Source: a virus. Taken from it: 64,000 nucleotides of DNA. The stretch lies in the IMG/VR virus record IMGVR_UViG_3300017991_000060, positions 53,866 through 117,865 of that record, one strand, 5' to 3'. The translations under genes were made by a program, and so were the position numbers. Below are positions 1 to 64,000 of the stretch, one piece after another. The notes beneath the pieces are model-generated. The model searched no databases and was not told where the DNA came from. It saw nothing but the letters and a program-made list of their open reading frames with translations. Each line of letters starts with the position of its first letter. Positions within the stretch are counted from its first letter, which is position 1.

Positions 1-2230
1 ACACGACTTGCCCGCCGCTGTCCTGGATGGTCAAGGTGTTCTGGAGGACACCCGCGGCCAGCCGCCCGGCCATCTGCTGCGTGGAGCCAATCTGGAAGGA
101 GTCCACCACACGCACCTGGTCGCCGCTCCACACACCCTGGGGGCGGCGTTGGACGATGGGGTAGTAGTCCGTCGCGCCGTCCAACCGGCCGACGTTCCCG
201 TCGCTCCCCCCGAGGTCTTCCTCGCGCGCGAAGTACACCTCGGCCCTGGCCGTAGCGTACACGCGGCTCCCGATGGGCGGCGGGTCCGCGAACTGTAGGG
301 AGAACACCCCAGTGCTCATGTCCACCGCATTCCCGGTGGAACCAGGCGAGATGCTGTTGTCGTTGTCGCCGGTGAACGCACCTTCCCCATCGTCAACGGC
401 CTGTTGACCGCCGTCGGCGTCAGCGATGATGACGGACTGCGGGACGAGGGCCGTGCCTTCCTGTAGCACCAGGTTCCCGGAGAACAAGACGGCGAACCCA
501 TCGCCGGTGCCGATCTCCTGGGAGATGCGCGAAGCGCCCGTCACCTTGATGATCTCTGCGCTCTCGACGCCACCCGTCTCTTGGATCGCGTTGTAAAGGC
601 GGCTCACGCTCAAGTCCACGCCGGGGAGCACGAAGGCGCTGGAGAAGAACTTCTCGATGGACTGCCGAATGGCCGCCCACACCGTCTGGCGCGCCGCGCC
701 CGTCTCCAGAATCACCGAGGCGTCGATGTCCATGACGACGACCTGGCCGTCTACGACCTCCACGTTCGTGCAGATGGTGCGCTTGGAGTCAAGGTACTTC
801 TTCACGGCGTACTTGAGCGGCGTGTTCGAGGTGGTGAGGTTCCCCTCGGAGTCCCTACCCCACGTCGCGATCTCAACGGTGTTCAGCTCCGGCACCGTCT
901 GCTTCAGGTACGCCGAGGCGTGGGCGAGCGCGCCGTACACCTGGTCAAAGTAGGTAGCGGCGTGGGTGGTAAAGTCCAAACGGCGAACCGCACGGTCGCC
1001 AGATACGGCGAACTTGGGGGCGAAGTACCGGGCATGATCCACCGACTCCGGCGGATTGCCGCCGCTCCCGGTTTCTAGGTTGTAGAGGCGGACGGACGCC
1101 CGAGCGCCACTCGGGAGGAAGCCCTGGACCGTCGTGTCAATCGCCCCAATGTCCACGTTCCCGCGGACACCTCCACCGACACGGTACCGGAACACGATCT
1201 CCGAACCGGCCGGAGGAATCAGTCCAAAGATCCCGTCACCGAAGAGAACGATGGCCGTGTCGTCCTGGTCGTAGGTGAGCTGGTACCGCTTCTGCGCGCC
1301 GACGATGAGATAGTGAACGTCGATCACATCCCCGGCCGCCGGGGCCGCCCCGTCCGCGACGGTACCGAACCGGATCTTCGTGGTTCCGTCCACCTCCTGG
1401 ACCACATCGTATTCCAGGGGGGCGCCGGTCAGGCCGGACGCGAGGGGTGCCTGTCGCCACGTCACCGCGGCGGAAGAAGGTTGGCCGGATGGCTGCACGA
1501 GCAAGAGGATGCCATCCTCGTCGTCCGGGTCGATGACGGCGTGTAGAAGGCTGAGAGTGAACTCCTGGTTGTCCGTCCCGTCTCCAACGAAGGTATCCCG
1601 CCCGCGCCGGTCGCCTTCGGAGAACACGAGGGACGGCACCTCCTCCCACAGCTCAGCCGCCACCTCCACCGTCACGGAGCCCTCGATGGTGTTCGGATGC
1701 TCCAGGGGGAACTTCTGCCACTTCTCCCCGGTGCTAACGTGGCGGACTTCCTTGGTGACGCCCTCGGTAAACACGATGAGATCGTCGGTAGTGCCATCCG
1801 GCCAAACCGGAGCACCAGCCGGGATCTGCGTGTCCTCCAGGAGCTCGAACGTCAGGTCGCCCACCTGGACCTTCAGGCCGGAGCGTAGGGTGATGGCCCC
1901 ACCCTGAACCGGTACGGGCGTGCAGCGCACTGCAACAGACGCCGACGAGGCAGGCTTCATGCGGTAGCCCTGGGCGCGGCATAGGAGGACCATCGCCTCC
2001 CGCGTGTCAGCCAACGCAAGGAGCGAGTTGATCATCTTGCGGTCGTAGTAGAAAGCGTTCTGCGCGTGGAACCACGCGAGCACATCGAGGATGGCACCAG
2101 CGATGTCGGTGGCGAGAAGGGCGTTGTAGCGGCCGTCGCCAACGCGCCGACGCACAAGCTCCCTAGCCCGACGGGCGCACACGTCGAAGGTCCTGGCGGT
2201 GTAGTCGATCTCGATTGCGGTGCCCATCAT
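1..2230 (-). CDS. Baseplate wedge protein (T4 gp6-like) with C-terminal extension; partial, runs off left edge
   Basis: Not in the ORF track (no stop in window); translated by hand from ATG 2230: MMGTAIEIDYTARTFD...ILDVLAWFHAQNAFYYDRKMINSLLALADTREAMVLLCRAQGY, later FGDGIFGLIPPAGSEIVFRYRVGGGVRGNV and GSGGNPPESVDHARYFAP. This is the gp6 pattern; the frame stays open to base 1. Confidence 0.9.
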   Translation of the reverse strand, partial: MMGTAIEIDYTARTFDVCARRARELVRRRVGDGRYNALLATDIAGAILDVLAWFHAQNAFYYDRKMINSLLALADTREAMVLLCRAQGYRMKPASSASVAVRCTPVPVQGGAITLRSGLKVQVGDLTFELLEDTQIPAGAPVWPDGTTDDLIVFTEGVTKEVRHVSTGEKWQKFPLEHPNTIEGSVTVEVAAELWEEVPSLVFSEGDRRGRDTFVGDGTDNQEFTLSLLHAVIDPDDEDGILLLVQPSGQPSSAAVTWRQAPLASGLTGAPLEYDVVQEVDGTTKIRFGTVADGAAPAAGDVIDVHYLIVGAQKRYQLTYDQDDTAIVLFGDGIFGLIPPAGSEIVFRYRVGGGVRGNVDIGAIDTTVQGFLPSGARASVRLYNLETGSGGNPPESVDHARYFAPKFAVSGDRAVRRLDFTTHAATYFDQVYGALAHASAYLKQTVPELNTVEIATWGRDSEGNLTTSNTPLKYAVKKYLDSKRTICTNVEVVDGQVVVMDIDASVILETGAARQTVWAAIRQSIEKFFSSAFVLPGVDLSVSRLYNAIQETGGVESAEIIKVTGASRISQEIGTGDGFAVLFSGNLVLQEGTALVPQSVIIADADGGQQAVDDGEGAFTGDNDNSISPGSTGNAVDMSTGVFSLQFADPPPIGSRVYATARAEVYFAREEDLGGSDGNVGRLDGATDYYPIVQRRPQGVWSGDQVRVVDSFQIGSTQQMAGRLAAGVLQNTLTIQDSGGQVV

Positions 2231-2234
2231 ACCC

Positions 2235-2723
2235 TCACAGGTTCATCTTCGGGAAGTCGGCCGCCGCATTGTACACCCTCCGCTCGGGATCACCGTACAC
2301 GGAGAAACCGACTGACACGTACACGGCGTACGGGTTCACGTCAGGGTCCCAGTCCACGTTGACGGCAACCACCTCGGCGCGAGGCTCCTGGTCCGCGAGG
2401 TCCTGGCGCGCGTAGTAACCGATCTGCTGAATGGTGATGTCGTCCAGCGGCTCGAACAGAAGGTACGGCAGCTCGCTTCCGATGTCCGGGTCGTAAGGTA
2501 TCGACCGCTTCGGCGTGGAAAGGATGTTGACGAGCGACGTAGCAATAATCGCAACGTCGTCCTGAACCGGCCCCAGGACGCTCTGGGGTGTAGCGCCGAA
2601 CGGGTACCCGGCCCCGCGGTGAAGTCCGCGCGTTTTGGCAAACACCCTACGGTCCACCTGGGGAGGCGCGAGTCGCTGCGATTCGTACCCAGTCGTCAGC
2701 TCCGGGGGGATCGGGTCTGCCAT
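2235..2723 (-). CDS. Baseplate wedge protein, gp25/GPW family
   Basis: SLVNILSTPKRSIPYDPDIGSELPYLLFEPLD...LADQEPRAEVVAV matches the gp25 pattern; lies between spike and gp6. Confidence 0.9.
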   Translation of the reverse strand: MADPIPPELTTGYESQRLAPPQVDRRVFAKTRGLHRGAGYPFGATPQSVLGPVQDDVAIIATSLVNILSTPKRSIPYDPDIGSELPYLLFEPLDDITIQQIGYYARQDLADQEPRAEVVAVNVDWDPDVNPYAVYVSVGFSVYGDPERRVYNAAADFPKMNL

Positions 2724-3775
2724 CAGCTTGCCACCACCTCCTGAGTCACATCCGTAGAGGACGGGCTCAAATCGGCCACCGGCAACGGCCCCGCGGTCGG
2801 TGTCGGCACACCTGGACCTGGGCTGTAAAGATGCGTGTGGCCGTTGTACTTGGTCAGGAACGCCTCCGTCGCAAGGCGTTGCTTCGCCGCAGCGATGGAC
2901 CCAAGGGCTAGACTACCAGCGCCGCCAGCGGTCGCGATGATGAGCGACGCTCCGGTGAGCGTCAGAACACCGCCCACCGTCAACGTGAACGCCGTGCCTA
3001 CCAACATCGAGAACGCGAGCGCGAACGTCCAAGTGGCAGCCCCGAGGAAGTTCTTGATCGAGACGCCTCCGCCGGTGGACACGCTCGGGGCCACGCCCGT
3101 ACTCTGTAGGGTAACGCCCTGAGCGACCACGGTGGCCGCCCCTCCGGCCGTCACGTTCGCCTGGCCCGGCGTGGTGACGTTGATGGCCTGGGCCGCGGTG
3201 TCGATGACCACGGACTGCGTTGCGTCCTTCATGCGCGCCTGCTGAACGGTGTCGTCGAGCACCATCTCACGGTTGCCCGGCGTCGTGACGCGCGCCTTCT
3301 TCTCCACGTCGTCAAGGAGGAACTCGTAGCCACCCTCCGTAACGGCCAGAATCTTCTCCTCGCCAGGCTTGAAACGCATCTCGATGACGTGCCCGTTCGG
3401 AGTCCGCATAAGCCACGTCTTGGGGCCTTGCGCGTAGGAGCTCTTGAACTCGTCAGGGATCTTCGCCTGGGAGAACCACCCACCGAACCACACCGGCCGC
3501 TCGCCGTCGCCGTCGCGGAACATCACCCAGACCTCCGCGCCAATCTCCGGCACGGCGATTATGCCGGACTTGTTCCCGGTGCAGAGCGCGCCCGGCCTAG
3601 CCCACGGGAGCTGGTCGTCCTCGATCTTCTCGCCCTCGTCCTGCGCTCCGTAAACGCTCGGCACACGGATGCGGAGACGGCCCCCGGTGTCAGGGTCCTT
3701 GTCATCAACGACGACACCAGGCCATGGGCCGGTCCACGTCGCGGGCGCGTGGTCTTGCGTCGCCGCCTCCATCAA
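2723..3775 (-). CDS. Baseplate central spike (gp5/VgrG-like OB-fold, beta-helix, HxH tip)
   Basis: GVVVDDKDPDTGGRLRIRVP...LPWARP...VPEIGAEVWVMFRDGDGERPVWFG OB-fold signature; C-terminal YNGHTH metal-binding tip motif. Confidence 0.92.
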   Translation of the reverse strand: MMEAATQDHAPATWTGPWPGVVVDDKDPDTGGRLRIRVPSVYGAQDEGEKIEDDQLPWARPGALCTGNKSGIIAVPEIGAEVWVMFRDGDGERPVWFGGWFSQAKIPDEFKSSYAQGPKTWLMRTPNGHVIEMRFKPGEEKILAVTEGGYEFLLDDVEKKARVTTPGNREMVLDDTVQQARMKDATQSVVIDTAAQAINVTTPGQANVTAGGAATVVAQGVTLQSTGVAPSVSTGGGVSIKNFLGAATWTFALAFSMLVGTAFTLTVGGVLTLTGASLIIATAGGAGSLALGSIAAAKQRLATEAFLTKYNGHTHLYSPGPGVPTPTAGPLPVADLSPSSTDVTQEVVAS

Positions 3776-4986
3776 TCTATCTCCTCCGCCACCAAGGTCG
3801 TCCTCGGGCGGTTCCGGCCGCCCACGGAATGCTGGTCCGAGGTCTGCCCCCTAGACACACTCGAACCCGTCGGCTCCGCCACGCCAAAGAACGACTCACG
3901 ACGGAAGCACAAGGCCGTCGTCTTGCACCCGCCCTGAAAGCCGTTGTGCACCACTTCCAGAACCACGTAGCGGCCGAACACGCCGATGTCTTGGTCCGGC
4001 GTACTAACCCCCTGGACCTCAATCATATCGCCTGGATGCAACGTGGTGTCGCATATGCTGTCCAAGCGCAGAGAGAAGTACCTCGGACCATGCGCTCCCC
4101 ACGCCGCGCGGACGCGCTCCTCAACACCGGCCTCGGACTCAGAGGTGGTAGGAATAACGCGGAGGCCATCGTCCGGGTCGCGCGCCAAGCGGCTCCCGAG
4201 AGCTGGTTGCGAGCTGGCGGCCTGGGCTCCCATCTCGAACACGGCAGGGGAACCGGCGTCAAGATCGAACCCAACACCAGTCAAGGTCGCACCGCCGCCG
4301 CGGTCGATAGATCGGCCGTTGTACGAGAGCAACATCCGGTCCAGTCTGGAGTCTCCGATGCTCAGCCGGTACTGGCGCACCGACGACGCTCCGAGGTTCG
4401 GAGGCCCGTACCGGAGAACATCGTCGTCGAGCCAAAGGTAGGTGTCCGCACGGCCGGACTCGGCAGCCGACTCCGCCGCAAGATAGCGCGCATAGTCCCA
4501 GTCGGACTGCCGGAGCTGCCAACGGTCGCGCGTCCTAGCGGTACCAGTGATGTCGTGTTGAAGCCCGTACTCCACGGCGATGCGCCGTAAGACACTGGAG
4601 ATAGACGTTGCGGGCCACGCCCGAGTCCTGGCTCTCTGGAGCATCTCCAACCGCTTGTCACCACCGTACACCCTGGCCGACATACCATTTCCGTCGAAGC
4701 CCATCCTAGAGTTGTCGAAGTAGACCCTCCGCCATTCCTCAGGCGCGTCGTAGTTCGCGCCGCTGAGTCGGAGCCGCATGTAACGAACGGGCTCCTCGTC
4801 GCGGCCGACCAGAAAGTCCTTCCACTCCGCCCAGTTGTCAGCACTGAACTCGATCATCCAGTACCACCCGCCGCGCAACGCACTTTCGATCCAAGTGTAC
4901 GCGTTCAAGTGCTGCGTGATGTCGTCTGCCACCTCCTCGGTCTTCAGCTCGAACGATACTTGCAGGCTGGTGTCGGCTTCTGGCAT
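3772..4986 (-). CDS. Baseplate hub (gp27/late control D-like)
   Basis: SISSVLRRIAVEYGL...WQLRQSDWDYARYLAAE; TLHPGDMIEVQGV...GRYVVLEVVH; position upstream of the spike. Confidence 0.8.
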   Translation of the reverse strand: MPEADTSLQVSFELKTEEVADDITQHLNAYTWIESALRGGWYWMIEFSADNWAEWKDFLVGRDEEPVRYMRLRLSGANYDAPEEWRRVYFDNSRMGFDGNGMSARVYGGDKRLEMLQRARTRAWPATSISSVLRRIAVEYGLQHDITGTARTRDRWQLRQSDWDYARYLAAESAAESGRADTYLWLDDDVLRYGPPNLGASSVRQYRLSIGDSRLDRMLLSYNGRSIDRGGGATLTGVGFDLDAGSPAVFEMGAQAASSQPALGSRLARDPDDGLRVIPTTSESEAGVEERVRAAWGAHGPRYFSLRLDSICDTTLHPGDMIEVQGVSTPDQDIGVFGRYVVLEVVHNGFQGGCKTTALCFRRESFFGVAEPTGSSVSRGQTSDQHSVGGRNRPRTTLVAEEID

Positions 4987-5337
4987 TTACGTCACCTCGC
5001 CGCGCTTCGCAGCGCGGAGCAGAGCGGCCGACACATGTACCGGCTTCGGGACCTTCAGGCGCAGACCCGGCACCACCTGTTCCAGCGGGAAGTAGATTTG
5101 GTTCGCGTTGGCGATCACCCACCAGAGGGCGTGGTTCCCCTCACCGTAAGCACGGCGCGCGAAGAGTTCGAGTTGCCCTTCCTCCCCCTCCTGGACGACG
5201 TACTCCTCCTCATCTCCGTCCATCTGGATGCTCATGTTGTCCCAGACGCCAAAGAAGCTCTTGCCGCCCTTCACGAAGAGGCGCGTGGCCTTCAAGCGCG
5301 ATGTGAACGGTAGGTCCAGCTCGAACCGTGCCATCAC
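4987..5337 (-). CDS. LysM-like baseplate protein (gp53/tail X-like)
   Basis: YVVQEGEEGQLELFARRAYGEGNHALWWVIANANQIYFPLEQVVPGLRLKVP is a LysM-type pattern. Confidence 0.82.
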   Translation of the reverse strand: MMARFELDLPFTSRLKATRLFVKGGKSFFGVWDNMSIQMDGDEEEYVVQEGEEGQLELFARRAYGEGNHALWWVIANANQIYFPLEQVVPGLRLKVPKPVHVSAALLRAAKRGEVT

Positions 5338-6218
5338 CGAACTCTCCCCAGGAGACGGGAAGCGGTGCGCGTGTTGATGGTGTTGAACCTCTCATTCGCG
5401 ATGCGCCGCTCCATCGCACGGGTTGACGGACCCTTCCCAATGCTACCCTGCTCGGACGCCTCCAAGCTAGCCAGGTACTTAGAGTCCGCACCGGCGTTGT
5501 TGCCGTGGTAACGGATGTATTCCCAGTTCGGCACCCTCCTGAGAAGCGGCTTCATCTGAAGCCTGACTGTGGCCCCGTAGGGACGGCCTGATATCGGGTG
5601 CCACGGCGGCTCCCACGTCACCGCGATGTTGGTGATGTACCCGCGGATGATCTTCCACGAGCCGATCACGAGGAGCACCATCGGGGGGTCACGCCGCTTC
5701 GCGTTCTGCCACCTACGCCTCATACCCCTGCTGGTTGCTGCCGTCGGGATGTTGAGCGTCCTGAACTGCTGCCATGCGTCCGGCCGCTCCAGGCGGAACC
5801 CGAGCGCCATGCACCAGTTCACCTTGCGCTCCATCGCGATGAGTGCCTCGTTCAAGGTGTAGGGCCACATGGCATTCGGGTCTGACATCCGGCCGCCATC
5901 ACCCGTCTTGATGCCAGTGCGGAACTTCAGGACGAGGTTGATGTCGCCCCAGCTCCCACCCTTGTAGTTCACATGCGTCGGTTGTGGTGCGACGTTGCCG
6001 CCGTGCTCCTGGTACGCCGCCAACGAGTAGGACTCCTCCATGTTCTCGTGGAACGGGAAGGCGTCGAACACGAGGCGCGAGTCGCCCGGCACCGGAGCGT
6101 ACTCCAGGACCAGCGCGCACATCGTCGTATTGCTCCACGTCGCGTTCGGCGCGAGGCGCGCAACGTGCGGGGATTGCCAGGGCTGAGTCTCCTCCCGTCT
6201 TGCCGCGTCGTCTACCAT
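5334..6218 (-). CDS. Tail tube initiator / CIS tube-like protein
   Basis: Lies between tape measure and LysM gene; PPMVLLVIGSWKIIRGYITNIAVTWE...PYGATVRLQM is typical of this class. Confidence 0.7.
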   Translation of the reverse strand: MVDDAARREETQPWQSPHVARLAPNATWSNTTMCALVLEYAPVPGDSRLVFDAFPFHENMEESYSLAAYQEHGGNVAPQPTHVNYKGGSWGDINLVLKFRTGIKTGDGGRMSDPNAMWPYTLNEALIAMERKVNWCMALGFRLERPDAWQQFRTLNIPTAATSRGMRRRWQNAKRRDPPMVLLVIGSWKIIRGYITNIAVTWEPPWHPISGRPYGATVRLQMKPLLRRVPNWEYIRYHGNNAGADSKYLASLEASEQGSIGKGPSTRAMERRIANERFNTINTRTASRLLGRVR

Positions 6219-8650
6219 ACGAAGCCTCCAGCGCCCACGGCGTCGTTCAGGTCAGCGTAGCGGTCCGTCCCGCCATCCGGCTTGGGCGGCGTTGCGTCCA
6301 GGACACGAAGCGGGTTCTGGAGGACCTCCAGAATGCGGTTCGCGGTCGCTACGAGCTCGTCCACCCCCTCCAGGGACATGCGGTCCATCACCGGAGACAC
6401 GAACGTCCGCACGGCCTCCGCCGTGAGCGGGACCACGGCCTCGGGTACGCCCGCCTCCGCGATGGCCGCGGTAGTCTCATCGGTGACGACACCACCAGCC
6501 GCCAGCTCCGGGATATGGTACTCTGCGCCCCAGAGGATGTTGCTGATGGTGCCGCCCGGAATCACCGGCGGGTCCCATTCCAGGATGTCGTTCGCGAGGT
6601 CGATGACCCAGTAGTTGATGAGCCCCTTCATCGCTTCGATGGGAGCCTGTAGCGCGCTGAGGATGGTGTTGACGATGCCCTCGGCGGCCTCCCCAATACT
6701 GTCGAGGCCCAAGAAGTTGTAGATCGCCTCGCCAATGCCAGCGATCCACAGGAGGAAGTCCTGGCCCTTCCGAACGATCCAATCGAAGAACCCAGCAATC
6801 GCGTTCGGGATGATGCTCACGAAGAAGTTGATGACCCCATCCACCGCGCCGTCGATCCAGTCTATGAGCTTGTTCAGCGTCTTCACGATGAGGCCGGGGT
6901 TCGGGGAGAAGATGCTCTTGAAAGACTCCCAGATGCCAGTAAACAGCCCAATAACCATGTCGTAGGCCGATTCGAACGGCTTCACAAACGTCTCGTACAG
7001 CTTCTTCCCACCGATCTCCAGGGCCTCAAAGAACAACGTCACCTTGTCGGCCAGCCACACGATAGCCTCGATGATCGGCTTCAGGATGGGCAGCACCGCA
7101 CGCAGTAGGCCAATGGCGATCTTCAGGACGATCTTGATGAAGGGCGCGAGCGCCTTGATGATCGCCTTGTTGATCTCCGCGAACGCCTTCACCAGCGGCA
7201 TCAGGATCGGGAGGAGCTCGCCCAGGAGCCCCACCAGGTCCGGCATGATCTCCTGGATGATGTCCGCGAACACTTCCACCCGCGTTAGGAACAGGTCCAC
7301 GAAAATCTCTACGAGCTGCATCACGATGGGGAGGAGCGTCTCCACCAGGTCCATCACGATAGGGAGGATCTTCTCGACGATGGGCAATAGGGTGGCAAAC
7401 ACCTTCTGCACGAGCGGCACCATACTCCCGATGGCGTCTATGATCGGACCAAGGATTCCGCCAGCGCCCTCCAGGGCGTCCTGTAACGGATCGGCCACAA
7501 GCATCACCACCTCCTCGATCATCTCGACGAGGGGAAACATGATGCGCTCGATCACCGGGGCCATGTTGTCGAAGATCGTAGAGAGCTGCGAAGCGATGGG
7601 GGCGAACACGTTCTCCAAGACGCCGCCCATGATCTCGAACGCCGGTTGTAGCGTCCGCGTGAAGATGTCGATGAGCGGCTGAAGAAGCGTGAGGAGCGGG
7701 CCGATGGGTCCCAAGAGGAACGCCGTCAAGCCACCCTTCCCAAAGGACGCGCCCAGGCCCTTCATCAACCCAGCCCCGAACTTCGCGCCCATGAAGTTCG
7801 AGTTCTCCAGGGAGCGGGCCAAGGAATCGAAGGTGGCGCTCGCTTTCCCTACACCGGCCTTCAGAAGATCCGCCCCCTTCGTGACGGAGCTGAATCCCTT
7901 GCTGAGGATGGAGAACGCGGACTGCGCCACCTTGATGGTGTTGGGGAACTCCTCCTCCGCGATCTGCGTGATGGCCTTGCCGAAGTCCGCACCGATGTTC
8001 TTCACGGCCATGAGGTTGTGCTGTAGGGCTCCGAGCGGGCCGCCGCCCTCACGGTTGAGCCCGATCATCCCCTTCGCCGCCTCGAACACCGTGTCGCGGA
8101 AGCTCGCCATCTTGTCCGGCATGGTGCCGAGCACGGAATCGAACTTGGAGAACCCATCGAATGCGGAACCGAGGAGCGGGGTCGCCTTGATGAGATCGCG
8201 TAGGGCCTCGACCATCGCCGTGAGGTTCTCGGCCGGTTCCTCCGGTACCTCGACCTCCGGCATCTCGACTTCGCCGAGGAGGTCCTCCAATGCGGCGGCC
8301 TCCACGTCATCCTTGAAGCCGAGGGCGGCCTCCCCGAGCGACTGAAGGTGATCCATGAACGGCGTGGCGTCGGGTTCCTCGAACACCTCGTCGAGCATCC
8401 CCACGTCGTCTCCGAAGCTATCCAGATAATCCTGAACGTCGAGCATCGCCGTGGTGGTCGAGGTCGCCGCGGAGGCGGCGGCTTCCCCGGCCTGGGCCGT
8501 CACCTCCTCGACGGTCCCGGCGATGTCTCCAATGTGCTCCTGCATAACGGGTACGGCGTCATCGAGCACGGCCTGGGCGCGCTCGATGTTCGGGGTGGCG
8601 AGGTCCTCGGCGGAGAAGATGAACGCGAACTCTTGCGTGATGTCGGCCAT
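6212..8650 (-). CDS. Tape measure protein
   Basis: 812 aa, helical amphipathic repeats (PIIDAIGSMVPLVQKVFATLLPIVEKILP), C-terminal LAAGGVVT...AEAGVPEAVVPL; follows the chaperone genes. Confidence 0.85.
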   Translation of the reverse strand: MADITQEFAFIFSAEDLATPNIERAQAVLDDAVPVMQEHIGDIAGTVEEVTAQAGEAAASAATSTTTAMLDVQDYLDSFGDDVGMLDEVFEEPDATPFMDHLQSLGEAALGFKDDVEAAALEDLLGEVEMPEVEVPEEPAENLTAMVEALRDLIKATPLLGSAFDGFSKFDSVLGTMPDKMASFRDTVFEAAKGMIGLNREGGGPLGALQHNLMAVKNIGADFGKAITQIAEEEFPNTIKVAQSAFSILSKGFSSVTKGADLLKAGVGKASATFDSLARSLENSNFMGAKFGAGLMKGLGASFGKGGLTAFLLGPIGPLLTLLQPLIDIFTRTLQPAFEIMGGVLENVFAPIASQLSTIFDNMAPVIERIMFPLVEMIEEVVMLVADPLQDALEGAGGILGPIIDAIGSMVPLVQKVFATLLPIVEKILPIVMDLVETLLPIVMQLVEIFVDLFLTRVEVFADIIQEIMPDLVGLLGELLPILMPLVKAFAEINKAIIKALAPFIKIVLKIAIGLLRAVLPILKPIIEAIVWLADKVTLFFEALEIGGKKLYETFVKPFESAYDMVIGLFTGIWESFKSIFSPNPGLIVKTLNKLIDWIDGAVDGVINFFVSIIPNAIAGFFDWIVRKGQDFLLWIAGIGEAIYNFLGLDSIGEAAEGIVNTILSALQAPIEAMKGLINYWVIDLANDILEWDPPVIPGGTISNILWGAEYHIPELAAGGVVTDETTAAIAEAGVPEAVVPLTAEAVRTFVSPVMDRMSLEGVDELVATANRILEVLQNPLRVLDATPPKPDGGTDRYADLNDAVGAGGFVW

Positions 8651-8653
8651 TTC

Positions 8654-8935
8654 CTACACCCCAAGGAACCTAGAAACCAACACCTGAACAAGCCCGGCCA
8701 ACTTGCCCTTGCTGTCCTGGCCTCCGGCGATCAACTTCAACTGCTCTTGCAGGTCCCGATGGTGGCGGTACAGGAGATCCTGCCGCTGCCACTTCGTCAG
8801 GCGGCCCCACTCCTCCGGGGAGATGCCGACTTTCGAAACGAGACGCCACCTCTCTTCGTAGAGGACCTCGATTCGGGAGCGGCCGTCAGCTCCTTTTGGA
8901 ACGAGGAGGTCTACGGCGAAACATAGCCCCATCAA
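8654..8935 (-). CDS. Tail/baseplate assembly chaperone, small subunit (gp51-like)
   Basis: IEVLYEERWRLVSKVGISPEEWGRLTKWQRQDLL helical pattern; overlaps the upstream chaperone gene by 50 nt; start uncertain. Confidence 0.55.
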   Translation of the reverse strand: MMGLCFAVDLLVPKGADGRSRIEVLYEERWRLVSKVGISPEEWGRLTKWQRQDLLYRHHRDLQEQLKLIAGGQDSKGKLAGLVQVLVSRFLGV

Positions 8936-10076
8936 GGGGCAACCTCACCTTGAACGAAGCCCCGCAAGGACACCGGAAGCGCGGCCTCGTGTCGTAGCCC
9001 CAGCTCCGCAAGCCAGTGTGGTCGCGGAAGCCGGAAAGGGTTTGCGTCGCGGAGCCCTGGACCCACCGCATCGCCTCCAGGCGGCTCACCCGCCGCCCGT
9101 TGATGGCGACGATCTGTAGCGCCAAGAGGAACGAGTGCATCGGATTCCCCTCGTCGGTGTTCGCGTCTCCGAGGCGCGCCGCGAAGTCCTCGGCCGTCTC
9201 CACGTCGGCCACCCGCGGGAGCCTCCAGGTGATGACCTCGTTGGTGATGGGGAGGGGGTCCGTCTCGAACGGTTCCTCCATCTGCGACGGGGAGAGCCTG
9301 AACTCCTCGACGCCCTTGGCGGCATCCTCCTCGCGCTCCATCTCACGGAGGATGGCCTCCACATCGGCCGCCTCCTCGTCCTCCGGGACAGGCGGCCAGT
9401 TCACGTCCTCAGCCTCCCCGGCGAAGCGGAGAACCCTACACGGGAGCTCCGCCATCGGGAACGTCACCAGGAAGGGCTTGCACTTCCCGTGCTTCGGGCG
9501 GAGGCCGATGATGTCCGAGCCGTTACAGTACGAGAGCCAGTTGAGGACCAGGGCCACCCAGTCGAAGAGGACCAGCTCCTCGTAGGGGATCGGCCCAGTG
9601 TCCACGCAGTCGCGCATGATCTTGCGGAGCATAGCGACGCTAGCCTCGGGGCTGTCCGCCGCCCCGGCCATGACGTTCTCCTGGGCTCCGCGCGTAGGCA
9701 CCATGAGGATCGTCTTGTGGTGCCCGTACTGCCCGTAGCACACGCCGCCGCTGGGGAGGTCGTAGGGCCTCGCCAGCGGGTCCCGGGCCACCGTGTTGCC
9801 GGAGGTGGCCTGGGCCGCCCCGCGGCCCTTGCCGGAGCTCTGGGGCGGCTGCATAGGGTTGGGAATGCCGAGTTCTCCCGGCGGTGCGTTGAGGGGAGCG
9901 CCCCCGAGGTGGGGAGGACCCCCGCCCGCCATTTCGGTGCCGGGCGGGGGCGTCCACAGCCCCTCACCTTCCGCTGCCTGCGATGGAGTCTGCCTGGGGG
10001 TCCGCATGGCCTTCAGGGCCTCCGCCGCGATGGGAGTCGTGCGTTCCCTGGGGGTGTCCGCCTCACCCGCCATCAA
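8886..10076 (-). CDS. Tail/baseplate hub assembly chaperone (gp26-like)
   Basis: YDLPSGGVCY...MVPTRGAQE, ITWRLPRVAD, C-terminal FRCPCG...LPLDGAMFR; between tube and tape measure; Pro/Gly-rich N-terminal extension. Confidence 0.75.
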   Translation of the reverse strand: MMAGEADTPRERTTPIAAEALKAMRTPRQTPSQAAEGEGLWTPPPGTEMAGGGPPHLGGAPLNAPPGELGIPNPMQPPQSSGKGRGAAQATSGNTVARDPLARPYDLPSGGVCYGQYGHHKTILMVPTRGAQENVMAGAADSPEASVAMLRKIMRDCVDTGPIPYEELVLFDWVALVLNWLSYCNGSDIIGLRPKHGKCKPFLVTFPMAELPCRVLRFAGEAEDVNWPPVPEDEEAADVEAILREMEREEDAAKGVEEFRLSPSQMEEPFETDPLPITNEVITWRLPRVADVETAEDFAARLGDANTDEGNPMHSFLLALQIVAINGRRVSRLEAMRWVQGSATQTLSGFRDHTGLRSWGYDTRPRFRCPCGASFKVRLPLDGAMFRRRPPRSKRS

Positions 10077-10091
10077 TCACCTCTCTCTGGT

Positions 10092-10658
10092 CTACGCGCC
10101 CCTGGGCGCTGCTTGGTTGAAGACGCTGGACTTCGGAATGCACCGATCCACCGAAAGCGTCACCGACATCTCCATGACCTCGCCGCTACCGTAGGTCACT
10201 TGGATATCGGGGAGCTTCGTGGGCCAGATGCCCTCCAGGTCCCACTCCCGCTCGGCCGTGCCGTGCGTCTGGAACAGCACGAGCGAGCCCGTGGTCTTGA
10301 CGGCCCCCATGGGGAGCATGAGCCCGGTGCCCTCGTCGTAGACCAGGGAGAACCACCGTTGGAAGAACCCGCGGACGTTCGTGTGGGGGAAGTCGCGGAA
10401 GGTCACGCTGAGCTCTCCCAGGGCCTCGGGAGCGGTCGCGTAGTGGACGCGGCCGTTGAGGTACTCCAAGGTCGCCTTCCCAACCGCGCGGCCGGGCACC
10501 GTGAACTCCTTCAGGGCGAGGATGAACGCACCCTTCGCGCCCGGCACGAGCCGATCCACGTTGAGTTCGAGCATCCCCATGTTCTGGTGCTGGACATCCC
10601 ACGCGCCCTGGGCTTGCGCGAGGTGATCCCCAGCGTACCTGTAACCGGAAATCGGCAT
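10092..10658 (-). CDS. Tail tube protein (gp19-like)
   Basis: FTVPGRAVG...EYLNGRVHYA...LSVTFRD...FFQRWFSLVYD...WDLEGIWPT...SVTLSVD; directly after the sheath. Confidence 0.92.
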   Translation of the reverse strand: MPISGYRYAGDHLAQAQGAWDVQHQNMGMLELNVDRLVPGAKGAFILALKEFTVPGRAVGKATLEYLNGRVHYATAPEALGELSVTFRDFPHTNVRGFFQRWFSLVYDEGTGLMLPMGAVKTTGSLVLFQTHGTAEREWDLEGIWPTKLPDIQVTYGSGEVMEMSVTLSVDRCIPKSSVFNQAAPRGA

Positions 10659-10697
10659 CCTACCTACCTCCTATCTGGGGTTGGCGGAGGGCAGCGC

Positions 10698-13600
10698 CTA
10701 GCTGCCCGCCGCGAGCACCTCCGCGAAGTCCGCGCCCGTGGGCGTCAGAATCAGGTCGTAGTTGATGAACTCCGCCGCCCTCACCGGCTTGATGAAGAGC
10801 TTGGCGTTGACGGTGAGCTGATCCACATCCGTCGGGGTGGTCGTCGAAGCGTCCACGACGATGTAGGCGTCGGTCAGCCCGCGCTGCGAAATGAGCGGCT
10901 TCAAGATGTCGTTCAGGGTCGTCGCGATCTCGCGCCACAGGATGGCGTCGTTGATCTCGAACGGGAACTCCTGACTCGCGGCGTCGAGCAGGTTCATGAT
11001 GACGTTGACGGTCCACATCACGTTGATGCGGTCCGTCGCGCTCGGGGTGCGCTTCGCCGTCTGCTGTCCGTAGAGCACGAGCCCGCGGCCTTCCTTGCGG
11101 ACGATGGGGTTGCAGATGTGAACCGTCGTTCCCACAAGGCCCTGGAGGAAGTCCCGGTCCTCCCTGGAGACGCTGTAGCGAACCGCCGTGGCCGACACCC
11201 GCCCGCGCCGGAACCCGGCGATGGGGAACCACGCCTCGGGCGTGAGGGAGAGGAGCCTCGCCATCTCGCCGTCGGGCGGCTCCCAGGTGTTCTGGGCGGT
11301 GTACTGGTCGTAGTTCTCCAGCCACGGCATGATCGACGCGAGGTACGGCGTGTCGATGGCCGAGAGCGGCGGGTACGGCACGAGGACCGTGGGGCGCGCG
11401 ATCCCGCCGACGGAGGCGGAGTTGAAGTTGCCGTTGTAGAAGTCGTCGTGGTCCGAGGGTTCCGTCGCGTCGGGGATCGGGATGATGCCCATCGCCCGGC
11501 GGCCGGGGCGCTCGCAGAGCTGCTGCATCCCCTGGATCACCTGACGGTGCCACTGGCCGGGGCACATGATCCAGTTGAGTGGCACCACGTCCTCGTTGCG
11601 GAACATCTGCATTCCGGTCGTCACCTGGCCGACCTTCGTGCCCACGATGTCCGCGATGGTGAACGCGCCGCCCATGGCGAGGACCTGGGAGCTGCCCCCG
11701 AGCACGGCCGGGGTGAGCGCGCCGGTGTAGCCCGTCGCCTCGGCCCGCACGAGGTCGCTCCCGTTGAGCTCGTCGTTCACCTTCGCGATGAGCTCGTCGA
11801 GGTCGGTGGCCTGCCCGAAGGACTCCTCCGTCCCGGTGTCGAAGAGGACCCGGAGACGTAGGGTACCGGCAAGGGACGGGTCCTCATCGATCTCGGCCCG
11901 GAAGCCCTCTGCCACCGTGCTCCTCTCGTTCCCGATGTCGCCGGGGTAGCGCGCCGTCAGGTGGAGGACCACCTGGGAGGCCGCCACGAACACCGCCTCG
12001 TCGGGGAGCGGGGCCGAGGTCCACTTGATGGACGCCCCGCCGTCGCGGAAGTCGAGGGAGTTCTCGGGGTCCGTCGAGAGCGCGACGTTCTGGCTCCAGA
12101 AGTCGGCATCCGCCGAAGCCCCGAGGTCCGCGAACGTCACCTGGGGATCGCCCGCACCGGCGTTCGCCGCCTGGGCTCCCTGGAACCCGACGATGCCGTC
12201 CTCGGCGCGCCTGTAGGGCGCGTGGGAGAGCTCGCCGGTGAACACCACCTCGATGCCGTCGCCCCACCCGAGGATGTCCGCAGGGAGGTACACGGCTTCG
12301 ATGGCGAGGTTGTCCGCCACGTCGAACTGCCGGTCGCCGGACTCCACGAGATCGAGCTCGAAGGCGAAGGCTCCTATGGTGTGGTCGAGCCAACACGTCC
12401 CGTTGTAGTCGTTCGCCGCGGCCGGTGCGTCGAGGTTCATCCCGGCCGTGTCCGGCGTCGTGTCCGCGCGGAACAGCGGGCCGGTGCCGCGGAGAGCGCG
12501 GCGGGCCTTGTCCCACGGGGTGGTCGTGGACGTGACCTTGATGGTGGCCGCCGCCGTGATCGCCCCGGAGGCCGTGATCGACCAGGCCCCGGTGGTGTAG
12601 TCGATGGCACCGCCAGCCGCCGCGGCGGCCCTGGGGTCGCCTCTCGGCCGATCGAGCCAACCGCCCACACCATCGTCGTAGTAGGTTTCGGGGGAGCCGC
12701 CCACGTCCGAGATCACAAGGACCGCGGAGCCGGGGGAGATCGGGCCGATGAGGCGCTGCGCGCCGGGGTCGGTGTCGGTCGCGTTGGCGTCGCCGCCAGC
12801 ATCCGAGGGCTGCACCACCTCGTCGATGGAGGCCACCCCGTTCTCACCGGCGACCGCGCCGCCGCCCATGTCAATGACCTGGATATCGTACTCCGCCGTG
12901 AGGTCGGCTCCGGTGAGCGCCGGGAAGCTGACGCCGCCCACGGGGTCCCAGGTGGTGACGGCCCACTGGCCGGTGCGGTAGTCGATGGTCCCGGTGACGG
13001 GCACACCCGTCCCGTCCGGGCCGGTGCGCCAACCGCCGAACCCGTCGTCGTAGACCGGCGGGGGAACGGGGTCCGTGGGGTGGGTCGGGGTGAGCACCAC
13101 CGTGCCGGGAACGATCCAGCCGCCCAGGGTGGTGAGGTCGGGGTTGGCGGAGGCCGCGCCCGCTACCGCCGTGGGCACCTTGCCGATGACGTGCTCCATC
13201 GGGACGGTGATGACCACCTTGTTCGCGTTGAAGAATCCTGGGGCGAGCGAGACTTGGCTCAGGTTCCCGGCATAGGCACCTTGACCCGCGGCCGTCGTGC
13301 CGACGCTCTCCTGGGCACCGCGCACCCAAATGGCGTCGATGGAGCCGCCGCCGAAGAGGGTGGCCGCGGAGAGGAGCACTCCCCAGTTCCCCGTGCGGTA
13401 GTCGATGAACCCGACGTGCGCCCCCGCGGACGGTTCGAGGATGCCGACGCCCGCGCCACCGGGGCCGTACGAGAGGTCACCGGAGTCGGAGAGCTCGGTG
13501 TAGGTGGCCGCGCCCGTCTCGCACCGGATGGTGAAGGTGCCGGGCACCACGGCCATGCCGACGGAGCCGCGGACCTCGGCCAGCCCGGAGAGGGTCCCGT

Positions 13601-14306
13601 CGATGGTGAGGAGGTTCTCCCAGACGCGATTCGCCGCGTTGGAATCCATCTTTCCGTAGAACCGCCTGCCAGTGGCCCCGGAGGTCGAGGAGGACGCGCT
13701 GTCCGTCTTGGCGAACGCGCCGTCGTCGCCGCCGGAGAACCCTACGCGGAGGACCTCGCCGGTGATCGGGTCGAGCGTCTCCGCGGGGAAGGCCGCGCCG
13801 ATCCCGCTCGCCAGCTCGATGGTGATGCGGGTCGAGTTGTTCCGCAGCGTCGTCACCACGATCCCGTTGTCCTGTGCGAGATGAGACTCGACGAGCTGGT
13901 CCTGGAAGTACACCAGGATGTTGTAGGACTCGGTGCCGTTGTGGAGGATCGAGTACTTCAGGTCGTCGTTCGCCCAGGTACCGGGGCTCGACGCGACGAG
14001 CTTCGAGTGCGCGAGGCCATTATCCTGGAGCAGCTCCGCCTCCGCGCTCGCGAGGTTGTCACCAGCGACGCGTACGAAGCCGAGCTGGGAGCCTCCGAGG
14101 AAGTACCGGATGGCGGCGCGTTGCGCGTACATCCTGTCCTTCGGGCGGCCGTAGTAGTTGACGAAGTTGCCTTCGTCCGGGAACCAGTTCATCTCGTTCA
14201 CCGGACCTTTGGTGGCCGGGCCAACGCACCCCATGATCGCCGTGCTGATCTGGGGAGCGTAGACGGCCTGATCGAACACCCTGATATTGATGCCTGGTGC
14301 TACCAT
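10698..14306 (-). CDS. Contractile tail sheath protein with large internal insertion
   Basis: N-terminal MVAPGINIRVFDQ...GPATKGPVNE; C-terminal WFPIAGFRRG, NPIVRKEGRGLVLYGQQT, DRINV, FEINDAILW, LFIKPVRAAEFINYD. Confidence 0.96.
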   Translation of the reverse strand: MVAPGINIRVFDQAVYAPQISTAIMGCVGPATKGPVNEMNWFPDEGNFVNYYGRPKDRMYAQRAAIRYFLGGSQLGFVRVAGDNLASAEAELLQDNGLAHSKLVASSPGTWANDDLKYSILHNGTESYNILVYFQDQLVESHLAQDNGIVVTTLRNNSTRITIELASGIGAAFPAETLDPITGEVLRVGFSGGDDGAFAKTDSASSSTSGATGRRFYGKMDSNAANRVWENLLTIDGTLSGLAEVRGSVGMAVVPGTFTIRCETGAATYTELSDSGDLSYGPGGAGVGILEPSAGAHVGFIDYRTGNWGVLLSAATLFGGGSIDAIWVRGAQESVGTTAAGQGAYAGNLSQVSLAPGFFNANKVVITVPMEHVIGKVPTAVAGAASANPDLTTLGGWIVPGTVVLTPTHPTDPVPPPVYDDGFGGWRTGPDGTGVPVTGTIDYRTGQWAVTTWDPVGGVSFPALTGADLTAEYDIQVIDMGGGAVAGENGVASIDEVVQPSDAGGDANATDTDPGAQRLIGPISPGSAVLVISDVGGSPETYYDDGVGGWLDRPRGDPRAAAAAGGAIDYTTGAWSITASGAITAAATIKVTSTTTPWDKARRALRGTGPLFRADTTPDTAGMNLDAPAAANDYNGTCWLDHTIGAFAFELDLVESGDRQFDVADNLAIEAVYLPADILGWGDGIEVVFTGELSHAPYRRAEDGIVGFQGAQAANAGAGDPQVTFADLGASADADFWSQNVALSTDPENSLDFRDGGASIKWTSAPLPDEAVFVAASQVVLHLTARYPGDIGNERSTVAEGFRAEIDEDPSLAGTLRLRVLFDTGTEESFGQATDLDELIAKVNDELNGSDLVRAEATGYTGALTPAVLGGSSQVLAMGGAFTIADIVGTKVGQVTTGMQMFRNEDVVPLNWIMCPGQWHRQVIQGMQQLCERPGRRAMGIIPIPDATEPSDHDDFYNGNFNSASVGGIARPTVLVPYPPLSAIDTPYLASIMPWLENYDQYTAQNTWEPPDGEMARLLSLTPEAWFPIAGFRRGRVSATAVRYSVSREDRDFLQGLVGTTVHICNPIVRKEGRGLVLYGQQTAKRTPSATDRINVMWTVNVIMNLLDAASQEFPFEINDAILWREIATTLNDILKPLISQRGLTDAYIVVDASTTTPTDVDQLTVNAKLFIKPVRAAEFINYDLILTPTGADFAEVLAAGS

Positions 14307-14309
14307 CCG

Positions 14310-15041
14310 CTAGTCCTCCGATCCGCTCACCTGTTCAGCGAGCAGCTCCGGGTTGTCCTCGTCCGTAGCATCGTACAGCGCGAACCGCACGGTGCGAACC
14401 AACCTCGCCTCCTGGGGCGGGTACGGGATATACCCTAGCACTTCCCCACTCCAGGTGCGACGTACCACCTTCTCCCCATCGCCGGGCTCCAGTTCCGAGT
14501 TGTCGTCCCAGCCCTGGTTGACCAGCGTGATGCGCGTAGGCCCGAGGACCTTCGCGTGTTCCAACACGTTGAAGGGCGGCCGGTACCATCTCGGGTTCGA
14601 CCAGTCCACCGGGAGGAACGCCTTGTCCGCGGCGAACTGGAGCTCGATCTGCCCTTCGATGTTCTGCGCGATGATCTCGCCGCCCTCCACAGACGCCCAA
14701 AGATCGGCCTGGACGGTGGATCGCATCGGGCGCGGCCACCGCATAACCTGGGCGGTGCCCTTCTGAATGTCCTTCCCCACAACGACCTGACTGGGGTTGT
14801 AGAGGTCCGGGTTGAACTTGGGCGACGGCATCCAGATGGAGATGAAAGGGGCGTGCGGCGCGCGGTCGCTGAGCTGCTGCGGGGTGCTTGGGCGGCCCTT
14901 ACCCTGGAGGCGGCGCTTCATGACCCGGTGGTACTCCTCGTGCGCGCGGTCCGGAGCGGCGAACACGACGGGGATGGAAGCGCCCGCGTGCCTCGCACGC
15001 TGGAAAAACCGCTGGAGCCCGTGGTACCAAGGAGCGTACAC
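14310..15041 (-). CDS. Tail terminator / completion protein (gp15-like)
   Basis: Position upstream of sheath; IPVVFAAPDR...APFISIW...DLW pattern. Confidence 0.6.
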   Translation of the reverse strand: MYAPWYHGLQRFFQRARHAGASIPVVFAAPDRAHEEYHRVMKRRLQGKGRPSTPQQLSDRAPHAPFISIWMPSPKFNPDLYNPSQVVVGKDIQKGTAQVMRWPRPMRSTVQADLWASVEGGEIIAQNIEGQIELQFAADKAFLPVDWSNPRWYRPPFNVLEHAKVLGPTRITLVNQGWDDNSELEPGDGEKVVRRTWSGEVLGYIPYPPQEARLVRTVRFALYDATDEDNPELLAEQVSGSED

Positions 15042-15704
15042 CTACACGATACCCCTCAGCAACGCTCGGAGCGCCGCCGCCTTGATCGTCTCCCGGTGCG
15101 GGAGACCGAGCCAGTAGTCGATGATCTCGCGCGACACCGGCCGCCACGTCGGCCTTGCGGGCATCCGCGAGGTCCCAAACTCGTGCATCCGCATCAACCG
15201 ATTGAGCGAGATGGCCGTGGGTCCACGGCCGTGTTCCTCCGCGTTCGGACTCTTCGACCCGCGGTGCTGTCTGGGTTCCAAGCGCACCATGTAGTAGGGC
15301 TGGCCCTTCTCGACACCGCGGAATATCTCGATGGACCCGATGAGTTCGCCCGTCTCGATGAGCTTCCGGCCGTCCAAACCCAAGCGCGCCTTGCGCCGCA
15401 CGGTGCTCTCCGCCAGCGGTGGGTGCTCGTTCGACGAGAACGGCGCGCGGTTCACCGTGGAGATGTCTGGCCGACGTAGGCGCTCTGGCCGGTCCACCTG
15501 GTCCCTCGCCGGGGCCTGGGGCAAGGCCGCCATGAGCCGGTCGATGATGAGCTCGCGCGTCTCCTCGGCCAGCACACGGTTCTGATGCGCCGTGGCCTCC
15601 ATCGAGGACTTCACCAGGGAGACCAGGTTCGACACCTTGCGGACCTTAAACACCTTGTCTCCGACCCTGGTACGACCCACGACTCTCACACGGCCCCGCG
15701 CCAC
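15042..15704 (-). CDS. Neck / virion morphogenesis protein
   Basis: PPLAESTVRRK...KLIETGELIGSI and MHEFGTSRMPARPTWRP motifs typical of neck/morphogenesis proteins. Confidence 0.7.
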   Translation of the reverse strand: MARGRVRVVGRTRVGDKVFKVRKVSNLVSLVKSSMEATAHQNRVLAEETRELIIDRLMAALPQAPARDQVDRPERLRRPDISTVNRAPFSSNEHPPLAESTVRRKARLGLDGRKLIETGELIGSIEIFRGVEKGQPYYMVRLEPRQHRGSKSPNAEEHGRGPTAISLNRLMRMHEFGTSRMPARPTWRPVSREIIDYWLGLPHRETIKAAALRALLRGIV

Positions 15705-16333
15705 GGCACACCCCCTTCCGGTTTGGGGGGAGCCAGGGATGGCGGCTTCGGTAGCTGGGCCATGCCTGGGTCCGTCGAGTCCTCGCGAACGGCCGCCGCG
15801 GTGCCCTTCCAGACGGCCGGGATGTCGGTCGGCCCGAGATCATCTGGCGGCCCCATCTGGAGGATGGAGTAGTAGACGCTCCTGTAACTGAACACGTCAC
15901 CGGGACGTGGGATGTAGATGTGCGTCAGGTCGGGGTCCTCCAGAGTGAACTCTTCGTCGTCCGTCTCACGAAGGAGTGCGCCGACCCGACGCGCCTCGGC
16001 CCTGCTCCACCCGAGGCTAACCAGCCCTTCAGTGCCGGTGTTGCCCTTCTTTCGACCCTTGGTTTCGGCCGTAGGATCGACGTAGAGATGGACACCGAGG
16101 GGTTCACGATAGCGTCGGGTGACGAGCGGGGTGTTCCAGTAAACCTCGTGCGGGGCTTCCCCTCCTGAACTGCCCGGTTCCGGGGCGTCTTCGGGGAGTA
16201 GGAGCGGCCAGAACCAAATGCGGGGGATGCTCCGCCGGTCGTACTTGGCCTGGGTGCGGATGAGCATCCGCTCTTGCGCCGCGTAGGGTACGGGCCAAAT
16301 GCCGCCCCTATCCGGCGAGGTCGATTTGTCCAT
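15686..16333 (-). CDS. Head closure / neck protein (gp14-like)
   Basis: Position; EVYWN...YIPRPGDVFSY...YSILQ beta-barrel pattern. Confidence 0.55.
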   Translation of the reverse strand: MDKSTSPDRGGIWPVPYAAQERMLIRTQAKYDRRSIPRIWFWPLLLPEDAPEPGSSGGEAPHEVYWNTPLVTRRYREPLGVHLYVDPTAETKGRKKGNTGTEGLVSLGWSRAEARRVGALLRETDDEEFTLEDPDLTHIYIPRPGDVFSYRSVYYSILQMGPPDDLGPTDIPAVWKGTAAAVREDSTDPGMAQLPKPPSLAPPKPEGGVPWRGAV

Positions 16334-16422
16334 TCCACCCTCTGCGCCAGCGGAGTCTTAGGCCCGCCGTTTCGCGTCGCTGGAATAGCTCGATACTACC
16401 AGTTTGCCGAGCTGCGTTCCAG

Positions 16423-16845
16423 TCAGAGGAGGTCCTTCAGCTCACGGTCCAGGTCCTCCCTGGTCCTCGGCCTCGGCCCATAGTGGAAGGATGATTCCCC
16501 GAATGCCCGCACGGCCAGATAGTAGGTCCAGGCCATCATGCGATGCCACCAACGCGAATACCATGGGGCACGCTTCGCGTCCTCTCGGAGAGCCAGGTAA
16601 AACTGCCAGTCCGCCTTCTCGCGGTCGCGCTCCGTGTGCCCGATCCAATAGTTGAAGTCGTGGTGGTCACAGCTCGCCGTGAACATGAACTCCGGCACCG
16701 GAACCTTCCCGCCCTTCGGGCCGCAGCCGTTGCAGATGAGGTCCCGCTCAAGGGGCGCCAGATCGCGGAACCGAACGGGGGTCCCACCACCGAGTCCGTC
16801 CCCGGCGGCGTGCATCTCGCGGCGGCGCTCATCGAAGGCAGCCAT
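16423..16845 (-). CDS. Prokaryotic phospholipase A2-like protein
   Basis: CNGCGPKGG...FTASCDHHDFNYWIG...REKADWQFY: CxxHDxxY and downstream AD pattern of small phage/bacterial PLA2-like proteins. Confidence 0.7.
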   Translation of the reverse strand: MAAFDERRREMHAAGDGLGGGTPVRFRDLAPLERDLICNGCGPKGGKVPVPEFMFTASCDHHDFNYWIGHTERDREKADWQFYLALREDAKRAPWYSRWWHRMMAWTYYLAVRAFGESSFHYGPRPRTREDLDRELKDLL

Positions 16846-16850
16846 CAGTC

Positions 16851-18077
16851 CTACGCCTCCACCTCATCGATCCCGTAGATGACGATGGCCGCCCACGTCC
16901 CGGGGAACTCGATACCATCCACCAGATAGACGCGCATGTACATGAGCTGAGATGACAGGAGCGGGATGGAGGACATGTACTCGACCCGATGGATGTTGAC
17001 CTTGAGCGCCCCCATCCCACGGGGGGCAGCGCCCCCATGGGGCTCGATCTGCGGGTAGCTTCCATGCGCCCAATTGATGAGATCCCACATCGTCTTGACG
17101 TAGGTCGGGCGGCGGATGGGCTGGCCGTTCGGGGGCGCGGCGCCAGCGTAGACGTTCATCGTGATGGTATCCGCGAGCTCCACGTCGTCCGACGCTTGGA
17201 CCTCCACACGGTCGATGATGGCCTTCCGGCCCGGCGCCGGAACCACCACTACGCACGCGCACCCATCCTCCGGGACGTAGTAGTAGGTGGCCGTGATGGC
17301 GGCGCCGTCGGCCGGTGCCTGGTAGAACGTGATGGTCCCGGTCACGTAGTCGATCTCGTAATCGCCGCCGGAATCCGCGCCGAACGCACGTTCGATCTGC
17401 TCGATGCCGCCCACCTTCACGATGGGCACGAACCCGGAGAGAGGCCCAGCGAAACAGTTGGGGTCCGTGTCCGGGTCGGGGTACTTGTACCCGTCGCCCA
17501 TCGCGCGGTAGGCGCCATCCCAATTTGGGATGTCGTCCTCCTCCGAGACCTTGCCGTGGCTCAAGTCGAGGATGCGCTCGGCCGCGTTGGCGTTCGTCCC
17601 GTGGGCGAGGTCGAAGTCCGTGGTGGCACCGTCGCCGGTTCCCACGGCCTCGTCCTCGACCTTGGTGGCGTCAGACCGCCACGTCGTCTTGTCGCAGAGG
17701 TTGATGGAGAAGCCGTAGACCCGGTTATGCTCCAAGCCATCTGGCCGTCGGACATGCACGCCGGGCTTGTTCGCCACCACCACGGGCCGAGCTGCTACCG
17801 CCGAGGGTGAATCGTCGTGTGCCGCGATCAGCCCGCCCGCCGGGGCTGTCTCGTCGCCATCAAGGGTGGTCTTGTCCCCTGCCGGGAGGTCGGCCCGGAA
17901 CACGATGGTCGCCACCCCGCCCACGGTCCTGCCCGCGCCATCCCGCACGCCACCCGACACGTCCACGCGGTCCACGGCCACGGTGATCGCGGATGCGCGT
18001 ATCTCCTCCACCAATCGGGCCGCATTGACGGCACCCCCGGGGAAGTCCACGGAAACATCGTAGCTGAACGAGGCCAT
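16851..18077 (-). CDS. Putative virion structural protein
   Basis: Start at ATG overlapping the upstream TAA; GTGDGATTDFDL and YEIDYVTGTITFYQAPADGAAITATYYY beta-rich modules. Confidence 0.65.
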   Translation of the reverse strand: MASFSYDVSVDFPGGAVNAARLVEEIRASAITVAVDRVDVSGGVRDGAGRTVGGVATIVFRADLPAGDKTTLDGDETAPAGGLIAAHDDSPSAVAARPVVVANKPGVHVRRPDGLEHNRVYGFSINLCDKTTWRSDATKVEDEAVGTGDGATTDFDLAHGTNANAAERILDLSHGKVSEEDDIPNWDGAYRAMGDGYKYPDPDTDPNCFAGPLSGFVPIVKVGGIEQIERAFGADSGGDYEIDYVTGTITFYQAPADGAAITATYYYVPEDGCACVVVVPAPGRKAIIDRVEVQASDDVELADTITMNVYAGAAPPNGQPIRRPTYVKTMWDLINWAHGSYPQIEPHGGAAPRGMGALKVNIHRVEYMSSIPLLSSQLMYMRVYLVDGIEFPGTWAAIVIYGIDEVEA

Positions 18078-18709
18078 TAGAACCTCACCACCTGGAATGT
18101 ACATGGCACGCGGCCTGTGCTCGCGAAGATGGTGACGCTACCCCCACCTGCCGAGACCACGTACTCCATACGGAACTGCGTCGGGACGGCGTTGGGCAGT
18201 TGCACGGCCGTCACGAACGAAAAGATCACCTCATCAGTGCTGTCGGGTTCCTCGTACACGGTACCCCGCGCCGCCCCGCTGACCCTGGCCCACGACCCGC
18301 TGTTGTCATGTGCGACATCGAACCCGTAGCGGCTCCCACTGCCCACCGAGTTGTCGAACGTGCCGGCGACGGATACCAGCACCCACTCCCCGGCCGAGGG
18401 TGTGAATGCCGCGAGCGTGGTGCCCGGTACGGCGACGAACGCCGTGCTCGTGGTGGTCTTGTCCCCATTAAGTAGGCGGCCCCCAAGCACTTGGCTGATC
18501 CCGCCGGTCCCCCCGACACCGACCTGCCTCCATACCGCCGCGCCCGCCGAAGCATCGGCACACCAGTACACCTGCCCGGCGGATATGTCCACCCACATAC
18601 TGCCGGGGGAGTAGCCCTGGGTCACATCGTCGGATGCCGTGGGGGCCGTCGTGGCGGCACGGTTGTCCCGCACCCGGTCCAGCGTCTTCAGCGTCGGGTC
18701 GAAGCCCAC
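18077..18709 (-). CDS. Putative fibre/whisker-like structural protein
   Basis: TTAPTASDDVTQGYSPGSMWVD...VYWCADASAGAAVW N-terminal module seen in fibre proteins; beta-rich C-terminus. Confidence 0.6.
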   Translation of the reverse strand: MGFDPTLKTLDRVRDNRAATTAPTASDDVTQGYSPGSMWVDISAGQVYWCADASAGAAVWRQVGVGGTGGISQVLGGRLLNGDKTTTSTAFVAVPGTTLAAFTPSAGEWVLVSVAGTFDNSVGSGSRYGFDVAHDNSGSWARVSGAARGTVYEEPDSTDEVIFSFVTAVQLPNAVPTQFRMEYVVSAGGGSVTIFASTGRVPCTFQVVRF

Positions 18710-18721
18710 GGCGACCTCCTG

Positions 18722-19825
18722 CTAGTAGGCGGACGGCATCCGGAGGTACAGCGTCTCACCGGGGAACAGGACGTGGCTGAACGCGATCTGCGTGGCGCTC
18801 ACCCAGTACGCGTCCCTGGGCGTGCCCGCACCGACACCCCTGGACTCCTGCCGGCCGTTGCGGTCGATGATGATCCGCTCGTCGTCGCGGAACTCCGCTC
18901 CGCTGGCGGGGAGAGCGATGGTTCCGTAGGACGCGGCGAGTGTGGTCCGCGCTCCGGCTGTGGTGAAGGCGCCGGTGTTGATGTTGAGAGGATCTCCCGC
19001 CGCAATGATAGCGCCCGCCGTGATGTCGAACTCTTTGAACGGCAGCCTGGGGGACGAACTGCCGGGGTCGATGATCGATGGGAGAGCGCCGCCCGAGAGG
19101 AGGGCACCACGGTTGAGCCCGTAGAAGTTCCGTTGCCTCGGGAGGCTGAAATGGTACGTGCCTGCCGGCAAGGTGGTCGCGGTGATGATATCCGTGGTCT
19201 TGTCGATGTAGACGAAGGACATCTGGAGGTTCTCGCTACCGACCCCGGCGATGGCCACCCCATCCGCCGAGCCCGAAACCACCTGGAGGAGCCCGAAAAT
19301 CTGCTCCCCGGTGGGGGTCTCGGGGTGGTCGTTTGTGCCAGCGTCGAGGATCGAACACCGGTTGAGGAGCACACCGTCACCGTCACTGGCGGTGCTCAGG
19401 CCAACGCCCAAGGTGCCGGCGACGGTGAAGTTAGCCTCGTCGGCCGCCACGTAGCCGCCGTCCTCCGTGGACGCCGGGCCTACCGCCACCGTGCCGGCAC
19501 CGCCCACCAGAAGGGTGGCGGGGATGAGCGCCCCGCTGGCCGCCGCGCCGAGGACGAAGTCCTGCGTACCAGGCAACGGGGGCATGTCAAAGGCGAGGAT
19601 CTTGTCATGGATCTGTTTCAGCCCGAAGTTGTCGAGGAGGGCATCGAACCAGTTCCCCGCCCCCGCGCCGTCATTGTGCCGCATGAGCATCGAGCGGATG
19701 GCGTTCAGGTCGAACTCCATGTGCTCGCTGCCGGCACCCGGCGTCTCCAGGCTAGCGCCCGGGGAGAAGGTGTCGTCGTAGGTCCGCGAGGACCTGAGTT
19801 GAGTCGTTTGTTCCAAAAGGCTCAT
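18722..19825 (-). CDS. Putative virion structural protein
   Basis: 367 aa, Gly/Ala/Thr-rich, within the head-neck cluster. Confidence 0.55.
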   Translation of the reverse strand: MSLLEQTTQLRSSRTYDDTFSPGASLETPGAGSEHMEFDLNAIRSMLMRHNDGAGAGNWFDALLDNFGLKQIHDKILAFDMPPLPGTQDFVLGAAASGALIPATLLVGGAGTVAVGPASTEDGGYVAADEANFTVAGTLGVGLSTASDGDGVLLNRCSILDAGTNDHPETPTGEQIFGLLQVVSGSADGVAIAGVGSENLQMSFVYIDKTTDIITATTLPAGTYHFSLPRQRNFYGLNRGALLSGGALPSIIDPGSSSPRLPFKEFDITAGAIIAAGDPLNINTGAFTTAGARTTLAASYGTIALPASGAEFRDDERIIIDRNGRQESRGVGAGTPRDAYWVSATQIAFSHVLFPGETLYLRMPSAY

Positions 19826-19834
19826 CGTTCTCTC

Positions 19835-20422
19835 CTACACCGGCGATGGGGAAGGCGGCGCGATAGGTGCCCTCACCATCACTTGGTTGCCAGCGAAGAT
19901 CGTCCGATCCAGCGCGAGCTGCACCGTCGAAACCCATTGCGCTTCCCCGAACCCTACCCCGCGCCCACGCCTCATTTCCTGCCCGTTCAGCGTCACTTCG
20001 ATGCGCCCGTCGTCCTCGAAATCGAGGCCGGACGCCGGAAGGAGGATGACAGGCTGACCGGGTGCCTGTAGAGCCGGGGTGTCTCCAATCACCGTCGCCG
20101 CTCCGCCAGCGTACGACCCGTCCTGGATGTTGATGGGCATGTTGGGCGGTACCGGAGCGCCGGAAAACGTGAGCGTCACCTCTACGAGCTGCCCACCGGC
20201 GTTCACCTTCGCCTGGAGGTCCTCGTCGAGCTCGCTCTCCGCCACCTTGGTACCGGACTCCGACGCCGGGTCGCCCGCCATGAGATCACGGTCCTTCGGG
20301 CCGATGGCGCGCGTGTTCCTGAAGGTGCGGCTGTCGAGCGTCCTCTGGGCGGCGTCGAGCGCGGCCTGGGACTCGCCGTAGGCGTCCTCGCGATCCTGCT
20401 CTCGGATCACCTTCTCCGTCAT
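19835..20422 (-). CDS. Putative virion structural protein
   Basis: ATG overlapping the upstream TGA; C-terminal IEVTLNGQEMRRG...AQWVSTVQLALD resembles the C-terminus of the neighbouring 18722-19825 product (IIIDRNGRQESRG...AYWVSATQIAFS). Confidence 0.55.
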   Translation of the reverse strand: MTEKVIREQDREDAYGESQAALDAAQRTLDSRTFRNTRAIGPKDRDLMAGDPASESGTKVAESELDEDLQAKVNAGGQLVEVTLTFSGAPVPPNMPINIQDGSYAGGAATVIGDTPALQAPGQPVILLPASGLDFEDDGRIEVTLNGQEMRRGRGVGFGEAQWVSTVQLALDRTIFAGNQVMVRAPIAPPSPSPV

Positions 20423-21189
20423 CCGATGTACCCCATCGGCGGGTACGAGGTGAGCGCCGTCTGGAGCTTCTCCTCGACCTCCCGCCACTCTTCCTTCGCC
20501 TCCGTGCGTAGGTCGGCGGCGTCCGTCTGAATCTCCCCGGCCGGTCCTGGGATCGGCCCCCGACTCCCCTGGACACGGGCGAGGATCATCTTGGCCGCGG
20601 CCACACTCGCCCGACGGAAGTAGTGCTGCTGGTCGTACGTGATGTCCTGTAGGCGTCGATCACGCGAGGCGAGGACCATCGCCACGACGCTCTGCCCAGG
20701 CGCGGTGATCCAGAGCTCCCGAGTTTCCGGGTTCCAATGCCACGCGGGCCTGGTGCCGAGCATCCGCTCGTAGGTCCGCTGGCCCATGCTGAACTCGAAG
20801 TACAACCGAGGACCCTGGTACCCCCACCTGGAGATGAACACGTCGCCCGACGGCGTGGTGGCGAGGCCGGAAGTGCGCTGGTCGCGGTCCACGAAACGAA
20901 CATCAAGGATGTTCCGAACGAACCCGATGGGGTACCGCCGGTTGTCCAACCTGGCCTCGTCCGCGAAGAAGGTGATGCGGTAGCCGCCCTCCCCGGTGGG
21001 GGAGGGCACCTCGAACGGGTACCACGCCTTCATCGGCCGGTACATGTTCCAGAGATCGAGGGCGCGGGAGAGGGCAGCGTCCAGGTTGCGTTCGGAAAGG
21101 TCGGGATCCACCCCATCCCCTCCGAGGTCGCCCAGGATGATCTGCCGCCACTCGTCGCGCGTGCGATGGGTGGGGAGTGTCTCGCTCAC
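20419..21189 (-). CDS. Head-tail adaptor / neck protein (gp13-like)
   Basis: IILGDLGGDGVDPDLSERNLDAALSRALD...AAAKMILARVQGS...IQTDAADLRTEAKEEWREVEEKL pattern. Confidence 0.82.
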   Translation of the reverse strand: MSETLPTHRTRDEWRQIILGDLGGDGVDPDLSERNLDAALSRALDLWNMYRPMKAWYPFEVPSPTGEGGYRITFFADEARLDNRRYPIGFVRNILDVRFVDRDQRTSGLATTPSGDVFISRWGYQGPRLYFEFSMGQRTYERMLGTRPAWHWNPETRELWITAPGQSVVAMVLASRDRRLQDITYDQQHYFRRASVAAAKMILARVQGSRGPIPGPAGEIQTDAADLRTEAKEEWREVEEKLQTALTSYPPMGYIG

Positions 21190-21202
21190 GCGACCCTCCT
21201 AC

Positions 21203-21712
21203 CTACAAGCCAATCTCCTCCGAGAGCCTGGTCCGCAAGTCCTCGACGGTGCCTTCGGACTCGACGCCCAGGGCCTCGGCCAGCTTGATGAGCTCAGCCT
21301 TCCGCATGACGAAAAGCTGCCGCTTCGACGTAGGGAGATCCACCTCCCCCTCGTCCTCGGCGGGCTCCTCCTCGGCCTTGGGCGGCTCCACCGGGGGCGG
21401 GATGTCCTCGCCGCCCTTGCGGCCCACCTTCTCGGTGCTCGGGGGAAGGGGCGGAGGCGTGGTCGCCTTGGCCGCCTCGGCCGCCTTGACGGCCTCGGGG
21501 CAGTCGTCGGTGGACTGACCCTCCTCACCACGGCCGCGCGGCTTGGGGGCCGCCGGACGGCTCCCAGGCGGCTCCTCCGTCGGCACGCTGATGTAGCGGT
21601 TGGGGATGTGCTTCGACGCCTCCCGGCTGACCTTGGTGTCCTTCAGGTACGTGCGCGCCTGAGCGCCGTGACGGCCGCCGTGCGAGACGATGACGTTCTG
21701 CCGTGCCTTCAC
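21203..21712 (-). CDS. Pro/Glu-rich protein with C-terminal HeH/Rho-N-like domain
   Basis: GTG start after AAGGAGG; C-terminal LFVMRKAELIKLAEALGVESEGTVEDLRTRL. Confidence 0.65.
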   Translation of the reverse strand: MKARQNVIVSHGGRHGAQARTYLKDTKVSREASKHIPNRYISVPTEEPPGSRPAAPKPRGRGEEGQSTDDCPEAVKAAEAAKATTPPPLPPSTEKVGRKGGEDIPPPVEPPKAEEEPAEDEGEVDLPTSKRQLFVMRKAELIKLAEALGVESEGTVEDLRTRLSEEIGL

Positions 21713-21722
21713 GCCTACCTCC

Positions 21723-22271
21723 TTAGTCGATACCCTGCGCGGCCCTCTCCAGCTCGCCCATGGCGACGGTCTTGTCCGAGATGGGCGGGGGAACCCGGCC
21801 CTCCGCCGCCCGCTTGCGCGCCTTGAGCACCCAGTCGGGAGCCCGGTCGCCCGTGCGGACCTGGCGCACCTTGTCAAGTTCGAGGAGACGGGCGAGGGGG
21901 AGATCCACCACGCGCGCCAGCCCAAGGTTGATGGGCTGGTTGATCTGCTCCACATAGTAGGCTCCCTGGCGACGGTCGCCCACGTCGATGCGGGGGTTGT
22001 CTTGCTTCACCGCGGGCACGCCCTCGGCCGCGACCATCACCGTGCGCGAGCTGGCGTTAATGATGATGTCGCCGGGGCAGCACTGGCCCTCGACCTGGGC
22101 GCAGTCCGGGATGGGCCGGATCTCGGGGAGCGGTGCCCTCGGGTCGAGCCCCATCAGCTCACGCTGTAGGGCCTCGTATTTCTTCGTGTCGAAGTCCGGG
22201 TGCCGGGGGCACTCCGGCGCGTGATCGCGCGAGTTCCAGTCGTAAACGCCCTTCTTCTTCACGTCAGCCAT
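21723..22271 (-). CDS. Hypothetical protein
   Basis: 182 aa ORF with strong SD (TAGGAGG), downstream of the major capsid gene. Confidence 0.7.
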   Translation of the reverse strand: MADVKKKGVYDWNSRDHAPECPRHPDFDTKKYEALQRELMGLDPRAPLPEIRPIPDCAQVEGQCCPGDIIINASSRTVMVAAEGVPAVKQDNPRIDVGDRRQGAYYVEQINQPINLGLARVVDLPLARLLELDKVRQVRTGDRAPDWVLKARKRAAEGRVPPPISDKTVAMGELERAAQGID

Positions 22272-22346
22272 CTTTCTCCGCCTCCTATGTAGGGTTCCGA
22301 GCCTTCAGTCTAGCATACCCCCAGAGAGCGGTTCCAGTACACGGGA

Positions 22347-22370
22347 CGAGCCCGACCGAAGCCGGGCTCG
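22347..22370 (-). terminator. cUUCGg hairpin downstream of major capsid gene (terminator or 3'-stabilising hairpin)
   Basis: CGAGCCCGGC-TTCG-GTCGGGCTCG, 10-bp stem with one G.U; no U-tract follows. Confidence 0.55.
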
Positions 22371-22410
22371 CACACCTACGCGATTGATCGCAACCAGCCT
22401 AGAGGCCGTC

Positions 22411-23871
22411 CTAGAGGCCCGTCACCTGGAAGGTGGCGATGTGGTCGCTGTCCACGATCTTGATGGCGTACTCCGTGAGGAGCGCGAAGTCCTTGCGGAA
22501 GGCGCGCGTGTGGATCGGAGCCTTGTAGAGATCGATGTAGTTCCCCATGACGGCCGCGGTGGAGACGAACTCCGCGCCGCGGTGCGTGAGGAGGCCCTGG
22601 TCGCGGGCGAACGTCGGGTCCGCGAACACGTCGATCCCTTGCTTCGTCAGGCGGCCGACGTACCGCGGCCCGGCCACGCCGTCGTTCGCGTACTTCTGGC
22701 CCTCGAACCCGTCCTGGTAGGCCACCGCGAAGAGGATGCTCGGGTGGATCACCATGACGTTCGGGTGGACCGTCTGGGTGGCTTCCCACACGAGGTCCTG
22801 GAGCCGCTGGATGAAGATCGCCAGCGTCTTCAGGTGGTCGCGGTAGGAGACGCCGACCGGGGCCGTGTTGTCCCAGACCAGCGCGCCGCCCGTGGCGTTG
22901 TTGTAGAGGGTGTTCACGACGTGCTTGAACTTCTCCTGGTTGATGAGCCGCGCGCCCGCCTCGATGATGGTGGGCTCCGCGTCGATCCCGAAGTCGTTCA
23001 TGAAGTCGATGACGGCCTGGTGCGACCAGGAGGCACCGAGCGCCCGCGGGAGCGCCTCAACGGTTTCCGCCCGGAGGAGGATGCCGTACTCGGGGAGCTG
23101 GAGGGCCGCCTCGATGTTGTACTGGTAGTCGCACGCCACCGCGCCCGAAGTCGCCGCCGCGAAGCGGACGCTCACCGCGCGGGTGAGGTAGTCGATGGAG
23201 TTCGTGAACCCGCCGCCGGGCGCGCCCACGTTGCCGATAAGGTTCCCGTTCCGGTCGTCGCGGATGACCTGGGTGCCGTCCGTCATGACGAAGGTGCCGG
23301 GGATGATCGGCCCGTACCCGACGTTGACGTTGTAGGTCGCGGAACCAGCCACGCCGACAACCTCGCCGGGGATGTTGTTGCTGCTGAAGTCCTGGGTGCC
23401 GCGGAACCCGGCCAGGGCATCGAACATCTTCGCGCGGTCGGGGATGTTGCCCTTCCCGCGCTCCGTCACGATGTCCAAGTAGTGGATACGGGCGCTCTTG
23501 CTGGGGAGCGGCTGCACCGAGATCACCCGGTCGATGATGTCGTCCGCCTGGGCGCTCGCGATGAGGGCGAGTCCGTTCTTGATCCAGGCCGGGATCGACG
23601 CCCGCGAAGTCTCCTCCAGCCTACCGGCGGAGAAGTCACCGAGGGTCTGCTTCAGGAAGTTCTCCATCAGCATCGCCGTGCGGACGGCCTTCATGGGGTC
23701 GATGTGCCCGGTGTGGTCCTCCAGGATCTCCATCGGGTTCATCGTCTTGGAAATGTTGTAGTCCGGGAGGCTGAACCTCCGGTACTTCTCGACCAGCGCC
23801 CGCTTGGACTGCACGAGACGTTCCTCGATGCTGCGGGCGCGCTGAATCTGCTTCCTGGTGGCGAGAGGCAT
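22411..23871 (-). CDS. Major capsid protein (T4 gp23-like) with inserted beta-domain
   Basis: ADDIIDRVISVQPLPSKSARIHYL, ETVEALPRALGASWS, EAGARLINQE, YIDLY pattern; follows protease and scaffold genes. Confidence 0.93.
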   Translation of the reverse strand: MPLATRKQIQRARSIEERLVQSKRALVEKYRRFSLPDYNISKTMNPMEILEDHTGHIDPMKAVRTAMLMENFLKQTLGDFSAGRLEETSRASIPAWIKNGLALIASAQADDIIDRVISVQPLPSKSARIHYLDIVTERGKGNIPDRAKMFDALAGFRGTQDFSSNNIPGEVVGVAGSATYNVNVGYGPIIPGTFVMTDGTQVIRDDRNGNLIGNVGAPGGGFTNSIDYLTRAVSVRFAAATSGAVACDYQYNIEAALQLPEYGILLRAETVEALPRALGASWSHQAVIDFMNDFGIDAEPTIIEAGARLINQEKFKHVVNTLYNNATGGALVWDNTAPVGVSYRDHLKTLAIFIQRLQDLVWEATQTVHPNVMVIHPSILFAVAYQDGFEGQKYANDGVAGPRYVGRLTKQGIDVFADPTFARDQGLLTHRGAEFVSTAAVMGNYIDLYKAPIHTRAFRKDFALLTEYAIKIVDSDHIATFQVTGL

Positions 23872-23904
23872 ATCCTCTTTCCTCCTTCTTTCTACGAAGC
23901 CCTA

Positions 23905-25479
23905 CTACTCGCCAAGCGACGACGCCCGCGCCTGGCTCGCCTCGCGCTGACGCATACGATGCGCCTTCGCGCGGCTGAACGTGTCGGCTTCAGCCGACTC
24001 GCTCAGGGTGTCCAGGGGCGCGCCGTCCGATTCCGTCAGCGGGCCGGTGGGCGCTCCGGGAGTGGCCGTGCTGGTCACACTGGCCTTCCTGGTCGCCGCC
24101 GTCCCGAGCGGAGCCGAACCGCTCGCCTCATGGATCGCGTGCACGAGAGCGTTGGCCTCCGCCTCCAACACCTCGACATCCTTGCACTCCGCGAGGCGGC
24201 CTTCCAGCCTACGGAGCTCGGGGTGATCCCGCATGAGCTCCTCCATCTTGTGCTGGACCGCCATCTCGGAAACCAGTCCGCGGAGGGTGGCGTTCTCCCG
24301 CTCCAGGCTCCCGATCTCGTCCTGGAAGTAGGATTCCGCCGCCTCACGCTTCCGGCGTTGCCGTGCGATCTTCCCGATGTTCCGCGGTTTGGAAAGCCGC
24401 TTTCCGGTCTTGCCGCCCTTGCCCTTCGACGCCTTGCGAAGCGCGGCGCGCTTCTTCTTCTTGCCCTTCGCAGCGATGCGCTGGCCGTCGTCACGGGCTG
24501 GGCCGATCTTCAGCCCGTACTTCCGGGCGTACTCGGCGCGGTGCTTCGCCGCCCAGGGCATGTCGAACTCCTCGGAGTCGGGGTCGAACATCTTGGCGAA
24601 CATGGACCGCATGGAGCCAGCGCCCTTCGGACCCTTCTTCTCGTCGAGGTCGTACTCGTCGTAGTCCTCGGTGAGCAGGTTCCGCGGCCCGTAGGTGACG
24701 GACTCGGCGGCGGCCTTCCGCTTGGACTTCTTCGGCTTGGTCTTGGTCATACCAAGCATCTTGGCGATGTCGCGGCGCTTGCCGGTGCGCTTCCCGGTCT
24801 TGCCGCCCTTGCCCTTCGACTGCTGGCGCTTCTTGCGCCGGAGCTCCAGGGCCTTCTTCCCGGCGGCCGGGACGCGAAGGCCGTCGCGGGCCATCTTCAC
24901 CTGGAGGCCGTACCGCCGGGCGTACTCGGCGCGGTGCTCCGCCGCCCAGGGCATGTCGAACTCCTCACTCTCGGGGTCCCACATCTTGGCGAACATGGAC
25001 CGCATGGAGCCAGCGCCCTTCGGACCCTTCTTCTCGGTGATGTAGCCGCCCGTCTCGAACACGTCCGCGAAGGCGGCCTCAGCCAGCTCCTCGGGGGCGG
25101 CGAGGGCGTACATCGCCTGGTTGAGCTGGGCGCGTACGTAGGGGTCATCCCGCGGGTCCTCGTACTCGGACTCGTACCCTTCGGTGAAATCCTCGATGTC
25201 GAGGTCCTCGTCCTCGTCGTACTCCGCGAGGAACCCGGCACGCCGAACGAGGTCGCCCTCATCGTCGTACTCTTGCATCTCGATCAGGCGGTCCTGGCCG
25301 TTGAAGATGAAGTGGACCCAGCCGCCCGTGCTCCTATTGTCGGCCCGGAACGCGTAGGCCGGTTGCAGCACACTCATTTCAAAAACCTCCTCTTCCTCCT
25401 CGTCGTCGTCCCACTCAGGGCCGCCGGGAGGGGCGTAGGCCCTTTCGGTACCGTACCAGGGATCGGCTGGGAAGCCCAT
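23905..25479 (-). CDS. Prohead core/scaffold protein with duplicated basic module
   Basis: Between protease and capsid genes; alternating acidic and basic blocks; C-terminal coiled coil (EIGSLERENATLRGLVSEM). Confidence 0.75.
   Translation of the reverse strand: MGFPADPWYGTERAYAPPGGPEWDDDEEEEEVFEMSVLQPAYAFRADNRSTGGWVHFIFNGQDRLIEMQEYDDEGDLVRRAGFLAEYDEDEDLDIEDFTEGYESEYEDPRDDPYVRAQLNQAMYALAAPEELAEAAFADVFETGGYITEKKGPKGAGSMRSMFAKMWDPESEEFDMPWAAEHRAEYARRYGLQVKMARDGLRVPAAGKKALELRRKKRQQSKGKGGKTGKRTGKRRDIAKMLGMTKTKPKKSKRKAAAESVTYGPRNLLTEDYDEYDLDEKKGPKGAGSMRSMFAKMFDPDSEEFDMPWAAKHRAEYARKYGLKIGPARDDGQRIAAKGKKKKRAALRKASKGKGGKTGKRLSKPRNIGKIARQRRKREAAESYFQDEIGSLERENATLRGLVSEMAVQHKMEELMRDHPELRRLEGRLAECKDVEVLEAEANALVHAIHEASGSAPLGTAATRKASVTSTATPGAPTGPLTESDGAPLDTLSESAEADTFSRAKAHRMRQREASQARASSLGE
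24401..25036 (-). repeat. Internal direct duplication (about 245 bp, period about 390 bp) in scaffold gene
   Basis: 24401-24643 versus 24791-25036; both copies encode EKKGPKGAGSMRSMFAKMxDPxSEEFDMPWAAxHRAEYARxYGL...SKGKGGKTGKR. Confidence 0.92.
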
Positions 25480-25490
25480 GCCCGTTCACC

Positions 25491-27770
25491 TCACCGAATG
25501 CGACGACCGGCCGCTTCGGCATTCTGCACCCAGTCGCCCATCGTCGTGTACTCCATCTCGCCGGACTCCACATCGAGCACGATGGTGGCGCTGTACGTGT
25601 CGCCGGTGTTGATGTACTCCGCGATGATGTCGCCATGGTAGTTGTCCCACGGGTCGTCGTCATCCTCGGAGGCGCGGATCACCTCGACACCGAAGCCGCC
25701 CACCAAGTCGTTGATGCGCCACAAGATGTTGGACGCCTGCCGCGAGCTACCACCGCGGCGCATCAGGCTGATGACCTTGCGCGCGGTGCCCTCGTCCTCG
25801 ACGAAGCCGTCCCGGATCATCTCGGACGGGCTGGGAGGGCGGGTGGCCTCTGCCAAGTCGTACTCCATCTCGTAGAAGTCGGAGTCCATGTCGAGGTCGT
25901 ACTCGGAGACGCGCCCGATGGGGCCGCGGCCCCGGCCGACGCCCATCCCACGCCCGCGCCCACCGGACCTGATTCGGCGGCCTGGCGTCGGGCAGGACTC
26001 TTCCTCGTCGTCCTCGTCGTCGGCCTCTTCATCATCAACCTCGGCGTAGTAGGACTCCTCCTCCGGCTCGTCGTCTTCTTCGTCGTCTTCTTCGTCGTCT
26101 TCTTCGTCGTCGTCTTCCTCGTCCTCCTCGTCCATCATGTCATCGTAGTCGAAGAGGAGTTCAGGGTCGCCGTACTCGTCGAGCTCCACATCGTCCGGGT
26201 CGAGGTCGAGGTCGATGTCCTCCGGGTCGTTGAGTGCGGGCTCGTCCATCGGGGTCCCGCTCATCTCCGCGAGGGACACCTGGCCGACGGTCATCTGGTA
26301 CACGGGAATACCAAGGTCAGCGTTGTAGTTCTCGTCGTCGATCTCTTCGACGCCTTCTCTCACGCGAAGCCTGGCCATCTCGCTCTCCTCCATGATCTCG
26401 ACGCCAGCGGCATCGAGGACGCGCCGGATGTGATCCACGGCCTGCTTGGTGTCGCTGTAGCCGGTGTGCACCGTGACCACGCCATTCGCGTTGTCCACCC
26501 CAAGGAACCCGGCCTTGGACAGCGCGCTCGCCGCCTGGTCGGCCTCCTTGGAATTGTTGAAGTCGTCCAGGCGCACGGTAGTGCCGTCGATAATTCCGGT
26601 GTCGCGGATCATGTAAGACTCCGCTTTGCCGCCCTTCTTCTTCGGCGGCGGCACCTTCATCCTTTTCCTACGGGCCGCGGAGATGGCCGCGGCGACCGCA
26701 CGCTTCTGGGGGTACTTCTTGCCCTTCTGGGGTCCTTTGGACGGGCCGCGCTTCACCAGCTTGCCGACTTCCTTGCTGATGAACTCGCGGGCCTTCGGGG
26801 AGTAGGCGCGCTTCTTCTTCGCCTTCTTCTCGACGATGCCCATCTCCGAAAGGACCGCCTCACCCACCACACGGGCGAGGTGCGTCTCCGCGGCGTCCTT
26901 GCACGCCTGGCGCGTCCTAAGCCCACTAGCGATGAGGGTCGGCCGGAGGTTGTGGATGTGGAGGTACACGTCCCAGGTCCCATCGTTGTCGTAGGCGCGA
27001 TAGTGCCCGGCTTCGTCCGGGGTCGAGAGGATAAACTCGTTGTACCCCGTCGGCACGACGCCGCCACCAGCCATCTCGCCAGCTTCGGAGATGTCCCGCT
27101 TCAGGGCTTCCTCCGTCTCCTGGAGGGCCATGACGTGGGCCTTCGCCTCGTCTCCGCCGCACGACTCCAAAAGCGCCTGGCGGGACTCCGCGATCCTACG
27201 TGCGGCCACCTCGGAACCTGGGGTGCTCTCGTCGAGCACGCAGTCCCAGGTGACGGGCTCGAAATCCTCCTGGACGACATCGACCCCCTCCACCGTGATG
27301 GTGGAGCCGTTGCCCCTAGAGGAAAGCCCAAAGCCCGCGCGGTCCTCGATGTAGTTGCTGACGATCTTCCCGTCCGGGGTGCTCATCGTCTCGAACACGA
27401 TGTACACCTCGCCGTCCTTATCCGGCGGGCGGACCTCGGTGATGATAACCGCGCCCTTATCCATCGAGGAACGGCCAGTGCTCGGGTGCTCCAACTGACC
27501 GATGACCCTACGCCGCTTCACCTTCTCCATGAAAGAGCTGCGCGGGTGGGCGTGGCGGCCCCAGGTCGTCTCGGCCGGGTACCGCCGGTTGTTCTTGTTC
27601 TTCCCCAAGCCGCGCCCCGTGGACTCCACGAAGCAATGCTGGGCCTTCACCGGACCCACACGATACCGGCCGCGGGGGAGCTTCTTGATGATGTCGCTCG
27701 ACTCGTCGAGCCGGGTCAGGTCGATCCAGAACGTCTCTTTGAGGGCGCGGCGCTGCGCTGTGATCGTCAT
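25491..27770 (-). CDS. Prohead protease (T4 gp21-like) with long C-terminal extension
   Basis: KNKNNRRYP, IGQLEHP, GFGLSSRGNGS, TWDCVLDESTPGS are gp21-type motifs; about 550 extra residues follow. Confidence 0.93.
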   Translation of the reverse strand: MTITAQRRALKETFWIDLTRLDESSDIIKKLPRGRYRVGPVKAQHCFVESTGRGLGKNKNNRRYPAETTWGRHAHPRSSFMEKVKRRRVIGQLEHPSTGRSSMDKGAVIITEVRPPDKDGEVYIVFETMSTPDGKIVSNYIEDRAGFGLSSRGNGSTITVEGVDVVQEDFEPVTWDCVLDESTPGSEVAARRIAESRQALLESCGGDEAKAHVMALQETEEALKRDISEAGEMAGGGVVPTGYNEFILSTPDEAGHYRAYDNDGTWDVYLHIHNLRPTLIASGLRTRQACKDAAETHLARVVGEAVLSEMGIVEKKAKKKRAYSPKAREFISKEVGKLVKRGPSKGPQKGKKYPQKRAVAAAISAARRKRMKVPPPKKKGGKAESYMIRDTGIIDGTTVRLDDFNNSKEADQAASALSKAGFLGVDNANGVVTVHTGYSDTKQAVDHIRRVLDAAGVEIMEESEMARLRVREGVEEIDDENYNADLGIPVYQMTVGQVSLAEMSGTPMDEPALNDPEDIDLDLDPDDVELDEYGDPELLFDYDDMMDEEDEEDDDEEDDEEDDEEDDEPEEESYYAEVDDEEADDEDDEEESCPTPGRRIRSGGRGRGMGVGRGRGPIGRVSEYDLDMDSDFYEMEYDLAEATRPPSPSEMIRDGFVEDEGTARKVISLMRRGGSSRQASNILWRINDLVGGFGVEVIRASEDDDDPWDNYHGDIIAEYINTGDTYSATIVLDVESGEMEYTTMGDWVQNAEAAGRRIR
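26070..26130 (-). repeat. Short 12-bp tandem repeat encoding a poly-acidic (EDDE)n tract
   Basis: TCTTCGTCGTCT-type units on the plus strand; protein DEEDEEDDDEEDDEEDDEEDDE. Confidence 0.8.
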
Positions 27771-28207
27771 CGGAGCCTGCCCCTACCTTCCAAGTACTGC
27801 CTGAACGGAGACGACGGAATCGGCCGCTTCCGTCGCATGAACGAGAAACGCGGCACCCCAGCCGACGCCTCCTGGAGCTGACGTTGACGCCTCCCCTTCG
27901 CCACGAACCGCTGTAGTGGGGTCGGCTCGTCGATGTCCGGTATCTCCTCGATGTCGCCGGTCCTGGTGTCGAACCGGATGTGCTGCGCCGCGCTGAGGGA
28001 CTCCTTCAAGTCGCGCTCCCTCGGAAGGTGGATGAACCACGCGAGGTGCTCCTGAAGGTCCATCCGGATGAGGTAGGTTTCGGACGCCGTGAAGTCGTCG
28101 TTCGGCACCTGGAGCACCACGCGGGGGTCCGTCGGGTGATCGCGATGGAACAGGACCACCTTCGGGAGATCACCCACCTTCGGCAACGGGAGCCGCTTCG
28201 CCATCAC
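27767..28207 (-). CDS. Hypothetical protein
   Basis: 146 aa ORF translationally coupled to the protease gene. Confidence 0.7.
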   Translation of the reverse strand: MMAKRLPLPKVGDLPKVVLFHRDHPTDPRVVLQVPNDDFTASETYLIRMDLQEHLAWFIHLPRERDLKESLSAAQHIRFDTRTGDIEEIPDIDEPTPLQRFVAKGRRQRQLQEASAGVPRFSFMRRKRPIPSSPFRQYLEGRGRLR

Positions 28208-29281
28208 CTACCTCAGCAGAGAGTCCCATTCGAGGAACACGTCAAGCGGACGGTACGAACATCCGTGCTCGTAGTTCACGGTGACGTTGCCAGCCACAGC
28301 GGCGGCGTTCAGATCGACGTGCCACGCCCCGGTCTGGTAGTCCACCTGGCCGTCGCCTCCCGCGCCGACCAGACGGCCCGCACCGTCGTCGCGAAGCACA
28401 CCGGCCCCGCCGGTGAGCGTGACGACGATGGAGCCCGGAACCAGGTTCTCGTGCCCGTTCGGCCAGAGGGGAGGCGCGGCGGCGTTCGACTCCACCACCG
28501 TCTCACCACCTACGGCCGTGAATAGGGTCGCGCCAGCCACGGCCATGCCAGCCCACCGCATCCGGAGCAGTTCGCGGTTGGCCTCGGCCACCCCACCCGG
28601 CATCGGGAGGAGGTGCGTCGCCCGGCCCTTCTGCGCCAGCGAACCGGCCTGGGCCGGGGCGAACGCGGCGTACGTCGGGACGTGCTGCGTCTCCTCGATG
28701 CTGTCTCCGCCGACCACGTTCAGGACCCGCGTGCGCGAACGGAACTGCACCCCGCCAACCGTGAAGGCCGCCGGGAGCGGTGCGCGCTCGAACAGATAGG
28801 GTTGGACGTTCACGCCGCCGTTCAGCGTCTCGCCGCCGGACAGAGGACCCTCAGCTACGAAGGCTTCCGAGGGTACCAGCGTGATGACGGCCGCCGTCAC
28901 ATCCGCGATGGTGTACACGCCAGCGTTGAGGGGGCTGGTCACGACGAGCCGCATACCGGGGGCGTAGCCGTCCGCGATGAACGAACCGGCGCTCCTGGTG
29001 ACGGTGCTCGGCGGACCGGCCGCCCAGGTCAGCGTCGGAGGCCCGGCCGCCACCACTTCGGTAGGGCTGGGAAGTCCATCGCTGGCCTCGTTGAGTTCGG
29101 TGGGCCGGTCCACACGGGCATGGACCTGAGCCCCGACCGGGATATCCTCGAACACGAGAACGCCCGGCTTACGGCGAATGACGGGCCGCTCGCCGTTCGG
29201 AAGCACCGTCGCCAAGGCGAAGGTCCCGTCCTCCCCGCCGAGGCGGAGGCGCGCGTGCCTTTCGACTCTGATGACGCTCAT
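28208..29281 (-). CDS. Putative virion structural protein with DDGxG/DYxTG module
   Basis: LVPGSIVVT...RDDGAGRLVGAGGDGQVDYQTGAWHV. Confidence 0.65.
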   Translation of the reverse strand: MSVIRVERHARLRLGGEDGTFALATVLPNGERPVIRRKPGVLVFEDIPVGAQVHARVDRPTELNEASDGLPSPTEVVAAGPPTLTWAAGPPSTVTRSAGSFIADGYAPGMRLVVTSPLNAGVYTIADVTAAVITLVPSEAFVAEGPLSGGETLNGGVNVQPYLFERAPLPAAFTVGGVQFRSRTRVLNVVGGDSIEETQHVPTYAAFAPAQAGSLAQKGRATHLLPMPGGVAEANRELLRMRWAGMAVAGATLFTAVGGETVVESNAAAPPLWPNGHENLVPGSIVVTLTGGAGVLRDDGAGRLVGAGGDGQVDYQTGAWHVDLNAAAVAGNVTVNYEHGCSYRPLDVFLEWDSLLR

Positions 29282-29312
29282 CAGGTGCCTCCTTCAGTGA
29301 GGGCCTCAGCTC

Positions 29313-30347
29313 CTACAGCCGGGGGTCGTTCGTGTACCCACCGGCGGGGAAGCCGCTGTACACCTCGTCCACCCGGAAGGGGTCCTCGCCGTGGTAGAAC
29401 CACTTGCAGACGAGCGCGGTCTGGGTGGCGCTCCGAGCCTCGCCCACGAGGGCCATCCGCGTGTCGGCCACGAAGCCCGCGCCGAGGGCCGCGTTGAAGA
29501 GCTCGGGGAGCGCGCCCATCGGGTCCATGAGCTTGCACCCGCCGCCCTTCGACACGAGCGAGGCGAAGGGGTTGAAGGTGTAGGCCGCGACGAAGTTGCC
29601 CGCGAGGGGGCCACCCGAGGAACCCGTCACCGTGACGATGCCGGTGGCGTAGTCGATGGAGCCCTGGACGGCTTCGTTGCCGGCCGTCGTCTCCACGATG
29701 TTCCCCTTGCCATCATCTGCGAAGGTGAGCGCGCCCGCGTTCGTGTTGAACGTGAGGGAGCCGGGGTTCACCCGCCCGAACCCGAGCTGGAACGTCTCGG
29801 GGAAGGCACCGGCGCACGCGATAGTCGTGGCCTGGGCCGGGCTCACGAAGTCGGTGAAGTCGGTGAAGTCGTAGGTCATCATCACGGGCTCGGTCGCCGC
29901 GCCGCCCCAAGTGAAGTCCACGAGGCCGTTCACGTAGTCGATGGAGCCGCGGACGTTCGCGGGGATGCCGTCGTCGTGGAGCACGCCGTTGCCATCATCC
30001 ACGATGTCGGCCAACGCGCCGCCCTCGACGATGCGGACGGTGCCCGCCACCACGGACCGCCACTGAAGCTTCCCGACGTAGCGGTTGCCGCCGACCGCGA
30101 AGGCCGTCAGCCACTCGTTCGTGCGGGTCTTCTGCGACTCGCCGTGACGAAGACGGAGGAGAGCGCATTCCTCGCCCACGTTGTGCGCGTGCACCGCGCT
30201 GACGTAGGAACGAACTCCGTTGGTGGGAACTGCCGGGGCGGCCTGAAGCACCTGCATGTTGCCCTGGGGCGGCACGCCCGTACGGTGCTCATCGTACCGA
30301 TCCCGGTGCTCGACGTACTGAATGCCGTTGAACACGTAGTTCGACAT
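29313..30347 (-). CDS. Putative virion structural protein with two DDGxG/IDYxxG modules
   Basis: VDDGNG...GSIDYVNGLVDF and ADDGKG...GSIDYATGIVTV. Confidence 0.65.
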   Translation of the reverse strand: MSNYVFNGIQYVEHRDRYDEHRTGVPPQGNMQVLQAAPAVPTNGVRSYVSAVHAHNVGEECALLRLRHGESQKTRTNEWLTAFAVGGNRYVGKLQWRSVVAGTVRIVEGGALADIVDDGNGVLHDDGIPANVRGSIDYVNGLVDFTWGGAATEPVMMTYDFTDFTDFVSPAQATTIACAGAFPETFQLGFGRVNPGSLTFNTNAGALTFADDGKGNIVETTAGNEAVQGSIDYATGIVTVTGSSGGPLAGNFVAAYTFNPFASLVSKGGGCKLMDPMGALPELFNAALGAGFVADTRMALVGEARSATQTALVCKWFYHGEDPFRVDEVYSGFPAGGYTNDPRL

Positions 30348-30360
30348 GGATCATTTCCTC

Positions 30361-30693
30361 CTACGCAAGCCCCAGGTCGCCTGGGGCACCGTTGATCTGC
30401 CGTGTCACCGAAACCGACACGTTGACGTTCCCGCCAGCGTGCAGAGCGATGAGCCGCCGGGTCGTAACCACGATCTGCCCGTTGCTCTGACCCGGATTCA
30501 CCGTCGCCGTCGTACCGGCGATGTCCGACCAGTTCACGCCATCGTCGGATTCCTGATAGACGATGGCCGCGGAGGCCACGCCGTCCAGGTTCTCCACCGT
30601 GACGTAGGGAGGGAGGTCGCCGTTGTTCTGGAACTCCACGACACGCGCCGCGATGGCAGGTGCGAGGTAAACAGCTCGTTTCGTGCTCTCCAC
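30361..30693 (-). CDS. Small beta-rich structural protein
   Basis: IVYQESDDGVNWSDI pattern; GTG start after AAGGAG. Confidence 0.6.
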   Translation of the reverse strand: MESTKRAVYLAPAIAARVVEFQNNGDLPPYVTVENLDGVASAAIVYQESDDGVNWSDIAGTTATVNPGQSNGQIVVTTRRLIALHAGGNVNVSVSVTRQINGAPGDLGLA

Positions 30694-30728
30694 GACTCAC
30701 TCCTTCCCCAAAACCCTACCAGAATCTA

Positions 30729-33560
30729 TCAAACGGTTCCAGCGGATGCCACGGACATCATCCGCTCCAGGTGCTCGGCAAGCACCCTGTGCCGAAGCTC
30801 TCCGAATTGCCGAAGGGCCTTGACTGCCTCCATGACAGTATCCTCGCGGACGCTGACCGATCCGTAGGCGTCCAGGGCCTCCACGAGCCGCGCCGGGATG
30901 TCCCTCGGATGCGCGCTCACGGAACGGAGGAGATCCCGGTCGCCGTCGGGCATCTCCAGGGAGAACACCTTGCTCCGAGCCATGCTCTCGGTGAGCCGGA
31001 GCATCTCGTGCACCTCCGCGACCTCGCGCGACGTGAGCCCAATGTCGGAGGTCTTCAACCGGATGTCCTCAGCCACCGTGATGTAGTTCTCGCCGCCGAG
31101 GATGCGGCCGGGGATATCGGTGCCGGCGAGGCGGCCGACCGCGGCGCGGACGGACTCCGAAGCGGCCGGTGGCGTCTCCGCGGGGGGCGGCGTCTCGGGC
31201 TTCTGCTCACCGGCCGGTACCTGGTTGCCGGGGTTGTCCGTAGGCGGGGCGGCCTCGGCCTCTCCGTTCTCGCCCTCCATGCCCTGGTGCTCCTCGCCAC
31301 CCTTGCCGCCGTTCTCGCCCTTGAACTGGTCGTTCGCCTTGTCGAGTGCCTCGGCGGCTGCCTTCACGTCATCGTTGAACCCGGCGACCTGGCCGCGGAG
31401 CTTCGTCACGGCCTTCGCGGCCTTCTTCGCCCCTACCGACTGGAGGAGCGATTCGAGGCGGACGAGCGAGTCCGTGGTGAGAGCGAAGGACGCCTGGCGG
31501 AGCTGCTTCAGCGCGGCGGCGGCATCCGCGAAGCCCTTGGCCGCCGCTTCACCCTCGGCCTCCTGGCCCACGTCAAGCTGCTCGGCCAACTCCGCCAAAC
31601 CACCCTGGATCCCCAGCTCTTGCTCGTGGTCCCTGGCGTATTGGACAGAGAGCCAGACGCGGAGCTCCTTCGGGAACATATCTCGGACGCTGCCGCCGAA
31701 CTCCTTCGCGTACTTCCTGGCTCCGGCGTCGATGAGGTACTGCCAGAGCTTCGGGGCCTTGGTCGGGTCGTAGCGGCCGGACTTCATCTTGCGGGCGATG
31801 TTCTGCTCGATGGACCGGCGCTGCCGGTACAGCTCGCGGTCGTTGTCGATGTAGAGCTCCAACTCCCGCGCGGCCGTCTCGTCCACGGCCTCGGACAGAG
31901 AGCCACCCTTCTCCAGATGGGCGATCATCTTCTTCACGATCTCGTCGGTGCGCTTCTTCGGGAGCTGCGCGAACCGGAGGAACTGATCCATCGAGATCCC
32001 GAGCGGCTCCAGCATCCCGGTGGAGAGCTGGCCGGTGGCCTTCAGCTTCGCCAGCGCGTCGGCCTTGGTCATCTTCTTCCTACGACCCTCGGCCATCGTC
32101 TTGCGCCGGTTGATCTCCTTCTGGATGGTGGCGAGGTCATCCAAGTACCATGCCTCGGCGGTGGGGTCGTGCCCCTGCATCGCCTTGGCGGCCTCATGGG
32201 CATCCCCCAGGGCGAAGTGGAGCTGGTCCATCGACATCTGGGCGTACTGCTGCTCCTTCTTGCGGAACGGGTAAGCCCCCTTCGTGCTAGCCCCCCCGAG
32301 CACTTCGTCGAGGGACACCTCACCGCGGAGAAGGCGCGCGGCCACAGACTCCTTCTTTGGCGCGGGTGCGGCGGGGGCGGCCGGAGCGGGCGGGGCCGGG
32401 GGCTTCTCCTCCTCCTCCCCCTCCTCGGGCTTCTCCTCGGGGGTAGGCGGGGCCTCGGGCTCCTTCGGCTCCTCGGGTCCCTCCTCTTCGGGTTCCTCCT
32501 CGGGCTTCTCGGGTTCCTCCTCGGGCTTGCGCTCCTCGGGCTTCCCGCCGGTGGTGCCCTGCTCCACCTGGGTAGCGAGGTTGTGGAGGAGCTTCGCGAG
32601 GGCTTGCTTCAGGACCGGCTCGGGTACCGTCGTGCCGTCGCTCAGCTTCACCTCGCCGTGCGTGGTGCCGCCCTCTTCGCCCTTCGGGACCTCGGTGGGC
32701 TCCTCGCGCTCCTTCGAGGGCTCGCTCTTGCTGGCGGCCGGGCTACCCGGCTGATCCTCGGGGCGCTCGTTCGAGACTCCGCGCTCCGCCTCCGCGCCGC
32801 CCTCGGCACCGGCCTCGGCCTCCCCTCCGGGGCGGACAGCATCATCCTGCTCCTGGAGCCCGAGACGACGCGCCGCCCAGGCCGGGATCATGTTCTGCTC
32901 GTGGAGGGCAGCCACCAAGTCGGCATCGACGCCGCCGATGCGCTTCCGCGGCACGGCGAGGCGCGCGATGCGGCCGGTGAACGACTCCTCGGGACCGGCG
33001 GTGCCCAGTACCCCTTCGTGAAGGCCCCTACGGGAGCGCATCACGAGGGCCTCTGCGATCCGATCCCACGCGATTCCGGCACGGCGCATGTCCTGGGGGA
33101 GCGCCGTGTCGATCCAGGCAAAGGCTTCCATGAGCGGATTCTCGGCCTTCACCCCATTGCAGATGTCCGCAAGATCGTCCAGGCCGACGTACTCGCCGCC
33201 GTGCGGTGCGGTGAACGACTCGCGGACCGCTTCGCCGTGCACGTTCACCACGTTCTCCGCGAACATCTCCCGGCCCTCGGCGGGAACGTGGTCATAGAAC
33301 CGCTTGGCGTCCGCCGCGGAGTCGAAGATGTAGGTTTCCCCGAGCGGGGAAAGCGGCTCGAACGTCCCGGCGGCCTGGAGGACCGCGAACAGCTCGTCAT
33401 CCTCCAGGGATTCCAGGGTGTCGATGACGGCCCGGCCACGCGGGCTAGCCTCCAACGCCGTACGGACGCTATCCCAGCACCAGAGCGTAGAGGGAGAAAC
33501 CTCCTCGGTGCTCTCCGCGAGCGCGCAGAACGTCTTGATGGCGAGTTCCAAACCCTTCAT
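30729..33560 (-). CDS. Large multidomain protein, putative internal head protein
   Basis: 943 aa; Pro/Glu linkers separate small domains (e.g. ARELELYIDNDRELYRQ...); many LxE motifs. Confidence 0.65.
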   Translation of the reverse strand: MKGLELAIKTFCALAESTEEVSPSTLWCWDSVRTALEASPRGRAVIDTLESLEDDELFAVLQAAGTFEPLSPLGETYIFDSAADAKRFYDHVPAEGREMFAENVVNVHGEAVRESFTAPHGGEYVGLDDLADICNGVKAENPLMEAFAWIDTALPQDMRRAGIAWDRIAEALVMRSRRGLHEGVLGTAGPEESFTGRIARLAVPRKRIGGVDADLVAALHEQNMIPAWAARRLGLQEQDDAVRPGGEAEAGAEGGAEAERGVSNERPEDQPGSPAASKSEPSKEREEPTEVPKGEEGGTTHGEVKLSDGTTVPEPVLKQALAKLLHNLATQVEQGTTGGKPEERKPEEEPEKPEEEPEEEGPEEPKEPEAPPTPEEKPEEGEEEEKPPAPPAPAAPAAPAPKKESVAARLLRGEVSLDEVLGGASTKGAYPFRKKEQQYAQMSMDQLHFALGDAHEAAKAMQGHDPTAEAWYLDDLATIQKEINRRKTMAEGRRKKMTKADALAKLKATGQLSTGMLEPLGISMDQFLRFAQLPKKRTDEIVKKMIAHLEKGGSLSEAVDETAARELELYIDNDRELYRQRRSIEQNIARKMKSGRYDPTKAPKLWQYLIDAGARKYAKEFGGSVRDMFPKELRVWLSVQYARDHEQELGIQGGLAELAEQLDVGQEAEGEAAAKGFADAAAALKQLRQASFALTTDSLVRLESLLQSVGAKKAAKAVTKLRGQVAGFNDDVKAAAEALDKANDQFKGENGGKGGEEHQGMEGENGEAEAAPPTDNPGNQVPAGEQKPETPPPAETPPAASESVRAAVGRLAGTDIPGRILGGENYITVAEDIRLKTSDIGLTSREVAEVHEMLRLTESMARSKVFSLEMPDGDRDLLRSVSAHPRDIPARLVEALDAYGSVSVREDTVMEAVKALRQFGELRHRVLAEHLERMMSVASAGTV

Positions 33561-33572
33561 GGTTCCCTCTCT

Positions 33573-36377
33573 CTACAGTACCTCGTACACGCCCCTGTTC
33601 GGGGTCGCTCGGGCCAGCCGAGTCTCGATCATACCTCGCGCCGCGTCGGCGCTGTCAGCACGAACGAGAAACAAGGTGCCCTCGTCGCGCCCGGCTGCTT
33701 CGGTGAGGCTCTCCAAGAGCGCAGGGGAACCCCCTACGACGCCCCGGAACGTGGGCAACCGCTCCTCCGGGGAGGACCACATCATCACGCACTCGCCCAC
33801 CGACTTCACCGACTTCACCAACTTCTCCACGTCCAGCGTGGTGGCGATCTGATCCACCGAAGTGATGGCGGGCTTCACCATCGTCTGCGGGGCGGGCGCG
33901 CCTGGCACCGGGTCCGGGGTGACGGACCACACCTCGGGATTCGGCGCGAGAGCGCCCCCTTCGCCCTGGCTGTAGGGCGCGAAAATCACCCACCAGTCCG
34001 CGGACGGGTCCGCGGGGTTCCCCACGAGCTGGGCGTTCGGGTTCGCCTGGCCCACCGCAGCCATCACCTCATCGAGCTCCGGCCGCGTGAGGGACGGATC
34101 AATGAAGAGGTAGATGGCTCCATCATCGCTGAACTCCACATCCTGTAACACGTCCACCGAGTCGATAGCGATGAGCTTGCGGAGGATGTCATCGAAGGCG
34201 TCATCCATCGTACGGATGTCCGAGGACTCCGTGAGATCGTCCGGCTTGACCTCCGGGAACTGCGACGGCCTGTAGCGCATCTTCAGGAACTTCTTGGGCT
34301 CTCCCCAGTTGATGAAGGACCGACCGTTCCAGTGCCAGACCTTCCCGTTGTAGAGCCACAGCGAGGCGCGCTGATTCATGGTATCGCGGCTGAGGCGCGT
34401 GCCCTTGTCCCAAATGTCGTCAGCACTCGCCTCCGTCATTGGCCCCCGGTTATAACGGCCAAGGTCGCTATGCATCTTCCGACCCTCCCTAGAGCGGTGC
34501 CACTCCTTCGCCTTCGCGATCCGCTGGGCTTGGCCGCGCTTCGCGTTCCGTTGGTTCTGGAGGGACATTTCGATGTCCTTCCTGGGCTTCCGCTTCTTCC
34601 TCTTGCGAATCTCGAACCTGTACGACCCATGGGCACGCGTTGGGCCGTCGCCCGGCTCCGGGGGTCGGTCGAGGACCTTCCGCCTACTACGCTCGGTCAA
34701 GACTGGCTCCGGCTTGTCCTTCACCCGATGGAACGGGGGCTTCGCCACCTTGGAAGTACGGAACTGGACGATGTTGATCCCGCCGGAGTACTTGTGCTCG
34801 CCGCCCATGCGGAGCTTCTTCTGGCGGTGCCCGGTGATGTGTAGCATCTGGCCGCGCTGCCACGCTGGCTTATCGTTCTTCGCGAAGTCCGGGTTGTCCG
34901 GCGCGGACCAGTCAATATGCATCTCGACGGTGTAGGGCTCCCCAAGCATCTTCGTCGAGAAGTTATCCGACACCATCAGCTTGTCCAAAGCCTTCACATC
35001 GCGCGCCCTCGCGGCGTCGATGATGCCTTGCTCTACGCCCTTGTCCTTCGGCTTCATGAACAAGGTCTTGGCGACCTCCGTCCGGTTGAAGTAGGCGCGC
35101 ACGGCGCGCTCCGCCCTGGCGTCCGCCAGCTCCTTCGTGAGCCTCCCGGCCTTGAACCGCTCCGCGATGTTCCTGAACGCCTTGTAGATTTCCCTGGACG
35201 CCAGAAGGAACCTGGCCGTGTTCACCTTCAGATTCACGTCCTCGTCGTGGAGGAGGCGCATCCACGGCGTCCCATCCTGAACGGGCCGGATGTCCCACAC
35301 AGCGCCCTCAACGCCGGTCACGCCGGACTCCTCGAACTTCATCCCGAGGGTCATGCACGCCAACTTAAACGCCGTCTCGTACGCCTTGCCGCGGCGGCCG
35401 GTGTCCGTCGTCTTCGCTTCACCGAGGGGTCGCCACATGATCCCGGTGTTCTGGTCGTAGGTCCCAATCTCGACCTCGACGCCATGCCGCTCTCCAATGG
35501 CGCGGAGCTTCTCCTGGGCCGGGGTGTGAACGGGTACGACGAGGCCGGTATTGCCGCACGGGAGCGGCGTTCCCTGAATGAGCGCACCCTTCAAAGCGTA
35601 CTCATTCACCCACGAACGGAGGTCCTCCATGAACGCCTCGGGGGCGTCCGGCCCTACGCGCCCTTGAACCGTGCCAGCCGAAGTCTCGGTGAGCACCGGC
35701 ACCCTGAAGTCGTCGGCCATCATCTGGATCTGCTCACGCTCACGGGCTCCGCTGTACTCGACCGTAACCAAGGGCTCATCGTCGTCCATGTAGTAGGGGA
35801 AATCCGTGCGGTCGAGGACCTCCGCGAAGTCCTCCGCGCTCCCCCACTCGGGGAACTTGAGCGTGACGGTTCCAGTGCGCTCATCGAGATCGGCCCAGCC
35901 GTCACGATCCCATCCGCCGTCCTCAACGAGATCGGCCCGCGGGTCAAACCCAAGGGCGCCCTCCGGCGCGTCGGACCAAGTGAATCGGAGGCCATCTCCA
36001 TCCTCCTCGAACAGAAGGACTGGCTCGTAGGGGCTCTCAACGCGGAAGTACGTACCGCCGCGCTCCTCCAAGAACATCCGGAAGGCGGACATGCCGCCAG
36101 GGAACACCTCCTCGACCGCCGCCATCGGGATCACGCCGCCCTGGGCGACATCAAGTAGAGCCTGAATGCGCGGGATGCGTGACTCGCACACCGACCCTCG
36201 GGAGGTTTCGCCACGCACGTCCTTCAACCTGCCCCCGCATCCAGGGCACTTGGCCGGGTACCGGCCGCCGTACTTCGGGATGCCACGACCGCACTTCTGA
36301 CAGAGCTTAACGGGCGACTTCCCCCTCATCATCGCGTTCGCCATACCCGCGGTGACGGTGACTCGGTTCCTGGACAT
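33573..36377 (-). CDS. Large multidomain protein, putative internal head protein with N-terminal Zn ribbon
   Basis: ATG 36377 next to the upstream stop; CQKC...CPGC at the N-terminus; several xTE motifs; possible nuclease-like segment. Confidence 0.65.
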   Translation of the reverse strand: MSRNRVTVTAGMANAMMRGKSPVKLCQKCGRGIPKYGGRYPAKCPGCGGRLKDVRGETSRGSVCESRIPRIQALLDVAQGGVIPMAAVEEVFPGGMSAFRMFLEERGGTYFRVESPYEPVLLFEEDGDGLRFTWSDAPEGALGFDPRADLVEDGGWDRDGWADLDERTGTVTLKFPEWGSAEDFAEVLDRTDFPYYMDDDEPLVTVEYSGAREREQIQMMADDFRVPVLTETSAGTVQGRVGPDAPEAFMEDLRSWVNEYALKGALIQGTPLPCGNTGLVVPVHTPAQEKLRAIGERHGVEVEIGTYDQNTGIMWRPLGEAKTTDTGRRGKAYETAFKLACMTLGMKFEESGVTGVEGAVWDIRPVQDGTPWMRLLHDEDVNLKVNTARFLLASREIYKAFRNIAERFKAGRLTKELADARAERAVRAYFNRTEVAKTLFMKPKDKGVEQGIIDAARARDVKALDKLMVSDNFSTKMLGEPYTVEMHIDWSAPDNPDFAKNDKPAWQRGQMLHITGHRQKKLRMGGEHKYSGGINIVQFRTSKVAKPPFHRVKDKPEPVLTERSRRKVLDRPPEPGDGPTRAHGSYRFEIRKRKKRKPRKDIEMSLQNQRNAKRGQAQRIAKAKEWHRSREGRKMHSDLGRYNRGPMTEASADDIWDKGTRLSRDTMNQRASLWLYNGKVWHWNGRSFINWGEPKKFLKMRYRPSQFPEVKPDDLTESSDIRTMDDAFDDILRKLIAIDSVDVLQDVEFSDDGAIYLFIDPSLTRPELDEVMAAVGQANPNAQLVGNPADPSADWWVIFAPYSQGEGGALAPNPEVWSVTPDPVPGAPAPQTMVKPAITSVDQIATTLDVEKLVKSVKSVGECVMMWSSPEERLPTFRGVVGGSPALLESLTEAAGRDEGTLFLVRADSADAARGMIETRLARATPNRGVYEVL

Positions 36378-36379
36378 CC

Positions 36380-37297
36380 CTACACCACCTCTTCGATCTC
36401 GCCTCCCCAGGGGGTGAGCGCCATGTCGAGCCAACGGATGCGCTCCGAGAGGCACATGTACGCCGCCTCGTTGCACGGGATCTCCGCCGTCACGATGCGG
36501 TCGTCACGGGTCATCCCTACGACCGCTCCGGCCTCCTGGGCACGCTCGACCAACCCGGCCCACGCCGACTCCGAGATCGAGCTCTCAACAGAGAAGGTCG
36601 CGGTACGCCGGTGGTCGCCTGGGGGGCCGAGGATGGGGATCGGCGCGAACTCATCGATGACCTCGCGGGGGAACGCCACGCCGACCTCGGCGCGGACCTG
36701 ACCGTCGCCTACCGACTCCGCCGTCACCCGGACCAAGCCTGTGGTGGCGGAGAGGGCGTCTCGGAGGTACCGCTTCGTGCGCTCGGGATCATCTCCGTCG
36801 CCCTCGACCACCGCGCGGAGGAACGGGAGAGGCCGTCCGAAGGCGTCCATCACGTTCGGACGCGGCCAAGCGTTGTAGGAGGACCTGGGATTGCCGAGGC
36901 CGGACGCGCGCTCGGCCAGATGAATGAGCGAATGGAAGCCGCTCGCCACCGACTCAGTGATGGACATCTTCCCGTCGCTCGGGAGGTCCGGCCGCGCCGC
37001 TTCCGCCTCACTCACCTGGAGCGCAGCGCGTTCGGCCAGCGGGTCACGCTCGTACCCGCGGCGGCGGAGGGCTCCCTCGATGGAGGCCGTCACGCGAGCC
37101 GGGTGAGAACGTAGGGTCCACCTGGTCACGCCATCGCCCTCGATGGTGCCCTCGGCCAGACGGTCCAGGACCGTCAACGCGGCGTCGAGGGCCTCTTCCT
37201 CGATGCCATGGTCGATGGTCACGATCTCGTCGGGTCCGGTGCAGGCAACCGCAAGAGCACCATAGGCCGGGCCGCGGAAAAGTGTGGCGTCTCCCAT
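36380..37297 (-). CDS. Hypothetical protein (putative head-associated)
   Basis: 305 aa, AAGGAG SD; ITE/S and ISE/S motifs. Confidence 0.7.
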   Translation of the reverse strand: MGDATLFRGPAYGALAVACTGPDEIVTIDHGIEEEALDAALTVLDRLAEGTIEGDGVTRWTLRSHPARVTASIEGALRRRGYERDPLAERAALQVSEAEAARPDLPSDGKMSITESVASGFHSLIHLAERASGLGNPRSSYNAWPRPNVMDAFGRPLPFLRAVVEGDGDDPERTKRYLRDALSATTGLVRVTAESVGDGQVRAEVGVAFPREVIDEFAPIPILGPPGDHRRTATFSVESSISESAWAGLVERAQEAGAVVGMTRDDRIVTAEIPCNEAAYMCLSERIRWLDMALTPWGGEIEEVV

Positions 37298-37470
37298 GTC
37301 GGACTCCTTGTAAGGCGGTCGCCGGTAACGGACCGTAGGAGGCGGAGTCCAGGGTTCGCCACCGGACGACCATGTCCTTCAGCTCGGCACCGTATCTCCG
37401 CCGAGCTCTTCGCGGGCCAGTATACCGAACCGGCCCAGCGGCGTCACGCGAGCCGGGTGGGAACGTAGGG
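37088..37470. repeat. 29-bp direct repeat with one mismatch
   Basis: CGTCACGCGAGCCGGGTGAGAACGTAGGG (37088-37116) versus CGTCACGCGAGCCGGGTGGGAACGTAGGG (37442-37470). Confidence 0.9.
37301..37371 (-). promoter_or_regulatory. Pseudoknotted leader RNA sequestering the RBS of the 36380-37297 gene (HDV-like topology)
   Basis: Helix 37371-37357 with 37330-37317; GGACUCC (37350-37344) pairs perfectly with GGAGUCC (37307-37301), which contains the SD; inner hairpin GCC-UCCUAC-GGU. Confidence 0.6.
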
Positions 37471-37501
37471 CACAGGCCACGTCTTCGATGTTCTTCGCCA
37501 T
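37379..37501 (-). CDS. Candidate 40-aa leader peptide (uORF)
   Basis: MAKNIEDVACALRSHPARVTPLGRFGILAREELGGDTVPS; GAGGGG upstream; shares LRSHPARVT with the downstream gene. Confidence 0.4.
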   Translation of the reverse strand: MAKNIEDVACALRSHPARVTPLGRFGILAREELGGDTVPS

Positions 37502-37515
37502 TATGCGTCGTCCCC

Positions 37516-38721
37516 TCAATCGATGGTGTATGCCAAGTACGCGTGGGCGTTACTCAGATTATCGTGGTGGACGGTGAGGTAGTCCCCCTTCGAGCAATCC
37601 TCATCCGCGCTGCTCGTGCCGTAGGTCTTCGAGCTGCTGCCGGTAGGGTTCACCGTCTTGTAGACGGTGGCATTGCGCTCGAACTTGATGTACGGGCTTG
37701 AGGAGGTGTTCGCCCCCCACCCTACGTATTCCACGTTTCCGGCGAAGGGGAGGTAGAGCTTCGTCTGGTAGTCGCGGGACGTTCGGCCAGGGTCGAGGAC
37801 CGTGAAGAAAGGTCTCATCCAATAGGGATCTGGGTCTTCGATAGCCCCGCCAAAGATGAGAATGACCGTCTTGTCGCTGCCAGAAGGCTTGACATCGAGC
37901 CAGAACTGCGTCTCCGAGTCCCCGCTCGTCCCTTGCTCCGCTCCGATGATCCCGATGATGTCCCCGATAGCCACGCTGATGTTCTCGTTTTCGAGGTTGA
38001 GGGAGTTGATGTTCTCCTGCACCTCGAACTTCACTTGCTCCACATCGTTCTTGCGAACGCTGATGTAGTCCAAGTCCCCAGGAGTCTCTGTGATCCACGA
38101 CACCCTGTGGAGCGTGCCTGGCTTCGTAATGACGGCTGCGTGTTCATGGTTCGAGTTGCTACGCCCTATGTAATTGGGCGGGCCGCACACGCACGCATAG
38201 AGACTGGTGTTCGTCACACGCTGCGCGAACTGGTACTGGTTGGCCGAATCGTCCGCCGTCTCAACCCAGAGCACGACGGCGGTGTAGTCGCCACTCAACA
38301 TACGGATCGACACCAGGTCACCCCACGAAACGGGGATCTCCAGATCGTCTTCGTAGTCAGGCGTCTGCGCCGAGTAGCTGATCTGGCGGGCGATGCGCTT
38401 CGTGACGTTGCGTATCTCGATGGACCCCGCCGAGTTGTTCAGGTAGTACGACGCCGCCTTGATTGTCCCGGGCCTCGTCACGTACTGGAAGCGGCGATCC
38501 CCCGTACCGTAATAAACGTGGTAGGAGCCGGGCTGAATGTAGCGGCCCGGAACGGACTCGCTATTGTACCAGCAGGCGAAGTTCATGGTGTAGTAGCCGA
38601 CGACGGATGTCCTCCCAGCATCTCCGGGCTCCCACCTACTGTTCGACTGGCTCCACTTGGGAACCTGACCATCTGTGGCGCCGCTCTGCGCCAGCTGCGA
38701 GAGCCTAGTGTCCCCAGCCAC
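37516..38721 (-). CDS. Tail fibre / receptor-binding protein
   Basis: RLSQLAQSGATDGQVPKWSQSNSRWEPGD N-terminal fibre motif; beta-rich repeated domains; visibly more A/T-rich than its flanks. Confidence 0.7.
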   Translation of the reverse strand: MAGDTRLSQLAQSGATDGQVPKWSQSNSRWEPGDAGRTSVVGYYTMNFACWYNSESVPGRYIQPGSYHVYYGTGDRRFQYVTRPGTIKAASYYLNNSAGSIEIRNVTKRIARQISYSAQTPDYEDDLEIPVSWGDLVSIRMLSGDYTAVVLWVETADDSANQYQFAQRVTNTSLYACVCGPPNYIGRSNSNHEHAAVITKPGTLHRVSWITETPGDLDYISVRKNDVEQVKFEVQENINSLNLENENISVAIGDIIGIIGAEQGTSGDSETQFWLDVKPSGSDKTVILIFGGAIEDPDPYWMRPFFTVLDPGRTSRDYQTKLYLPFAGNVEYVGWGANTSSSPYIKFERNATVYKTVNPTGSSSKTYGTSSADEDCSKGDYLTVHHDNLSNAHAYLAYTID

Positions 38722-38730
38722 ATAAGCCTC

Positions 38731-39252
38731 CTAGTCCGGTGCCGCCACCTGCTGCCACACGTTCACGATGAGCGGTGTGCATGTTGGGTCAGGCGTATCC
38801 AGATCGCACTTGCCGCAGAGGCAGTGCCCCGCCGGATGAGCTGCCAACGTACAAGAGAACATCCCCTGCGGGTACAGATGCTCCTGTGGGATAACGAACC
38901 CGAAACGGCCAGACTTCCCGTCGGCACACTCCAACGGGCGGGAGATCAGACACCCAGGCTCGCCCCTCGGCTTGCCGTTCCGAGCACGGTAGCGAAGTGT
39001 GAAGGAAAAGCAGACATCGGCTCCGTCCGCCTCGAAGTCAACGCCTACGATGTACGCCTTCATCTTCATCCGCGTAACGGGGATGGGGGCATACGCCACC
39101 GGCTTCTTGCCTTGGTAGCGCACCCCCTCGACCACCCCATCTTCACCGATGGACCACTCGCCCCCCGAGACGGGGAGTAGCGGTTCCGTGGGGTAGTCCG
39201 GCACCCCACGGAACTGCTCGGCCCTCGGCATCGCGGCAACTTGCCGCTCCAC
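38731..39252 (-). CDS. Hypothetical Cys-containing protein in fibre cluster
   Basis: 173 aa ORF between fibre genes. Confidence 0.6.
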   Translation of the reverse strand: MERQVAAMPRAEQFRGVPDYPTEPLLPVSGGEWSIGEDGVVEGVRYQGKKPVAYAPIPVTRMKMKAYIVGVDFEADGADVCFSFTLRYRARNGKPRGEPGCLISRPLECADGKSGRFGFVIPQEHLYPQGMFSCTLAAHPAGHCLCGKCDLDTPDPTCTPLIVNVWQQVAAPD

Positions 39253-39267
39253 TGCTCACCCCCAAGC

Positions 39268-40722
39268 TTAGACCAGATAGTCGAAGTCCACCCGATCGGC
39301 GGTGATGAGGTTGAACCACGTCGCGCCGTTCCAGTACAGCGTGTCGCCGGACTGGATCGCGGTGTGCGCCCGTGCGGTACTCCCACCATCGCCAGAGAAG
39401 TAACACGCCTTCGACTTCACCCCATCGCCCAGCGGGTACTGGATGCCGTTCACCTTCACCTGGACGTAGTGCCCCTTGGCGGGGGTGGCGGCCATCGTGA
39501 GGCCGGTCGTCGAGTCATCACCGGCCGTCGCGGCTGGCGTCTGATCCTTGTTCGATGACGTGGGCTTCGGGAACGTGACCTCGTGCGAGTGGTCGGCCCG
39601 CGCGAGCCCGGCTGCGGAACCCTCCGCATTGGTGGAGGTCTTGTCGAGAGCGGTGCTCGGCGCCGCCGTAGTGATGGCGTGGGCGTGATCTGCGCGGGCG
39701 AGACCTGCCGCGCTCCCCTCGGCATTTGTGGTATCGCCGTCGAGTGCCGTCGAGGGAGCGGCAGTGTCGATGCCGTGCGCGTGATCGGCTCGGGAGAAGC
39801 TCGTACTGGAGCCTTCCGCGTTCGTCGTGTCACCGTCGAGGTTCGTCGAGGGAGCGGCGGCGACGATGGCGTGGGTGTGATCGGCGCGGGCCGCGTCCGT
39901 ACTCACACCCTCGGAGGCCGTGGCATCCGGCTCGATGGTGGACGGAGTTCCGCCGAGATCGAAGGTGCCGAAAGAGGCGAACGTGAGGCTCGTCCCGCTA
40001 GCACCGCCGATGGTGATGGGATCGTTGGTGGTCAGAAGGAAGAGAGTGTCACCGTTCTCGGTGCCTTCCTCGACCGGCGAGAAAGCGCCTGCCGTGACCT
40101 CGTCGTCCTCGTCGAAGTCGTCGGCCCGGTCGAGCGTGAGGGCCGTACCCGAGATGCCTGCGACGTAGATGCCGTTGGCGTCCCCACCGAGGCCGGAACC
40201 ATCGCCTTCGTTCTTGATGAGCACCCGGTCCCCATCCGCGATAGCCACGCCATCGATGGCGAAGGTATCGGACACGGCGAGCGTAGCCGTGATCTGCCCG
40301 CGGCTGCTGGATCCACCGGTGTTGTTGTAAGAAGGCGAGCCGCTGATGTCCGTGTTGTTGTCGAGGATTTCCGTCGTCGCGGCCCGACAGCTCTCCTTCG
40401 GGTCCAGACCGGCAGAGACCGCCTGGAGCTGCCCGTAGGTCGCGGCATCGGAGGTCGCGCTCCCATCCGCGAGTCCGGTGATCTTCTGGGAGCCCATCGC
40501 GAGCGCGCCCGTCATCGTGACCGAACCGTCACGCTGCACGAACTCGCCGCCTTGTTTGAGGCGATCCGTATCGATGGCACCAGCGGCGAACTTGGCGTTC
40601 ACCGTGGCCTCATCGAAGAAGTTGGAAGCGATCTTCGCGCGGCTCTCGGCATCCGCTGCGAAGGCATTGTCCGCGAGCTGTGCCGCCCGCATCATCCCAG
40701 CCATAAGTCCCTCCGTCGCCAA
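39268..40722 (-). CDS. Tail fibre-like protein with RADHxH repeats
   Basis: QKITGLADGSATSDAATYGQL, DPKESCRAATT, DGDRVLIKNE...NGIYV and LDRADDFD are fibre motifs; four RADHxH units. Confidence 0.8.
   Translation of the reverse strand: MATEGLMAGMMRAAQLADNAFAADAESRAKIASNFFDEATVNAKFAAGAIDTDRLKQGGEFVQRDGSVTMTGALAMGSQKITGLADGSATSDAATYGQLQAVSAGLDPKESCRAATTEILDNNTDISGSPSYNNTGGSSSRGQITATLAVSDTFAIDGVAIADGDRVLIKNEGDGSGLGGDANGIYVAGISGTALTLDRADDFDEDDEVTAGAFSPVEEGTENGDTLFLLTTNDPITIGGASGTSLTFASFGTFDLGGTPSTIEPDATASEGVSTDAARADHTHAIVAAAPSTNLDGDTTNAEGSSTSFSRADHAHGIDTAAPSTALDGDTTNAEGSAAGLARADHAHAITTAAPSTALDKTSTNAEGSAAGLARADHSHEVTFPKPTSSNKDQTPAATAGDDSTTGLTMAATPAKGHYVQVKVNGIQYPLGDGVKSKACYFSGDGGSTARAHTAIQSGDTLYWNGATWFNLITADRVDFDYLV
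39575..39900 (-). repeat. Tandem 93-bp (31-aa) repeats in fibre gene
   Basis: AAPST(N/A)LDxxxTNAEGSxxxx(S/A)RADHxH repeated three times plus a divergent first unit. Confidence 0.88.
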
Positions 40723-41433
40723 CTAGGGCGAGTAAAAGTAGGTGACCCTCACCCGATCATTCGGTGCCTGCAAACTGTAAGGACTAGCCCATGTCAAGGT
40801 CTGGCCCACGATGTTGTAGTGGAGTCCGTACGTTGCGCCTACACCATTCACCTGCATCTCAACGAGAGACGGGTCGCTGGGTACCTTCGACAGCACGAAC
40901 ACGGTCTGACCCGTGGTGGGCGTGAACAGATCCACCCAAGGCAAAATGGCGGCCCCAACCACCAAGTCGTCCACACGCTCCCAAAGAGCAAGGTGCTGAT
41001 CGAGGAGCCGGTTGAAGTCCGCGGCCTGCCACAACCGCGGATCGTCGTCGTCCTCCCAAGGCGTGCCCTCCTCGAACGCGGGCCACTGATAATCCAGGCC
41101 GATGCTCGTCGGCGGAGGCGCATAGAAAAGGGCCTGATCTTGGACCCACCAACGATGCACACCGTGGTCCGTCGCGCCCGGCTTCTGAATGAGGACGGTG
41201 TGAAACTGGTTGGCGCGCGAAGCGAGGCCGAGCTCGGTGGGCGTCGTGTACCTCACCTCGTCGTCTTGCCAGGAGAGAACCGTGGCCGCGAAGGGGCCGC
41301 CGAGGCTCCCAAGGGGATCGAAGAGGACGCTCCCAAGGTTCACGCCGAACCCAACGCCCTCCACCGTAACATCGATGCCAGCGCCGCCGCCGCGGGGGGT
41401 AACGTTCTCGATCCGAACGGCAGTCAGGACCAT
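40723..41433 (-). CDS. IPT/TIG (Ig-like) domain virion protein
   Basis: IENVTPRGGGAGIDVTVEGVGFG...VLSWQDDEV IPT pattern; C-terminal TTGQTVFVLS...MQVNGV module. Confidence 0.72.
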   Translation of the reverse strand: MVLTAVRIENVTPRGGGAGIDVTVEGVGFGVNLGSVLFDPLGSLGGPFAATVLSWQDDEVRYTTPTELGLASRANQFHTVLIQKPGATDHGVHRWWVQDQALFYAPPPTSIGLDYQWPAFEEGTPWEDDDDPRLWQAADFNRLLDQHLALWERVDDLVVGAAILPWVDLFTPTTGQTVFVLSKVPSDPSLVEMQVNGVGATYGLHYNIVGQTLTWASPYSLQAPNDRVRVTYFYSP

Positions 41434-41436
41434 GAC

Positions 41437-42531
41437 CTACCTCTCCCGCGCGTTCCTTATACCGGCCAAATCTACGGCGACGGTAACGAACGCCTGATTC
41501 TCGATGGGGTCGATGGCGCGGACAGTATTCCCTTCGTCGAAGGTGTACCGCTGCCCCATGTACTCCACCTCCACATCCCGAGCGGCTCTGTAGGTCCTCG
41601 CGCTGACTCGGACGAAATGGCCCTTGGATACCAAGTCTCGCAACGGCAAGCGTAACATCGGGAGGGGAGGGCTTTCCAGCTCCTCGTTGTGAGGCGTGTA
41701 TTGCGGAGGCGGCCCGAGACGCTCCAGGTCACGAAGACTCTGGATCTGCACTCCCGCGATGAGCGGCATCGACTCGACGGCCGCGCCGCGCTTGTTGTAA
41801 GCGCGTACGATAATGATCGGCTCGTTACGCTCGCTCAACGCCACCGGCACATCGAGGTACGCCTGGACGCCGGAGAGCCACGCCTCCATGCGGGTGCCGC
41901 GGAAGCGCACCCTGACCTCGGCCAGCTCACCGACCCGCCAGATGTCCTCCGGTCGCGTGCCGGGGTCGAAGGAGGCCGCCGCCACAACGGACGGGGCGGC
42001 CCCAGCGGCCTGGACGGCCTCGAACGCAACGGGGAGCGTCCACCCACCAGCGAGCGTCCACTCGGCGCGGGCGCGCGCCCCTACGTAGATCGAGGCGTCC
42101 TCCGAGGACCTAAACCCGGCGAGGACCTCCAGGGTGAACAAGTCACAGATCGGGTTGTATGCCTCGGTGGGCGGGACAAATGAAACGGCGACCTCGGCGT
42201 TCCGACCTTGGACGACGCCAGTAGGGAAGGCGGCGACACCATGCTCCTCGAACGGGGTACCGGTCGCCGGGAGACGGGTGTACCGCCACCAGCCCAAGCC
42301 GTCGGCAACGCGAAAGAAGTTCGGAGGCAACGGCTCGGGGGTGCTCGTGACGTTACCGGCCCCATCGTCGGTGAAGATGAAGTAGGCCCACTGTCCGGGG
42401 AGTGGGCCGTCCGCCTCGTCGGTGAAATCGAAGGTGACTGGAAGGCCGCTTCCGATATCGGACACCGGCGGCTCCAACGGCTCCACTAGCTCGCCACCGA
42501 ACGGGCGACCGTGCCCAATTCCGTAGGTCAT
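41437..42531 (-). CDS. Hypothetical protein (probable structural, lectin-like fold possible)
   Basis: ATG 42531 after GGAG; FDFTDEADGPLPGQW N-terminal pattern. Confidence 0.6.
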   Translation of the reverse strand: MTYGIGHGRPFGGELVEPLEPPVSDIGSGLPVTFDFTDEADGPLPGQWAYFIFTDDGAGNVTSTPEPLPPNFFRVADGLGWWRYTRLPATGTPFEEHGVAAFPTGVVQGRNAEVAVSFVPPTEAYNPICDLFTLEVLAGFRSSEDASIYVGARARAEWTLAGGWTLPVAFEAVQAAGAAPSVVAAASFDPGTRPEDIWRVGELAEVRVRFRGTRMEAWLSGVQAYLDVPVALSERNEPIIIVRAYNKRGAAVESMPLIAGVQIQSLRDLERLGPPPQYTPHNEELESPPLPMLRLPLRDLVSKGHFVRVSARTYRAARDVEVEYMGQRYTFDEGNTVRAIDPIENQAFVTVAVDLAGIRNARER

Positions 42532-42582
42532 CGCGCGCTCCGCTTCCCCATTCCCTGAACACCATGTTACCAGGTACAGGAA

Positions 42583-42605
42583 GTGGGGGGCCAGAGGCCC
42601 CCCAC
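42583..42605 (-). terminator. Hairpin terminator downstream of UvrD
   Basis: Perfect 10-bp stem GTGGGGGGCC-TCT-GGCCCCCCAC followed by TTCCTGT; a second 9-bp hairpin lies at about 42618-42643. Confidence 0.65.
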
Positions 42606-42646
42606 AAAGCGAGCGATGGTCGGGCGAGCAACCGACCACCTACAGC

Positions 42647-44722
42647 CTAAAACTCAGCCGCCGCCTTCGCCACTGGATCTTCGCCGTCCGAATCGGAGTC
42701 TTCGGCTGGAAGCAGCCCAGCCTCCCCGACGAACTGCGACGGGCCGACGGCTTGGCCGTGCGATGAGAGCTCGGCCCAGGAGATGTGGCATCGGTCCTTC
42801 GCCCTTGTCTGGGCCACGTAAAAGAGGCGGCGCTCCTCCTCAAGCGGCGCATTCGAAAGGGGGAGGACCCCAGGAGAAGCGGCGATCACGTACACGAGCG
42901 GCCACTCCAAGCCCTTCGCCTTGTGGATCGAGGAGAACGTGACGCGAGGGATGCGGTCCCGGTCGCCGTTGAAGTCCTCAATGGCCGTAGACGCCATCCC
43001 CTTCGCGTACTCGACGAGGACGTTCGGGTCCGCGAGCGTCGAAGCGCAATGGATGAGCGCGGCGCACGCCTCGTCCACGTCCGTCATGTCGTCGTCCTGG
43101 GCTCCCTCCTCGCGGAAGTGCTTGCGGACGCCGAGGTCCTCGAACACGTAGTCCAGGGCCGCGTGGATTCCCTTCGCGCCACCGAGGTCCAGGCGACCGC
43201 GCACCTTCTCGATGGCACGGATCGCGCGGCGCACCCCGCTCGACCACCGACCGAGCTCCCCGAAGTCACGGTTTTCCTTCGTGACCGAGAGCGTAGGATT
43301 CGCGTTGAAGAACCGACGGCCTAGGTACCGAGTCGGTGCGTTCGCGCACGCCTTCCAAGAGTCCTCGTCGTCCGGGTCCAGGCACGCGCCGATGTACCCG
43401 ATGGCCGCCTTGATCTCACCGCGCCGGAAGAATGAGGACCCGGCGATCCTGTAGGGAAGCCCGGCCTTGATAGCCTCGATCTCCAGCGGGCCGGAGCAAG
43501 CGTTGATGCGGTACAACACCGCGATGTCGTCCGGGTCGATGCCATCTCGGATGTCGGTGAGGACCGAGCCCACCACCTCGGACGCCTCGTGCTCTGGGTC
43601 GCCGTAGCCTACGCCGGAGATCATGCCCTCACGGCCGGTGCCGCACACGAGGTCCGGCGTCATGCGATCATCTGCATGGCCCAGGAGCGAGTTCGCCGCG
43701 TCGATGATGACCTGGCCGGAGCGGAAGTTCCGCGAGAGCGGGTAGACCTGGGCGTCCGGGTGCCGCTCCAGGAAGGTCCGCATGAGCTCGGGCTGGGCTC
43801 CGCGGAACCCGAAGATGGATTGCATGTCATCGCCCACAGCCATGACGTGCCGCCACGGCCCAGCAAGGAACTCGCACGCGGGCCAGTTCACCGGCGCGTT
43901 GTCCTGGACCTCATCCACGAGCACGTAGGGGAACCGACCGTACCAAGGCTTCACCCACTCCTCACACCGGAGGACGGCACGACCCACGAGCGCCACCATA
44001 TCGTCGAACGTCACCCATCGGACCTCGGCGTCCTGGTCGAACCCGGCGGACTCAGGGGCGGCGCACGCCCTCTCCAGAGCGTCGTAGCATCGAGCCACCA
44101 CCTCGGCGTTGAAATCGTCGAGCGGGAGGCGCTTCCGGTGCATCGCCCACTCGGCGAATTGGGGGTACACCTTGTCCTCAACGGTCGAGGTCCAAGACCC
44201 GTCCTTGACCACCTCGCCGGAACCCCTACTGCGGTCCACCTCGTCGGGCCATATCATGTGCGCCTTCGCCATCCCGATTTCACGGAGCACGTCGCGCCGG
44301 TGGGGGAGGGACCGCCTCGCCCTGGGGCCGAGCTCTCGCTCGATGGCGACCAGTTCCTCCCGGATCACCCGCGCAATCTGCCACGCCTTCGGCACCACGG
44401 CCCCCCGCTTCGTCGGGGCGTGCCGGATGATCTCGTAAGCAACACTGTGGAGAGTCCTGTACTGGACACCGGCCGGGACGCCGAGGAGGGCGGCACGCTG
44501 GCGCATATCAGCGGCCCCGCGACGTGAAAACGTCATCATCAGGATGGTTCGCGGGTCCGCTCCGTACTCGATCAGGGTCCGGATGCGGAGAAGTAGGGTG
44601 GTCGTCTTGCCGGACCCGGCACCAGCCAAGACGAGGGCCGGTCCACTGGGGTGCATGACGATTGCTTGCTGCTCCTCCGTCGCCTGGACGGCGCAACCGC
44701 GCTGTGGATCGTACGGATTCAT
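42647..44722 (-). CDS. uvrD: UvrD/PcrA/Rep superfamily 1 DNA helicase
   Basis: AGAGSGKTT, DEVQD, VGDDMQSIFGFRGA, NFRS, LYRINA, SIHKAKGLEW, EERRLFYVAQTRAK. Confidence 0.96.
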   Translation of the reverse strand: MNPYDPQRGCAVQATEEQQAIVMHPSGPALVLAGAGSGKTTTLLLRIRTLIEYGADPRTILMMTFSRRGAADMRQRAALLGVPAGVQYRTLHSVAYEIIRHAPTKRGAVVPKAWQIARVIREELVAIERELGPRARRSLPHRRDVLREIGMAKAHMIWPDEVDRSRGSGEVVKDGSWTSTVEDKVYPQFAEWAMHRKRLPLDDFNAEVVARCYDALERACAAPESAGFDQDAEVRWVTFDDMVALVGRAVLRCEEWVKPWYGRFPYVLVDEVQDNAPVNWPACEFLAGPWRHVMAVGDDMQSIFGFRGAQPELMRTFLERHPDAQVYPLSRNFRSGQVIIDAANSLLGHADDRMTPDLVCGTGREGMISGVGYGDPEHEASEVVGSVLTDIRDGIDPDDIAVLYRINACSGPLEIEAIKAGLPYRIAGSSFFRRGEIKAAIGYIGACLDPDDEDSWKACANAPTRYLGRRFFNANPTLSVTKENRDFGELGRWSSGVRRAIRAIEKVRGRLDLGGAKGIHAALDYVFEDLGVRKHFREEGAQDDDMTDVDEACAALIHCASTLADPNVLVEYAKGMASTAIEDFNGDRDRIPRVTFSSIHKAKGLEWPLVYVIAASPGVLPLSNAPLEEERRLFYVAQTRAKDRCHISWAELSSHGQAVGPSQFVGEAGLLPAEDSDSDGEDPVAKAAAEF

Positions 44723-44789
44723 CCTGGTAAACTCCTACTGCCTAGACAACGACCGAAACAGAACGGTGCGAACCGAAGGAGACAAACTC

Positions 44790-45167
44790 ATGGGTGGAAC
44801 CATCACGAACCAGTCCGACGTTGGCCGCAAGTGGCCGACCACCGCGCTCGCCCCTCGGGTCCTCACCGAGCTGGAAGGCGCGTTCATGGAGAAGATCACG
44901 GGTCCGGCCGCACTCGCCGCGGTCGAGCTGAGCCACCCCGTGGAGCAGCTCATGCACATCTTCTCCTACGTCACGGCAACGGGTGCCTGGAGCGCCGTCA
45001 CCCCAAATCCGGTCGAGGGCACGAACTTCTCCGTCACCCCCTCGAACGCCAACGGCAAGGGCGAGCTTACCGAACTCAACGGCGACAACTACGCGGCCGA
45101 GACGTGGTTCGTCCTGTACCGGCGTCCCGAGGCCGAGGGCACCATCGGCGGCCAACACGCCGTCTAG
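44790..45167 (+). CDS. Hypothetical beta-rich protein, lone plus-strand gene
   Basis: AAGGAGA SD then ATG 44790; 125 aa; stop shares a CTAG palindrome with the convergent gene. Confidence 0.72.
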   Translation: MGGTITNQSDVGRKWPTTALAPRVLTELEGAFMEKITGPAALAAVELSHPVEQLMHIFSYVTATGAWSAVTPNPVEGTNFSVTPSNANGKGELTELNGDNYAAETWFVLYRRPEAEGTIGGQHAV

Positions 45168-45400
45168 TACCCCGCCGCCCACCGGAACCACCTGACGGCC
45201 AGCCCGATGACTAGGCCGATCAAGGGGATTCCCACGCACACGAGAAAGAACGTCACGATGGAGAGCGCCAGCTTCGCGCGGGCGACCTCCTCGTGACGCT
45301 CCGCCGCGTACCTCTTCTCGTACTCGGCCCGCACGGCCGCCTCGACCCGCTGCTTCGCGAGCTCCTCAGCCGGGGTCAGCTTCTCGTCCTTGCCTGGCAC
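45164..45400 (-). CDS. Small membrane protein
   Basis: Charged N-terminal helix then one hydrophobic segment LALSIVTFFLVCVGIPLIGLVIGLAV. Confidence 0.7.
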   Translation of the reverse strand: MPGKDEKLTPAEELAKQRVEAAVRAEYEKRYAAERHEEVARAKLALSIVTFFLVCVGIPLIGLVIGLAVRWFRWAAGY

Positions 45401-45403
45401 CTA

Positions 45404-46432
45404 CTACCCTCCCGCGGGCGGCGTCGTCTCGGGTGCCGGGGTCCCGCGCATAAGGTGGGCGAGCCCGGCGGCCTGAAGCGCGCCGTCCACGCTCCCGTAC
45501 TTGGCGAAGTCATGGGGGAGGTTCAGCGACCAGAGGACCGCGCAAATCTGGCCATCGTACATACCGAGCATCTTGTCCTGGGCGGCGATCTTCCCCTGGA
45601 GGTCCGCTACCTGCGCCTTGACGCCCTGCTGGCCCTGAAGAACCTTGAGCTGCGCGATCATCGCGTCGAGCGTAGCGCGGATCTCGTGGGCCTTCTCCTC
45701 CTTGCGGAAAGCGGCCCCCAGGCGCTCGTCCCAGGTACGGTCGGTGTGCCCGGCCGGTGCGGTGCTGGCCGCCGGGGCGTCGATGACGTTCGCGGCCTTG
45801 CCGCTCGGGGCGGCCCCCAGGAGCTTGTTCGCCACGGTGATGACGGAATCCTTCGGGAGCCTGCCCTTGTCCTTCAGGTCGCCGTTGAGGAGGGCCTTGC
45901 GAGCGTCGCCTACCGTCTTGCACCCGCACTTCTCCGCGCCCTTCAGCTCCTTCTTCTCCAGGCCGAGGACAGAGATGGGATAATCGTCGAAGGACCCGAG
46001 GGGGGCATCACCGGCATCGTCCACAGTGGTAGGCACGCCGGCCGCGGCGAGGCCCTCGATCTCCTTGTCCTTCTTCGCGAGGTCGCTGCGGAGCGCCTCG
46101 ATGGTGGCCTCCAGCTCCGCGATGGTCCTAGCGTCGGACCCATCCGGGGCGGCGGCGCGGGCCTTCCTCAGCTCCTCTTTGAGCTTCTCGACTTCAACGT
46201 TGGCGGCCGGAGCTGCCTGGGCCTTGGCGAGCGCCTCGCGCGCCTCGTCACGCTCACGGAGGAGCTGCTCAGCGCGTGCGTTCGCGGCCGTCATCGCCCC
46301 CTCGGCGTAGGCGATGTCCTCGGGGTCGTCCTGGGGCTCCGCCGGCTCCGCACCGTCCGGGCTGAGGAAGATGATGGTCGCCGTCATTCCGGCGGCCTGG
46401 GCCGCCTTGATCGCTTCCTTGATGTGCGTCAC
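45404..46432 (-). CDS. Coiled-coil protein with RNA polymerase alphaCTD-like HhH domain
   Basis: YPISVLGLEKKELKGAEKCGCKTVGDARKALLNGDLKDKGRLPKDSVITVANKL follows the alphaCTD pattern PIxxLxL...GxxTVGD...L...KxS..I...L. Confidence 0.6.
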   Translation of the reverse strand: MTHIKEAIKAAQAAGMTATIIFLSPDGAEPAEPQDDPEDIAYAEGAMTAANARAEQLLRERDEAREALAKAQAAPAANVEVEKLKEELRKARAAAPDGSDARTIAELEATIEALRSDLAKKDKEIEGLAAAGVPTTVDDAGDAPLGSFDDYPISVLGLEKKELKGAEKCGCKTVGDARKALLNGDLKDKGRLPKDSVITVANKLLGAAPSGKAANVIDAPAASTAPAGHTDRTWDERLGAAFRKEEKAHEIRATLDAMIAQLKVLQGQQGVKAQVADLQGKIAAQDKMLGMYDGQICAVLWSLNLPHDFAKYGSVDGALQAAGLAHLMRGTPAPETTPPAGG

Positions 46433-46920
46433 TTGCTCGCTCCCTTCGCTTTGAGTAAACGTCGCGCGACCTCATCGGCCGCACGCTTCGCCGCTTCCTT
46501 CGTCTCCTCGATGATCTGTGCGTGCTGTTCTCGCGCCGCCTTCGTCCTGGCGCGTTCGACCCGGAACGTAGACGGGTGCTCGACCTTCACGGCTTGGAAG
46601 ATGTCGATCTTGGCCTTCTTCGCGCCGTCCACGAAGGCGGCCGTGGGCTTGAACTCTCGTGCGAGCTCCACCGGTGGGATGAGTTCCGCCAGCTTCTCGG
46701 GGTCCGTCACACTGAAGGACCTACGTGAGCCGAACACAACGTTCCCTTGCTCCACGATGAGCTTGTCCTGGTTGTCCTCGGAGAGCATCAGCTCCAGGCG
46801 GGCACGATCCTCCTCGATGAGAGTCTCCAGGGCCTTGGCTCGTGACTTCAGGATGCATATTCGGGAGAGGAGGAGCTCCTTCTCCGCGGCGCGCTGGGTA
46901 GACGTAGCGGTGGTTTCCAA
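46429..46920 (-). CDS. Gam/Gp157-like protein (possible DNA-end-protecting or nuclease-inhibiting)
   Basis: N-terminal coiled coil then KLIVEQGNVVFGSRRSFSVTDPEKL; TTG start after TAGGAGG. Confidence 0.4.
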   Translation of the reverse strand: METTATSTQRAAEKELLLSRICILKSRAKALETLIEEDRARLELMLSEDNQDKLIVEQGNVVFGSRRSFSVTDPEKLAELIPPVELAREFKPTAAFVDGAKKAKIDIFQAVKVEHPSTFRVERARTKAAREQHAQIIEETKEAAKRAADEVARRLLKAKGASK

Positions 46921-46956
46921 GGTGTCGCCTCCTACGGTCCGTCACAACCTCGTGTG

Positions 46957-46985
46957 ATTTTACTCTGCCGCCACGCGTTTGTCAA
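46957..46985 (-). promoter_or_regulatory. Near-consensus sigma70 promoter
   Basis: TTGACA (46985-46980), 17 nt, TAAAAT (46962-46957), about 35 nt upstream of the 46920 start. Confidence 0.9.
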
Positions 46986-47253
46986 CGGGGCGGGGGAAGG
47001 TGGCGTAGATGTCGCCATCCCCCTCGAACGGTGTACGTTCGAGAAGACGAGTCAGAGCGGTTTCTAGCACGACCCTGTGCGCGCCCTCGGATCGAAGGTC
47101 GCGGAGAGCCCGGCACGCGCCCCTGGTGGTCTGCGCGGAGCCTACGCGCTCCTCCAGCGTCTCCAGGAACGCCCGGTTGAACTCCTCGACGAACGCATCG
47201 TGCGTGTACTTCAGCCCGGCCACTTCGACGAGCTCCACCCTCGCCTCATCCAC
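46960..47253 (-). CDS. Hypothetical protein
   Basis: GTG start overlapping the RusA stop, GGAGG SD; 97 aa. Confidence 0.55.
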   Translation of the reverse strand: MDEARVELVEVAGLKYTHDAFVEEFNRAFLETLEERVGSAQTTRGACRALRDLRSEGAHRVVLETALTRLLERTPFEGDGDIYATFPRPVDKRVAAE

Positions 47254-47761
47254 GCCATTCCTCCACGACCACCTCAATCCGCGGAGCGCCACCGACCTCG
47301 TGGTACCACTTGCTCGTGTGCTTCTCGACGATCTGGGAGTCGTTCACGTAGGCAATTCCCTGAATGGCGTCCTCGACGGCCTTCTCCACGTTGCCGAGGT
47401 CCACCACCTTCTTCGGGCACGGGACGCGGCCGGTGTGCTTGCGCCACGCCTTGAGATCCTTCGCGAGCGTCTTGGGGCGGGGGAGGTAAATGGCCATCCG
47501 AAACGTCACCGGCCCCTGGATCGGGTCGCCGCACGCCTGGGAAGCGAACAAGGCGACGCGGGACTGATAGGTCCTCGTACGCGCTGGCTTCACGCCTCGG
47601 GTGAACTTCCGGCCGTCCTTCGTCTCGCCGCGGAACACGTCCGGGGCCTTCCACGGCCTCGGCGGACCGGGCACGACGAACACGTAGCGGATCGGCGGGG
47701 GCTCCCCACCGTTCGGGCCGCTGAAATCGAGCATGGCGTCACGGATAAGGTCCGGCGTCAC
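47246..47761 (-). CDS. rusA: RusA family Holliday junction resolvase
   Basis: VVDLGNVEKAVEDAIQGIAYVNDSQIVEKHTSKWY; the usual DxDN is DLGN here. Confidence 0.88.
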   Translation of the reverse strand: MTPDLIRDAMLDFSGPNGGEPPPIRYVFVVPGPPRPWKAPDVFRGETKDGRKFTRGVKPARTRTYQSRVALFASQACGDPIQGPVTFRMAIYLPRPKTLAKDLKAWRKHTGRVPCPKKVVDLGNVEKAVEDAIQGIAYVNDSQIVEKHTSKWYHEVGGAPRIEVVVEEWRG

Positions 47762-49548
47762 ACATCCTCCCCGACCATCGCCGCGATGACCTGGGCAGAT
47801 TCCGTCATCACCCCGGCCTCCGACAGCGCATCCCACAACTCCTCCATCGCCCCGCGGATCAGGTTCGAGAAGTGGAGCGCATCCGCCCTACCGCGCACCC
47901 CGAGCACGGTGAGTTCGAGGGCCGCCACCAGGCGGTCCAGGAGGTCCTCGATGTACCCCTTGCGGAGCGGCCGTTGACGCACGGCCTGGGCAAGCATCTT
48001 CGCGATGTAGTAGAGGTCGATGGTCCTGAAGGCGGACGCCTCGGGGGCGAAGCCCTCCAGGATGGCCCCGGCCGGGACACCAGAGAGGTACGCCTCAACG
48101 AACCCGCCGTGTCCGGCGGCCCCACCAAGTTCGCGGTCGGCCGTGAGCCACCGCACCGCCCAGACGGCCCAATCGTCGTCCTCATCACCGTCAACGAAGG
48201 CGATGGAGTTCACCTCGTCGCCACTCTCCTGGGCCACCTTGTCCATGATGTCGGATTCGTCAGCTTCGTACTTCGTGAGGACGTAGATGTCCACGTCGTC
48301 ATCGTGAAGCTCCTCGAAATCGCCGCGCCCCCAAAGTGCGGCGGCGCGGCGCGGGAACGTCTTGCGAATCTTCTTAGTGATCTTGAACCGGCGCACCTCG
48401 GTGATACCAAGCTTCCGGCGGCGTCCCTCCGTGAGCCCGTGGCGGCGGCGTGCAGCGCGGGAGCGCGTGCGCTCATCCGCAAGCGGCGGCATCACGCTCG
48501 CGGGCGGAATCGTAGGGTTCTTCGGCATCCGCCTCCCCTTGAATGGATTCTGGGCCTGGGGGCGTTGCCTCGCCAGGCGCTTCGCGAGGGACCGCGCTCG
48601 GCGCTTCCGGCCCAGTCCGTGGTCGGCCTCTTTGATGCGCTTCAGGGACTCGACCATCATCTTCCGCTTCGGTAGGTCCTGGGCGCGCTTCTGAACGTCG
48701 ATGGGGTGCGCCACCCGCATGACGATGCGATGGCGGCAGTTCGTGAGGCAGCTCGTGGACCCATCACGCGGCACGGCCGGGATGTTCTCCTTCGTGAAGG
48801 GGCTCCGCTCCATCATGTAGATGCACCCAGGACAGATGCGGCCCTCTTGCTTCGGGTCCTGGTCCGGCGGCTTCGGACCCATCCAGTACAAGAGGGTCTG
48901 AGGGGGGAGCGCAACGATCCGCGCGCTCTCGTACATGAAGCGGAGCGCCTTGATGTAGTTGTCGAACCGCTGCCACACCCGGTCGCGCGCCTTCTCGTTC
49001 TCCTCCAGCACGCCGCTCCGCTTCTGTCGGCGCACCTCGTCCATGAAAAGCTGCCAGTACGAGAGCTCCTCTCGGACCGCGGACCGGAACCATCGCTCCT
49101 CCTCGGCCAGCGTCTCGGGGGCCGGCGTGAACCGCTCCACCCCGGACGCCTTCCGGCCGATGTCGCGCATCTTGGAGTAGGCGATCATCCAGTGCGCCGC
49201 GGATTCCTCCTGGAGCTTGCGGAATGAGACGGTCCCCCGGAGGTACCCGCGGAGGAGGCTCCCAATGTCGCGGCGCGCTTCGCTCACCGCGGGCTTCATC
49301 TCGCGCATGGCGTTGACGCCCGCTTGCTTCACATGGTACCGGACGTTCGCACGGACCTGGTGTCGTAGGCGTCGGTCACGCTCGCCCACGTCTCCGCCGA
49401 GCTGCGCGGTGCCCACAGCCTTCCCTTCGGTGAGCGATTCGAGGATCTCCGCAGCCGGGGCGTCGAGCCCGGCGAAGGGGTCGGTCGTCTCCCCGAGGGG
49501 GAGGCCGGGGTCATTCTCCACGAAGAGGAAAGCGTCCATGTCGTCCAT
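47758..49548 (-). CDS. MuF-like minor head protein with C-terminal extension
   Basis: YWMG...ICPGCIYM...IPAVPRDGSTSCLTNCRHRI is the Cys pattern of MuF/head morphogenesis domains; two genes downstream of the portal. Confidence 0.7.
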   Translation of the reverse strand: MDDMDAFLFVENDPGLPLGETTDPFAGLDAPAAEILESLTEGKAVGTAQLGGDVGERDRRLRHQVRANVRYHVKQAGVNAMREMKPAVSEARRDIGSLLRGYLRGTVSFRKLQEESAAHWMIAYSKMRDIGRKASGVERFTPAPETLAEEERWFRSAVREELSYWQLFMDEVRRQKRSGVLEENEKARDRVWQRFDNYIKALRFMYESARIVALPPQTLLYWMGPKPPDQDPKQEGRICPGCIYMMERSPFTKENIPAVPRDGSTSCLTNCRHRIVMRVAHPIDVQKRAQDLPKRKMMVESLKRIKEADHGLGRKRRARSLAKRLARQRPQAQNPFKGRRMPKNPTIPPASVMPPLADERTRSRAARRRHGLTEGRRRKLGITEVRRFKITKKIRKTFPRRAAALWGRGDFEELHDDDVDIYVLTKYEADESDIMDKVAQESGDEVNSIAFVDGDEDDDWAVWAVRWLTADRELGGAAGHGGFVEAYLSGVPAGAILEGFAPEASAFRTIDLYYIAKMLAQAVRQRPLRKGYIEDLLDRLVAALELTVLGVRGRADALHFSNLIRGAMEELWDALSEAGVMTESAQVIAAMVGEDV

Positions 49549-49551
49549 CGC

Positions 49552-49758
49552 TCAGTCCAGTAGGAGCCGCCGCCCGCACGTCGGGCACGGCTTGCCCTCG
49601 GGAACCTTGCGCCCGCACCGGCACTCCCAGTGCACCACCACCTCCACCTGTCCGGGGTGCTTCGTGCTCGTCGGCTCGTCCGACGGGATCGGCTTGTAGT
49701 GGTAGCTGCGGTCGCTCGGGATCATCTCACTCCACCAGAGGGAGCCCGGAGAGAGCAC
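49552..49758 (-). CDS. Small Zn-ribbon protein
   Basis: WECRCG...CPTCG. Confidence 0.55.
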   Translation of the reverse strand: MLSPGSLWWSEMIPSDRSYHYKPIPSDEPTSTKHPGQVEVVVHWECRCGRKVPEGKPCPTCGRRLLLD

Positions 49759-51559
49759 TGATGATCTTCACCCGCGACATCGCGCTCTCCCGATGGTGCT
49801 CCGCCTTGCTCTCCGCCATGAAGCGGTCCGCCTCCTTGAAGTGTAGGCGAAGGCCGTCCTCCAGATGGTCGCTGACGTGCTCCGCGGAGCCCACGCTCCC
49901 CTCGCACACGCCGTTGCCCTTCGGAGTGAGCGACTCGCGCGCATCCTCCGTCACCTGGGAGACGGTCATCGCGTCCTTACTACCTTTGGAGAGGGCGCTC
50001 TCGACGACGGGCCAGAGATCGGCCAGCCCCTCGTCGCACTCCTGGATCAGTTCACCCGGCAGCTCCTTCACGGAATCCCATGGCCCCATCCCACCACCAC
50101 CCGCTTCGTCAGAAGCGCCCTGGAACACCTTCTTGATGAAGTCCCTGGAGAACCCGCCGTAGCGTTCCAGGCAGAAGGGAGTCCAGACGGCCATGTTCAA
50201 CTTCGCGTCCATCCCAAAGCGCACCGAACGCTCCAAGCGGTCCGTTTTCAATTGGATGACCTCGTTCCGCTCGATCTCCTCCAAGGGGGAGACGGTCGCC
50301 ATGTTCACGGTGAAGGCATTCTCGGAACGGTAGGGATTCAGGCCGCGGAAGGCCAGGTCGATCATCAGCATCCGCGCGACTTCCACGAGAAAGTGCTCCT
50401 GGAGGAGCGCGGCGCGGCGCGCGAACGGTGCCCACTGTCGGGCGAGGGACTGGCCGGGCGCGTACTGCCCGACCTCCCCGCGGCCCAGGTATCCCAAGGG
50501 GAACCCCATCCCCGCCGCGAGGCGTGCGAGGAAGTGGTCGAGGTCGCGCAATAGGTCGTTCTGGTTCGTGGCCGGGAAGTTCTCGATGCTCGTCTGGTTG
50601 TTCGTGCCGCGGGGGAGGACCACATCGCGCGCCACGTCCGGCATCGCACCGAAGGACTCGAACCCAGTGTTCTCTGGAGTGAAGTACCACTCCCGGTACA
50701 TGCGCCGTTCGTAGTCGTGGATCATCATCCACGCCTCGTCGTGCGTCAAGCCGGTGGTGTCCATCAGCACCATCAGGCGGTCCGGCCGCCGGAGCAACCG
50801 CTGGATCACCACCTGGTCCTCCATAAGCTGGAGCTGCCGCCAGGTGATCCTAGAGCCCCAAAGGTAAGAAGCGTCGGCCCCGTACGGGATCGTCATGTCG
50901 CGGGACGGAAGGCGGAAGTGAAGCACCCGATAGTGGGGCACCGCGCTGTCCGCCTCGCGGGAGGGCTTGCCCATCTCGTCAGCGGGAGCGAAGCCGATCA
51001 AGCGGCCGATGTCGTCCTCGATCCGCGCCGCCACCCAGGGTTCGTAAGGGCGGAGGGCAATGACGCCCTTCCCCCGAGCACCCGCAGCGTGGAGGAACAC
51101 GTCGCCGTCACGCGCCATGCCCCGGAGGATCGGGTAGGCTTTCCGCTCCATCTCCAAGCGGTCGAGGGTGTCCGAGAGGATGCGGGCGATGTCGCTGTTC
51201 TTCGCCTCAACCCACAGGACCCGCTTGCGCTCGGGGTCCTTCTGGCTCGCGTTCTTCCCGTACTCGTCGAGGACCGCGGACACGAGGGAGTCCGTGTCCA
51301 TCTCGCGGAAGTTCCAGTACAGCTCGATCCGGCTCTCCTCAGTGGCGAACACCCCGAGGGCGCGGTAGAACTGCTGAGACCTCGCCTCCCGGCGGAGGGG
51401 GTCAGAGCTGTCGTGCCCGCGGGAGGAGCCGTAGAACTGGGGGCGGCGTGACACGCGCCGGTCGGGGAGTCGGTCGAGCTGAGAGATGCGGGCGAGGGTC
51501 TGCCACGGGTGCTTGACCATCTCCCACAGCGTCGGCACGTCTCGGATTCGATCCGACAT
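49727..51559 (-). CDS. Portal protein (T4 gp20-like)
   Basis: ELYWNFREMDTDSLVSAVLDEY, HFRL...YGA...SYLWGSRITWRQLQLMEDQVVIQRLLRRPDR, DLDHFLARL. Confidence 0.94.
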   Translation of the reverse strand: MSDRIRDVPTLWEMVKHPWQTLARISQLDRLPDRRVSRRPQFYGSSRGHDSSDPLRREARSQQFYRALGVFATEESRIELYWNFREMDTDSLVSAVLDEYGKNASQKDPERKRVLWVEAKNSDIARILSDTLDRLEMERKAYPILRGMARDGDVFLHAAGARGKGVIALRPYEPWVAARIEDDIGRLIGFAPADEMGKPSREADSAVPHYRVLHFRLPSRDMTIPYGADASYLWGSRITWRQLQLMEDQVVIQRLLRRPDRLMVLMDTTGLTHDEAWMMIHDYERRMYREWYFTPENTGFESFGAMPDVARDVVLPRGTNNQTSIENFPATNQNDLLRDLDHFLARLAAGMGFPLGYLGRGEVGQYAPGQSLARQWAPFARRAALLQEHFLVEVARMLMIDLAFRGLNPYRSENAFTVNMATVSPLEEIERNEVIQLKTDRLERSVRFGMDAKLNMAVWTPFCLERYGGFSRDFIKKVFQGASDEAGGGGMGPWDSVKELPGELIQECDEGLADLWPVVESALSKGSKDAMTVSQVTEDARESLTPKGNGVCEGSVGSAEHVSDHLEDGLRLHFKEADRFMAESKAEHHRESAMSRVKIISALSGLPLVE

Positions 51560-51563
51560 GGAC

Positions 51564-52169
51564 CTACCCTTCCAGGGCGATGAACTTCAGCTCTCCCTCA
51601 CCTTGGCGACGGACCGCCTCCATCCACGACTTCGGCGGGGCGGCATGATGCCACCCCTCGAACATGAAGGTACCAGGTGCCCCGCGGAAACGCGAGTAGG
51701 CGATCCCAACCTTGTTCGGGTGGAACTCGGTGAACCTCATCTGGATCTCGCCCTGGCCGTCCACGAGCTCCACGGGTCCACCCGGCCACGAGAAGATGAC
51801 GGCCTCCTGGTCGAACTCGCCGCACCACCGAATGGCGAGGTCGCGTAGGTCCTGAACGTCGTCGCCTCCGCCGAGGCCGTGGCGCGGCGGCCGGGTGGCA
51901 GGAATGAACAGCGCGGGCTCCTCGGCGGGCGGCTGGCCCTCCTCAGCCCAAACGCCGACGAGCGGCACGAAGCCGTACCCGGCCGCGCGAACCTTCCGCT
52001 TGAGGTCCTGGAACGCGGCGCGGTTCCCCTGGGGCGTCCGCTCGTGGCGCTCCGAGGACACGATGGCGAAGCCGGTGTCGTTCCACTGACGCCAGACGCG
52101 GGAGAGGCTCGCCTCGTCGAGACGACGCCCAGCCAACGGTATGCTGAACGTCTCGTAGGAGAACCCCAT
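51564..52169 (-). CDS. DUF3293-like protein
   Basis: LDEASLSRVW...FAIVSSER...NRAAFQDLKRKVRAAGYGF...E.ALFI...EFDQEAVIF. Confidence 0.6.
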   Translation of the reverse strand: MGFSYETFSIPLAGRRLDEASLSRVWRQWNDTGFAIVSSERHERTPQGNRAAFQDLKRKVRAAGYGFVPLVGVWAEEGQPPAEEPALFIPATRPPRHGLGGGDDVQDLRDLAIRWCGEFDQEAVIFSWPGGPVELVDGQGEIQMRFTEFHPNKVGIAYSRFRGAPGTFMFEGWHHAAPPKSWMEAVRRQGEGELKFIALEG

Positions 52170-52171
52170 GC

Positions 52172-52567
52172 CTAGCCTCCGATAGCGATAATGGTCACGA
52201 CGGCCTTCGGCGCGGCGGTCGCCACACCGGCGAAGTCGATCTGGTCGATGTCTGGCTCGCCGCCCGCTTGCATGAAGGACCCGCCGGAGCGGAGGGTGCG
52301 CTCGAACGTCGCGGTGTCGGTGTCGCGCACGCGGATCTTCACGGGTAGGTCCGTCACCACCAGGACGAAGTTCTGGGTCCCGAGGTCGCGGATGTCCACG
52401 GCCTTCCCGCCTCCGAACACGTCGCCGGGCTCGATCTCCACCGTGGTGATGAACGGCTGGCGCTGCCCGTTGGCAATGTAGTTGAAGGGGAAGGGCGACA
52501 TCGAAGGGATGTTCGCGTCCTGGGCCGTGAGCTGCACCTGGGCACTCACCACGAGGTTCAGGGACAT
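52172..52567 (-). CDS. Small beta-rich structural protein
   Basis: 131 aa; TAGGAGG SD. Confidence 0.6.
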   Translation of the reverse strand: MSLNLVVSAQVQLTAQDANIPSMSPFPFNYIANGQRQPFITTVEIEPGDVFGGGKAVDIRDLGTQNFVLVVTDLPVKIRVRDTDTATFERTLRSGGSFMQAGGEPDIDQIDFAGVATAAPKAVVTIIAIGG

Positions 52568-52824
52568 GGCGTCCTCCTACGCCGCGACTCCGCGGCGACG
52601 GTGTACGTGGCCCTGGGCGCGCTCACGCGCCGCGGGCACGGGTTGATGGCTTGGCCCACGGCCAGCCGGTGTTGATCTCCGAGGAGCTCTACAAAACGGG
52701 CGCGCTTCACCGTCCGGTCGTCGGAGTCGTCGGAGGAGAGGTCGGCAAGGTCCCAGGCGATCCCCTTCAAAACGTGTTGCCAGGGTTCGCGCTCCTCGAC
52801 CAAGAGGTGGTAGGTGAATCTCAT
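52558..52824 (-). CDS. Hypothetical protein
   Basis: ATG overlapping the terminase TGA; 88 aa. Confidence 0.5.
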   Translation of the reverse strand: MRFTYHLLVEEREPWQHVLKGIAWDLADLSSDDSDDRTVKRARFVELLGDQHRLAVGQAINPCPRRVSAPRATYTVAAESRRRRTPCP

Positions 52825-54911
52825 CGGCGCGCCCTCTCCAAGTACGGGTCGAACCGTTGGCGGAGCTGGTCGCGCGGTCGCGCTCCGGGCTGGGGGTCCA
52901 TCGGGGCCGTCTTGTCGGTGAGGCATCGGAACACCGCGCCCGCTACCGCGTCGGCCACGTCCTTCGACCCCTTCGACCCGTCGGGGTTGCGGTCCCGATG
53001 GTCGATCTTGTCCCGCTTCACGTCGTGCTCCAGTCCTGCAAGCTCCTGATACAGTATCACACGGGCTAGTGCCGCTTCCACAGCTTCCGGCCGCGCCACA
53101 CGCACGAGCTCGGCGGCCGATCCCACCATGAGCCCTCTCGGCCACGGCGCGACGACCCGGTGCTCGTTCATCGCCTGACGAGTATCCTTGTAGGGCTGGC
53201 TCGTCTTGTCCGTGGACTGGTTCTCGGCATGGAACCCGGCGTCACGCATCCGCTGGAGGAAGTCGAAGCTCATGTACTGGTCGGCCGTGACCGACGCGAT
53301 GTGGTAGCCGATCCGCCGGAGCCAGTCGATGAACACGCGAATGCGCCGATAGTCGATGGGCTGGCGGAACGGGCCGCCGATGATCCCGAGATAGAAGTCC
53401 ACCTCCACCGTCTTCACGACTTCACCCTCACCTACACGCGCCGAGTCGTTGGCGAGGTCCTCGGCGGACCTCTCCACCACCTCGTGGCCGCTCGGGTGCA
53501 CCATCGCGATTCCCGTGCGGTCGCCCCCTTGGGAGAGGTCGAGGTGAACGTACCTGGGGGCGTGCGGGTGACGGATCGGCCGGAGGCGGCCCATCTCGAT
53601 GCGGGTCACGAGGTCATGCTCGAATGCATCCTGGAGCTGGGCGCTCTGCCCCTCGTAGACGGGGAGCTCCTGGGCCGTGAACGGGAACACCAGCTCGGGG
53701 TCGAACACGTCGCGGAGCACCTCGCGCCGGGGGAAGAAGGGGTTGAACCCACCGGTGGGCACGTCGTCGATCACGCGAAGGGACTCATAGAGGTCGTCCT
53801 TGTGAGCGCGGAAGTGGAGCACCGGGACGTGAAGGATGAGCGACGGGTCGAGTCCACCTTCCGTCTCGGGAGCCACCGGCTCGATGTAGTAGCCCCCGTC
53901 CATGCGTCGCTCGACGTGATCGAGGACCCGCGCGTCGGTCGTTTCGCTCCCGGTGTACACGCGGAAGGTCGGGTCGCCGGGCTGAAATCCGCGGTTACGT
54001 TCGCGGTGATACCCCTTCGTGTTGATGGACCACCGCGGCCCCCGGACGATGTAGACCCCGCGGCTCCCCTTCTTGTCTTTGATCCGTTGCTCCAGGAAAT
54101 CGGAGGAGGTCCTCGTCTGGGAGACATAAATGCCAATTCCGGGGATGTCGCCCCCCTCCTCGATGAACCGCGACTCCATCCGGCGGGAGACCTCCGCCAC
54201 CATGTCGTGCGCCTTGTTCTCGGTCTTTTCGCCCATGTGGTAATAGTTCAACTCGTCCGCAGAGCACGCGAAGAGGTTCCGGCCAAGGGCGTGCATCTTC
54301 GTGGAGCCGGTGATGACCTGGATGCACTTCTGGGGCCAGTGGATGTACTCGCGGCCCATGGGAAGTCGCGGGTACAGATCGCGGAAGAAGGGCGACTGGT
54401 CGAGGAGCACGTCGCGCAGCTCGTAGAAGCCGACCTGTTTGATGAGCGTCTTGGTCACGGCGTACAGCCCGAAGAACAACATCGCCCGCGGGTTGAACCC
54501 ATAGAAAACATTCGGCTGGCGGAGACAGAAGAGACGGCAGAGCTTGAAAGCAAGCACCATCATCGCGAAGGTCGTTTTCCCGAGGCCCTGGGCTCCGGTG
54601 AGGACGAGCTCGTGGACGCCGGAGTGAGGGTCGCACACCCTGATGAAGTGGGGCCGCCAGTTTGGGTACAGCTCCTCCTTGTAGTGCCCCAGGTAATCCA
54701 TCGAGTCGAGGAACACCTCGGGGGTCGGGGGGATGCGCTCATAGTCGAAGGCGTACAGCGCCTCTAGGGCGGCCTTATCCCGCTTGACGAGCACCTCCTC
54801 TGCTTGGGAGAGAAAGAACCGGCGGGCGGCGGGGGAGAGGTTCATGTAGCGTTCGAGCGAACCTTCCCCAATGTTCGAGAGCACCTGGCGGAACATGGAA
54901 TCATCAGACAC
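52821..54911 (-). CDS. terL: Terminase large subunit
   Basis: Walker A GAQGLGKTT, Walker B SADELNY, nuclease HLDLSQGGDRTG, ADQY and KDVADAVAG. Confidence 0.95.
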   Translation of the reverse strand: MSDDSMFRQVLSNIGEGSLERYMNLSPAARRFFLSQAEEVLVKRDKAALEALYAFDYERIPPTPEVFLDSMDYLGHYKEELYPNWRPHFIRVCDPHSGVHELVLTGAQGLGKTTFAMMVLAFKLCRLFCLRQPNVFYGFNPRAMLFFGLYAVTKTLIKQVGFYELRDVLLDQSPFFRDLYPRLPMGREYIHWPQKCIQVITGSTKMHALGRNLFACSADELNYYHMGEKTENKAHDMVAEVSRRMESRFIEEGGDIPGIGIYVSQTRTSSDFLEQRIKDKKGSRGVYIVRGPRWSINTKGYHRERNRGFQPGDPTFRVYTGSETTDARVLDHVERRMDGGYYIEPVAPETEGGLDPSLILHVPVLHFRAHKDDLYESLRVIDDVPTGGFNPFFPRREVLRDVFDPELVFPFTAQELPVYEGQSAQLQDAFEHDLVTRIEMGRLRPIRHPHAPRYVHLDLSQGGDRTGIAMVHPSGHEVVERSAEDLANDSARVGEGEVVKTVEVDFYLGIIGGPFRQPIDYRRIRVFIDWLRRIGYHIASVTADQYMSFDFLQRMRDAGFHAENQSTDKTSQPYKDTRQAMNEHRVVAPWPRGLMVGSAAELVRVARPEAVEAALARVILYQELAGLEHDVKRDKIDHRDRNPDGSKGSKDVADAVAGAVFRCLTDKTAPMDPQPGARPRDQLRQRFDPYLERARR

Positions 54912-55065
54912 CGGCCACCTCCTCGACCCCCAGGATACCCGAGGAATACCCTAGAAGAAAAGGAGTCCATCAGGAGGTCCTCTCCCCCCTATCTGTCATC
55001 GTGGATGGGTTTGGACATAAATGCTTCTCAATATTGCACATCTAGCACTGGGCAGACCCTACAGG

Positions 55066-55095
55066 TTGAACACGCGACAATGCGTGTGCTAAGAT
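55066..55095 (+). promoter_or_regulatory. sigma70-type promoter for the HNH gene
   Basis: TTGAAC, 18 nt, TAAGAT with extended -10 TG; CACGC-N6-GCGTG palindrome in the spacer; A/T-rich intergenic region. Confidence 0.6.
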
Positions 55096-55130
55096 ACCCT
55101 AAAGATTGAGCACGCAACATGGGAGGGCCG

Positions 55131-55589
55131 ATGGCACGTAAGCGGTGGAAACACTCCAGCCACAAGTACCGGGCGGAGTACATGGCGTGGGCCAACATGC
55201 ACCGCCGGTGCTACGGCGGCCATCCGGTGGACTGGCAGTACCGCGCGCGGGGGATCGCTGTCTGCGCGCGGTGGGCCTCGTTCGACGCCTTCATGGATGA
55301 CCTTGGACCGCGGCCGACGAAGGGGCACACACTGGAACGGATCGACAACGAGGGCGACTACGCCCCCGAGAACTGCCGCTGGGCCACCTGGGGGGCGCAG
55401 CACAACAACAAGCGCGGCGTCGTGAAAGTCACGCTGGACGGGGAGACGCTCTCGCTCGCCCAGTGGGCGCGGCGCATCGGGATGAAGCCCGGAACCCTCC
55501 GGTGGCGGGTGTCGCGGGCGAGGGCCAACGGTGGCTCGGCAGAGGACGCCGTGCGGAAGGCCGTCGAAGACGCCGGGGGCGTGTTGTAG
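55131..55589 (+). CDS. HNH endonuclease
   Basis: WANMHRRC...RGIAVCARW..FDAFMDDLGPRP...TLERIDNEGDYAPENCRWAT...NNKR plus C-terminal DGETLSLAQWARRIG HTH; GGGAGG SD before ATG 55131. Confidence 0.92.
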   Translation: MARKRWKHSSHKYRAEYMAWANMHRRCYGGHPVDWQYRARGIAVCARWASFDAFMDDLGPRPTKGHTLERIDNEGDYAPENCRWATWGAQHNNKRGVVKVTLDGETLSLAQWARRIGMKPGTLRWRVSRARANGGSAEDAVRKAVEDAGGVL

Positions 55590-55602
55590 GCGCGTCGGTC
55601 AG
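55587..55602 (+). repeat. Class A motif: TAG-N6-CGGTCAG at HNH stop
   Basis: TAG GCGCGT CGGTCAG G. Confidence 0.75.
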
Positions 55603-55627
55603 GCGGCCGGGCCGCGGTCCAAATGCG

Positions 55628-55668
55628 AAAAAAGCGTGGCCGCACCGCCTTGCGTTGACGGTGCGGCC
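55628..55668 (-). terminator. Intrinsic terminator for the minus-strand early operon
   Basis: Perfect 10-bp stem 55638-55647/55659-55668, then ACGC-TTTTTT on the minus strand. Confidence 0.65.
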
Positions 55669-55758
55669 TGGTATGGTGGTGAGAGTCGCTCCTGGCGATG
55701 CTGGATCATGCGCGGCCCGCGCCCCCGAACGCGGGCCGTCGCTCTGTACAGGGCGCAT

Positions 55759-56028
55759 CTACGTGCGCCCGCTTGCACGAAACCCATCCACGATGGTCTC
55801 GATCCTGAACGCCCAGCCCCGGCCGTTCAGGATGCGGAGGGCGAGCTCCTTCGGACGCCGCGCGAGGTCCGGTCGCACGTCGTGTTTGGCGATCTCGACA
55901 TCCTCCTCCCCAGCGCGGCGGAACTTCGCGGCCATCTTCCGCGCGTCCTTCAAGGAGGTGTACCAACGGGAGCGGTCGTTCGTCTCGTCGGAGGGATCGA
56001 GGCCGGGGTCTACCTGGTAGAAGTGCAT
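55759..56028 (-). CDS. Hypothetical protein
   Basis: MHFYQVDPG..., 89 aa, ATG overlapping the upstream TGA. Confidence 0.7.
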   Translation of the reverse strand: MHFYQVDPGLDPSDETNDRSRWYTSLKDARKMAAKFRRAGEEDVEIAKHDVRPDLARRPKELALRILNGRGWAFRIETIVDGFRASGRT

Positions 56029-56504
56029 CACACCCCCACCTTCCCCGCGCCTTCGCACGTCGGGCACCGGACCTCCCCGGCCCCGCGGCACTCGTGACAG
56101 ATCGCCCCGTCGTGGCCGCCCTCGCCGCTCCCGGAGCACGAGGTACACATCACCGCGCCGGTGCCGCCGCAATCATCGCAGTCAGTCTCCGGCAAGTACT
56201 CGTCGTCCGCTCCGCACTTGCACCCGGTCCGCATCCCGCAGCGGTAGCACTTCTTCTGGAAGAGCTTCGCGCCCATGAGCGGTCCGAACACCCAAGCGGC
56301 CGGGAGGCGGTCGGAGCGCCCCAGGGCAAAGATGCACGAGAGGACCCCGGCGATGAAGTCCGCCTCGCTCTTGAGGCTTCCGGCGTCGGCCCGCTGATTC
56401 CCGGCCGCCTCGGCGTACTCGAAGATGGCCTCGCACTGGGCCTCGGTGAGCGGCTCTACACCTTCGCGGGCGAGCATCTCCCGCGCGAGTCTGTCCAGGT
56501 CCAT
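56028..56504 (-). CDS. Protein with DnaJ-type CxxCxGxG zinc finger
   Basis: CDDCGGTG, CTSCSGSG, CHECRGAG, CPTCEGAG; no J-domain. Confidence 0.8.
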   Translation of the reverse strand: MDLDRLAREMLAREGVEPLTEAQCEAIFEYAEAAGNQRADAGSLKSEADFIAGVLSCIFALGRSDRLPAAWVFGPLMGAKLFQKKCYRCGMRTGCKCGADDEYLPETDCDDCGGTGAVMCTSCSGSGEGGHDGAICHECRGAGEVRCPTCEGAGKVGV

Positions 56505-56821
56505 CAGTCGCTCCCTTCCGCGGCCGTCGCCGCCCTCTCGGCCTCGCACTCGGCGCACAGCTTGTCGCCGGGGAGCACGTACTCCCCGCAGTCGTCGCAC
56601 CGATGGCAGAACCCCCGGTGCGTGTAGTCGCACTTCTCGCAGTACTCCTCGCGGACGAAGGTGATCTCCTCCAGGGCGGCGAGGGCCTCCCTCCGCGCGT
56701 CGTCGAGCTCCCGCGCGTCCTCGGCGCGCGAGGCTCGGTCCAGGATGTCGGCGGCCTTGATGAGCGCCTCCACCGTGTCGTCCACGTCGAACCACTGGCC
56801 CAGGTGATATGCTCCGGCCAC
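56504..56821 (-). CDS. Cys-rich hypothetical protein
   Basis: GTG start after GAGGAGG; CEKC, CHRCDDC, CAEC. Confidence 0.7.
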   Translation of the reverse strand: MAGAYHLGQWFDVDDTVEALIKAADILDRASRAEDARELDDARREALAALEEITFVREEYCEKCDYTHRGFCHRCDDCGEYVLPGDKLCAECEAERAATAAEGSD

Positions 56822-56822
56822 G

Positions 56823-57026
56823 CTACACCTCCTCCCCGGCCGCCAGTCGGCGGTACCGCTTCTCCGTTCCCTGGTCATCCCAGCCGGTGCTCTGGCCAGG
56901 CACGATCACGAGGTACCCGTACGCGGCGCGCACCTCGACTCCGAACCCGTCCTCATCGGCCGCCGCCCGCACGGCGCGGGCAGCGGCGGAATCGACCGGG
57001 CGCACGATGAAGAATCGCTCGCTCAT
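56823..57026 (-). CDS. Hypothetical protein
   Basis: 67 aa, GAAGGAG SD. Confidence 0.7.
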   Translation of the reverse strand: MSERFFIVRPVDSAAARAVRAAADEDGFGVEVRAAYGYLVIVPGQSTGWDDQGTEKRYRRLAAGEEV

Positions 57027-57039
57027 CGCCCGCTCCTTC

Positions 57040-57222
57040 CTACTCCCCCAACGTGTCGAATATCGGGGTTCCGTCCTTGCGTTCGCCGTGGGGGTTGTCG
57101 CACACGGGGTCCTCCCACCCCTCCTCCGAGGCGAAGATGGGCTCGGCGTCCTCGTGCGGTTTGCACTCCGCGCAGTACGCCGCCCCGTCGTGCGTCCAGC
57201 CCACGATCTCCCATGCCTTCAC
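57040..57222 (-). CDS. Small acidic Cys/His protein
   Basis: YCAEC...CDNPH; GTG after GAGGAG. Confidence 0.7.
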   Translation of the reverse strand: MKAWEIVGWTHDGAAYCAECKPHEDAEPIFASEEGWEDPVCDNPHGERKDGTPIFDTLGE

Positions 57223-57236
57223 TTGTCCGCTCCTCT

Positions 57237-57252
57237 CTGACCGGCGGGCCTA
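57237..57252 (-). repeat. Class A motif: TAG-N6-CGGTCAG-RR-AGGAG
   Basis: TAG GCCCGC CGGTCAG AG AGGAG. Confidence 0.88.
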
Positions 57253-57546
57253 CAGCACCCGCAAACCCAGCTTCTTCGCCTTGCGCTTCGCCTCCCGCCT
57301 CCGGCACGCGAGGGCGGCCTGGTACACGTCGTCGTACGAGCCGACGCTTCGGAGCGTCTCCTCGATGCGCTTGATGGTGGCCTTCGTCTGTTCGACCCGT
57401 TCCGTCATGCCGCGCTTGGCGAACCGTTCGCGGCGGTCGGCCAGCCGACAGAGACGCGCGGCAGTGCGGGCGCACTGGGCTTTGCTCCACCGCTTATCCA
57501 ATGGCTTCGTGTTCACTGGCTTCCTGGGCCTCTTCCGCTTGCTCAT
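57250..57546 (-). CDS. Highly basic hypothetical protein
   Basis: MSKRKRPRKP...RRREAKRKAKKLGLRVL, 98 aa. Confidence 0.7.
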   Translation of the reverse strand: MSKRKRPRKPVNTKPLDKRWSKAQCARTAARLCRLADRRERFAKRGMTERVEQTKATIKRIEETLRSVGSYDDVYQAALACRRREAKRKAKKLGLRVL

Positions 57547-57890
57547 CGCTCGCTCGTTCCTTCCTGGTGGGCGCGAGGCCCCCCTCCGGGGGATTGAGAC
57601 CTGATGATCCCGTCCTTGATCGCGCCCTCCACGATGGTCTGGCGCTCCTCCTCGGTGAGCTCCCCCCACCAGTGGGGGGCCTTGTCATCGTTGTCGGGGC
57701 TCCGGCGGCCGTCGGGGTACTCGACGGTCCCGTTGGAACCGTCGCCCCCGAGGGGAGTCGGGTTTTTCGCTTCGCTCAAGGCGCGCCAGAGCTTGCGGTA
57801 GAGGTCATTCCCCACGCCTGGGATGCACTCGGCCACCTCGTCGGCGGTCCAGTACTCCAGCTCGGCGGGGCACTTGGTGGGTTCGCGCAT
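57543..57890 (-). CDS. Hypothetical protein
   Basis: ATG 57890 after GAAGGAG; 115 aa. Confidence 0.7.
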   Translation of the reverse strand: MREPTKCPAELEYWTADEVAECIPGVGNDLYRKLWRALSEAKNPTPLGGDGSNGTVEYPDGRRSPDNDDKAPHWWGELTEEERQTIVEGAIKDGIIRSQSPGGGPRAHQEGTSER

Positions 57891-57908
57891 CGTCTCTCTC
57901 CTTCCTTC

Positions 57909-57924
57909 CTGACCGAGCGGCCTA
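57909..57924 (-). repeat. Class A motif
   Basis: TAG GCCGCT CGGTCAG GA AGGAAGGAG. Confidence 0.88.
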
Positions 57925-58977
57925 CGAGGCCACCCGTGCTTCTGCCACCACCGCGGGGAGCGGCGGCAGCTCGATCTCCTCACGCCAGCCCGGCCGGAAC
58001 ACATCGAGGAACCCTTCCAAGAGGGACCGGCGCGGGTACAACTTGATGGAATACCTGGAGTCCGGCCCTACCTCGACCAGCCCCTCCTCGTCTGTCTCCG
58101 CGGCCTTGGGGTCCTTCCAGACCTCCAAGAGATTCCGGCCGATGATCGCGCGCTGGGGCCGCTTCCAAGCGCGGGCGTTCTTCTTCGTGGGGCGGAGGTA
58201 CTCCCTCTTCAGGAACCGCGACAGCGCGCGGCCCAACTTCGTGGTGGCGGTGTCATGCGTGGACACCTCGACCAGCCCGAACCCGATCAGCGGGTTGTAG
58301 TCTTTCCGGTGCTTGTCCACTGTCTTTGGCTTCGGTGAGTACGCCTCGTTCGCCATACGGAGAAGGAGGGTGCGCGACGCTTGGGGGAGCCGGAAGCGGA
58401 TGGCGTCGAGCTCCTCATCTGAGATGAGGTCGCCACGCACCGCCTCGACCTCGGCCTCGGCCTTGGCGAGCGCCTCTTCCGCGCGGGCGAGGGCGGCCGG
58501 GAGGTCGGAGAGCTTCTGGAGGGCGACGGCGTGAGCCTTCGCCGCCGCCACCGGCGAGTGGAACCCGCGCTCGGTGATCTGGAAGAGGTGAACGTACGGC
58601 TTGAGCGCGGGGCGGCCGTATACGACGTGCCGCAAGCGGCTCGCGGCTTCGCGGAACGCGCGCTTCGCCTCGCCGTACTCCACGAGGACCTTCTGCGCGT
58701 GCGGCGTGGGATCGCCCCACCCCTTGAGGGAGCGGCATCGGTTCTTCGCCTTCTCAGCCGCCCGGAGGGCCGTGCGCGCCTTCCGGTACTCCTGGTCGTA
58801 CTGGAGGAAGAATGGCTCGTCGAGGGCCGCCTGGAGGTCCCTACCGGCCTTGGCTGCGGCTTCCAGCGAGCCGTGCGTTCGGATGGCGAGGTCGAGTTCG
58901 GAGCGGATGTTCGCAACCGTCTGTCTTCGCCACTGTGCACCTTGCTCGGCGTGTTTGAGGTCCTCTTTCGTTTGCAT
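57922..58977 (-). CDS. Hypothetical coiled-coil protein
   Basis: 351 aa, Ala/Arg-rich helices, GGGAGG SD. Confidence 0.75.
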   Translation of the reverse strand: MQTKEDLKHAEQGAQWRRQTVANIRSELDLAIRTHGSLEAAAKAGRDLQAALDEPFFLQYDQEYRKARTALRAAEKAKNRCRSLKGWGDPTPHAQKVLVEYGEAKRAFREAASRLRHVVYGRPALKPYVHLFQITERGFHSPVAAAKAHAVALQKLSDLPAALARAEEALAKAEAEVEAVRGDLISDEELDAIRFRLPQASRTLLLRMANEAYSPKPKTVDKHRKDYNPLIGFGLVEVSTHDTATTKLGRALSRFLKREYLRPTKKNARAWKRPQRAIIGRNLLEVWKDPKAAETDEEGLVEVGPDSRYSIKLYPRRSLLEGFLDVFRPGWREEIELPPLPAVVAEARVAS

Positions 58978-58995
58978 CGCAGCCTCCCTGGTCTT

Positions 58996-59118
58996 TCATG
59001 TCCGGCCGTTGAGGTCCTCCCTGGTGAGCGAGCTCTCCGCGAGGAGGTCCCCCTCGACCTCGTGTTCGTTGAGGACCTCCTCGTCCCCCCTACCGCAGAT
59101 GTGGCATTTCCTCGGCAT
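58996..59118 (-). CDS. 40-aa hypothetical peptide
   Basis: MPRKCHICGRGDEEVLNEH...; AAAGGAGG SD. Confidence 0.55.
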   Translation of the reverse strand: MPRKCHICGRGDEEVLNEHEVEGDLLAESSLTREDLNGRT

Positions 59119-59132
59119 AGCACGCCCTCCTT

Positions 59133-60278
59133 TCATGCCCCCCGGATGGGGTGGCAAAACTCCGGCCCGTGGTCCTCATCGACAGAGGCGACGAGCGCCT
59201 CCCAGTGCTCCGGCTCCGGCTCGGTGCGGTCGGTCCAGTCGGGCGCGCGGAGCGCCTTCTTCGCGCGCTTGAGAGCGGCGGCCGTCGCGGTGTCCTCGGC
59301 TTTCTCGGCTTCCTCGATCTCCTTGCGAAGCCGGGCCACCTTGTTCGCGTATTTCCCCCAGTCATCAGGAAGGAGCCCGGCGCGTACGGCGAGCCCCTTC
59401 CAGTCCGTCGGGAGGAGCCCCTCCGCTACCAAGCGCGCGCGCCAGCTCCAATTGCGGGGCTTGGTGTCCTCGGGTCCCTTGTCAGCCTTCGTCCGGGTGA
59501 GCCCCAGGCCATTGCATTTGCTCAGGCCGTGCTTGCCCGTCTCGGCGCGGTACTCGATGACCGCGGCGAGGAGGGCGAGGTCGGGGTGCCGCCGCGCGAG
59601 GTCAAACACTTCCTCGGGGCGCGCGGCCGGGCAGAAAAAGCACGCCGACTTCGGGCAGCACCGGGCAGAGATGCTACGCTCGAACTCGTCGCCCATCTCC
59701 TTGCGGATGATCGCGATGAGGTCGGGCCGCTCCAGGCCCCAAACGGACTGGAGGGGGTACCAGAACTCCCAACGGTTCTCGCCTTTCCCCTCGGCTTGCC
59801 GCTTCTCCTCCCGCTTCGCCCAGGCACCGAACCGCTTGCGGTCCGCGGGGGAGTTGTCGTACCCGATGGCGCGGATGACCCTACGTCCCTCGCGGAGCGC
59901 ACGCTTCGCTGGCTTCCAGGCGAGCACGTCCGCGTCGAGCGGGCCATGCTTCCACTTGATGGAGCACGAGGACGGCCCAAAGGAGAGGCCGGGGAGGGTG
60001 TCGTTCGCGAGGCAGTTCCCGTGCAGCGTCGTGTACGGCGCGCGTTTCGGCTCGTAACGAACGACCGTCACGCCAGGGAACCCCACGTCCTTGCACCAGC
60101 GGTGCATGATCCCGACGGTGACGTACGTGTCCGGCGACTCGCTCCCCACGTCCGCGAAGATGATCCGGTCGGGGCGGATGCCCTCCCGGTGGAGGAGGAC
60201 GAGCATCGCGGTTGAGTCCACGCCCGCCCCGTACGAGACGACCAGCGGTCCGTCGCACGGCAAAAGGTCCCTACCCAT
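59133..60278 (-). CDS. PP-loop (PAPS reductase-like) protein 1
   Basis: VVSYGAGVDSTAML, IFADVGSESPDTY, SCSIKWK, IGYD, WYPL, PKSACFFCP. Confidence 0.88.
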   Translation of the reverse strand: MGRDLLPCDGPLVVSYGAGVDSTAMLVLLHREGIRPDRIIFADVGSESPDTYVTVGIMHRWCKDVGFPGVTVVRYEPKRAPYTTLHGNCLANDTLPGLSFGPSSCSIKWKHGPLDADVLAWKPAKRALREGRRVIRAIGYDNSPADRKRFGAWAKREEKRQAEGKGENRWEFWYPLQSVWGLERPDLIAIIRKEMGDEFERSISARCCPKSACFFCPAARPEEVFDLARRHPDLALLAAVIEYRAETGKHGLSKCNGLGLTRTKADKGPEDTKPRNWSWRARLVAEGLLPTDWKGLAVRAGLLPDDWGKYANKVARLRKEIEEAEKAEDTATAAALKRAKKALRAPDWTDRTEPEPEHWEALVASVDEDHGPEFCHPIRGA

Positions 60279-60522
60279 CGCTCTCCTCCTCGGCGCGGAC
60301 CAGGCCCGCGCACAGTTGGCAACGCCCATCGTCGTCGAGGTCGTCGGCGGTCCCGCACTCGCGGCAGTACCCATCGTACGCGCCGGGCGCTTGGCACTCG
60401 CCCTCCCCGTCGCACCCGGCCGCCTCGCACTCGTGGCAGAACGCCGGGACGGTCCAGTCGTCAGAGATGGCGATCTCCATGCAATCCCGGCACCGGCAGT
60501 TCGTGTACCCGCTCTGGGCCAT
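60271..60522 (-). CDS. Small Cys-rich acidic protein
   Basis: CRCRDC, CHEC, CREC, CQLC in 83 aa. Confidence 0.72.
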   Translation of the reverse strand: MAQSGYTNCRCRDCMEIAISDDWTVPAFCHECEAAGCDGEGECQAPGAYDGYCRECGTADDLDDDGRCQLCAGLVRAEEESDG

Positions 60523-60537
60523 CCCTCGCGCTCCTTC

Positions 60538-60553
60538 CTGACCGGCGCGCCTA
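60538..60553 (-). repeat. Class A motif
   Basis: TAG GCGCGC CGGTCAG GA AGGAG. Confidence 0.88.
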
Positions 60554-60718
60554 CACGCGCCGGAGCTCTGACCAGCGACCCTCGATGATGAGAGGGTCGC
60601 GGGAGGTGTTGATCGAGGCGGCGTACTCGGCCGCCGCCTCGCGGGTGGGGAACACCCGTTGCGCTCCCGGCGGGAGCTCGTCGTACGGCACGAACGGGCA
60701 CCCTCTCCACGTCTCCAT
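60551..60718 (-). CDS. 55-aa hypothetical protein
   Basis: METWRGCPFVPYDELPPGAQRVFPTREAAAEYAAS...; GAGGAGG SD; not in the ORF track. Confidence 0.65.
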   Translation of the reverse strand: METWRGCPFVPYDELPPGAQRVFPTREAAAEYAASINTSRDPLIIEGRWSELRRV

Positions 60719-60733
60719 GCTTTCCTCCTCTCC

Positions 60734-60749
60734 CTACGGGTTCGGTCAG
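60734..60749 (-). repeat. Class B motif: CTGACCG-A-N4-GTAG before SD
   Basis: CTGACCG AACCC GTAG GGAGAGGAGG, preceded by the GCCGCC-GC-GGCGGC hairpin. Confidence 0.82.
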
Positions 60750-60763
60750 GCCGCCGCGGCGGC

Positions 60764-61321
60764 CTAGTCCTCCTCCGCGTCGCAGTTCGGGCAGAGCCCA
60801 CAGTCGAGCTCTTCCCCGCACTCCTCGCACTCGCCGCAGTCCGGGCACTCCCCGTCGTCGTCGAGCTCCGCCCCGCAGACTTCGCAGACGCCGCACTCGT
60901 CGTCGTACTCGCACGCGCCCGAGGCTTCGAGCTCGGCCCACCGCTTCTCCGCCTCGCGCTCCTCGGCTTCCAGGCGGACGATGAGCGTCGTCAGCGGCTC
61001 GCCCTCGGGGAGCGCGGCGCACGGTCCCTCCAGGACCACGTAGACGTATCCCCCCGGCGAGTACGGACGCCTCCACCGGAGGGTCCACCCGGTGAGCGCA
61101 TCCCATCCCTCGTCGATGCACCGGCGGATGGCTTCGCCCACGCGCCGGAGCGCCTCCTTCCGCGTCTCGACGCTGGGCGGGGTGCCCTTCTCGCTCACCC
61201 GGCCGGGCACGCAACCGGGGAGCCCCTCCTCGACCTCGGACGCGATGAGTCGCGCGCCCCAGGCATCCTCGACCGTCGGCTCCAGCCCGAACCAGTGCTC
61301 CGTCACGTTCTCGCTACCCAT
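60764..61321 (-). CDS. Hypothetical protein with Cys/acidic C-terminal repeats
   Basis: CEYDDECGVCEVCGAELDDDGECPDCGECEECGEELDCGLCPNC. Confidence 0.75.
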   Translation of the reverse strand: MGSENVTEHWFGLEPTVEDAWGARLIASEVEEGLPGCVPGRVSEKGTPPSVETRKEALRRVGEAIRRCIDEGWDALTGWTLRWRRPYSPGGYVYVVLEGPCAALPEGEPLTTLIVRLEAEEREAEKRWAELEASGACEYDDECGVCEVCGAELDDDGECPDCGECEECGEELDCGLCPNCDAEED

Positions 61322-61348
61322 CGCTCACCTCCTGGTGGTTTCTCGCTT

Positions 61349-61406
61349 GCCCTCGTCAGGGCCGGTTCCACCGGCCGACGCGGGGGCGCATCCCCGCGTT
61401 TCGGGC
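61349..61406 (-). ncRNA. Type II hammerhead self-cleaving ribozyme
   Basis: GCCC-GAAA-CGCGGGG-AUGCGC-CCCCGCG-UC/cut/-GGCCGG-UGGAA-CCGGCC-CUGACGA-GGGC: all core nucleotides (GAAA, GUC, CUGANGA), 8-bp stem III, 6-bp stem I and open 4-bp stem II. Confidence 0.92.
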
Positions 61407-61409
61407 TGG

Positions 61410-61709
61410 CTACAGCCTCCCGCCGCTCGCGTGCTTCGCGGCGACGACCATCTCGTACGTCGCGCGGAGGGCGGGTGTCTCCGCGTCGCTCAGGTTCGCG
61501 AGGACCTCGACCACGAGGCCGCGGATCGCCGCGCGGTACCGCTCCCCCAGGGCTTCCTCGACCCGTTGCACGTCGTCGAGGGAAAGCGTGTACTCCTCGC
61601 CGCACTCCGGGCACGTCTCCCGCTCGTAATCGACGAGGACCGCGAGGCCATCCAGCGTCGCCCCGCACTCGTGCGCCTCGCCGCACCGCTCACACGTCAC
61701 GCTCACCAT
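61410..61709 (-). CDS. Zn-ribbon hypothetical protein
   Basis: CERC...CPEC; ATG after GAAGGAG. Confidence 0.72.
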   Translation of the reverse strand: MVSVTCERCGEAHECGATLDGLAVLVDYERETCPECGEEYTLSLDDVQRVEEALGERYRAAIRGLVVEVLANLSDAETPALRATYEMVVAAKHASGGRL

Positions 61710-61722
61710 CGCTCGCTCCTTC

Positions 61723-61738
61723 CTGACCGGGCGGCCTA
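61723..61738 (-). repeat. Class A motif
   Basis: TAG GCCGCC CGGTCAG GA AGGAG. Confidence 0.88.
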
Positions 61739-62023
61739 CAGCGGCTTCCAGCCCCCGCCCGTGTGGTACTCGATGTCCGTGCATCCCCAGCCGCCGCGCC
61801 CCCAGTCGTCCAGGGGCTCGAACCCGGAGGCGCGCCCGTCGAGGTCCACGAAGAACCCCTCCCCGTAGACCTCCCCGTCCGCGTCCTTCAGGCGGAACCG
61901 CTCCGCGTCCGGGTGTGTTGCGATGTCCTCACCGGCGAGGGTCGCCCCCCGCGGCCCGACCAGTCCGACCCGTTGGTCCGACTCGATGTAGTCTCGGGTG
62001 ATGACCCAGGCGTACTTGCTCAT
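61736..62023 (-). CDS. Hypothetical phage protein
   Basis: FRLKDADGEVYGEG...FEPLDDWG...GCTDIEY; 95 aa. Confidence 0.75.
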   Translation of the reverse strand: MSKYAWVITRDYIESDQRVGLVGPRGATLAGEDIATHPDAERFRLKDADGEVYGEGFFVDLDGRASGFEPLDDWGRGGWGCTDIEYHTGGGWKPL

Positions 62024-62268
62024 TCTTCCCTCCCCTCGTGGTCGATGCGGTGGCTCCAGCGGCGCTCGTGCTTGTTGAGGTACTCCAAGGTCTCCGGGGC
62101 GCAGGACCCCGGACCGTCGAAGAGACGCCGCACTTCCTCCTCGTGGTCCTCGTCGAGCTTGAAGCAGTAGAAGTTCCCCCGGATGGGTCGGCCGATGGAG
62201 ATGATCCCGGCCCCTTGGCAGACCACATAGATGAAGCCGGGGTGCGTCTGCGGGTTGAGCGATTGCAT
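62020..62268 (-). CDS. Hypothetical protein
   Basis: 82 aa, GAGGAGG SD. Confidence 0.7.
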   Translation of the reverse strand: MQSLNPQTHPGFIYVVCQGAGIISIGRPIRGNFYCFKLDEDHEEEVRRLFDGPGSCAPETLEYLNKHERRWSHRIDHEGREE

Positions 62269-62281
62269 GTCCTTCCCTCCT

Positions 62282-62297
62282 CTACAGGTTCGGTCAG
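62282..62297 (-). repeat. Class B motif
   Basis: CTGACCG AACCT GTAG AGGAGG. Confidence 0.82.
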
Positions 62298-62307
62298 GGC
62301 CGGGCGG

Positions 62308-63477
62308 CTAGCTCGGCCCCGCGTTCTCTCCGAAGGCTCCGGCCGGGAGCTTCCACGCCCCCTCCGGTACGATGATCCGTCCGCGGTACTGCTCGCGCCC
62401 CGCGGCGGCGGCGATCCGTTCGGCCGCGCCACCGAGGCACGCCTGGTACACCTCGCCCCGGTCGGCGCGCTCCCTGAGCGTCTCCGAACGGTGGAGGGTG
62501 CCCTTGAACCGCTTGCCCTTGCACTTCGGGCAGCGGTCCGTCCCGGAGGCGAAGCCCGCCCCGCACTTCTTGCACCGCGTGCTCCAGTGGTCTACGAACG
62601 TGTCCTCCAGGGTGGCGATTGCCTGGAAGCGGTCGGGGTAAATGTGGCGGAGGCTCGCCCACTGATTCGGGGAGCCGAAGATGCAAGCGGCACACGAGAG
62701 GCGGCCCCAGCCCAGGCGGTACGCGGCATGGGGGGCGACGCGCCACCGCTCGATGATCGCCCACACCTCGGCCTCGGCCCAGGCGTGCACCGGACGCCAG
62801 CGGTCGATGTGCCTACGCACCCGCTTCCCGTTGCGCGAGTCGGCCCGGTCGGGCTCGAACACCTTGTACTTCGCCCGGTTCGAGCTCTCCTCGGCGCGCT
62901 CCCCGGTGACGGTGAGCGTCCGGCCCCGCTGGAACCGGGGGTCCTTGATGAGTGCCTTGTCCGCGGCGTCGATCTTCAGGAGGGCGGAGCACCACCGGGC
63001 GCGGAGGTCGGCCGACACCTGGGGGAAGCAGAAGCGGGTCCCGACCTTCGCCCGCTCGCCACCGTGGCGGAGCACCTGGACCTTGCCGCCTACCACTTGC
63101 TCCCAAGCGTACCCGGCCGACTTCGCATCCCGCTTCAGGAGCTCCCGCTCGAACCCGCCCTGCTTCCACTGGAAGAGGACCCGCACTCCGAAGGCGTCGC
63201 CCAGGGCTCGGACGTACGACGGGACATCGAGCCAGTCGAAGAGGGCGCTACCTTCTCTCCCGTCGATGCAGTGGTGCCACAGCTCGATCTTCTCCCGAGG
63301 CACGCCCAGCTCCAGGAGGTACAGGAAGCACGCCAGCGAGTCCTTCCCGCCGGACGTGCAGACGACCACCCGGTCGTACGTCCGGGGGTCGCACGGGAGC
63401 GCCGCGACGTTGTGCTGGGGGGCGCTCGTCGGCGCGGCGAACTTCGGCGCGCAAGGCGCGCAGCTCGGAACCTTCAT
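62308..63477 (-). CDS. PP-loop (PAPS reductase/DndC-like) protein 2 with Zn-ribbon insert
   Basis: VVCTSGGKDSLAC, RWCSALLKI, TGERAEESSNRA, WRPVHAWAEAEVW, AYRLGWGRLSCAACIF; CKKC...CPKC insert. Confidence 0.9.
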   Translation of the reverse strand: MKVPSCAPCAPKFAAPTSAPQHNVAALPCDPRTYDRVVVCTSGGKDSLACFLYLLELGVPREKIELWHHCIDGREGSALFDWLDVPSYVRALGDAFGVRVLFQWKQGGFERELLKRDAKSAGYAWEQVVGGKVQVLRHGGERAKVGTRFCFPQVSADLRARWCSALLKIDAADKALIKDPRFQRGRTLTVTGERAEESSNRAKYKVFEPDRADSRNGKRVRRHIDRWRPVHAWAEAEVWAIIERWRVAPHAAYRLGWGRLSCAACIFGSPNQWASLRHIYPDRFQAIATLEDTFVDHWSTRCKKCGAGFASGTDRCPKCKGKRFKGTLHRSETLRERADRGEVYQACLGGAAERIAAAAGREQYRGRIIVPEGAWKLPAGAFGENAGPS

Positions 63478-63490
63478 CGTCCTCTCCTCT

Positions 63491-63506
63491 CTGACCGGCG
63501 GCCCTA
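63491..63506 (-). repeat. Class A motif
   Basis: TAG GGCCGC CGGTCAG AG AGGAG. Confidence 0.88.
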
Positions 63507-63956
63507 CAGCGAAGCGAGCCGCCGGTGGATGTTCTCGTTGTGGACCTTGACGGCCTCGTCGCACTTCTCCAGGAGCTCCGCGGCCTTGCACCCGTACCGC
63601 TCGTGCAGCGGCGTGTACCCGGACGTGAGCCGCCCGTGCGCGGTCCGCCCCCCGTAATCCTCCTCCGACCTCCGGATGGCCGCCGCGAAGCCCGCGCCCG
63701 CCACCGTGGCGAGGAGGCACCCGTGCGACAGCCCGTAGAGCTCGGCCGCCGGGCTGTCCGGGCTGTTGAACCCGTCCCGGAAGCACTGCACCAGGAGGGC
63801 CTTCGCGGCGTGAATGCTCCCCCGGTCGCCGCGCTCGATGCGGAGCGCCTCGCTCCAGAGGCGCGGCCCGGTGTGGTCGTGGCACGAGAAGGCGTACTCG
63901 ACGGCCTGGTACGCCCGGTTGATGATCTCGCGTTCCTTCCTCGTGTACTCGCTCAT
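63504..63956 (-). CDS. Hypothetical protein
   Basis: 150 aa, GAGGAG SD. Confidence 0.75.
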   Translation of the reverse strand: MSEYTRKEREIINRAYQAVEYAFSCHDHTGPRLWSEALRIERGDRGSIHAAKALLVQCFRDGFNSPDSPAAELYGLSHGCLLATVAGAGFAAAIRRSEEDYGGRTAHGRLTSGYTPLHERYGCKAAELLEKCDEAVKVHNENIHRRLASL

Positions 63957-63969
63957 CGCTCGCTCCTCT

Positions 63970-63985
63970 CTACGTGATCGGTCAG
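63970..63985 (-). repeat. Class B motif
   Basis: CTGACCG ATCAC GTAG AGAGGAG. Confidence 0.82.
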
Positions 63986-64000
63986 GCCGCCCCGGAGGGC

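Follow-up and report, generated by a model that had tools for sequence, protein, structure and literature searches.

The window analysed here is a 64-kb stretch of DNA, the right-hand part of a 117,865-bp IMG/VR virus record with an estimated completeness of 95%, and it represents an uncultivated, GC-rich phage (GC content ~66%). Around the leader under study, the minus strand carries almost all long open reading frames (ORFs), and all neighbouring genes run in this direction. Following the minus strand, a UvrD-type helicase gene is succeeded by several unknown genes, among them one of 401 amino acids (38721-37516), by a 40-codon ORF (37501-37379) and, after an 81-nt gap that holds the element described below, by an unknown gene of 305 amino acids (37297-36380; the 305-aa gene). 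Beyond it lie two genes of more than 900 amino acids, a head maturation protease fusion and the major head protein, with the tail sheath further on. An earlier note, made from the DNA letters alone, had spoken of a late-gene leader, and this label suits the place of the gene ahead of those for the protease, major head and sheath, timing aside. The 305-aa gene starts with the ATG at 37297 and is preceded by a Shine-Dalgarno (SD) region at 37301-37309, in which the AAGGAG at 37309-37304 lies 6 nt before the start codon and the bases 37303-37301 complete the partner strand of a helix, P2, discussed below.

The product of the 305-aa gene has no match in Pfam or PHROG. It belongs to an unnamed family with 60 representatives at E<=0.001 in a library of 1.84 billion proteins, mostly from Logan or ENA, and the N-terminus of this family aligns at the annotated Met of the protein. 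Many members carry C-terminal extensions, reaching a total length of up to ~1300 amino acids, and close relatives of the 305-aa protein are few. An AF2 model (pLDDT 93) contains repeated ferredoxin-like modules that match generic ferredoxin-like domains only, and such modelled modules would say nothing on RNA binding. A search of JGI metagenomes yielded a single relative for which the DNA could be compared, the 6.4-kb contig L003, and no other relatives of the gene were found in IMG/VR (protein and alignment queries), in GTDB genomes or in isolate phages (tblastn).

The 40-codon ORF stops 6 nt before the base of the leader hairpin and is in frame with the 305-aa ORF, with one TGA and 27 sense codons between the two, none of which is a start codon. 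It carries a 28/29-nt copy of the stretch 37088-37116, giving rise to a direct repeat (37088-37116 / 37442-37470) whose source is a piece of the 305-aa gene (residues ~62-71), copied in frame into the 40-codon ORF. The repeat looks like the scar of an illegitimate recombination at a mosaic junction, and the short ORF, which need not be a gene, is probably left over from recombination. A sigma-70-like promoter candidate is present on the minus strand at 37419-37447, identified by consensus match only (9 of 12 positions, 17-nt spacer), and would begin the leader ~40 nt ahead of the hairpin. Its candidate -35 hexamer falls within the repeat copy at 37442-37470, and no equivalent sigma-70-like promoter was found in L003. 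The minus strand can also form a second, smaller hairpin just upstream of the leader hairpin (37381-37407, 9-bp stem and 9-nt loop). Its last base is the first of the TGA that closes the 40-codon ORF, and L003 lacks it.

The leader hairpin and its conservation

In the minus-strand RNA, the minimum-energy fold is a hairpin of ~18 bp with an 18-nt loop, spanning 37316-37372. The outer stem of 6 bp (37372-37367/37321-37316) is followed by a bulged U37366, the central stem of 9 bp (37365-37357/37330-37322) by an A37356.C37331 mismatch, and the inner stem of 3 bp (37355-37353/37334-37332) carries the apical loop (37335-37352), which is CU-rich and contains two CUCC motifs resembling an anti-Shine-Dalgarno sequence. 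Between the stem and the SD lie 8-9 nt. In isolation, the hairpin has a folding energy of -30.9 kcal/mol (z -3.2), and none of 200 dinucleotide shuffles was equally stable; wider context dilutes this signal, yielding z values from -1.55 (101-nt) to -1.89. An intrinsic, Rho-independent terminator can be ruled out, as the stem lacks a U tract and the loop is not small. Consistently, scanning 36900-38000 revealed no terminator-like sites, with at most 2-3 U following the stem and a loop of 18 nt.

The element appears to be unique in this phage. The 17-mer of the loop (37351-37335) occurs once in the 118-kb genome, and a covariance model (R1) recovered no second copy of the hairpin there. Pattern scans with the 17-mer, with stem plus loop and with loop plus stem returned chance matches in coding DNA that lacked a flanking stem, and the same holds for a 14-mer pattern among the matches listed. 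A 24-bit match to R1 at 29629-29693 on the plus strand shares the sequences of the 9-bp stem and not the loop; it lies antisense inside a 344-aa gene and is probably due to chance.

The comparison that follows comprises two sequences, the window and L003. For the 305-aa gene, identity between the two is 66-67% at the protein level and 70% at the DNA level, and third codon positions agree at 53%. L003 carries a hairpin of the same architecture before the same gene (L003:949-1006), which is predicted to be even more stable (-41.2 kcal/mol, z -6.1). The loop is invariant, with 17 of 17 nucleotides (37351-37335) identical to L003:971-987, and this conserved 17-mer begins at the same distance from the ATG, exactly 54 nt, in the two phages. 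At a near-neutral rate of 0.53 per site, such an identity has a probability of ~2e-5 per position, to be read against seven runs of at least 17 identical nucleotides in the coding parts of the alignment (~4 kb). The central stem is identical in its 5' side (9/9) and nearly so in its 3' side (8/9), the single difference converting a G.U into a G-C pair and being compatible with the fold. Across the hairpin, RNAalifold reported 16 pairs, none of them broken, with one pair changed on both sides (U-A to C-G) and two changed compatibly on one side. Owing to indels, MAFFT misaligns the inner stem, for which we used separate folds instead; these revealed that the mismatch and 3 bp of the window are replaced in L003 by five perfect base pairs, one of them flipped from C-G to G-C.

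The hairpin also marks a boundary. Homology between L003 and the window begins at the hairpin base, and the sequence upstream is unrelated, L003 containing a 297-aa ORF that ends 4 nt before the hairpin and has no homologue in the genome of our phage. A further contig, L002, carries a relative of the 401-aa gene (92% identical) and diverges right after the shared stop. Because the upstream gene differs in L003 and L002 departs after the 401-aa stop, we assign the hairpin to the downstream gene. The sequence from L002:3646 onward is unrelated to the window beyond 37516, placing a sharp module boundary at this position. According to these data, drawn from the comparison of two sequences, the leader contains an RNA structure that is unusually stable, is linked to the 305-aa gene and not to the upstream gene, and is under selection in both its stem and its loop.

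Loop pairing and a candidate translational operator

The earlier note had proposed that the leader folds into a pseudoknot locking the ribosome-binding site (RBS), and the helices it listed can all be found in the RNA. P1 pairs 37363-37357 with 37330-37324 (7 bp, two of them G.U) and its proposed extension is real as well; P2 joins 37350-37344 to 37307-37301 by seven Watson-Crick pairs covering the GGAG of the SD; P3 connects 37343-37341 and 37334-37332 (3 bp, one G.U); and the GG following P1 is present at 37323-37322. The dominant fold is nevertheless simpler than this pseudoknot, being one hairpin of 6+9+3 bp.

The duplex between loop and SD comprises 7-8 bp in the window (-14.9 kcal/mol), and P2 is stronger there than expected from composition-matched shuffles of the loop (p 0.0045). 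In L003, the flank of the SD differs and the pairing is confined to the GGAG/AGGAG core, amounting to 4-5 bp (p 0.11). Furthermore, when the loop was paired with 471 RBS-like sites of the genome, the mean energy was -14.4 kcal/mol, and its own RBS ranked 199th of the 471. The loop is a generic anti-RBS sequence, and since L003 retains 4-5 bp only and the own RBS pairs merely at an average level, the 7-bp P2 is unsupported beyond the SD core. We presume that the CU-rich loop resembles the conserved 3' end of 16S rRNA. The earlier note's idea of a translational switch acting on 36380-37297 is plausible in its general form, in that a conserved leader structure precedes the SD and travels with the gene, but the 7-bp lock itself is not conserved. 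Covariation was observed for the hairpin but not for P2, of which four of the seven pairs remain in L003.

An extended RBS motif, UAGGAGG followed by CGG and sometimes by CGGAG, is common to several genes (22276-22287 in the window; C1:21370-21380 and the C1:43146 region in coordinates of the genome), and 11-12 nt of the hairpin loop form its complement. A variant of this motif, AGGAGGCGG, precedes the upstream ORF of L003 (L003:40-48).

Because the stable, co-varying stem carries a loop that does not change, stands at a fixed distance from the ATG and is linked to one gene, we favour a cis-regulatory RNA that is read through its loop. Specifically, the leader may serve as a cis-acting translational operator of the 305-aa gene, functioning via loop-SD pairing and/or a bound protein, a reading to which we assign a probability of roughly one half on the basis of the sequences compared. 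In this model, an 18-20-bp stem would present the invariant CU-rich loop in the minus-strand mRNA leader, and the operator should act on translation initiation, setting the amount of the 305-aa gene product that is made. The two CUCC motifs of the loop could pair with the gene's own GGAG, and the complete invariance of the loop would point to a further reader, most likely a protein. Formation of a loop-SD pseudoknot should require the outer 6 bp to be opened, as the 8 nt from 37316 to 37307 cannot span a stem of ~20 bp. A ribosome terminating on the upstream ORF, the stop of which lies 4-6 nt before the hairpin base in both phages, might open this outer stem. Counting against the operator, the 7-bp pairing of loop and SD is not kept in L003 and is no better than average among the RBS-like sites of the genome.

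Three further candidates that would read the element as part of a coding sequence or of a translational signal were rejected. In both phages, the loop can be read as W-T-P-P-P-T in frame with the downstream ORF; however, in the window no start codon exists between the in-frame TGA and the ATG, the stems do not share a frame between the two phages, and the N-terminus of the protein family coincides with the annotated Met. A readthrough or frameshift signal was dismissed as well: no slippery site is present, and the upstream ORF, in frame 0 in the window, is shifted to -1 in L003. Finally, an antisense ORF was discarded, as an ATG follows the plus-strand RBS-like motif in L003 and none does so in the window.

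Leader operators in which a hairpin or pseudoknot lies beside the SD are well known from genes 43 and 32 of phage T4 and from E. coli rpsO (S15). The element studied here shares with them a stable structure just 5' of the SD, a conserved loop on a co-varying stem and the possibility of pairing between loop and RBS. It differs in its much longer stem (~20 bp) and much larger loop (18 nt), and has no sequence similarity to any of these operators and no match to an Rfam family. In the repZ/repA leaders of IncI-alpha and IncB plasmids, translation is activated by a pseudoknot between a loop and the RBS region, the formation of which an antisense RNA prevents. There, as in the phage leader, the loop can base-pair with a sequence next to the downstream RBS and the structure is closely preceded by the end of an upstream ORF, yet in our case this upstream ORF differs between the two phages. 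Should the operator be real, it would represent a further uncatalogued cis-regulatory RNA of an uncultivated phage, without an Rfam family, and could help to reveal the control of a widespread, unnamed family of head-region proteins.

Other explanations for the conserved leader

An unlikely but serious alternative to the operator is a hairpin that functions between cistrons in RNA processing, stability or insulation, for example as an RNase III substrate or as a barrier to decay. Such a hairpin would adjust the ratio of upstream to downstream message, and pairing of loop and SD would play no part. Near-20-bp stems with small defects belong to the length class accepted by RNase III, as exemplified by the processing sites of phages T7 and lambda. 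The leader hairpin fits this description, sitting directly after the stop of the upstream ORF in both phages and lacking a U tract. For a processing signal, however, one would not expect a 17-nt loop to stay unchanged while the stem varies, and the element tracks the downstream gene rather than the upstream one.

More improbable is that the element is a relic at a mosaic junction, without a function of its own and kept by hitch-hiking or recent exchange. The idea draws on the location of the element, exactly where the homology to L003 starts and L002 diverges, and on the neighbouring 28/29-nt duplication, which points to illegitimate recombination at this place; moreover, two copies of the hairpin are known. 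On the other hand, the flanking coding DNA has drifted to 70% identity overall and 53% at third positions, yet the loop is identical at 17 of 17 positions and the changes in the stem keep its pairing. The stability of both hairpins (z -3.2 and -6.1) likewise speaks against a relic. We disfavour the relic chiefly because of the compensatory changes in the stem.

Similarly improbable is an antisense function in trans, in which the loop would nucleate on the RBS of an early gene (start at 46920), spread into the 3' arm to form a 20-bp duplex and thereby shut off early translation upon synthesis of the leader. The 17 nt of the leader segment 37344-37328 have a perfect complement at 46942-46926 of the same strand, and the pairing extends by a G.U, a U-A and a G-C to 20 bp (37344-37325 / 46945-46926). 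The partner region, 46926-46945 on the minus strand, comprises the 5'UTR and SD of an early-looking gene with a TTG start at 46920 and may be a trans target or a coincidence. It is located in a 30-nt, poorly structured 5'UTR behind a near-consensus sigma-70 promoter (46985-46957, minus strand; 11 of 12 positions, 17-nt spacer), probably one that is used early. Pairing of the 3' arm with this target is more favourable than with the 5' arm of the hairpin itself, and folding the two RNAs together yields a difference of -14.8 kcal/mol relative to the separate molecules. Shuffling gave an expectation of 0.04 for a 17-mer with at most two mismatches. An empirical null was less impressive: 3 of 169 leader windows of 88 nt reach a 17-nt complement elsewhere, two of the three being this very pair, which corresponds to p ~0.01-0.02 per leader for a match found post hoc. 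In addition, 10 of the 17 nucleotides represent the generic strong-RBS motif that recurs at other genes (22287-22276 and two sites outside the window), and the seven specific nucleotides lie in a stem segment that differs in L003. The match between leader and early UTR is real but statistically borderline. We found no relatives of the early gene, and the 6.4-kb contig of L003 does not include the early-gene region.

A precedent for pairing of this kind is the c4 antisense RNA of phages P1 and P7, which targets sites downstream in the same operon with a pairing that varies between immunity types. Both c4 RNA and the leader hairpin are leader-embedded structures exposing bases complementary to an RBS elsewhere on the same strand; here, by contrast, the candidate target lies 9.6 kb upstream and the match is borderline. 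A two-way switch, in which the loop gates the head-region gene in cis and loop plus 3' arm pair with the early-gene RBS 9.6 kb away in trans, is slightly less credible again. If it existed, a later message would silence an earlier one, providing a timing device within an mRNA leader that needs no separate small RNA. Trans pairing with an early RBS would be an interesting timing mechanism for a phage, but the present evidence does not carry it.

Very improbable, finally, is a site acting at the level of DNA, such as a protein-binding inverted repeat, or an RNA of the antisense strand exposing an SD-like loop. The two strands of the window copy fold equally well (plus -31.9, minus -30.9 kcal/mol), and when read on the plus strand, the loop corresponds to a strong RBS motif. 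In L003, however, the sense strand is favoured by 4.6 kcal/mol over the antisense strand (-36.6 kcal/mol), and the neighbouring genes all lie on the minus strand. It is because of this gene orientation and the sense preference of L003 that we assign the structure to the minus strand. Furthermore, the RBS-like motif on the plus strand of the window is not followed by a start codon, which disfavours an antisense RNA, and as a DNA repeat the arms are imperfect, with the G.U pairs turning into mismatches and no inverted repeat being detected.

The resemblance to HDV-like ribozymes

Having weighed the operator against these alternatives, we turn to the ribozyme resemblance, the dismissal of which is, in our opinion, the main value of the analysis, negative as it is. 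The earlier note had offered, next to the translational switch, a minimal HDV-like or theta self-cleaving ribozyme with a cut 5' of G37363, and had compared the leader segment to an antigenomic HDV core. At first sight, the resemblance is considerable. The segments follow the order P1, P2, P3, L3, P1, P1.1, J4/2, P2 of the nested double pseudoknot, P1 comprises 7 bp and starts with G, and a C-rich L3 is followed by a GG after P1 that can pair with the CC in L3. Moreover, both P1 and P1.1 are kept in L003.

Several features set the leader apart from this ribozyme class. We searched the window and L003 with 4227 Rfam models and found no HDV-type match at gathering score or at E<=10, taking the HDV-like content of Rfam 15 as given; the matches that did appear at E<=10 were noise (terC, snoRNA and miRNA models, E>1). 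No P4 hairpin is formed by the 14 nt separating the putative P1.1 from P2, and J4/2 is non-canonical. The candidate catalytic residue, C37310, aligns with a U in L003. In HDV-like ribozymes, the catalytic C, the first base of J4/2, allows no substitution, and its change from C to U is the standard inactive control (PMC10879173). The alternative residue C37314 is kept in L003, but would create a J4/2 of 7 nt and is embedded in the extended helix of the minimum-energy fold. Theta ribozymes, in turn, are defined by tRNA adjacency, the cleavage site being within a few nucleotides of a tRNA gene (PMC10879173), and ARAGORN detected no tRNA genes in the 64-kb window.

The pattern of changes between the two phages points in the same direction. 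In L003, P2 and P3 have decayed, the latter to two of three pairs. At the same time, the changes preserve pairs that the HDV fold excludes, namely those of J1/2 with the 3' strand of P3 and with J3/1, and those of the bases 5' of the cut site with bases 3' of P1.1. Since the stem changes in L003 maintain the plain hairpin and weaken P2 and P3, the hairpin is favoured over the HDV-like fold. The energetics agree with this preference, the hairpin amounting to -27 to -32 kcal/mol compared to -8.6 kcal/mol for P1 plus P3 and -11.6 kcal/mol for P2, and the hairpin would also form first in transcription. As judged from these sequence comparisons, the leader element is most likely not a self-cleaving ribozyme; the HDV-like reading, the least credible of all those considered, is rejected.

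How readily such a resemblance arises can be estimated from a P4-less descriptor that was fitted to the site. Its sole match in the window is the leader itself, and random sequence of equal first-order composition yields 0.4 matches per 64 kb, so that the HDV-like arrangement is not beyond chance. As arrangements of short helices like this one appear by chance about once per 150 kb in GC-rich DNA, a single relative sufficed to tell the plain hairpin from a ribozyme.

Follow-up and report, generated by a model that had tools for sequence, protein, structure and literature searches.

The heptamer CGGTCAG and its reverse complement CTGACCG occupy gene junctions of the first operon of this phage in two fixed layouts, and the element is probably an early-gene control signal because two related phages keep it. 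We favor, with a probability of about 0.4 for the explanation as a whole, the view that it is a cis-acting control word of this first (early) polycistronic operon, most likely read in the transcript. In its class A form, CGGUCAG positioned 1–2 nt 5' of the Shine-Dalgarno (SD) sequence, the word would extend the translation-initiation region in a subset of early genes and may serve as a docking site at which a protein or RNA acting in trans determines how the cistron is translated or cleaved. In its class B form, a GC hairpin followed by CUGACCGA ~10 nt ahead of the next SD would offer the exact complement of the A word in a single-stranded state, and a B box could pair with any A box of the same mRNA.

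The window, i.e. the whole stretch of 64,000 nucleotides analyzed here, stems from an uncultured high-GC phage of a T4-portal-type lineage with a genome of 117,865 bp (95%-complete). Intergenic status was assigned using gene boundaries set by a codon-usage gene call, and by this measure all nine copies reported as intergenic in the first-pass annotation were recovered as such. Across the genome, 10 of the 17 copies of CGGTCAG/CTGACCG are intergenic although intergenic DNA makes up 6.4% of the sequence (P=1.5e-8). In the first operon, intergenic DNA amounts to 569 nt and contains nine copies versus 0.11 expected (P about 5e-15), making the core the commonest 7-mer there, above every SD word. 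The bare 7-mer shows no excess in the window as a whole (15 copies versus 18 expected), and its one-mismatch variants are not enriched between genes either (26 of 412 intergenic); the intergenic counts and this lack of one-mismatch enrichment rule out a chance origin. Since the other six copies in the window all lie within coding sequence, no late junction in the window bears the core, as had been claimed, and none was found at the ~76 other SD-bearing genes. A genome-wide habit of joining stop codon and SD was likewise rejected, because TAG directly followed by GGAGG is common everywhere and the core is not. Every early junction longer than 18 nt is filled, eight with the core and the ninth with a hammerhead-like element. 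The intergenic copies are split 5:5 between the strands, with five sense and three antisense copies in the first operon; the only one outside it (genome position 7996, beyond the window) adjoins a remnant of an HNH gene. Both orientations are depleted in coding DNA (7 observed versus 17–19 expected), weakly so once calibrated (lowest 4% of comparable words), and this weak depletion fits a DNA site equally well.

Table 1. Core-bearing junctions and associated elements (positions within the window).
Feature	Position	Core	Strand	Description
HNH homing endonuclease gene	55131..55589		+	phrog_3377, E=3.9e-40; the block's only plus-strand gene
Plus-strand core copy	55587..55620	55596-55602	+	HNH stop TAG, 6 nt, core, GC hairpin; no SD
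Intrinsic terminator	55638..55668		-	12-bp stem, then T run; closes the motif-bearing operon
A5 junction	57223..57252	57237-57243	-	separates 98-aa and 60-aa genes
A4 junction	57891..57924	57909-57915	-	separates 351-aa and 115-aa genes
A3 junction	60523..60553	60538-60544	-	separates 55-aa and 83-aa genes
B3 junction	60719..60766	60743-60749	-	185-aa gene stop, 7-8 bp GC hairpin, CTGACCG-A-N4-GTAG, SD of 55-aa gene
Type II hammerhead-like element	61341..61406		-	Rfam RF02276, 30.4 bits (gathering score 37), E=0.005; all core positions present
A2 junction	61710..61738	61723-61729	-	separates 95-aa and 99-aa genes
B2 junction	62269..62310	62291-62297	-	PAPS-reductase-like gene stop, GC hairpin, CTGACCG-A-N4-GTAG, SD of 82-aa gene
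A1 junction	63478..63506	63491-63497	-	150-aa gene stop, 6 nt, CGGTCAG, AG, AGGAG, PAPS-reductase-like gene start
B1 junction	63957..64000	63979-63985	-	upstream of 150-aa gene; contig end cuts upstream context

Two contigs were available for comparison: L006, of 8.7 kb, whose PAPS-reductase-like protein is 73% identical to that of the window, and L176, with a GC content of 53%. L006 has the sense-strand box in two exact and two one-mismatch copies and L176 in one exact copy, so that the exact core is retained in both relatives while its flanks differ, and it persists across relatives that differ by 13 points in GC content. Orthologous junctions retain the core despite changes in the spacer; junction spacers are alike within a genome and unlike between genomes. 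In L006 the core is preserved in the homologue of A1, reads CGGTTAG in that of A2, where a different gene lies downstream, and CTGACTG in that of B2, where homology stops; B3 is absent from the homologous L006 junction, and L006 additionally has the variant CGGTAAG. An identical PAPS-reductase-like protein is also encoded on a 124-kb contig. No further relatives were found among cultured phages; a search of IMG/VR with three early proteins and the portal returned nothing beyond one distant locus and a fragment of 5.5 kb, and the best match among GTDB genomes had 52% identity.

The class A layout on the minus strand, namely TAG, 6 nt, CGGTCAG, two purines and AGGA(G), was verified at all five minus-strand copies (Table 1). 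In the three phages taken together, class A cores are all in sense orientation, 1–2 nt before AGGAG and 13–20 nt before the start. The further claim that class A marks gene ends has been weakened by the relatives. The distance between core and SD is 1–2 nt in 10 of 10 A-type boxes from the three phages, whereas that between TAG and core is 6 nt in the window, 4, 4 and 5 nt in L006 and 6 nt in L176; one L006 box resides in a 5' UTR without an upstream gene, and the GTAG of one L006 box is no stop codon. Variable spacing to TAG, fixed spacing to the SD and the 5' UTR box therefore indicate that class A marks gene starts and not ends. Readthrough of the stop codon into the next gene was rejected, as the junction lengths (26, 26, 28, 31 and 27 nt) share no common frame. 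Hairpins beside class A sites gave z-scores of -3.0 (A1), +0.7, -1.3, -0.1 and -0.4, with only A1 beating shuffled sequence; with z-scores mostly insignificant and the hairpin not kept in L006, a conserved structure was dismissed as well.

Class B, in the order CTGACCG, A, 4 nt, GTAG and SD on the minus strand, held up at all three copies, as did the order B-A-B-A-B-A-A-A along the transcript, with B...A spans of 495, 575 and 212 bp. We read class B as the hairpin-flanked complement of the class A box; the two classes share only Y-core-R. The copy behind the plus-strand HNH gene does show TAG, 6 nt and core, as described initially for a class A gene end, but lacks an SD; its minus-strand reading conforms to class B, with a hairpin followed by CTGACCGA. 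What is left of a second HNH gene, again followed by this 3' flank, is located at genome positions 7931-8010. The earlier statement that the brackets lack a target-site duplication is not strictly true, since each B...A bracket has a GTAG on the inner side of either end; in the most plausible reading these tetranucleotides are stop codons, either still in use or fossil.

Several features point to a word that is read in RNA. Without exception, and with the plus-strand HNH gene included, core orientation follows the context and the direction in which the locus is transcribed; this tie supports the RNA reading together with the restriction to the first operon, the fixed distance between core and SD and the preservation of the core while the spacer changes. 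In a cell, a word of 7 nt has too low an information content to direct a DNA-binding regulator, but it is typical of RNA seeds and RNA-binding sites. Further support comes from equivalent junctions that hold other RNA-level elements, the hammerhead-like element here and a tRNA in the corresponding operon junction of L006. The same genome also has a verified 17-nt antisense pair between a leader and a ribosome binding site, the arms of which contain one-mismatch versions of both cores beside SD and anti-SD. The single B/A pair that varies in L006 has undergone two substitutions, each a C-to-U change on the sense RNA, and G-U pairing keeps 7/7 positions paired (chance ~0.07 by our own count). 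Against pairing, the predicted folding probabilities of the B:A helices are low to moderate (0.004, 0.28 and 0.04), A4, A5 and the first boxes of L006 have no nearby B partner, and CGGTAAG, one of the L006 variants, would not match a B box fully. Homologues of RegA and RegB were sought as candidate readers, and none was found in the genome. As to a more specific variant, in which the A and B boxes would act as complementary RNA seeds beside GC hairpins and form gene-spanning long-range helices that gate translation or processing of cistrons, we consider it unlikely on present indications. If this RNA-seed reading were true, the operon would display an RNA 'punctuation code' beside a self-cleaving ribozyme and tRNA-type elements, related to the 17-nt antisense pair.

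A serious rival, though somewhat unlikely in our estimation, is that the heptamer is a double-stranded DNA operator for one sequence-specific protein, encoded by the phage or the host, acting as a stoperator-like roadblock or shut-off at early junctions. Such a protein would bind regardless of orientation, with the fixed geometry a consequence of fitting a site into junctions of 26-45 nt. One factor and one site would account for both the exact reverse-complement relation and the even strand split; class A junctions are ~15 nt longer than plain ones, as though a site had been inserted, and the HNH-linked copies do without an SD. The coding under-representation of both orientations also speaks for an operator, but is weak after calibration. 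An asymmetric site of 7–9 bp, of which only Y-core-R is common to both classes, would moreover be too information-poor for specific binding in the cell, orientation-blind binding fails to predict the perfect correlation of orientation with context, and the spacing between core and SD is conserved in three phages while the other flank drifts. No repressor-like gene was found among the early genes scanned. Should the word prove to be an operator, this would be a first description of stoperator-like shut-off beyond the temperate actinophages.

Alternatively, the junction repeats could be mainly recombination linkers (~25 nt each for class A and class B) that provide microhomology for the swap, gain and loss of early genes, as proposed for the PeSLs of T4, with the HNH endonuclease gene possibly homing into class B-type junctions. 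We regard this as improbable, even though all three homology-block boundaries examined between the window and L006 fall in motif junctions: homology begins at the GTAG of A1, breaks off just after the B2 core and also stops at the ATG after A2. Gene content between junctions differs as well, the gp99 and hammerhead unit following A2 in the window only and B3 being absent from L006; the spacer pattern described above suggests homogenization, and homology between the two HNH copies stops directly after the core plus GCGGC. For boundaries seen against one relative, ordinary mosaicism at gene boundaries predicts the same position, as block ends at gene junctions are usual in phage mosaics with or without special sites. 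Recombination between A and B, which are mutually inverted, would yield inversions rather than cassette exchange, and recombination homology leaves unexplained why an exact 7-mer stands beside a diverging spacer and survives in the 53%-GC relative. Nor is there a site-specific recombinase: tyrosine and serine recombinases and Y1 transposase (PF00589, PF00239, PF01797) gave 0 matches in the 95%-complete genome, while positive controls responded in 14, 13 and 10 of 14 genomes. With these enzymes not found, site-specific recombination and transposition were rejected. The first-pass suggestion of a cassette acquisition system in the integron sense is unsupported for the same lack of enzymes, and also because genes separate the two cores of a pair, which do not share one attC-like site, and IMG/VR contains no unsplit site; the latter absence disposes of a split hairpin with genes inserted into its loop, too. 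The companion suggestion, that accessory early genes carry the binding grammar of a regulator, is still the most convincing kind of explanation, given the exact core amid changed flanks in two relatives.

It is highly improbable that class B represents hammerhead ribozymes (hairpin, then CUGA...) in a decayed or variant form, to which class A would be unrelated. The hammerhead-like element (fold z-score -3.0) lies in the same operon, where it fills the only long early junction without a core; it has CTGACGA directly after the stem I hairpin, and has the 11-mer CCGGCCCTGAC in common with B2. It was, however, the sole Rfam match, with cmscan at E up to 10 detecting no hammerhead at any B site and no match of any kind at A or B sites. 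Stems II and III are absent from the B sites, where the upstream GAA-containing stretches are coding (zinc-ribbon CPNC codons), and because every B copy has an identical extra base in its CUGA box, the copies form one family and did not decay independently. The exact complementarity to class A, with a chance of ~1e-3 by our own estimate, would also be left unexplained. Other candidates were also set aside: a PeSL or sigma70 promoter (nothing resembling a promoter on the two strands of 54500-64000), a T7-type promoter suggested by the TAGGGAG-like end of class B (the SD spacing leaves no leader; PF00940 was silent, but so was its control), a CRISPR-repeat mimic of hairpin plus 8-nt handle (hairpin sequences differ among copies, with no array and no Rfam CRISPR match) and REP/RAYT elements (no Y1 transposase, and in class B the hairpin has its GTAG on the wrong side).

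Among known systems, attC sites combine two cores within one site of 57-141 bp between cassettes and need the tyrosine recombinase IntI. The boxes described here resemble them in that seven-base inverse-core and core words, mutual reverse complements, occur with gene cassettes and variable hairpins, but their paired cores lie 212-575 bp apart with genes in between, and no recombinase is encoded. RegB and RegA of T4 and Com of phage Mu act on early or specific messages: they recognize short RNA words located at the SD or next to it, and so switch translation or stability. The analogy is one of mechanism only; the word differs from GGAG, and the genome has no homologue of RegA or RegB. Cluster A stoperators, the targets of a known immunity repressor, are 13-14 bp sites spread genome-wide in one orientation relative to transcription (PMC9283540, PMC6550527); the boxes share with them many copies of a short asymmetric site in small intergenic gaps near stop codons, but the shared word is 7-9 nt and is found in both orientations in one operon, at odds with the orientation and spread of stoperators. 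PeSLs of T4-like phages are direct repeats containing a complete sigma70-type promoter (-35, N17, -10; PMC2839356, PMC4122927). Like these, our junction elements are repeated, have stem-loops, and flank small early ORFs in a plastic T4-type region, and, judging from the three boundaries against L006, they may lie near indels and replacements between relatives; unlike these, the junctions of 26-45 nt are too short for such a promoter plus leader, and A and B are inverted. By these comparisons the elements do not qualify as integron sites, PeSLs or stoperators.

We read class A as a putative start-associated box akin to the SAS of Cluster K mycobacteriophages, a 13-mer, GGGATAGGAGCCC, that contains the SD and is spread over half a siphovirus genome; some SAS/ESAS have an upstream inverted repeat, and a reader (protein or RNA) has been postulated (PMC3203893). 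Similar to SAS, the box is short and asymmetric, is at or abutting the SD a few nucleotides from the start, keeps one orientation to the gene, is confined to non-structural genes with varied downstream families and is conserved across related phages (here the first operon, L006 and L176). Unlike SAS, it is a 7-mer 5' of the SD, has a second class that is its exact reverse complement after a hairpin, and belongs to one operon of a T4-portal-type phage; the box, CGGTCAG-RR-AGGAG, is unrelated in sequence and does not match the SAS consensus even with up to two deviations. Although SAS, stoperators and PeSLs are all known as junction words, readers and functions are settled for stoperators alone. 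The present case is unusually clean, with an exact word in 8 of 9 junctions >18 nt in one operon and two orientation-specific contexts. Such a tractable system lends itself to the search for a new early-gene regulator, whether protein or RNA, in an uncultured, high-GC phage lineage of the T4-portal type, and the box pair makes it possible to ask whether complementary boxes on a single mRNA organize translation or processing.

The heptamer CGGTCAG (the core; CTGACCG in reverse complement) was found at all nine sites claimed by the first-pass annotation and in both geometries described there: class A (A1–A5 on the minus strand), in which TAG and 6 nt precede the core and two purines and AGGA(G) lead to the next gene, and class B (B1–B3), in which CTGACCG is followed by A, 4 nt, GTAG and a Shine-Dalgarno sequence (SD). 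Over the window as a whole, the 7-mer alone shows no over-representation (15 observed versus 18 expected). Its placement is another matter: 10 of the 17 copies in the genome are intergenic, in DNA that makes up 6.4% of the genome (P = 1.5e-8), and the 569 nt of intergenic DNA in the first operon hold nine copies versus about 0.1 expected, the core being the commonest 7-mer there, ahead of all SD words. One-mismatch variants showed no intergenic enrichment, and none had class A or class B context. All operon junctions longer than 18 nt carry either the core (eight junctions) or, at the sole long early junction without the 7-mer, a hammerhead-like element, while the other three non-overlapping junctions (13, 14, and 18 nt) have an SD alone. 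A box plus SD precedes 5 of approximately 16 SD-bearing early genes versus none of approximately 76 other SD-bearing genes. The feature is genuine, conserved and far from random.

The source is a single virus contig of 117,865 bp (66% GC; classed as linear by IMG/VR, 95% complete by CheckV estimate) with a T4-type portal, for which no close cultured relative was found; its final 64 kb make up the window. In a codon-usage gene call the minus strand carries nearly all of the 140 genes, so that the core-bearing region comes first along the transcription direction, spanning 8.4 kb. Eighteen genes, most of them small, form the first operon as one block; their products include several zinc-ribbon proteins and two PP-loop proteins resembling PAPS reductase. 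No sigma70-like promoter was found within the operon, which ends in a strong intrinsic terminator. The operon is presumably early, judging from the block layout and from the relative's contig L006 (8.7 kb, metagenomic, 66.5% GC; PAPS-reductase-like protein 73% identical), where a TTGACA-N17-TAGTCT promoter, seen by eye but left unscored by the consensus scan, precedes the homologous block. Upstream of the B1 core, 15 nt remain before the contig ends (window 64000); at the opposite end, an ORF (genome 3-413) is cut off without a stop. Because a 124-kb contig is on record with an identical PAPS-reductase-like protein, the sequence may lack about 6 kb of the genome or may represent a circular permutation. 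Many 6-bp palindromes are wholly absent from its coding DNA (among them AGCGCT, AGGCCT, CGATCG, CTCGAG, GACGTC, GGGCCC, CTGCAG, TGCGCA, GTCGAC, and TGATCA); with 13–25 expected under synonymous-codon shuffles for 7-mers with the absent palindromes, this points to strong restriction-site avoidance.

Coordinates of features in the studied phage (window numbering unless 'genome' is stated) and in the relative's contig L006
Feature	Position	Strand	Remarks
Type II hammerhead-like element	61341-61406	minus	all core positions present; Rfam 30.4 bits vs gathering score 37; E=0.005
Strong intrinsic terminator	55668-55638	minus	closes first operon
HNH homing endonuclease gene	55131-55589	plus	phrog_3377, E=4e-40
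17-nt inverted repeat	37328-37344 / 46926-46942		perfect
Near-copy CTGGTCAG	60565-60572	minus	inside 55-aa gene, 30 nt upstream of A3
Motif (ACTA)AACCTGTAGGG(T)	genome 7825-7839, 10484-10498; window 55056-55067		upstream of several genes
RBS-to-start string AGCGAGCGATG	63957-63970, 61710-61722; genome 26342, 38661, 96473		at least 5 genes in studied genome, three in L006
11-12-nt repeat GTTTGACAGAC(G)	genome 3538, 26576, 34326		-35 region of sigma70-like promoters (TTGACA-N17-TAnnnT), left genome half
tRNA-Glu(CTC)	L006 2652-2722		just upstream of early promoter
T-arm/acceptor-like remnant (GGTTCGACTCC...CCA)	L006 5540-5578		immediately before class A box; uncalled by ARAGORN and Rfam
Perfect 11-bp inverted repeat (GACAAGCCCGC...GCGGGCTTGTC)	L006 2735-2785		flanks -35 to +15 of putative early promoter; looks like an operator

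Class A had been taken to mark gene ends, a reading that the copies in relatives weaken. L006 has exact cores at the orthologous junction before the PAPS-reductase-like gene and at one further junction, and variants at the A2 orthologue (CGGTTAG) and before the first gene after the promoter (CGGTAAG). A second relative, L176, comprises the left end of an IMG/VR contig of 39.9 kb (53% GC); the same sample also yielded a portal fragment (L025) with 80% identity to the portal of the studied phage. The 696-aa protein located after the first operon in the studied phage has a 26%-identical homologue in L176, and about 1.3 kb upstream of the homologue's gene lies the box TAG-N6-core-AA-AGGAG-N8-ATG; the remaining seven cores in the record are coding and without box context. 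With only about 160 chance matches to the search pattern over 2.9 million contigs, it is very unlikely that one landed in a relative by chance. Over the studied phage and both relatives, the claimed fixed spacing held on one side of the core: its distance to the SD is 1–2 nt in 10 of 10 A-type boxes, whereas that from TAG varies from 4 to 6 nt (6, 4, 4, 5, and 6 nt). Moreover, one A-type GTAG ends no ORF of at least 20 codons, one box is not preceded by any gene, and the L176 unit lies within a continuous 175-aa frame, where an HTH-like half meets a zinc-ribbon half. Class A is thus linked with where the next gene begins, not with where the preceding one stops.

Class B shows less stability than class A: L006 has CTGACTG at B2 and no B3 at the homologous junction. 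At genome 7996, the tenth intergenic core comes after a remnant, 20 codons long, of a C-terminus homologous to that of the HNH protein; since homology between HNH gene and remnant stops just past core plus GCGGC, the two HNH-linked cores share a common descent and do not count as independent. Read on the minus strand, both show a hairpin followed by CTGACCGA, which is the class B layout. On absolute strands, five copies read 'core then GC hairpin' on one and five 'core then SD' on the other, the two sets having only Y-core-R in common. The motif (ACTA)AACCTGTAGGG(T) also supplies the 3' half of class B, AACCYGTAGRG, and may act like a promoter or be linked to the RBS.

The chance of the exact reverse-complement relation of classes A and B is about 1e-3, as estimated from base composition, so every model must account for it. 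It would follow either from a double-stranded DNA site that can be read both ways round or from words that complement each other within a single RNA. We favour the RNA level, at which A and B words of one transcript would be complementary, because orientation is fixed by context and local transcription direction, the opposite-strand HNH gene included, and because the sole conserved spacing is that between core and SD. Seven to nine bases are insufficient for a DNA regulator but usual for RNA seeds, so that the length of the core likewise suits the latter. Equivalent junctions carry the hammerhead-like element (fold z-score −3.0) in the studied phage and a tRNA in L006, in line with an RNA-level function. 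The same genome also harbors a verified antisense pair, the 17-nt inverted repeat, in which the anti-SD string of a late-gene leader is complementary to the RBS region of gene 46429-46920; its arms contain one-mismatch versions of both cores, adjoining anti-SD and SD, which again argues for RNA. The same leader has 11–12-nt matches to two more RBSs (window 22276, genome 21370). At the sole B/A pair with L006 variants, finally, both changes are C-to-U on the sense strand and keep pairing via G-U, for which the chance is about 0.07 by our own count.

Against the RNA level speak folding probabilities of the B:A helices of only 0.004, 0.28, and 0.04, class A hairpins that mostly do not surpass shuffled sequence, several A boxes without a nearby B, and the L006 variant CGGTAAG, which would mispair with a B box; nor was a reader of the box found. 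In the minimum-energy fold, the B3 core pairs with the near-copy CTGGTCAG instead of A3. Depletion of the core in coding DNA (7 observed versus 17–19 expected) is seen in both orientations and ranks only within the lowest 4% of comparable words, and thus does not discriminate between RNA and DNA models.

Junction modules could also be crossover points for recombination, though likely as a side effect and not as their function. In the comparison of the window with one relative, L006, all three block boundaries examined fall within motif junctions: homology starts at the A1 GTAG, ends just past the B2 core, and also ends at the ATG after A2, where a gp99 plus hammerhead unit is present in the window only. 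These boundaries and the unit difference fit crossovers at the modules. However, phage mosaic boundaries generally lie between genes, and the data fit this general rule equally well; furthermore, homology alone cannot hold the 7-mer exact while the spacer drifts. The RBS-to-start string AGCGAGCGATG could provide microhomology when junctions recombine.

A cassette acquisition system, as initially proposed, is not supported in an integron-like or transposon-like form, for which no enzyme was found: families of tyrosine and serine recombinases and of Y1 transposases had no match in the genome, while the positive controls did. For a gene inserted into a stem-loop, the predicted unsplit hairpin is absent from IMG/VR. 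Class B as an eroded hammerhead is not supported: its sites gave no Rfam match even with E allowed to reach 10, one identical extra base recurs in every copy, there is no stem II or III, and the upstream GAA strings are zinc-ribbon codons. B2 and the hammerhead-like element have an 11-mer in common.

As for known systems, PeSLs contain a full promoter within the element, whereas the first-operon junctions have none, and this reading was dropped. Stoperators are uniformly oriented and genome-wide, and the boxes described here are neither. The feature, whose mechanism is inferred, is best filed with phage start-associated junction motifs, to which it adds a complementary partner class.

Follow-up and report, generated by a model that had tools for sequence, protein, structure and literature searches.

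Toward the right end of an uncultured phage genome (117,865 bp), a gap of some 91 to 94 nt between two small genes reads like a complete self-cleaving RNA, which raises the question of whether the transcript cuts itself there and what such a cut would do to the two messages. Coordinates refer to the window, i.e., the 64,000-nt stretch of this genome that was analyzed, unless they are marked as genome positions. According to the ORF list, the minus strand carries every gene in this part of the window, and the element shares the coding strand of the two co-directional genes that flank it (Table 1), in a region where local GC reaches 76%. The 99-aa product of the upstream gene gave weak matches to both Zn_ribbon_8 (Pfam) and phrog_1315 and has one homologue, P0003, which is 71% identical and encoded on a 562-nt contig; identical proteins are encoded on contigs other than that of P0003. 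For the 185-aa product of the downstream gene, no family match and no homologue except the protein itself were found. Two diverged PAPS-reductase-like genes (phrog_424), also on the minus strand, flank the small-gene block on either side. The stretch from 60.2 to 64 kb contains nothing resembling a sigma-70 promoter, a type that the host may not use, or an intrinsic terminator, which makes the block compatible with a single transcript. Reading the gap as a promoter was discarded because it has no consensus promoter, as was reading its hairpins as an intrinsic terminator because no U run follows either of them.

Table 1. Features of the ribozyme locus and related sites, in order of transcription (window positions; the last line refers to another viral contig)
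Feature	Position	Strand	Basis or remarks
PAPS-reductase-like gene	62308-63471	-	phrog_424, E 3.6e-30
Upstream gene, 99 aa, zinc-ribbon-like	61410..61709	-	ORF list; stop TAG 61412-61410
Complete type II hammerhead	61406-61349	-	Sequence, fold, descriptor, covariance model
A61407 and stem II 3′ strand GCCC (11.4-11.1; 61406-61403)	61403..61407	-	Sequence, subclass conservation
Core G12 A13 A14 A15.1 (GAAA)	61399..61402	-	Sequence, models
Stem III hairpin, A15.1:U16.1 plus 7 G-C pairs, loop AUGCGC	61378..61399	-	Fold, descriptor
Predicted cleavage site C17 (61377) / G1.1 (61376), within GUC	61376..61377	-	Position relative to core
Stem I hairpin GGCCGGU-GGA-ACCGGCC	61360..61376	-	Fold, descriptor, model
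Core C3 U4 G5 A6 C7 G8 A9 (CUGACGA), G5 = 61357	61353..61359	-	Sequence, models
Stem II 5′ strand GGGC (10.1-10.4; 61352-61349) and flanking A61348	61348..61352	-	Sequence, model
Leader remainder, with SD AGGAGG (61333-61328) 6 nt before ATG	61322..61347	-	Sequence
Downstream gene, 185 aa, Cys-rich C terminus	60764..61321	-	ORF list; ATG at 61321
PAPS-reductase-like gene	59133-60209	-	phrog_424, E 3.7e-13
Other gaps of the block (55587-63985)	63506-63469, 62310-62266, 61738-61707, 60766-60716, 60553-60520, 57924-57890	-	
Pistol ribozyme and type II hammerhead	L008 548-617 and 1434-1501		

In the direction of transcription, the gap reads TAG, CCA, GCCC, GAAA, stem III, GUC, stem I, CUGACGA, and GGGC, followed by 15 nt, AGGAGG, 6 nt, and ATG. 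The preliminary description had recognized here a complete type II hammerhead that begins 3 nt past the upstream stop, and the core, the three helices, the MFE fold, a motif descriptor, and a covariance model (R1, see below) all agree with this assignment, with CCA between the TAG and the first strand of stem II. The presence of every conserved core position was borne out, as C3 U4 G5 A6 N7 G8 A9 and G12 A13 A14 are all matched (CUGACGA at 61359-61353 and GAA at 61402-61400). The assignment of G5 to position 61357 held by sequence reading, as did that of the predicted GUC cleavage position to 61377/61376, since C17 falls at 61377 relative to the core. The length given for the leader of the downstream message, 55 nt to the ATG at 61321, was also correct; the distance from the end of the ribozyme to the SD had been put at about 20 nt and is 15 nt.

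Three helices surround the core according to the fold, the descriptor, and the model. Loops close stems I and III, and stem II is open; the descriptor assigns the helices 7 bp (I), 4 bp (II), and 8 bp (III). Within stem III, 61398-61392 pairs with 61385-61379 around a 6-nt loop, giving 8 bp when A61399:U61378 is counted. This last pair corresponds to A15.1:U16.1 and is followed by a residue other than G at position 17 (C61377). Stem I is formed by 61376-61370 and 61366-61360, 7 bp around the loop GGA; loop 1 can also be read as a pentaloop, U-GGA-A, whose conserved 5′ U is U61370. The closing pair G10.1:C11.1 is present in stem II (G61352:C61403), and A61348 faces A61407 across the end of this stem; A61407 is the conserved flanking A and a candidate tertiary-contact base. 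Folding of the gap reproduces precisely this three-way junction as the MFE structure (-43.2 kcal/mol, z = -3.0).

To match the descriptor, a sequence needed the core, A15.1:U16.1, and H17, with 4 bp or more in stems I and III and 3 bp or more in stem II. Searching the 117,865-bp genome with it returned a single match, the candidate hammerhead, and 400 dinucleotide-preserving shuffles made in 300-nt blocks, which keep local GC, yielded none, even with a lenient descriptor; together these results argue that the candidate did not arise by chance. Base composition gives a chance estimate of about 1e-7 per genome for stems this long, which is small even across the many gigabases scanned and thus points to a real motif. 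At gathering thresholds, Rfam searches were empty both for the window and for the remainder of the genome. The Infernal and Rfam check proposed in the preliminary description was successful in part: with permissive filters, RF02276 matched over its full length (E = 1.6e-5 per genome), at a score of 30.4 bits that does not reach the 37-bit cut-off. We ascribe the low score to the type of hammerhead involved, with a 4-bp stem II, a 7-bp stem I capped by a triloop, and no pseudoknot. Around 28 copies of this pseudoknot-less type at five other phage loci all remained below 37 bits with RF02276 (best, 36.1 bits), so the threshold shuts out the whole subclass and not the candidate specifically. As for further ribozymes elsewhere in the genome, R1, the descriptor, and Rfam revealed no second hammerhead, and no other Rfam ribozyme was found at gathering score. 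A hammerhead-like sequence on the plus strand (genome 43689-43747; L123 4089-4147) was rejected as a ribozyme since its core is broken, with GACA for GAAA and a deletion in CUGANGA; it scored 12.6 bits against R1 (E = 0.37).

A pattern scan of IMG/VR retrieved more than 116 loci with type II-shaped sites (approximately 125 pattern-hit loci in all), many of which pass Rfam with 40 to 67 bits. The sites fall into two groups. Those of the canonical group, which corresponds to the hammerheads reported by Perreault et al. 2011 (PMC3088659) and to the Rfam consensus, have a stem II of 2 to 3 bp, a loop I of 6 to 14 nt, and a pseudoknot of 4 to 10 bp with the tail directly after stem II, whereas those of the pseudoknot-less group have a stem II of 4 bp (rarely 5) and a 7-bp stem I closed by 3 to 4 nt. 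Pseudoknot-less copies often occur four to nine times per fetched locus (L073, L098, L070, L095, and L119). The candidate is a member of this pseudoknot-less group. R1 was built from 52 distinct pseudoknot-less copies from other phages, none of them from the genome of the candidate, and has 15 annotated pairs. In a search of the whole genome, only the candidate matched R1 significantly; it scored 59.0 bits (E = 5.5e-15) and has standard pairs at all 15 positions. Among the 71 R1 matches, which come from 33 sources and range from 39.5 to 69.1 bits, the candidate ranks 36th. In the R1 alignment, 99.2% of the cells pair, and both partners vary in 13 of the 15 pairs. Covariation in the subclass scored 0.84, whereas shuffles gave 0.18 and slid partners no more than 0.12, in a set that is partly selected for pairing and an alignment that is fitted to R1. 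At loci obtained with patterns that left stems I and III unconstrained (L119 and L124 to L129), the stems differ in sequence and are still fully paired. G10.1:C11.1 is invariant in all 71 subclass members, and the candidate carries all of the subclass-specific letters outside the core. Its particular stem II, GCCC/GGGC with C:G at 11.3/10.3, is rare (6/71).

Many pseudoknot-less copies have a tail of the form N′UCAG after stem II (four copies at L119, and L064, L088, L098, L073, L105, L029, L070, and L049). This tail complements C3 to N7 of the core, and N′ covaries with N7 (CUGAUGA..AUCAG versus CUGACGA..GUCAG). Such complementarity implies an alternative hairpin sequestering the core, which could be an off-state or a structure of the 3′ product. 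The candidate has no N′UCAG tail. On a separate note, in a 61.8-kb viral contig (L008), a type II hammerhead (54.9 bits) and a pistol ribozyme (63.6 bits) are separated by about 800 nt. Different classes of self-cleaving ribozymes are known to associate in phage-like regions.

The location of the subclass relative to genes is stereotyped. In 41 of 48 cases, the distance from the end of an upstream ORF of at least 40 codons to stem II is -2 to +4 nt, and in 40 of 53, an SD followed by the start of an ORF of at least 40 codons lies 11 to 46 nt after the ribozyme. With its stop codon at +3 nt from stem II and its start codon 27 nt downstream, the candidate has an intercistronic position typical for the subclass. 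In about 20 of 48 members at loci L011 to L119, the stop codon directly adjoins stem II or extends into it. The stem II strand and the conserved A would then lie beneath a terminating ribosome, and folding may in this way be coupled to translation.

The candidate is the only copy in its genome, and the adjacent gaps of the block carry a different motif. Six of these gaps contain either TAG-N6-CGGTCAG-RR-AGGAG or CTGACCG-A-N4-GTAG ahead of the SD, that is, one heptamer in opposite orientations. The heptamer is not overrepresented across the window (15 found versus 18 expected), but it keeps a fixed arrangement within the gaps. The idea that CGGTCAG might be related to hammerhead tails was dropped, as these sites have no hammerhead core.

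[quoted passage not shown] This proposal failed, as the 3 bp available in the candidate are at background level and no enrichment is seen in 54 members of the subclass. For loop I against the 5′ flank, the best complement was 2.65 versus 2.84 in mismatched loop/flank combinations; for loop I against the 3′ tail, it was 3.39 versus 3.36. In known type II hammerheads, loop I forms a pseudoknot, usually of at least 4 bp, with a tail directly 3′ of stem II. This pseudoknot is absent in the candidate, in which the best complement is 3 bp and lies 10 nt past stem II.

What is conserved outside the core of the subclass is an A just 5′ of 11.4 (50 of 52 copies), a U at 1.7 right after a 6-bp stem I (49/52), a purine facing it at 2.7 (R2.7; 47/52), and a purine 3′ of stem II (36/52). 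The flanking A is kept also where it lies outside the stop codon. Dufour et al. [quoted passage not shown] The type II equivalents of the two partners are U1.7 and the 5′ flanking A, here U61370 and A61407, with A61348 opposite the latter. As U61370 and A61407 occupy the published partner positions, we infer that the canonical U/A contact, with loop 2 opened, probably joins stems I and II in the subclass. In the candidate, loop 1 (U-GGA-A) does not have the penultimate pyrimidine of the UNmYN motif, its penultimate residue being A.

Predicted folding also bears on the products of cleavage. Stem III alone (-16 kcal/mol) is kept at the 3′ end of the upstream product in the predicted fold, and stem I alone reaches -12 kcal/mol. 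The free 55-nt leader is heterogeneous, with an MFE frequency of 0.09 and a GCCCU/AGGGC pairing that competes with part of stem I. The downstream message may plausibly have a hairpin-protected leader, which for this reason would not be one defined structure. When 239 nt of context were folded, the thermodynamic optimum was a competing fold based on a perfect 10-nt complement on the minus strand between 61409-61400, at the 5′ edge of the ribozyme (CCAGCCCGAA), and 61291-61282, in codons 11 to 14 of the downstream ORF (UUCGGGCUGG). The latter segment is transcribed about 57 nt after completion of the ribozyme and lies within translated sequence. A regulatory role of this complement as an anti-ribozyme pairing was rejected, since the complement is marginal (p ~0.04) and not a trait of the subclass (4 of 54 members at p ≤ 0.05).

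Relatives of the locus itself were also sought. The GenBank phage collection contained no match to it, no related viral contig was found with either flanking protein as query, and a metagenome scan with an alignment of the upstream protein was equally negative. A search with the PAPS-reductase gene returned one distant contig of lower GC (L002), in which the 9.9 kb examined hold no hammerhead. None of the approximately 125 pattern-hit loci is related to the phage of the candidate. No orthologous gap was found in any of these searches, which leaves covariation to the level of the subclass. DNA contigs of runs X4 and X5 are identical over the element, and those of runs X6 and X7 do not cover it, the nearest diverged contig starting at 61426; natural variation over the element was consequently not obtained. 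Among public runs, no RNA run containing the locus was found.

The reading that we favor, with a probability of roughly 75%, is that the element is a functional type II hammerhead that would cut the transcript of the small-gene block and uncouple the 99-aa and 185-aa cistrons. Its sequence and predicted fold suggest that self-cutting very probably occurs at 61377/61376. In the proposed mechanism, a transcript would run through the small-gene block at the right end of the genome, and stems III and I, which are local hairpins, would fold first during transcription. Stem II would close next, as GGGC pairs back to GCCC, and docking would proceed through a reverse-Hoogsteen pair of U61370 with A61407, on a 6-bp stem I closed by U-N3-R. 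The RNA would then cut itself after C61377. The upstream message would finish with the stem III hairpin (-16 kcal/mol) and bear a terminal 2′,3′-cyclic phosphate, and the downstream message would begin with a 5′-OH at G61376, followed by the 55-nt leader that bears the ribosome-binding site. Both the stability and the translation of the two cistrons could in this way be uncoupled.

The least probable alternative is a chance resemblance, in which two GC-rich intergenic hairpins happen to be flanked by hammerhead-like letters. Stems form easily at 76% local GC, and the score lies under the Rfam cut-off; the empty shuffles, the R1 E value, and the compositional estimate nevertheless leave this explanation effectively refuted, and the element moreover lies on the right strand, in the right position, and with the letters specific to the subclass. 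A more serious, if still unlikely, possibility is that the element is a real hammerhead by descent that is slow or inactive at cellular Mg2+, so that its two hairpins are only passive RNA structure. [quoted passage not shown] The former would be in keeping with the missing pseudoknot and with a short pentaloop that lacks the published penultimate pyrimidine; disruption of the tertiary contact lowers rates 20- to >100-fold (Perreault et al., PMC3088659). The competing optimum in the 239-nt context would fit trapping. However, the local hairpins would form ahead of transcription of the competitor, and the candidate retains all conserved letters and an intact core. In addition, the stem lengths, the A flank, and U1.7 (94 to 96%) are kept across unrelated phages and in multicopy arrays, and such subclass-wide conservation argues for selection on the active fold.

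A rather remote alternative accepts an active ribozyme with a role beyond message splitting, either as a mark of a mobile cassette or in coupling cleavage to translation. In the coupling variant, with the UAG 3 nt upstream, a ribosome halted there would occupy the stem II strand and prevent folding. The occurrence of the subclass in unrelated phages next to unrelated genes speaks for another role, as does the stop codon that abuts or overlaps stem II in most members, and the candidate itself is a one-off insertion in a block whose remaining gaps carry a different motif. A mobile cassette is disfavored by the surroundings of the downstream gene, where no repeat, integrase, or cassette boundary was seen. 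A wider proposal can be derived from the same layout. Because the upstream stop codon contains or adjoins the docking A and the stem II strand, the ribosome and the active fold would exclude each other, which would make cleavage dependent on translation. That the pseudoknot-less hammerheads form a distinct subclass under the Rfam threshold, docked by the U/A contact with loop 2 open and cleaving in a translation-dependent manner because ribosome and fold are mutually exclusive, is as a whole a speculative view to which we give little weight. A functional hammerhead that splits the transcript remains the preferred reading.

The candidate shares its permutation, the invariant core, the GUC site, and the G10.1:C11.1 pair with the type II hammerheads of Perreault et al. 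2011 and RF02276. It also resembles prophage hammerheads in lying between co-directional phage genes on a polycistronic RNA; those flank single genes, cut polycistronic RNAs of about 2 kb in vitro, and cleave in E. coli (PMC3088659). Cleavage in Desulfovibrio vulgaris has been shown for three type II hammerheads situated close to phage-like genes (PMC8782182), and the purpose of such ribozymes for the flanking genes is still regarded as open (PMC6765202). Unlike most type II hammerheads, the candidate has no pseudoknot between loop I and the 3′ tail, and it departs from the RF02276 consensus in its stem II (4 bp versus 2 to 3) and loop I (3 to 5 nt versus 6 to 14). With the copies at L119, L073, L098, L070, L095, and L125, it has in common the architecture, the A flank, U1.7, R2.7, and the order of stop, ribozyme, SD, and start. 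In contrast to many phages with pseudoknot-less hammerheads, in which four to nine copies are found, its genome has a single copy, and the flanking genes are unrelated. As in the motif of type I and III hammerheads (sTRSV, Schistosoma, and CChMVd; PMC2632901), loop 1 has a 5′ U, an A lies 5′ of the 11.x strand, and a purine:A opposition is found at the end of a 4-bp stem II. Unlike in that motif, "loop 2" is open, its ends running into the flanking mRNA, and the contact is proposed from conservation.

A comparison can also be drawn with synthetic insulators of the RiboJ type, in which a hammerhead just upstream of the ribosome-binding site provides a defined 5′-OH end whatever lies upstream. 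RiboJ is a type III design derived from sTRSV with an engineered downstream hairpin, whereas the candidate is natural, belongs to type II, and has no such hairpin.

Intergenic phage hammerheads have been known since 2011, and the candidate is a clean new example. Since hammerheads between phage genes were described then, it adds little when taken alone. The wider meaning lies in the subclass to which it belongs, a recurrent pseudoknot-less form that the RF02276 threshold misses and of which R1 recovered 71 copies at 39 to 69 bits. Phage annotations are accordingly expected to undercount such ribozymes. Finally, the stereotyped layout of these elements, together with the conserved U and A, would allow cheap mutational tests both of pseudoknot-free docking and of the purpose of cleavage between phage genes.
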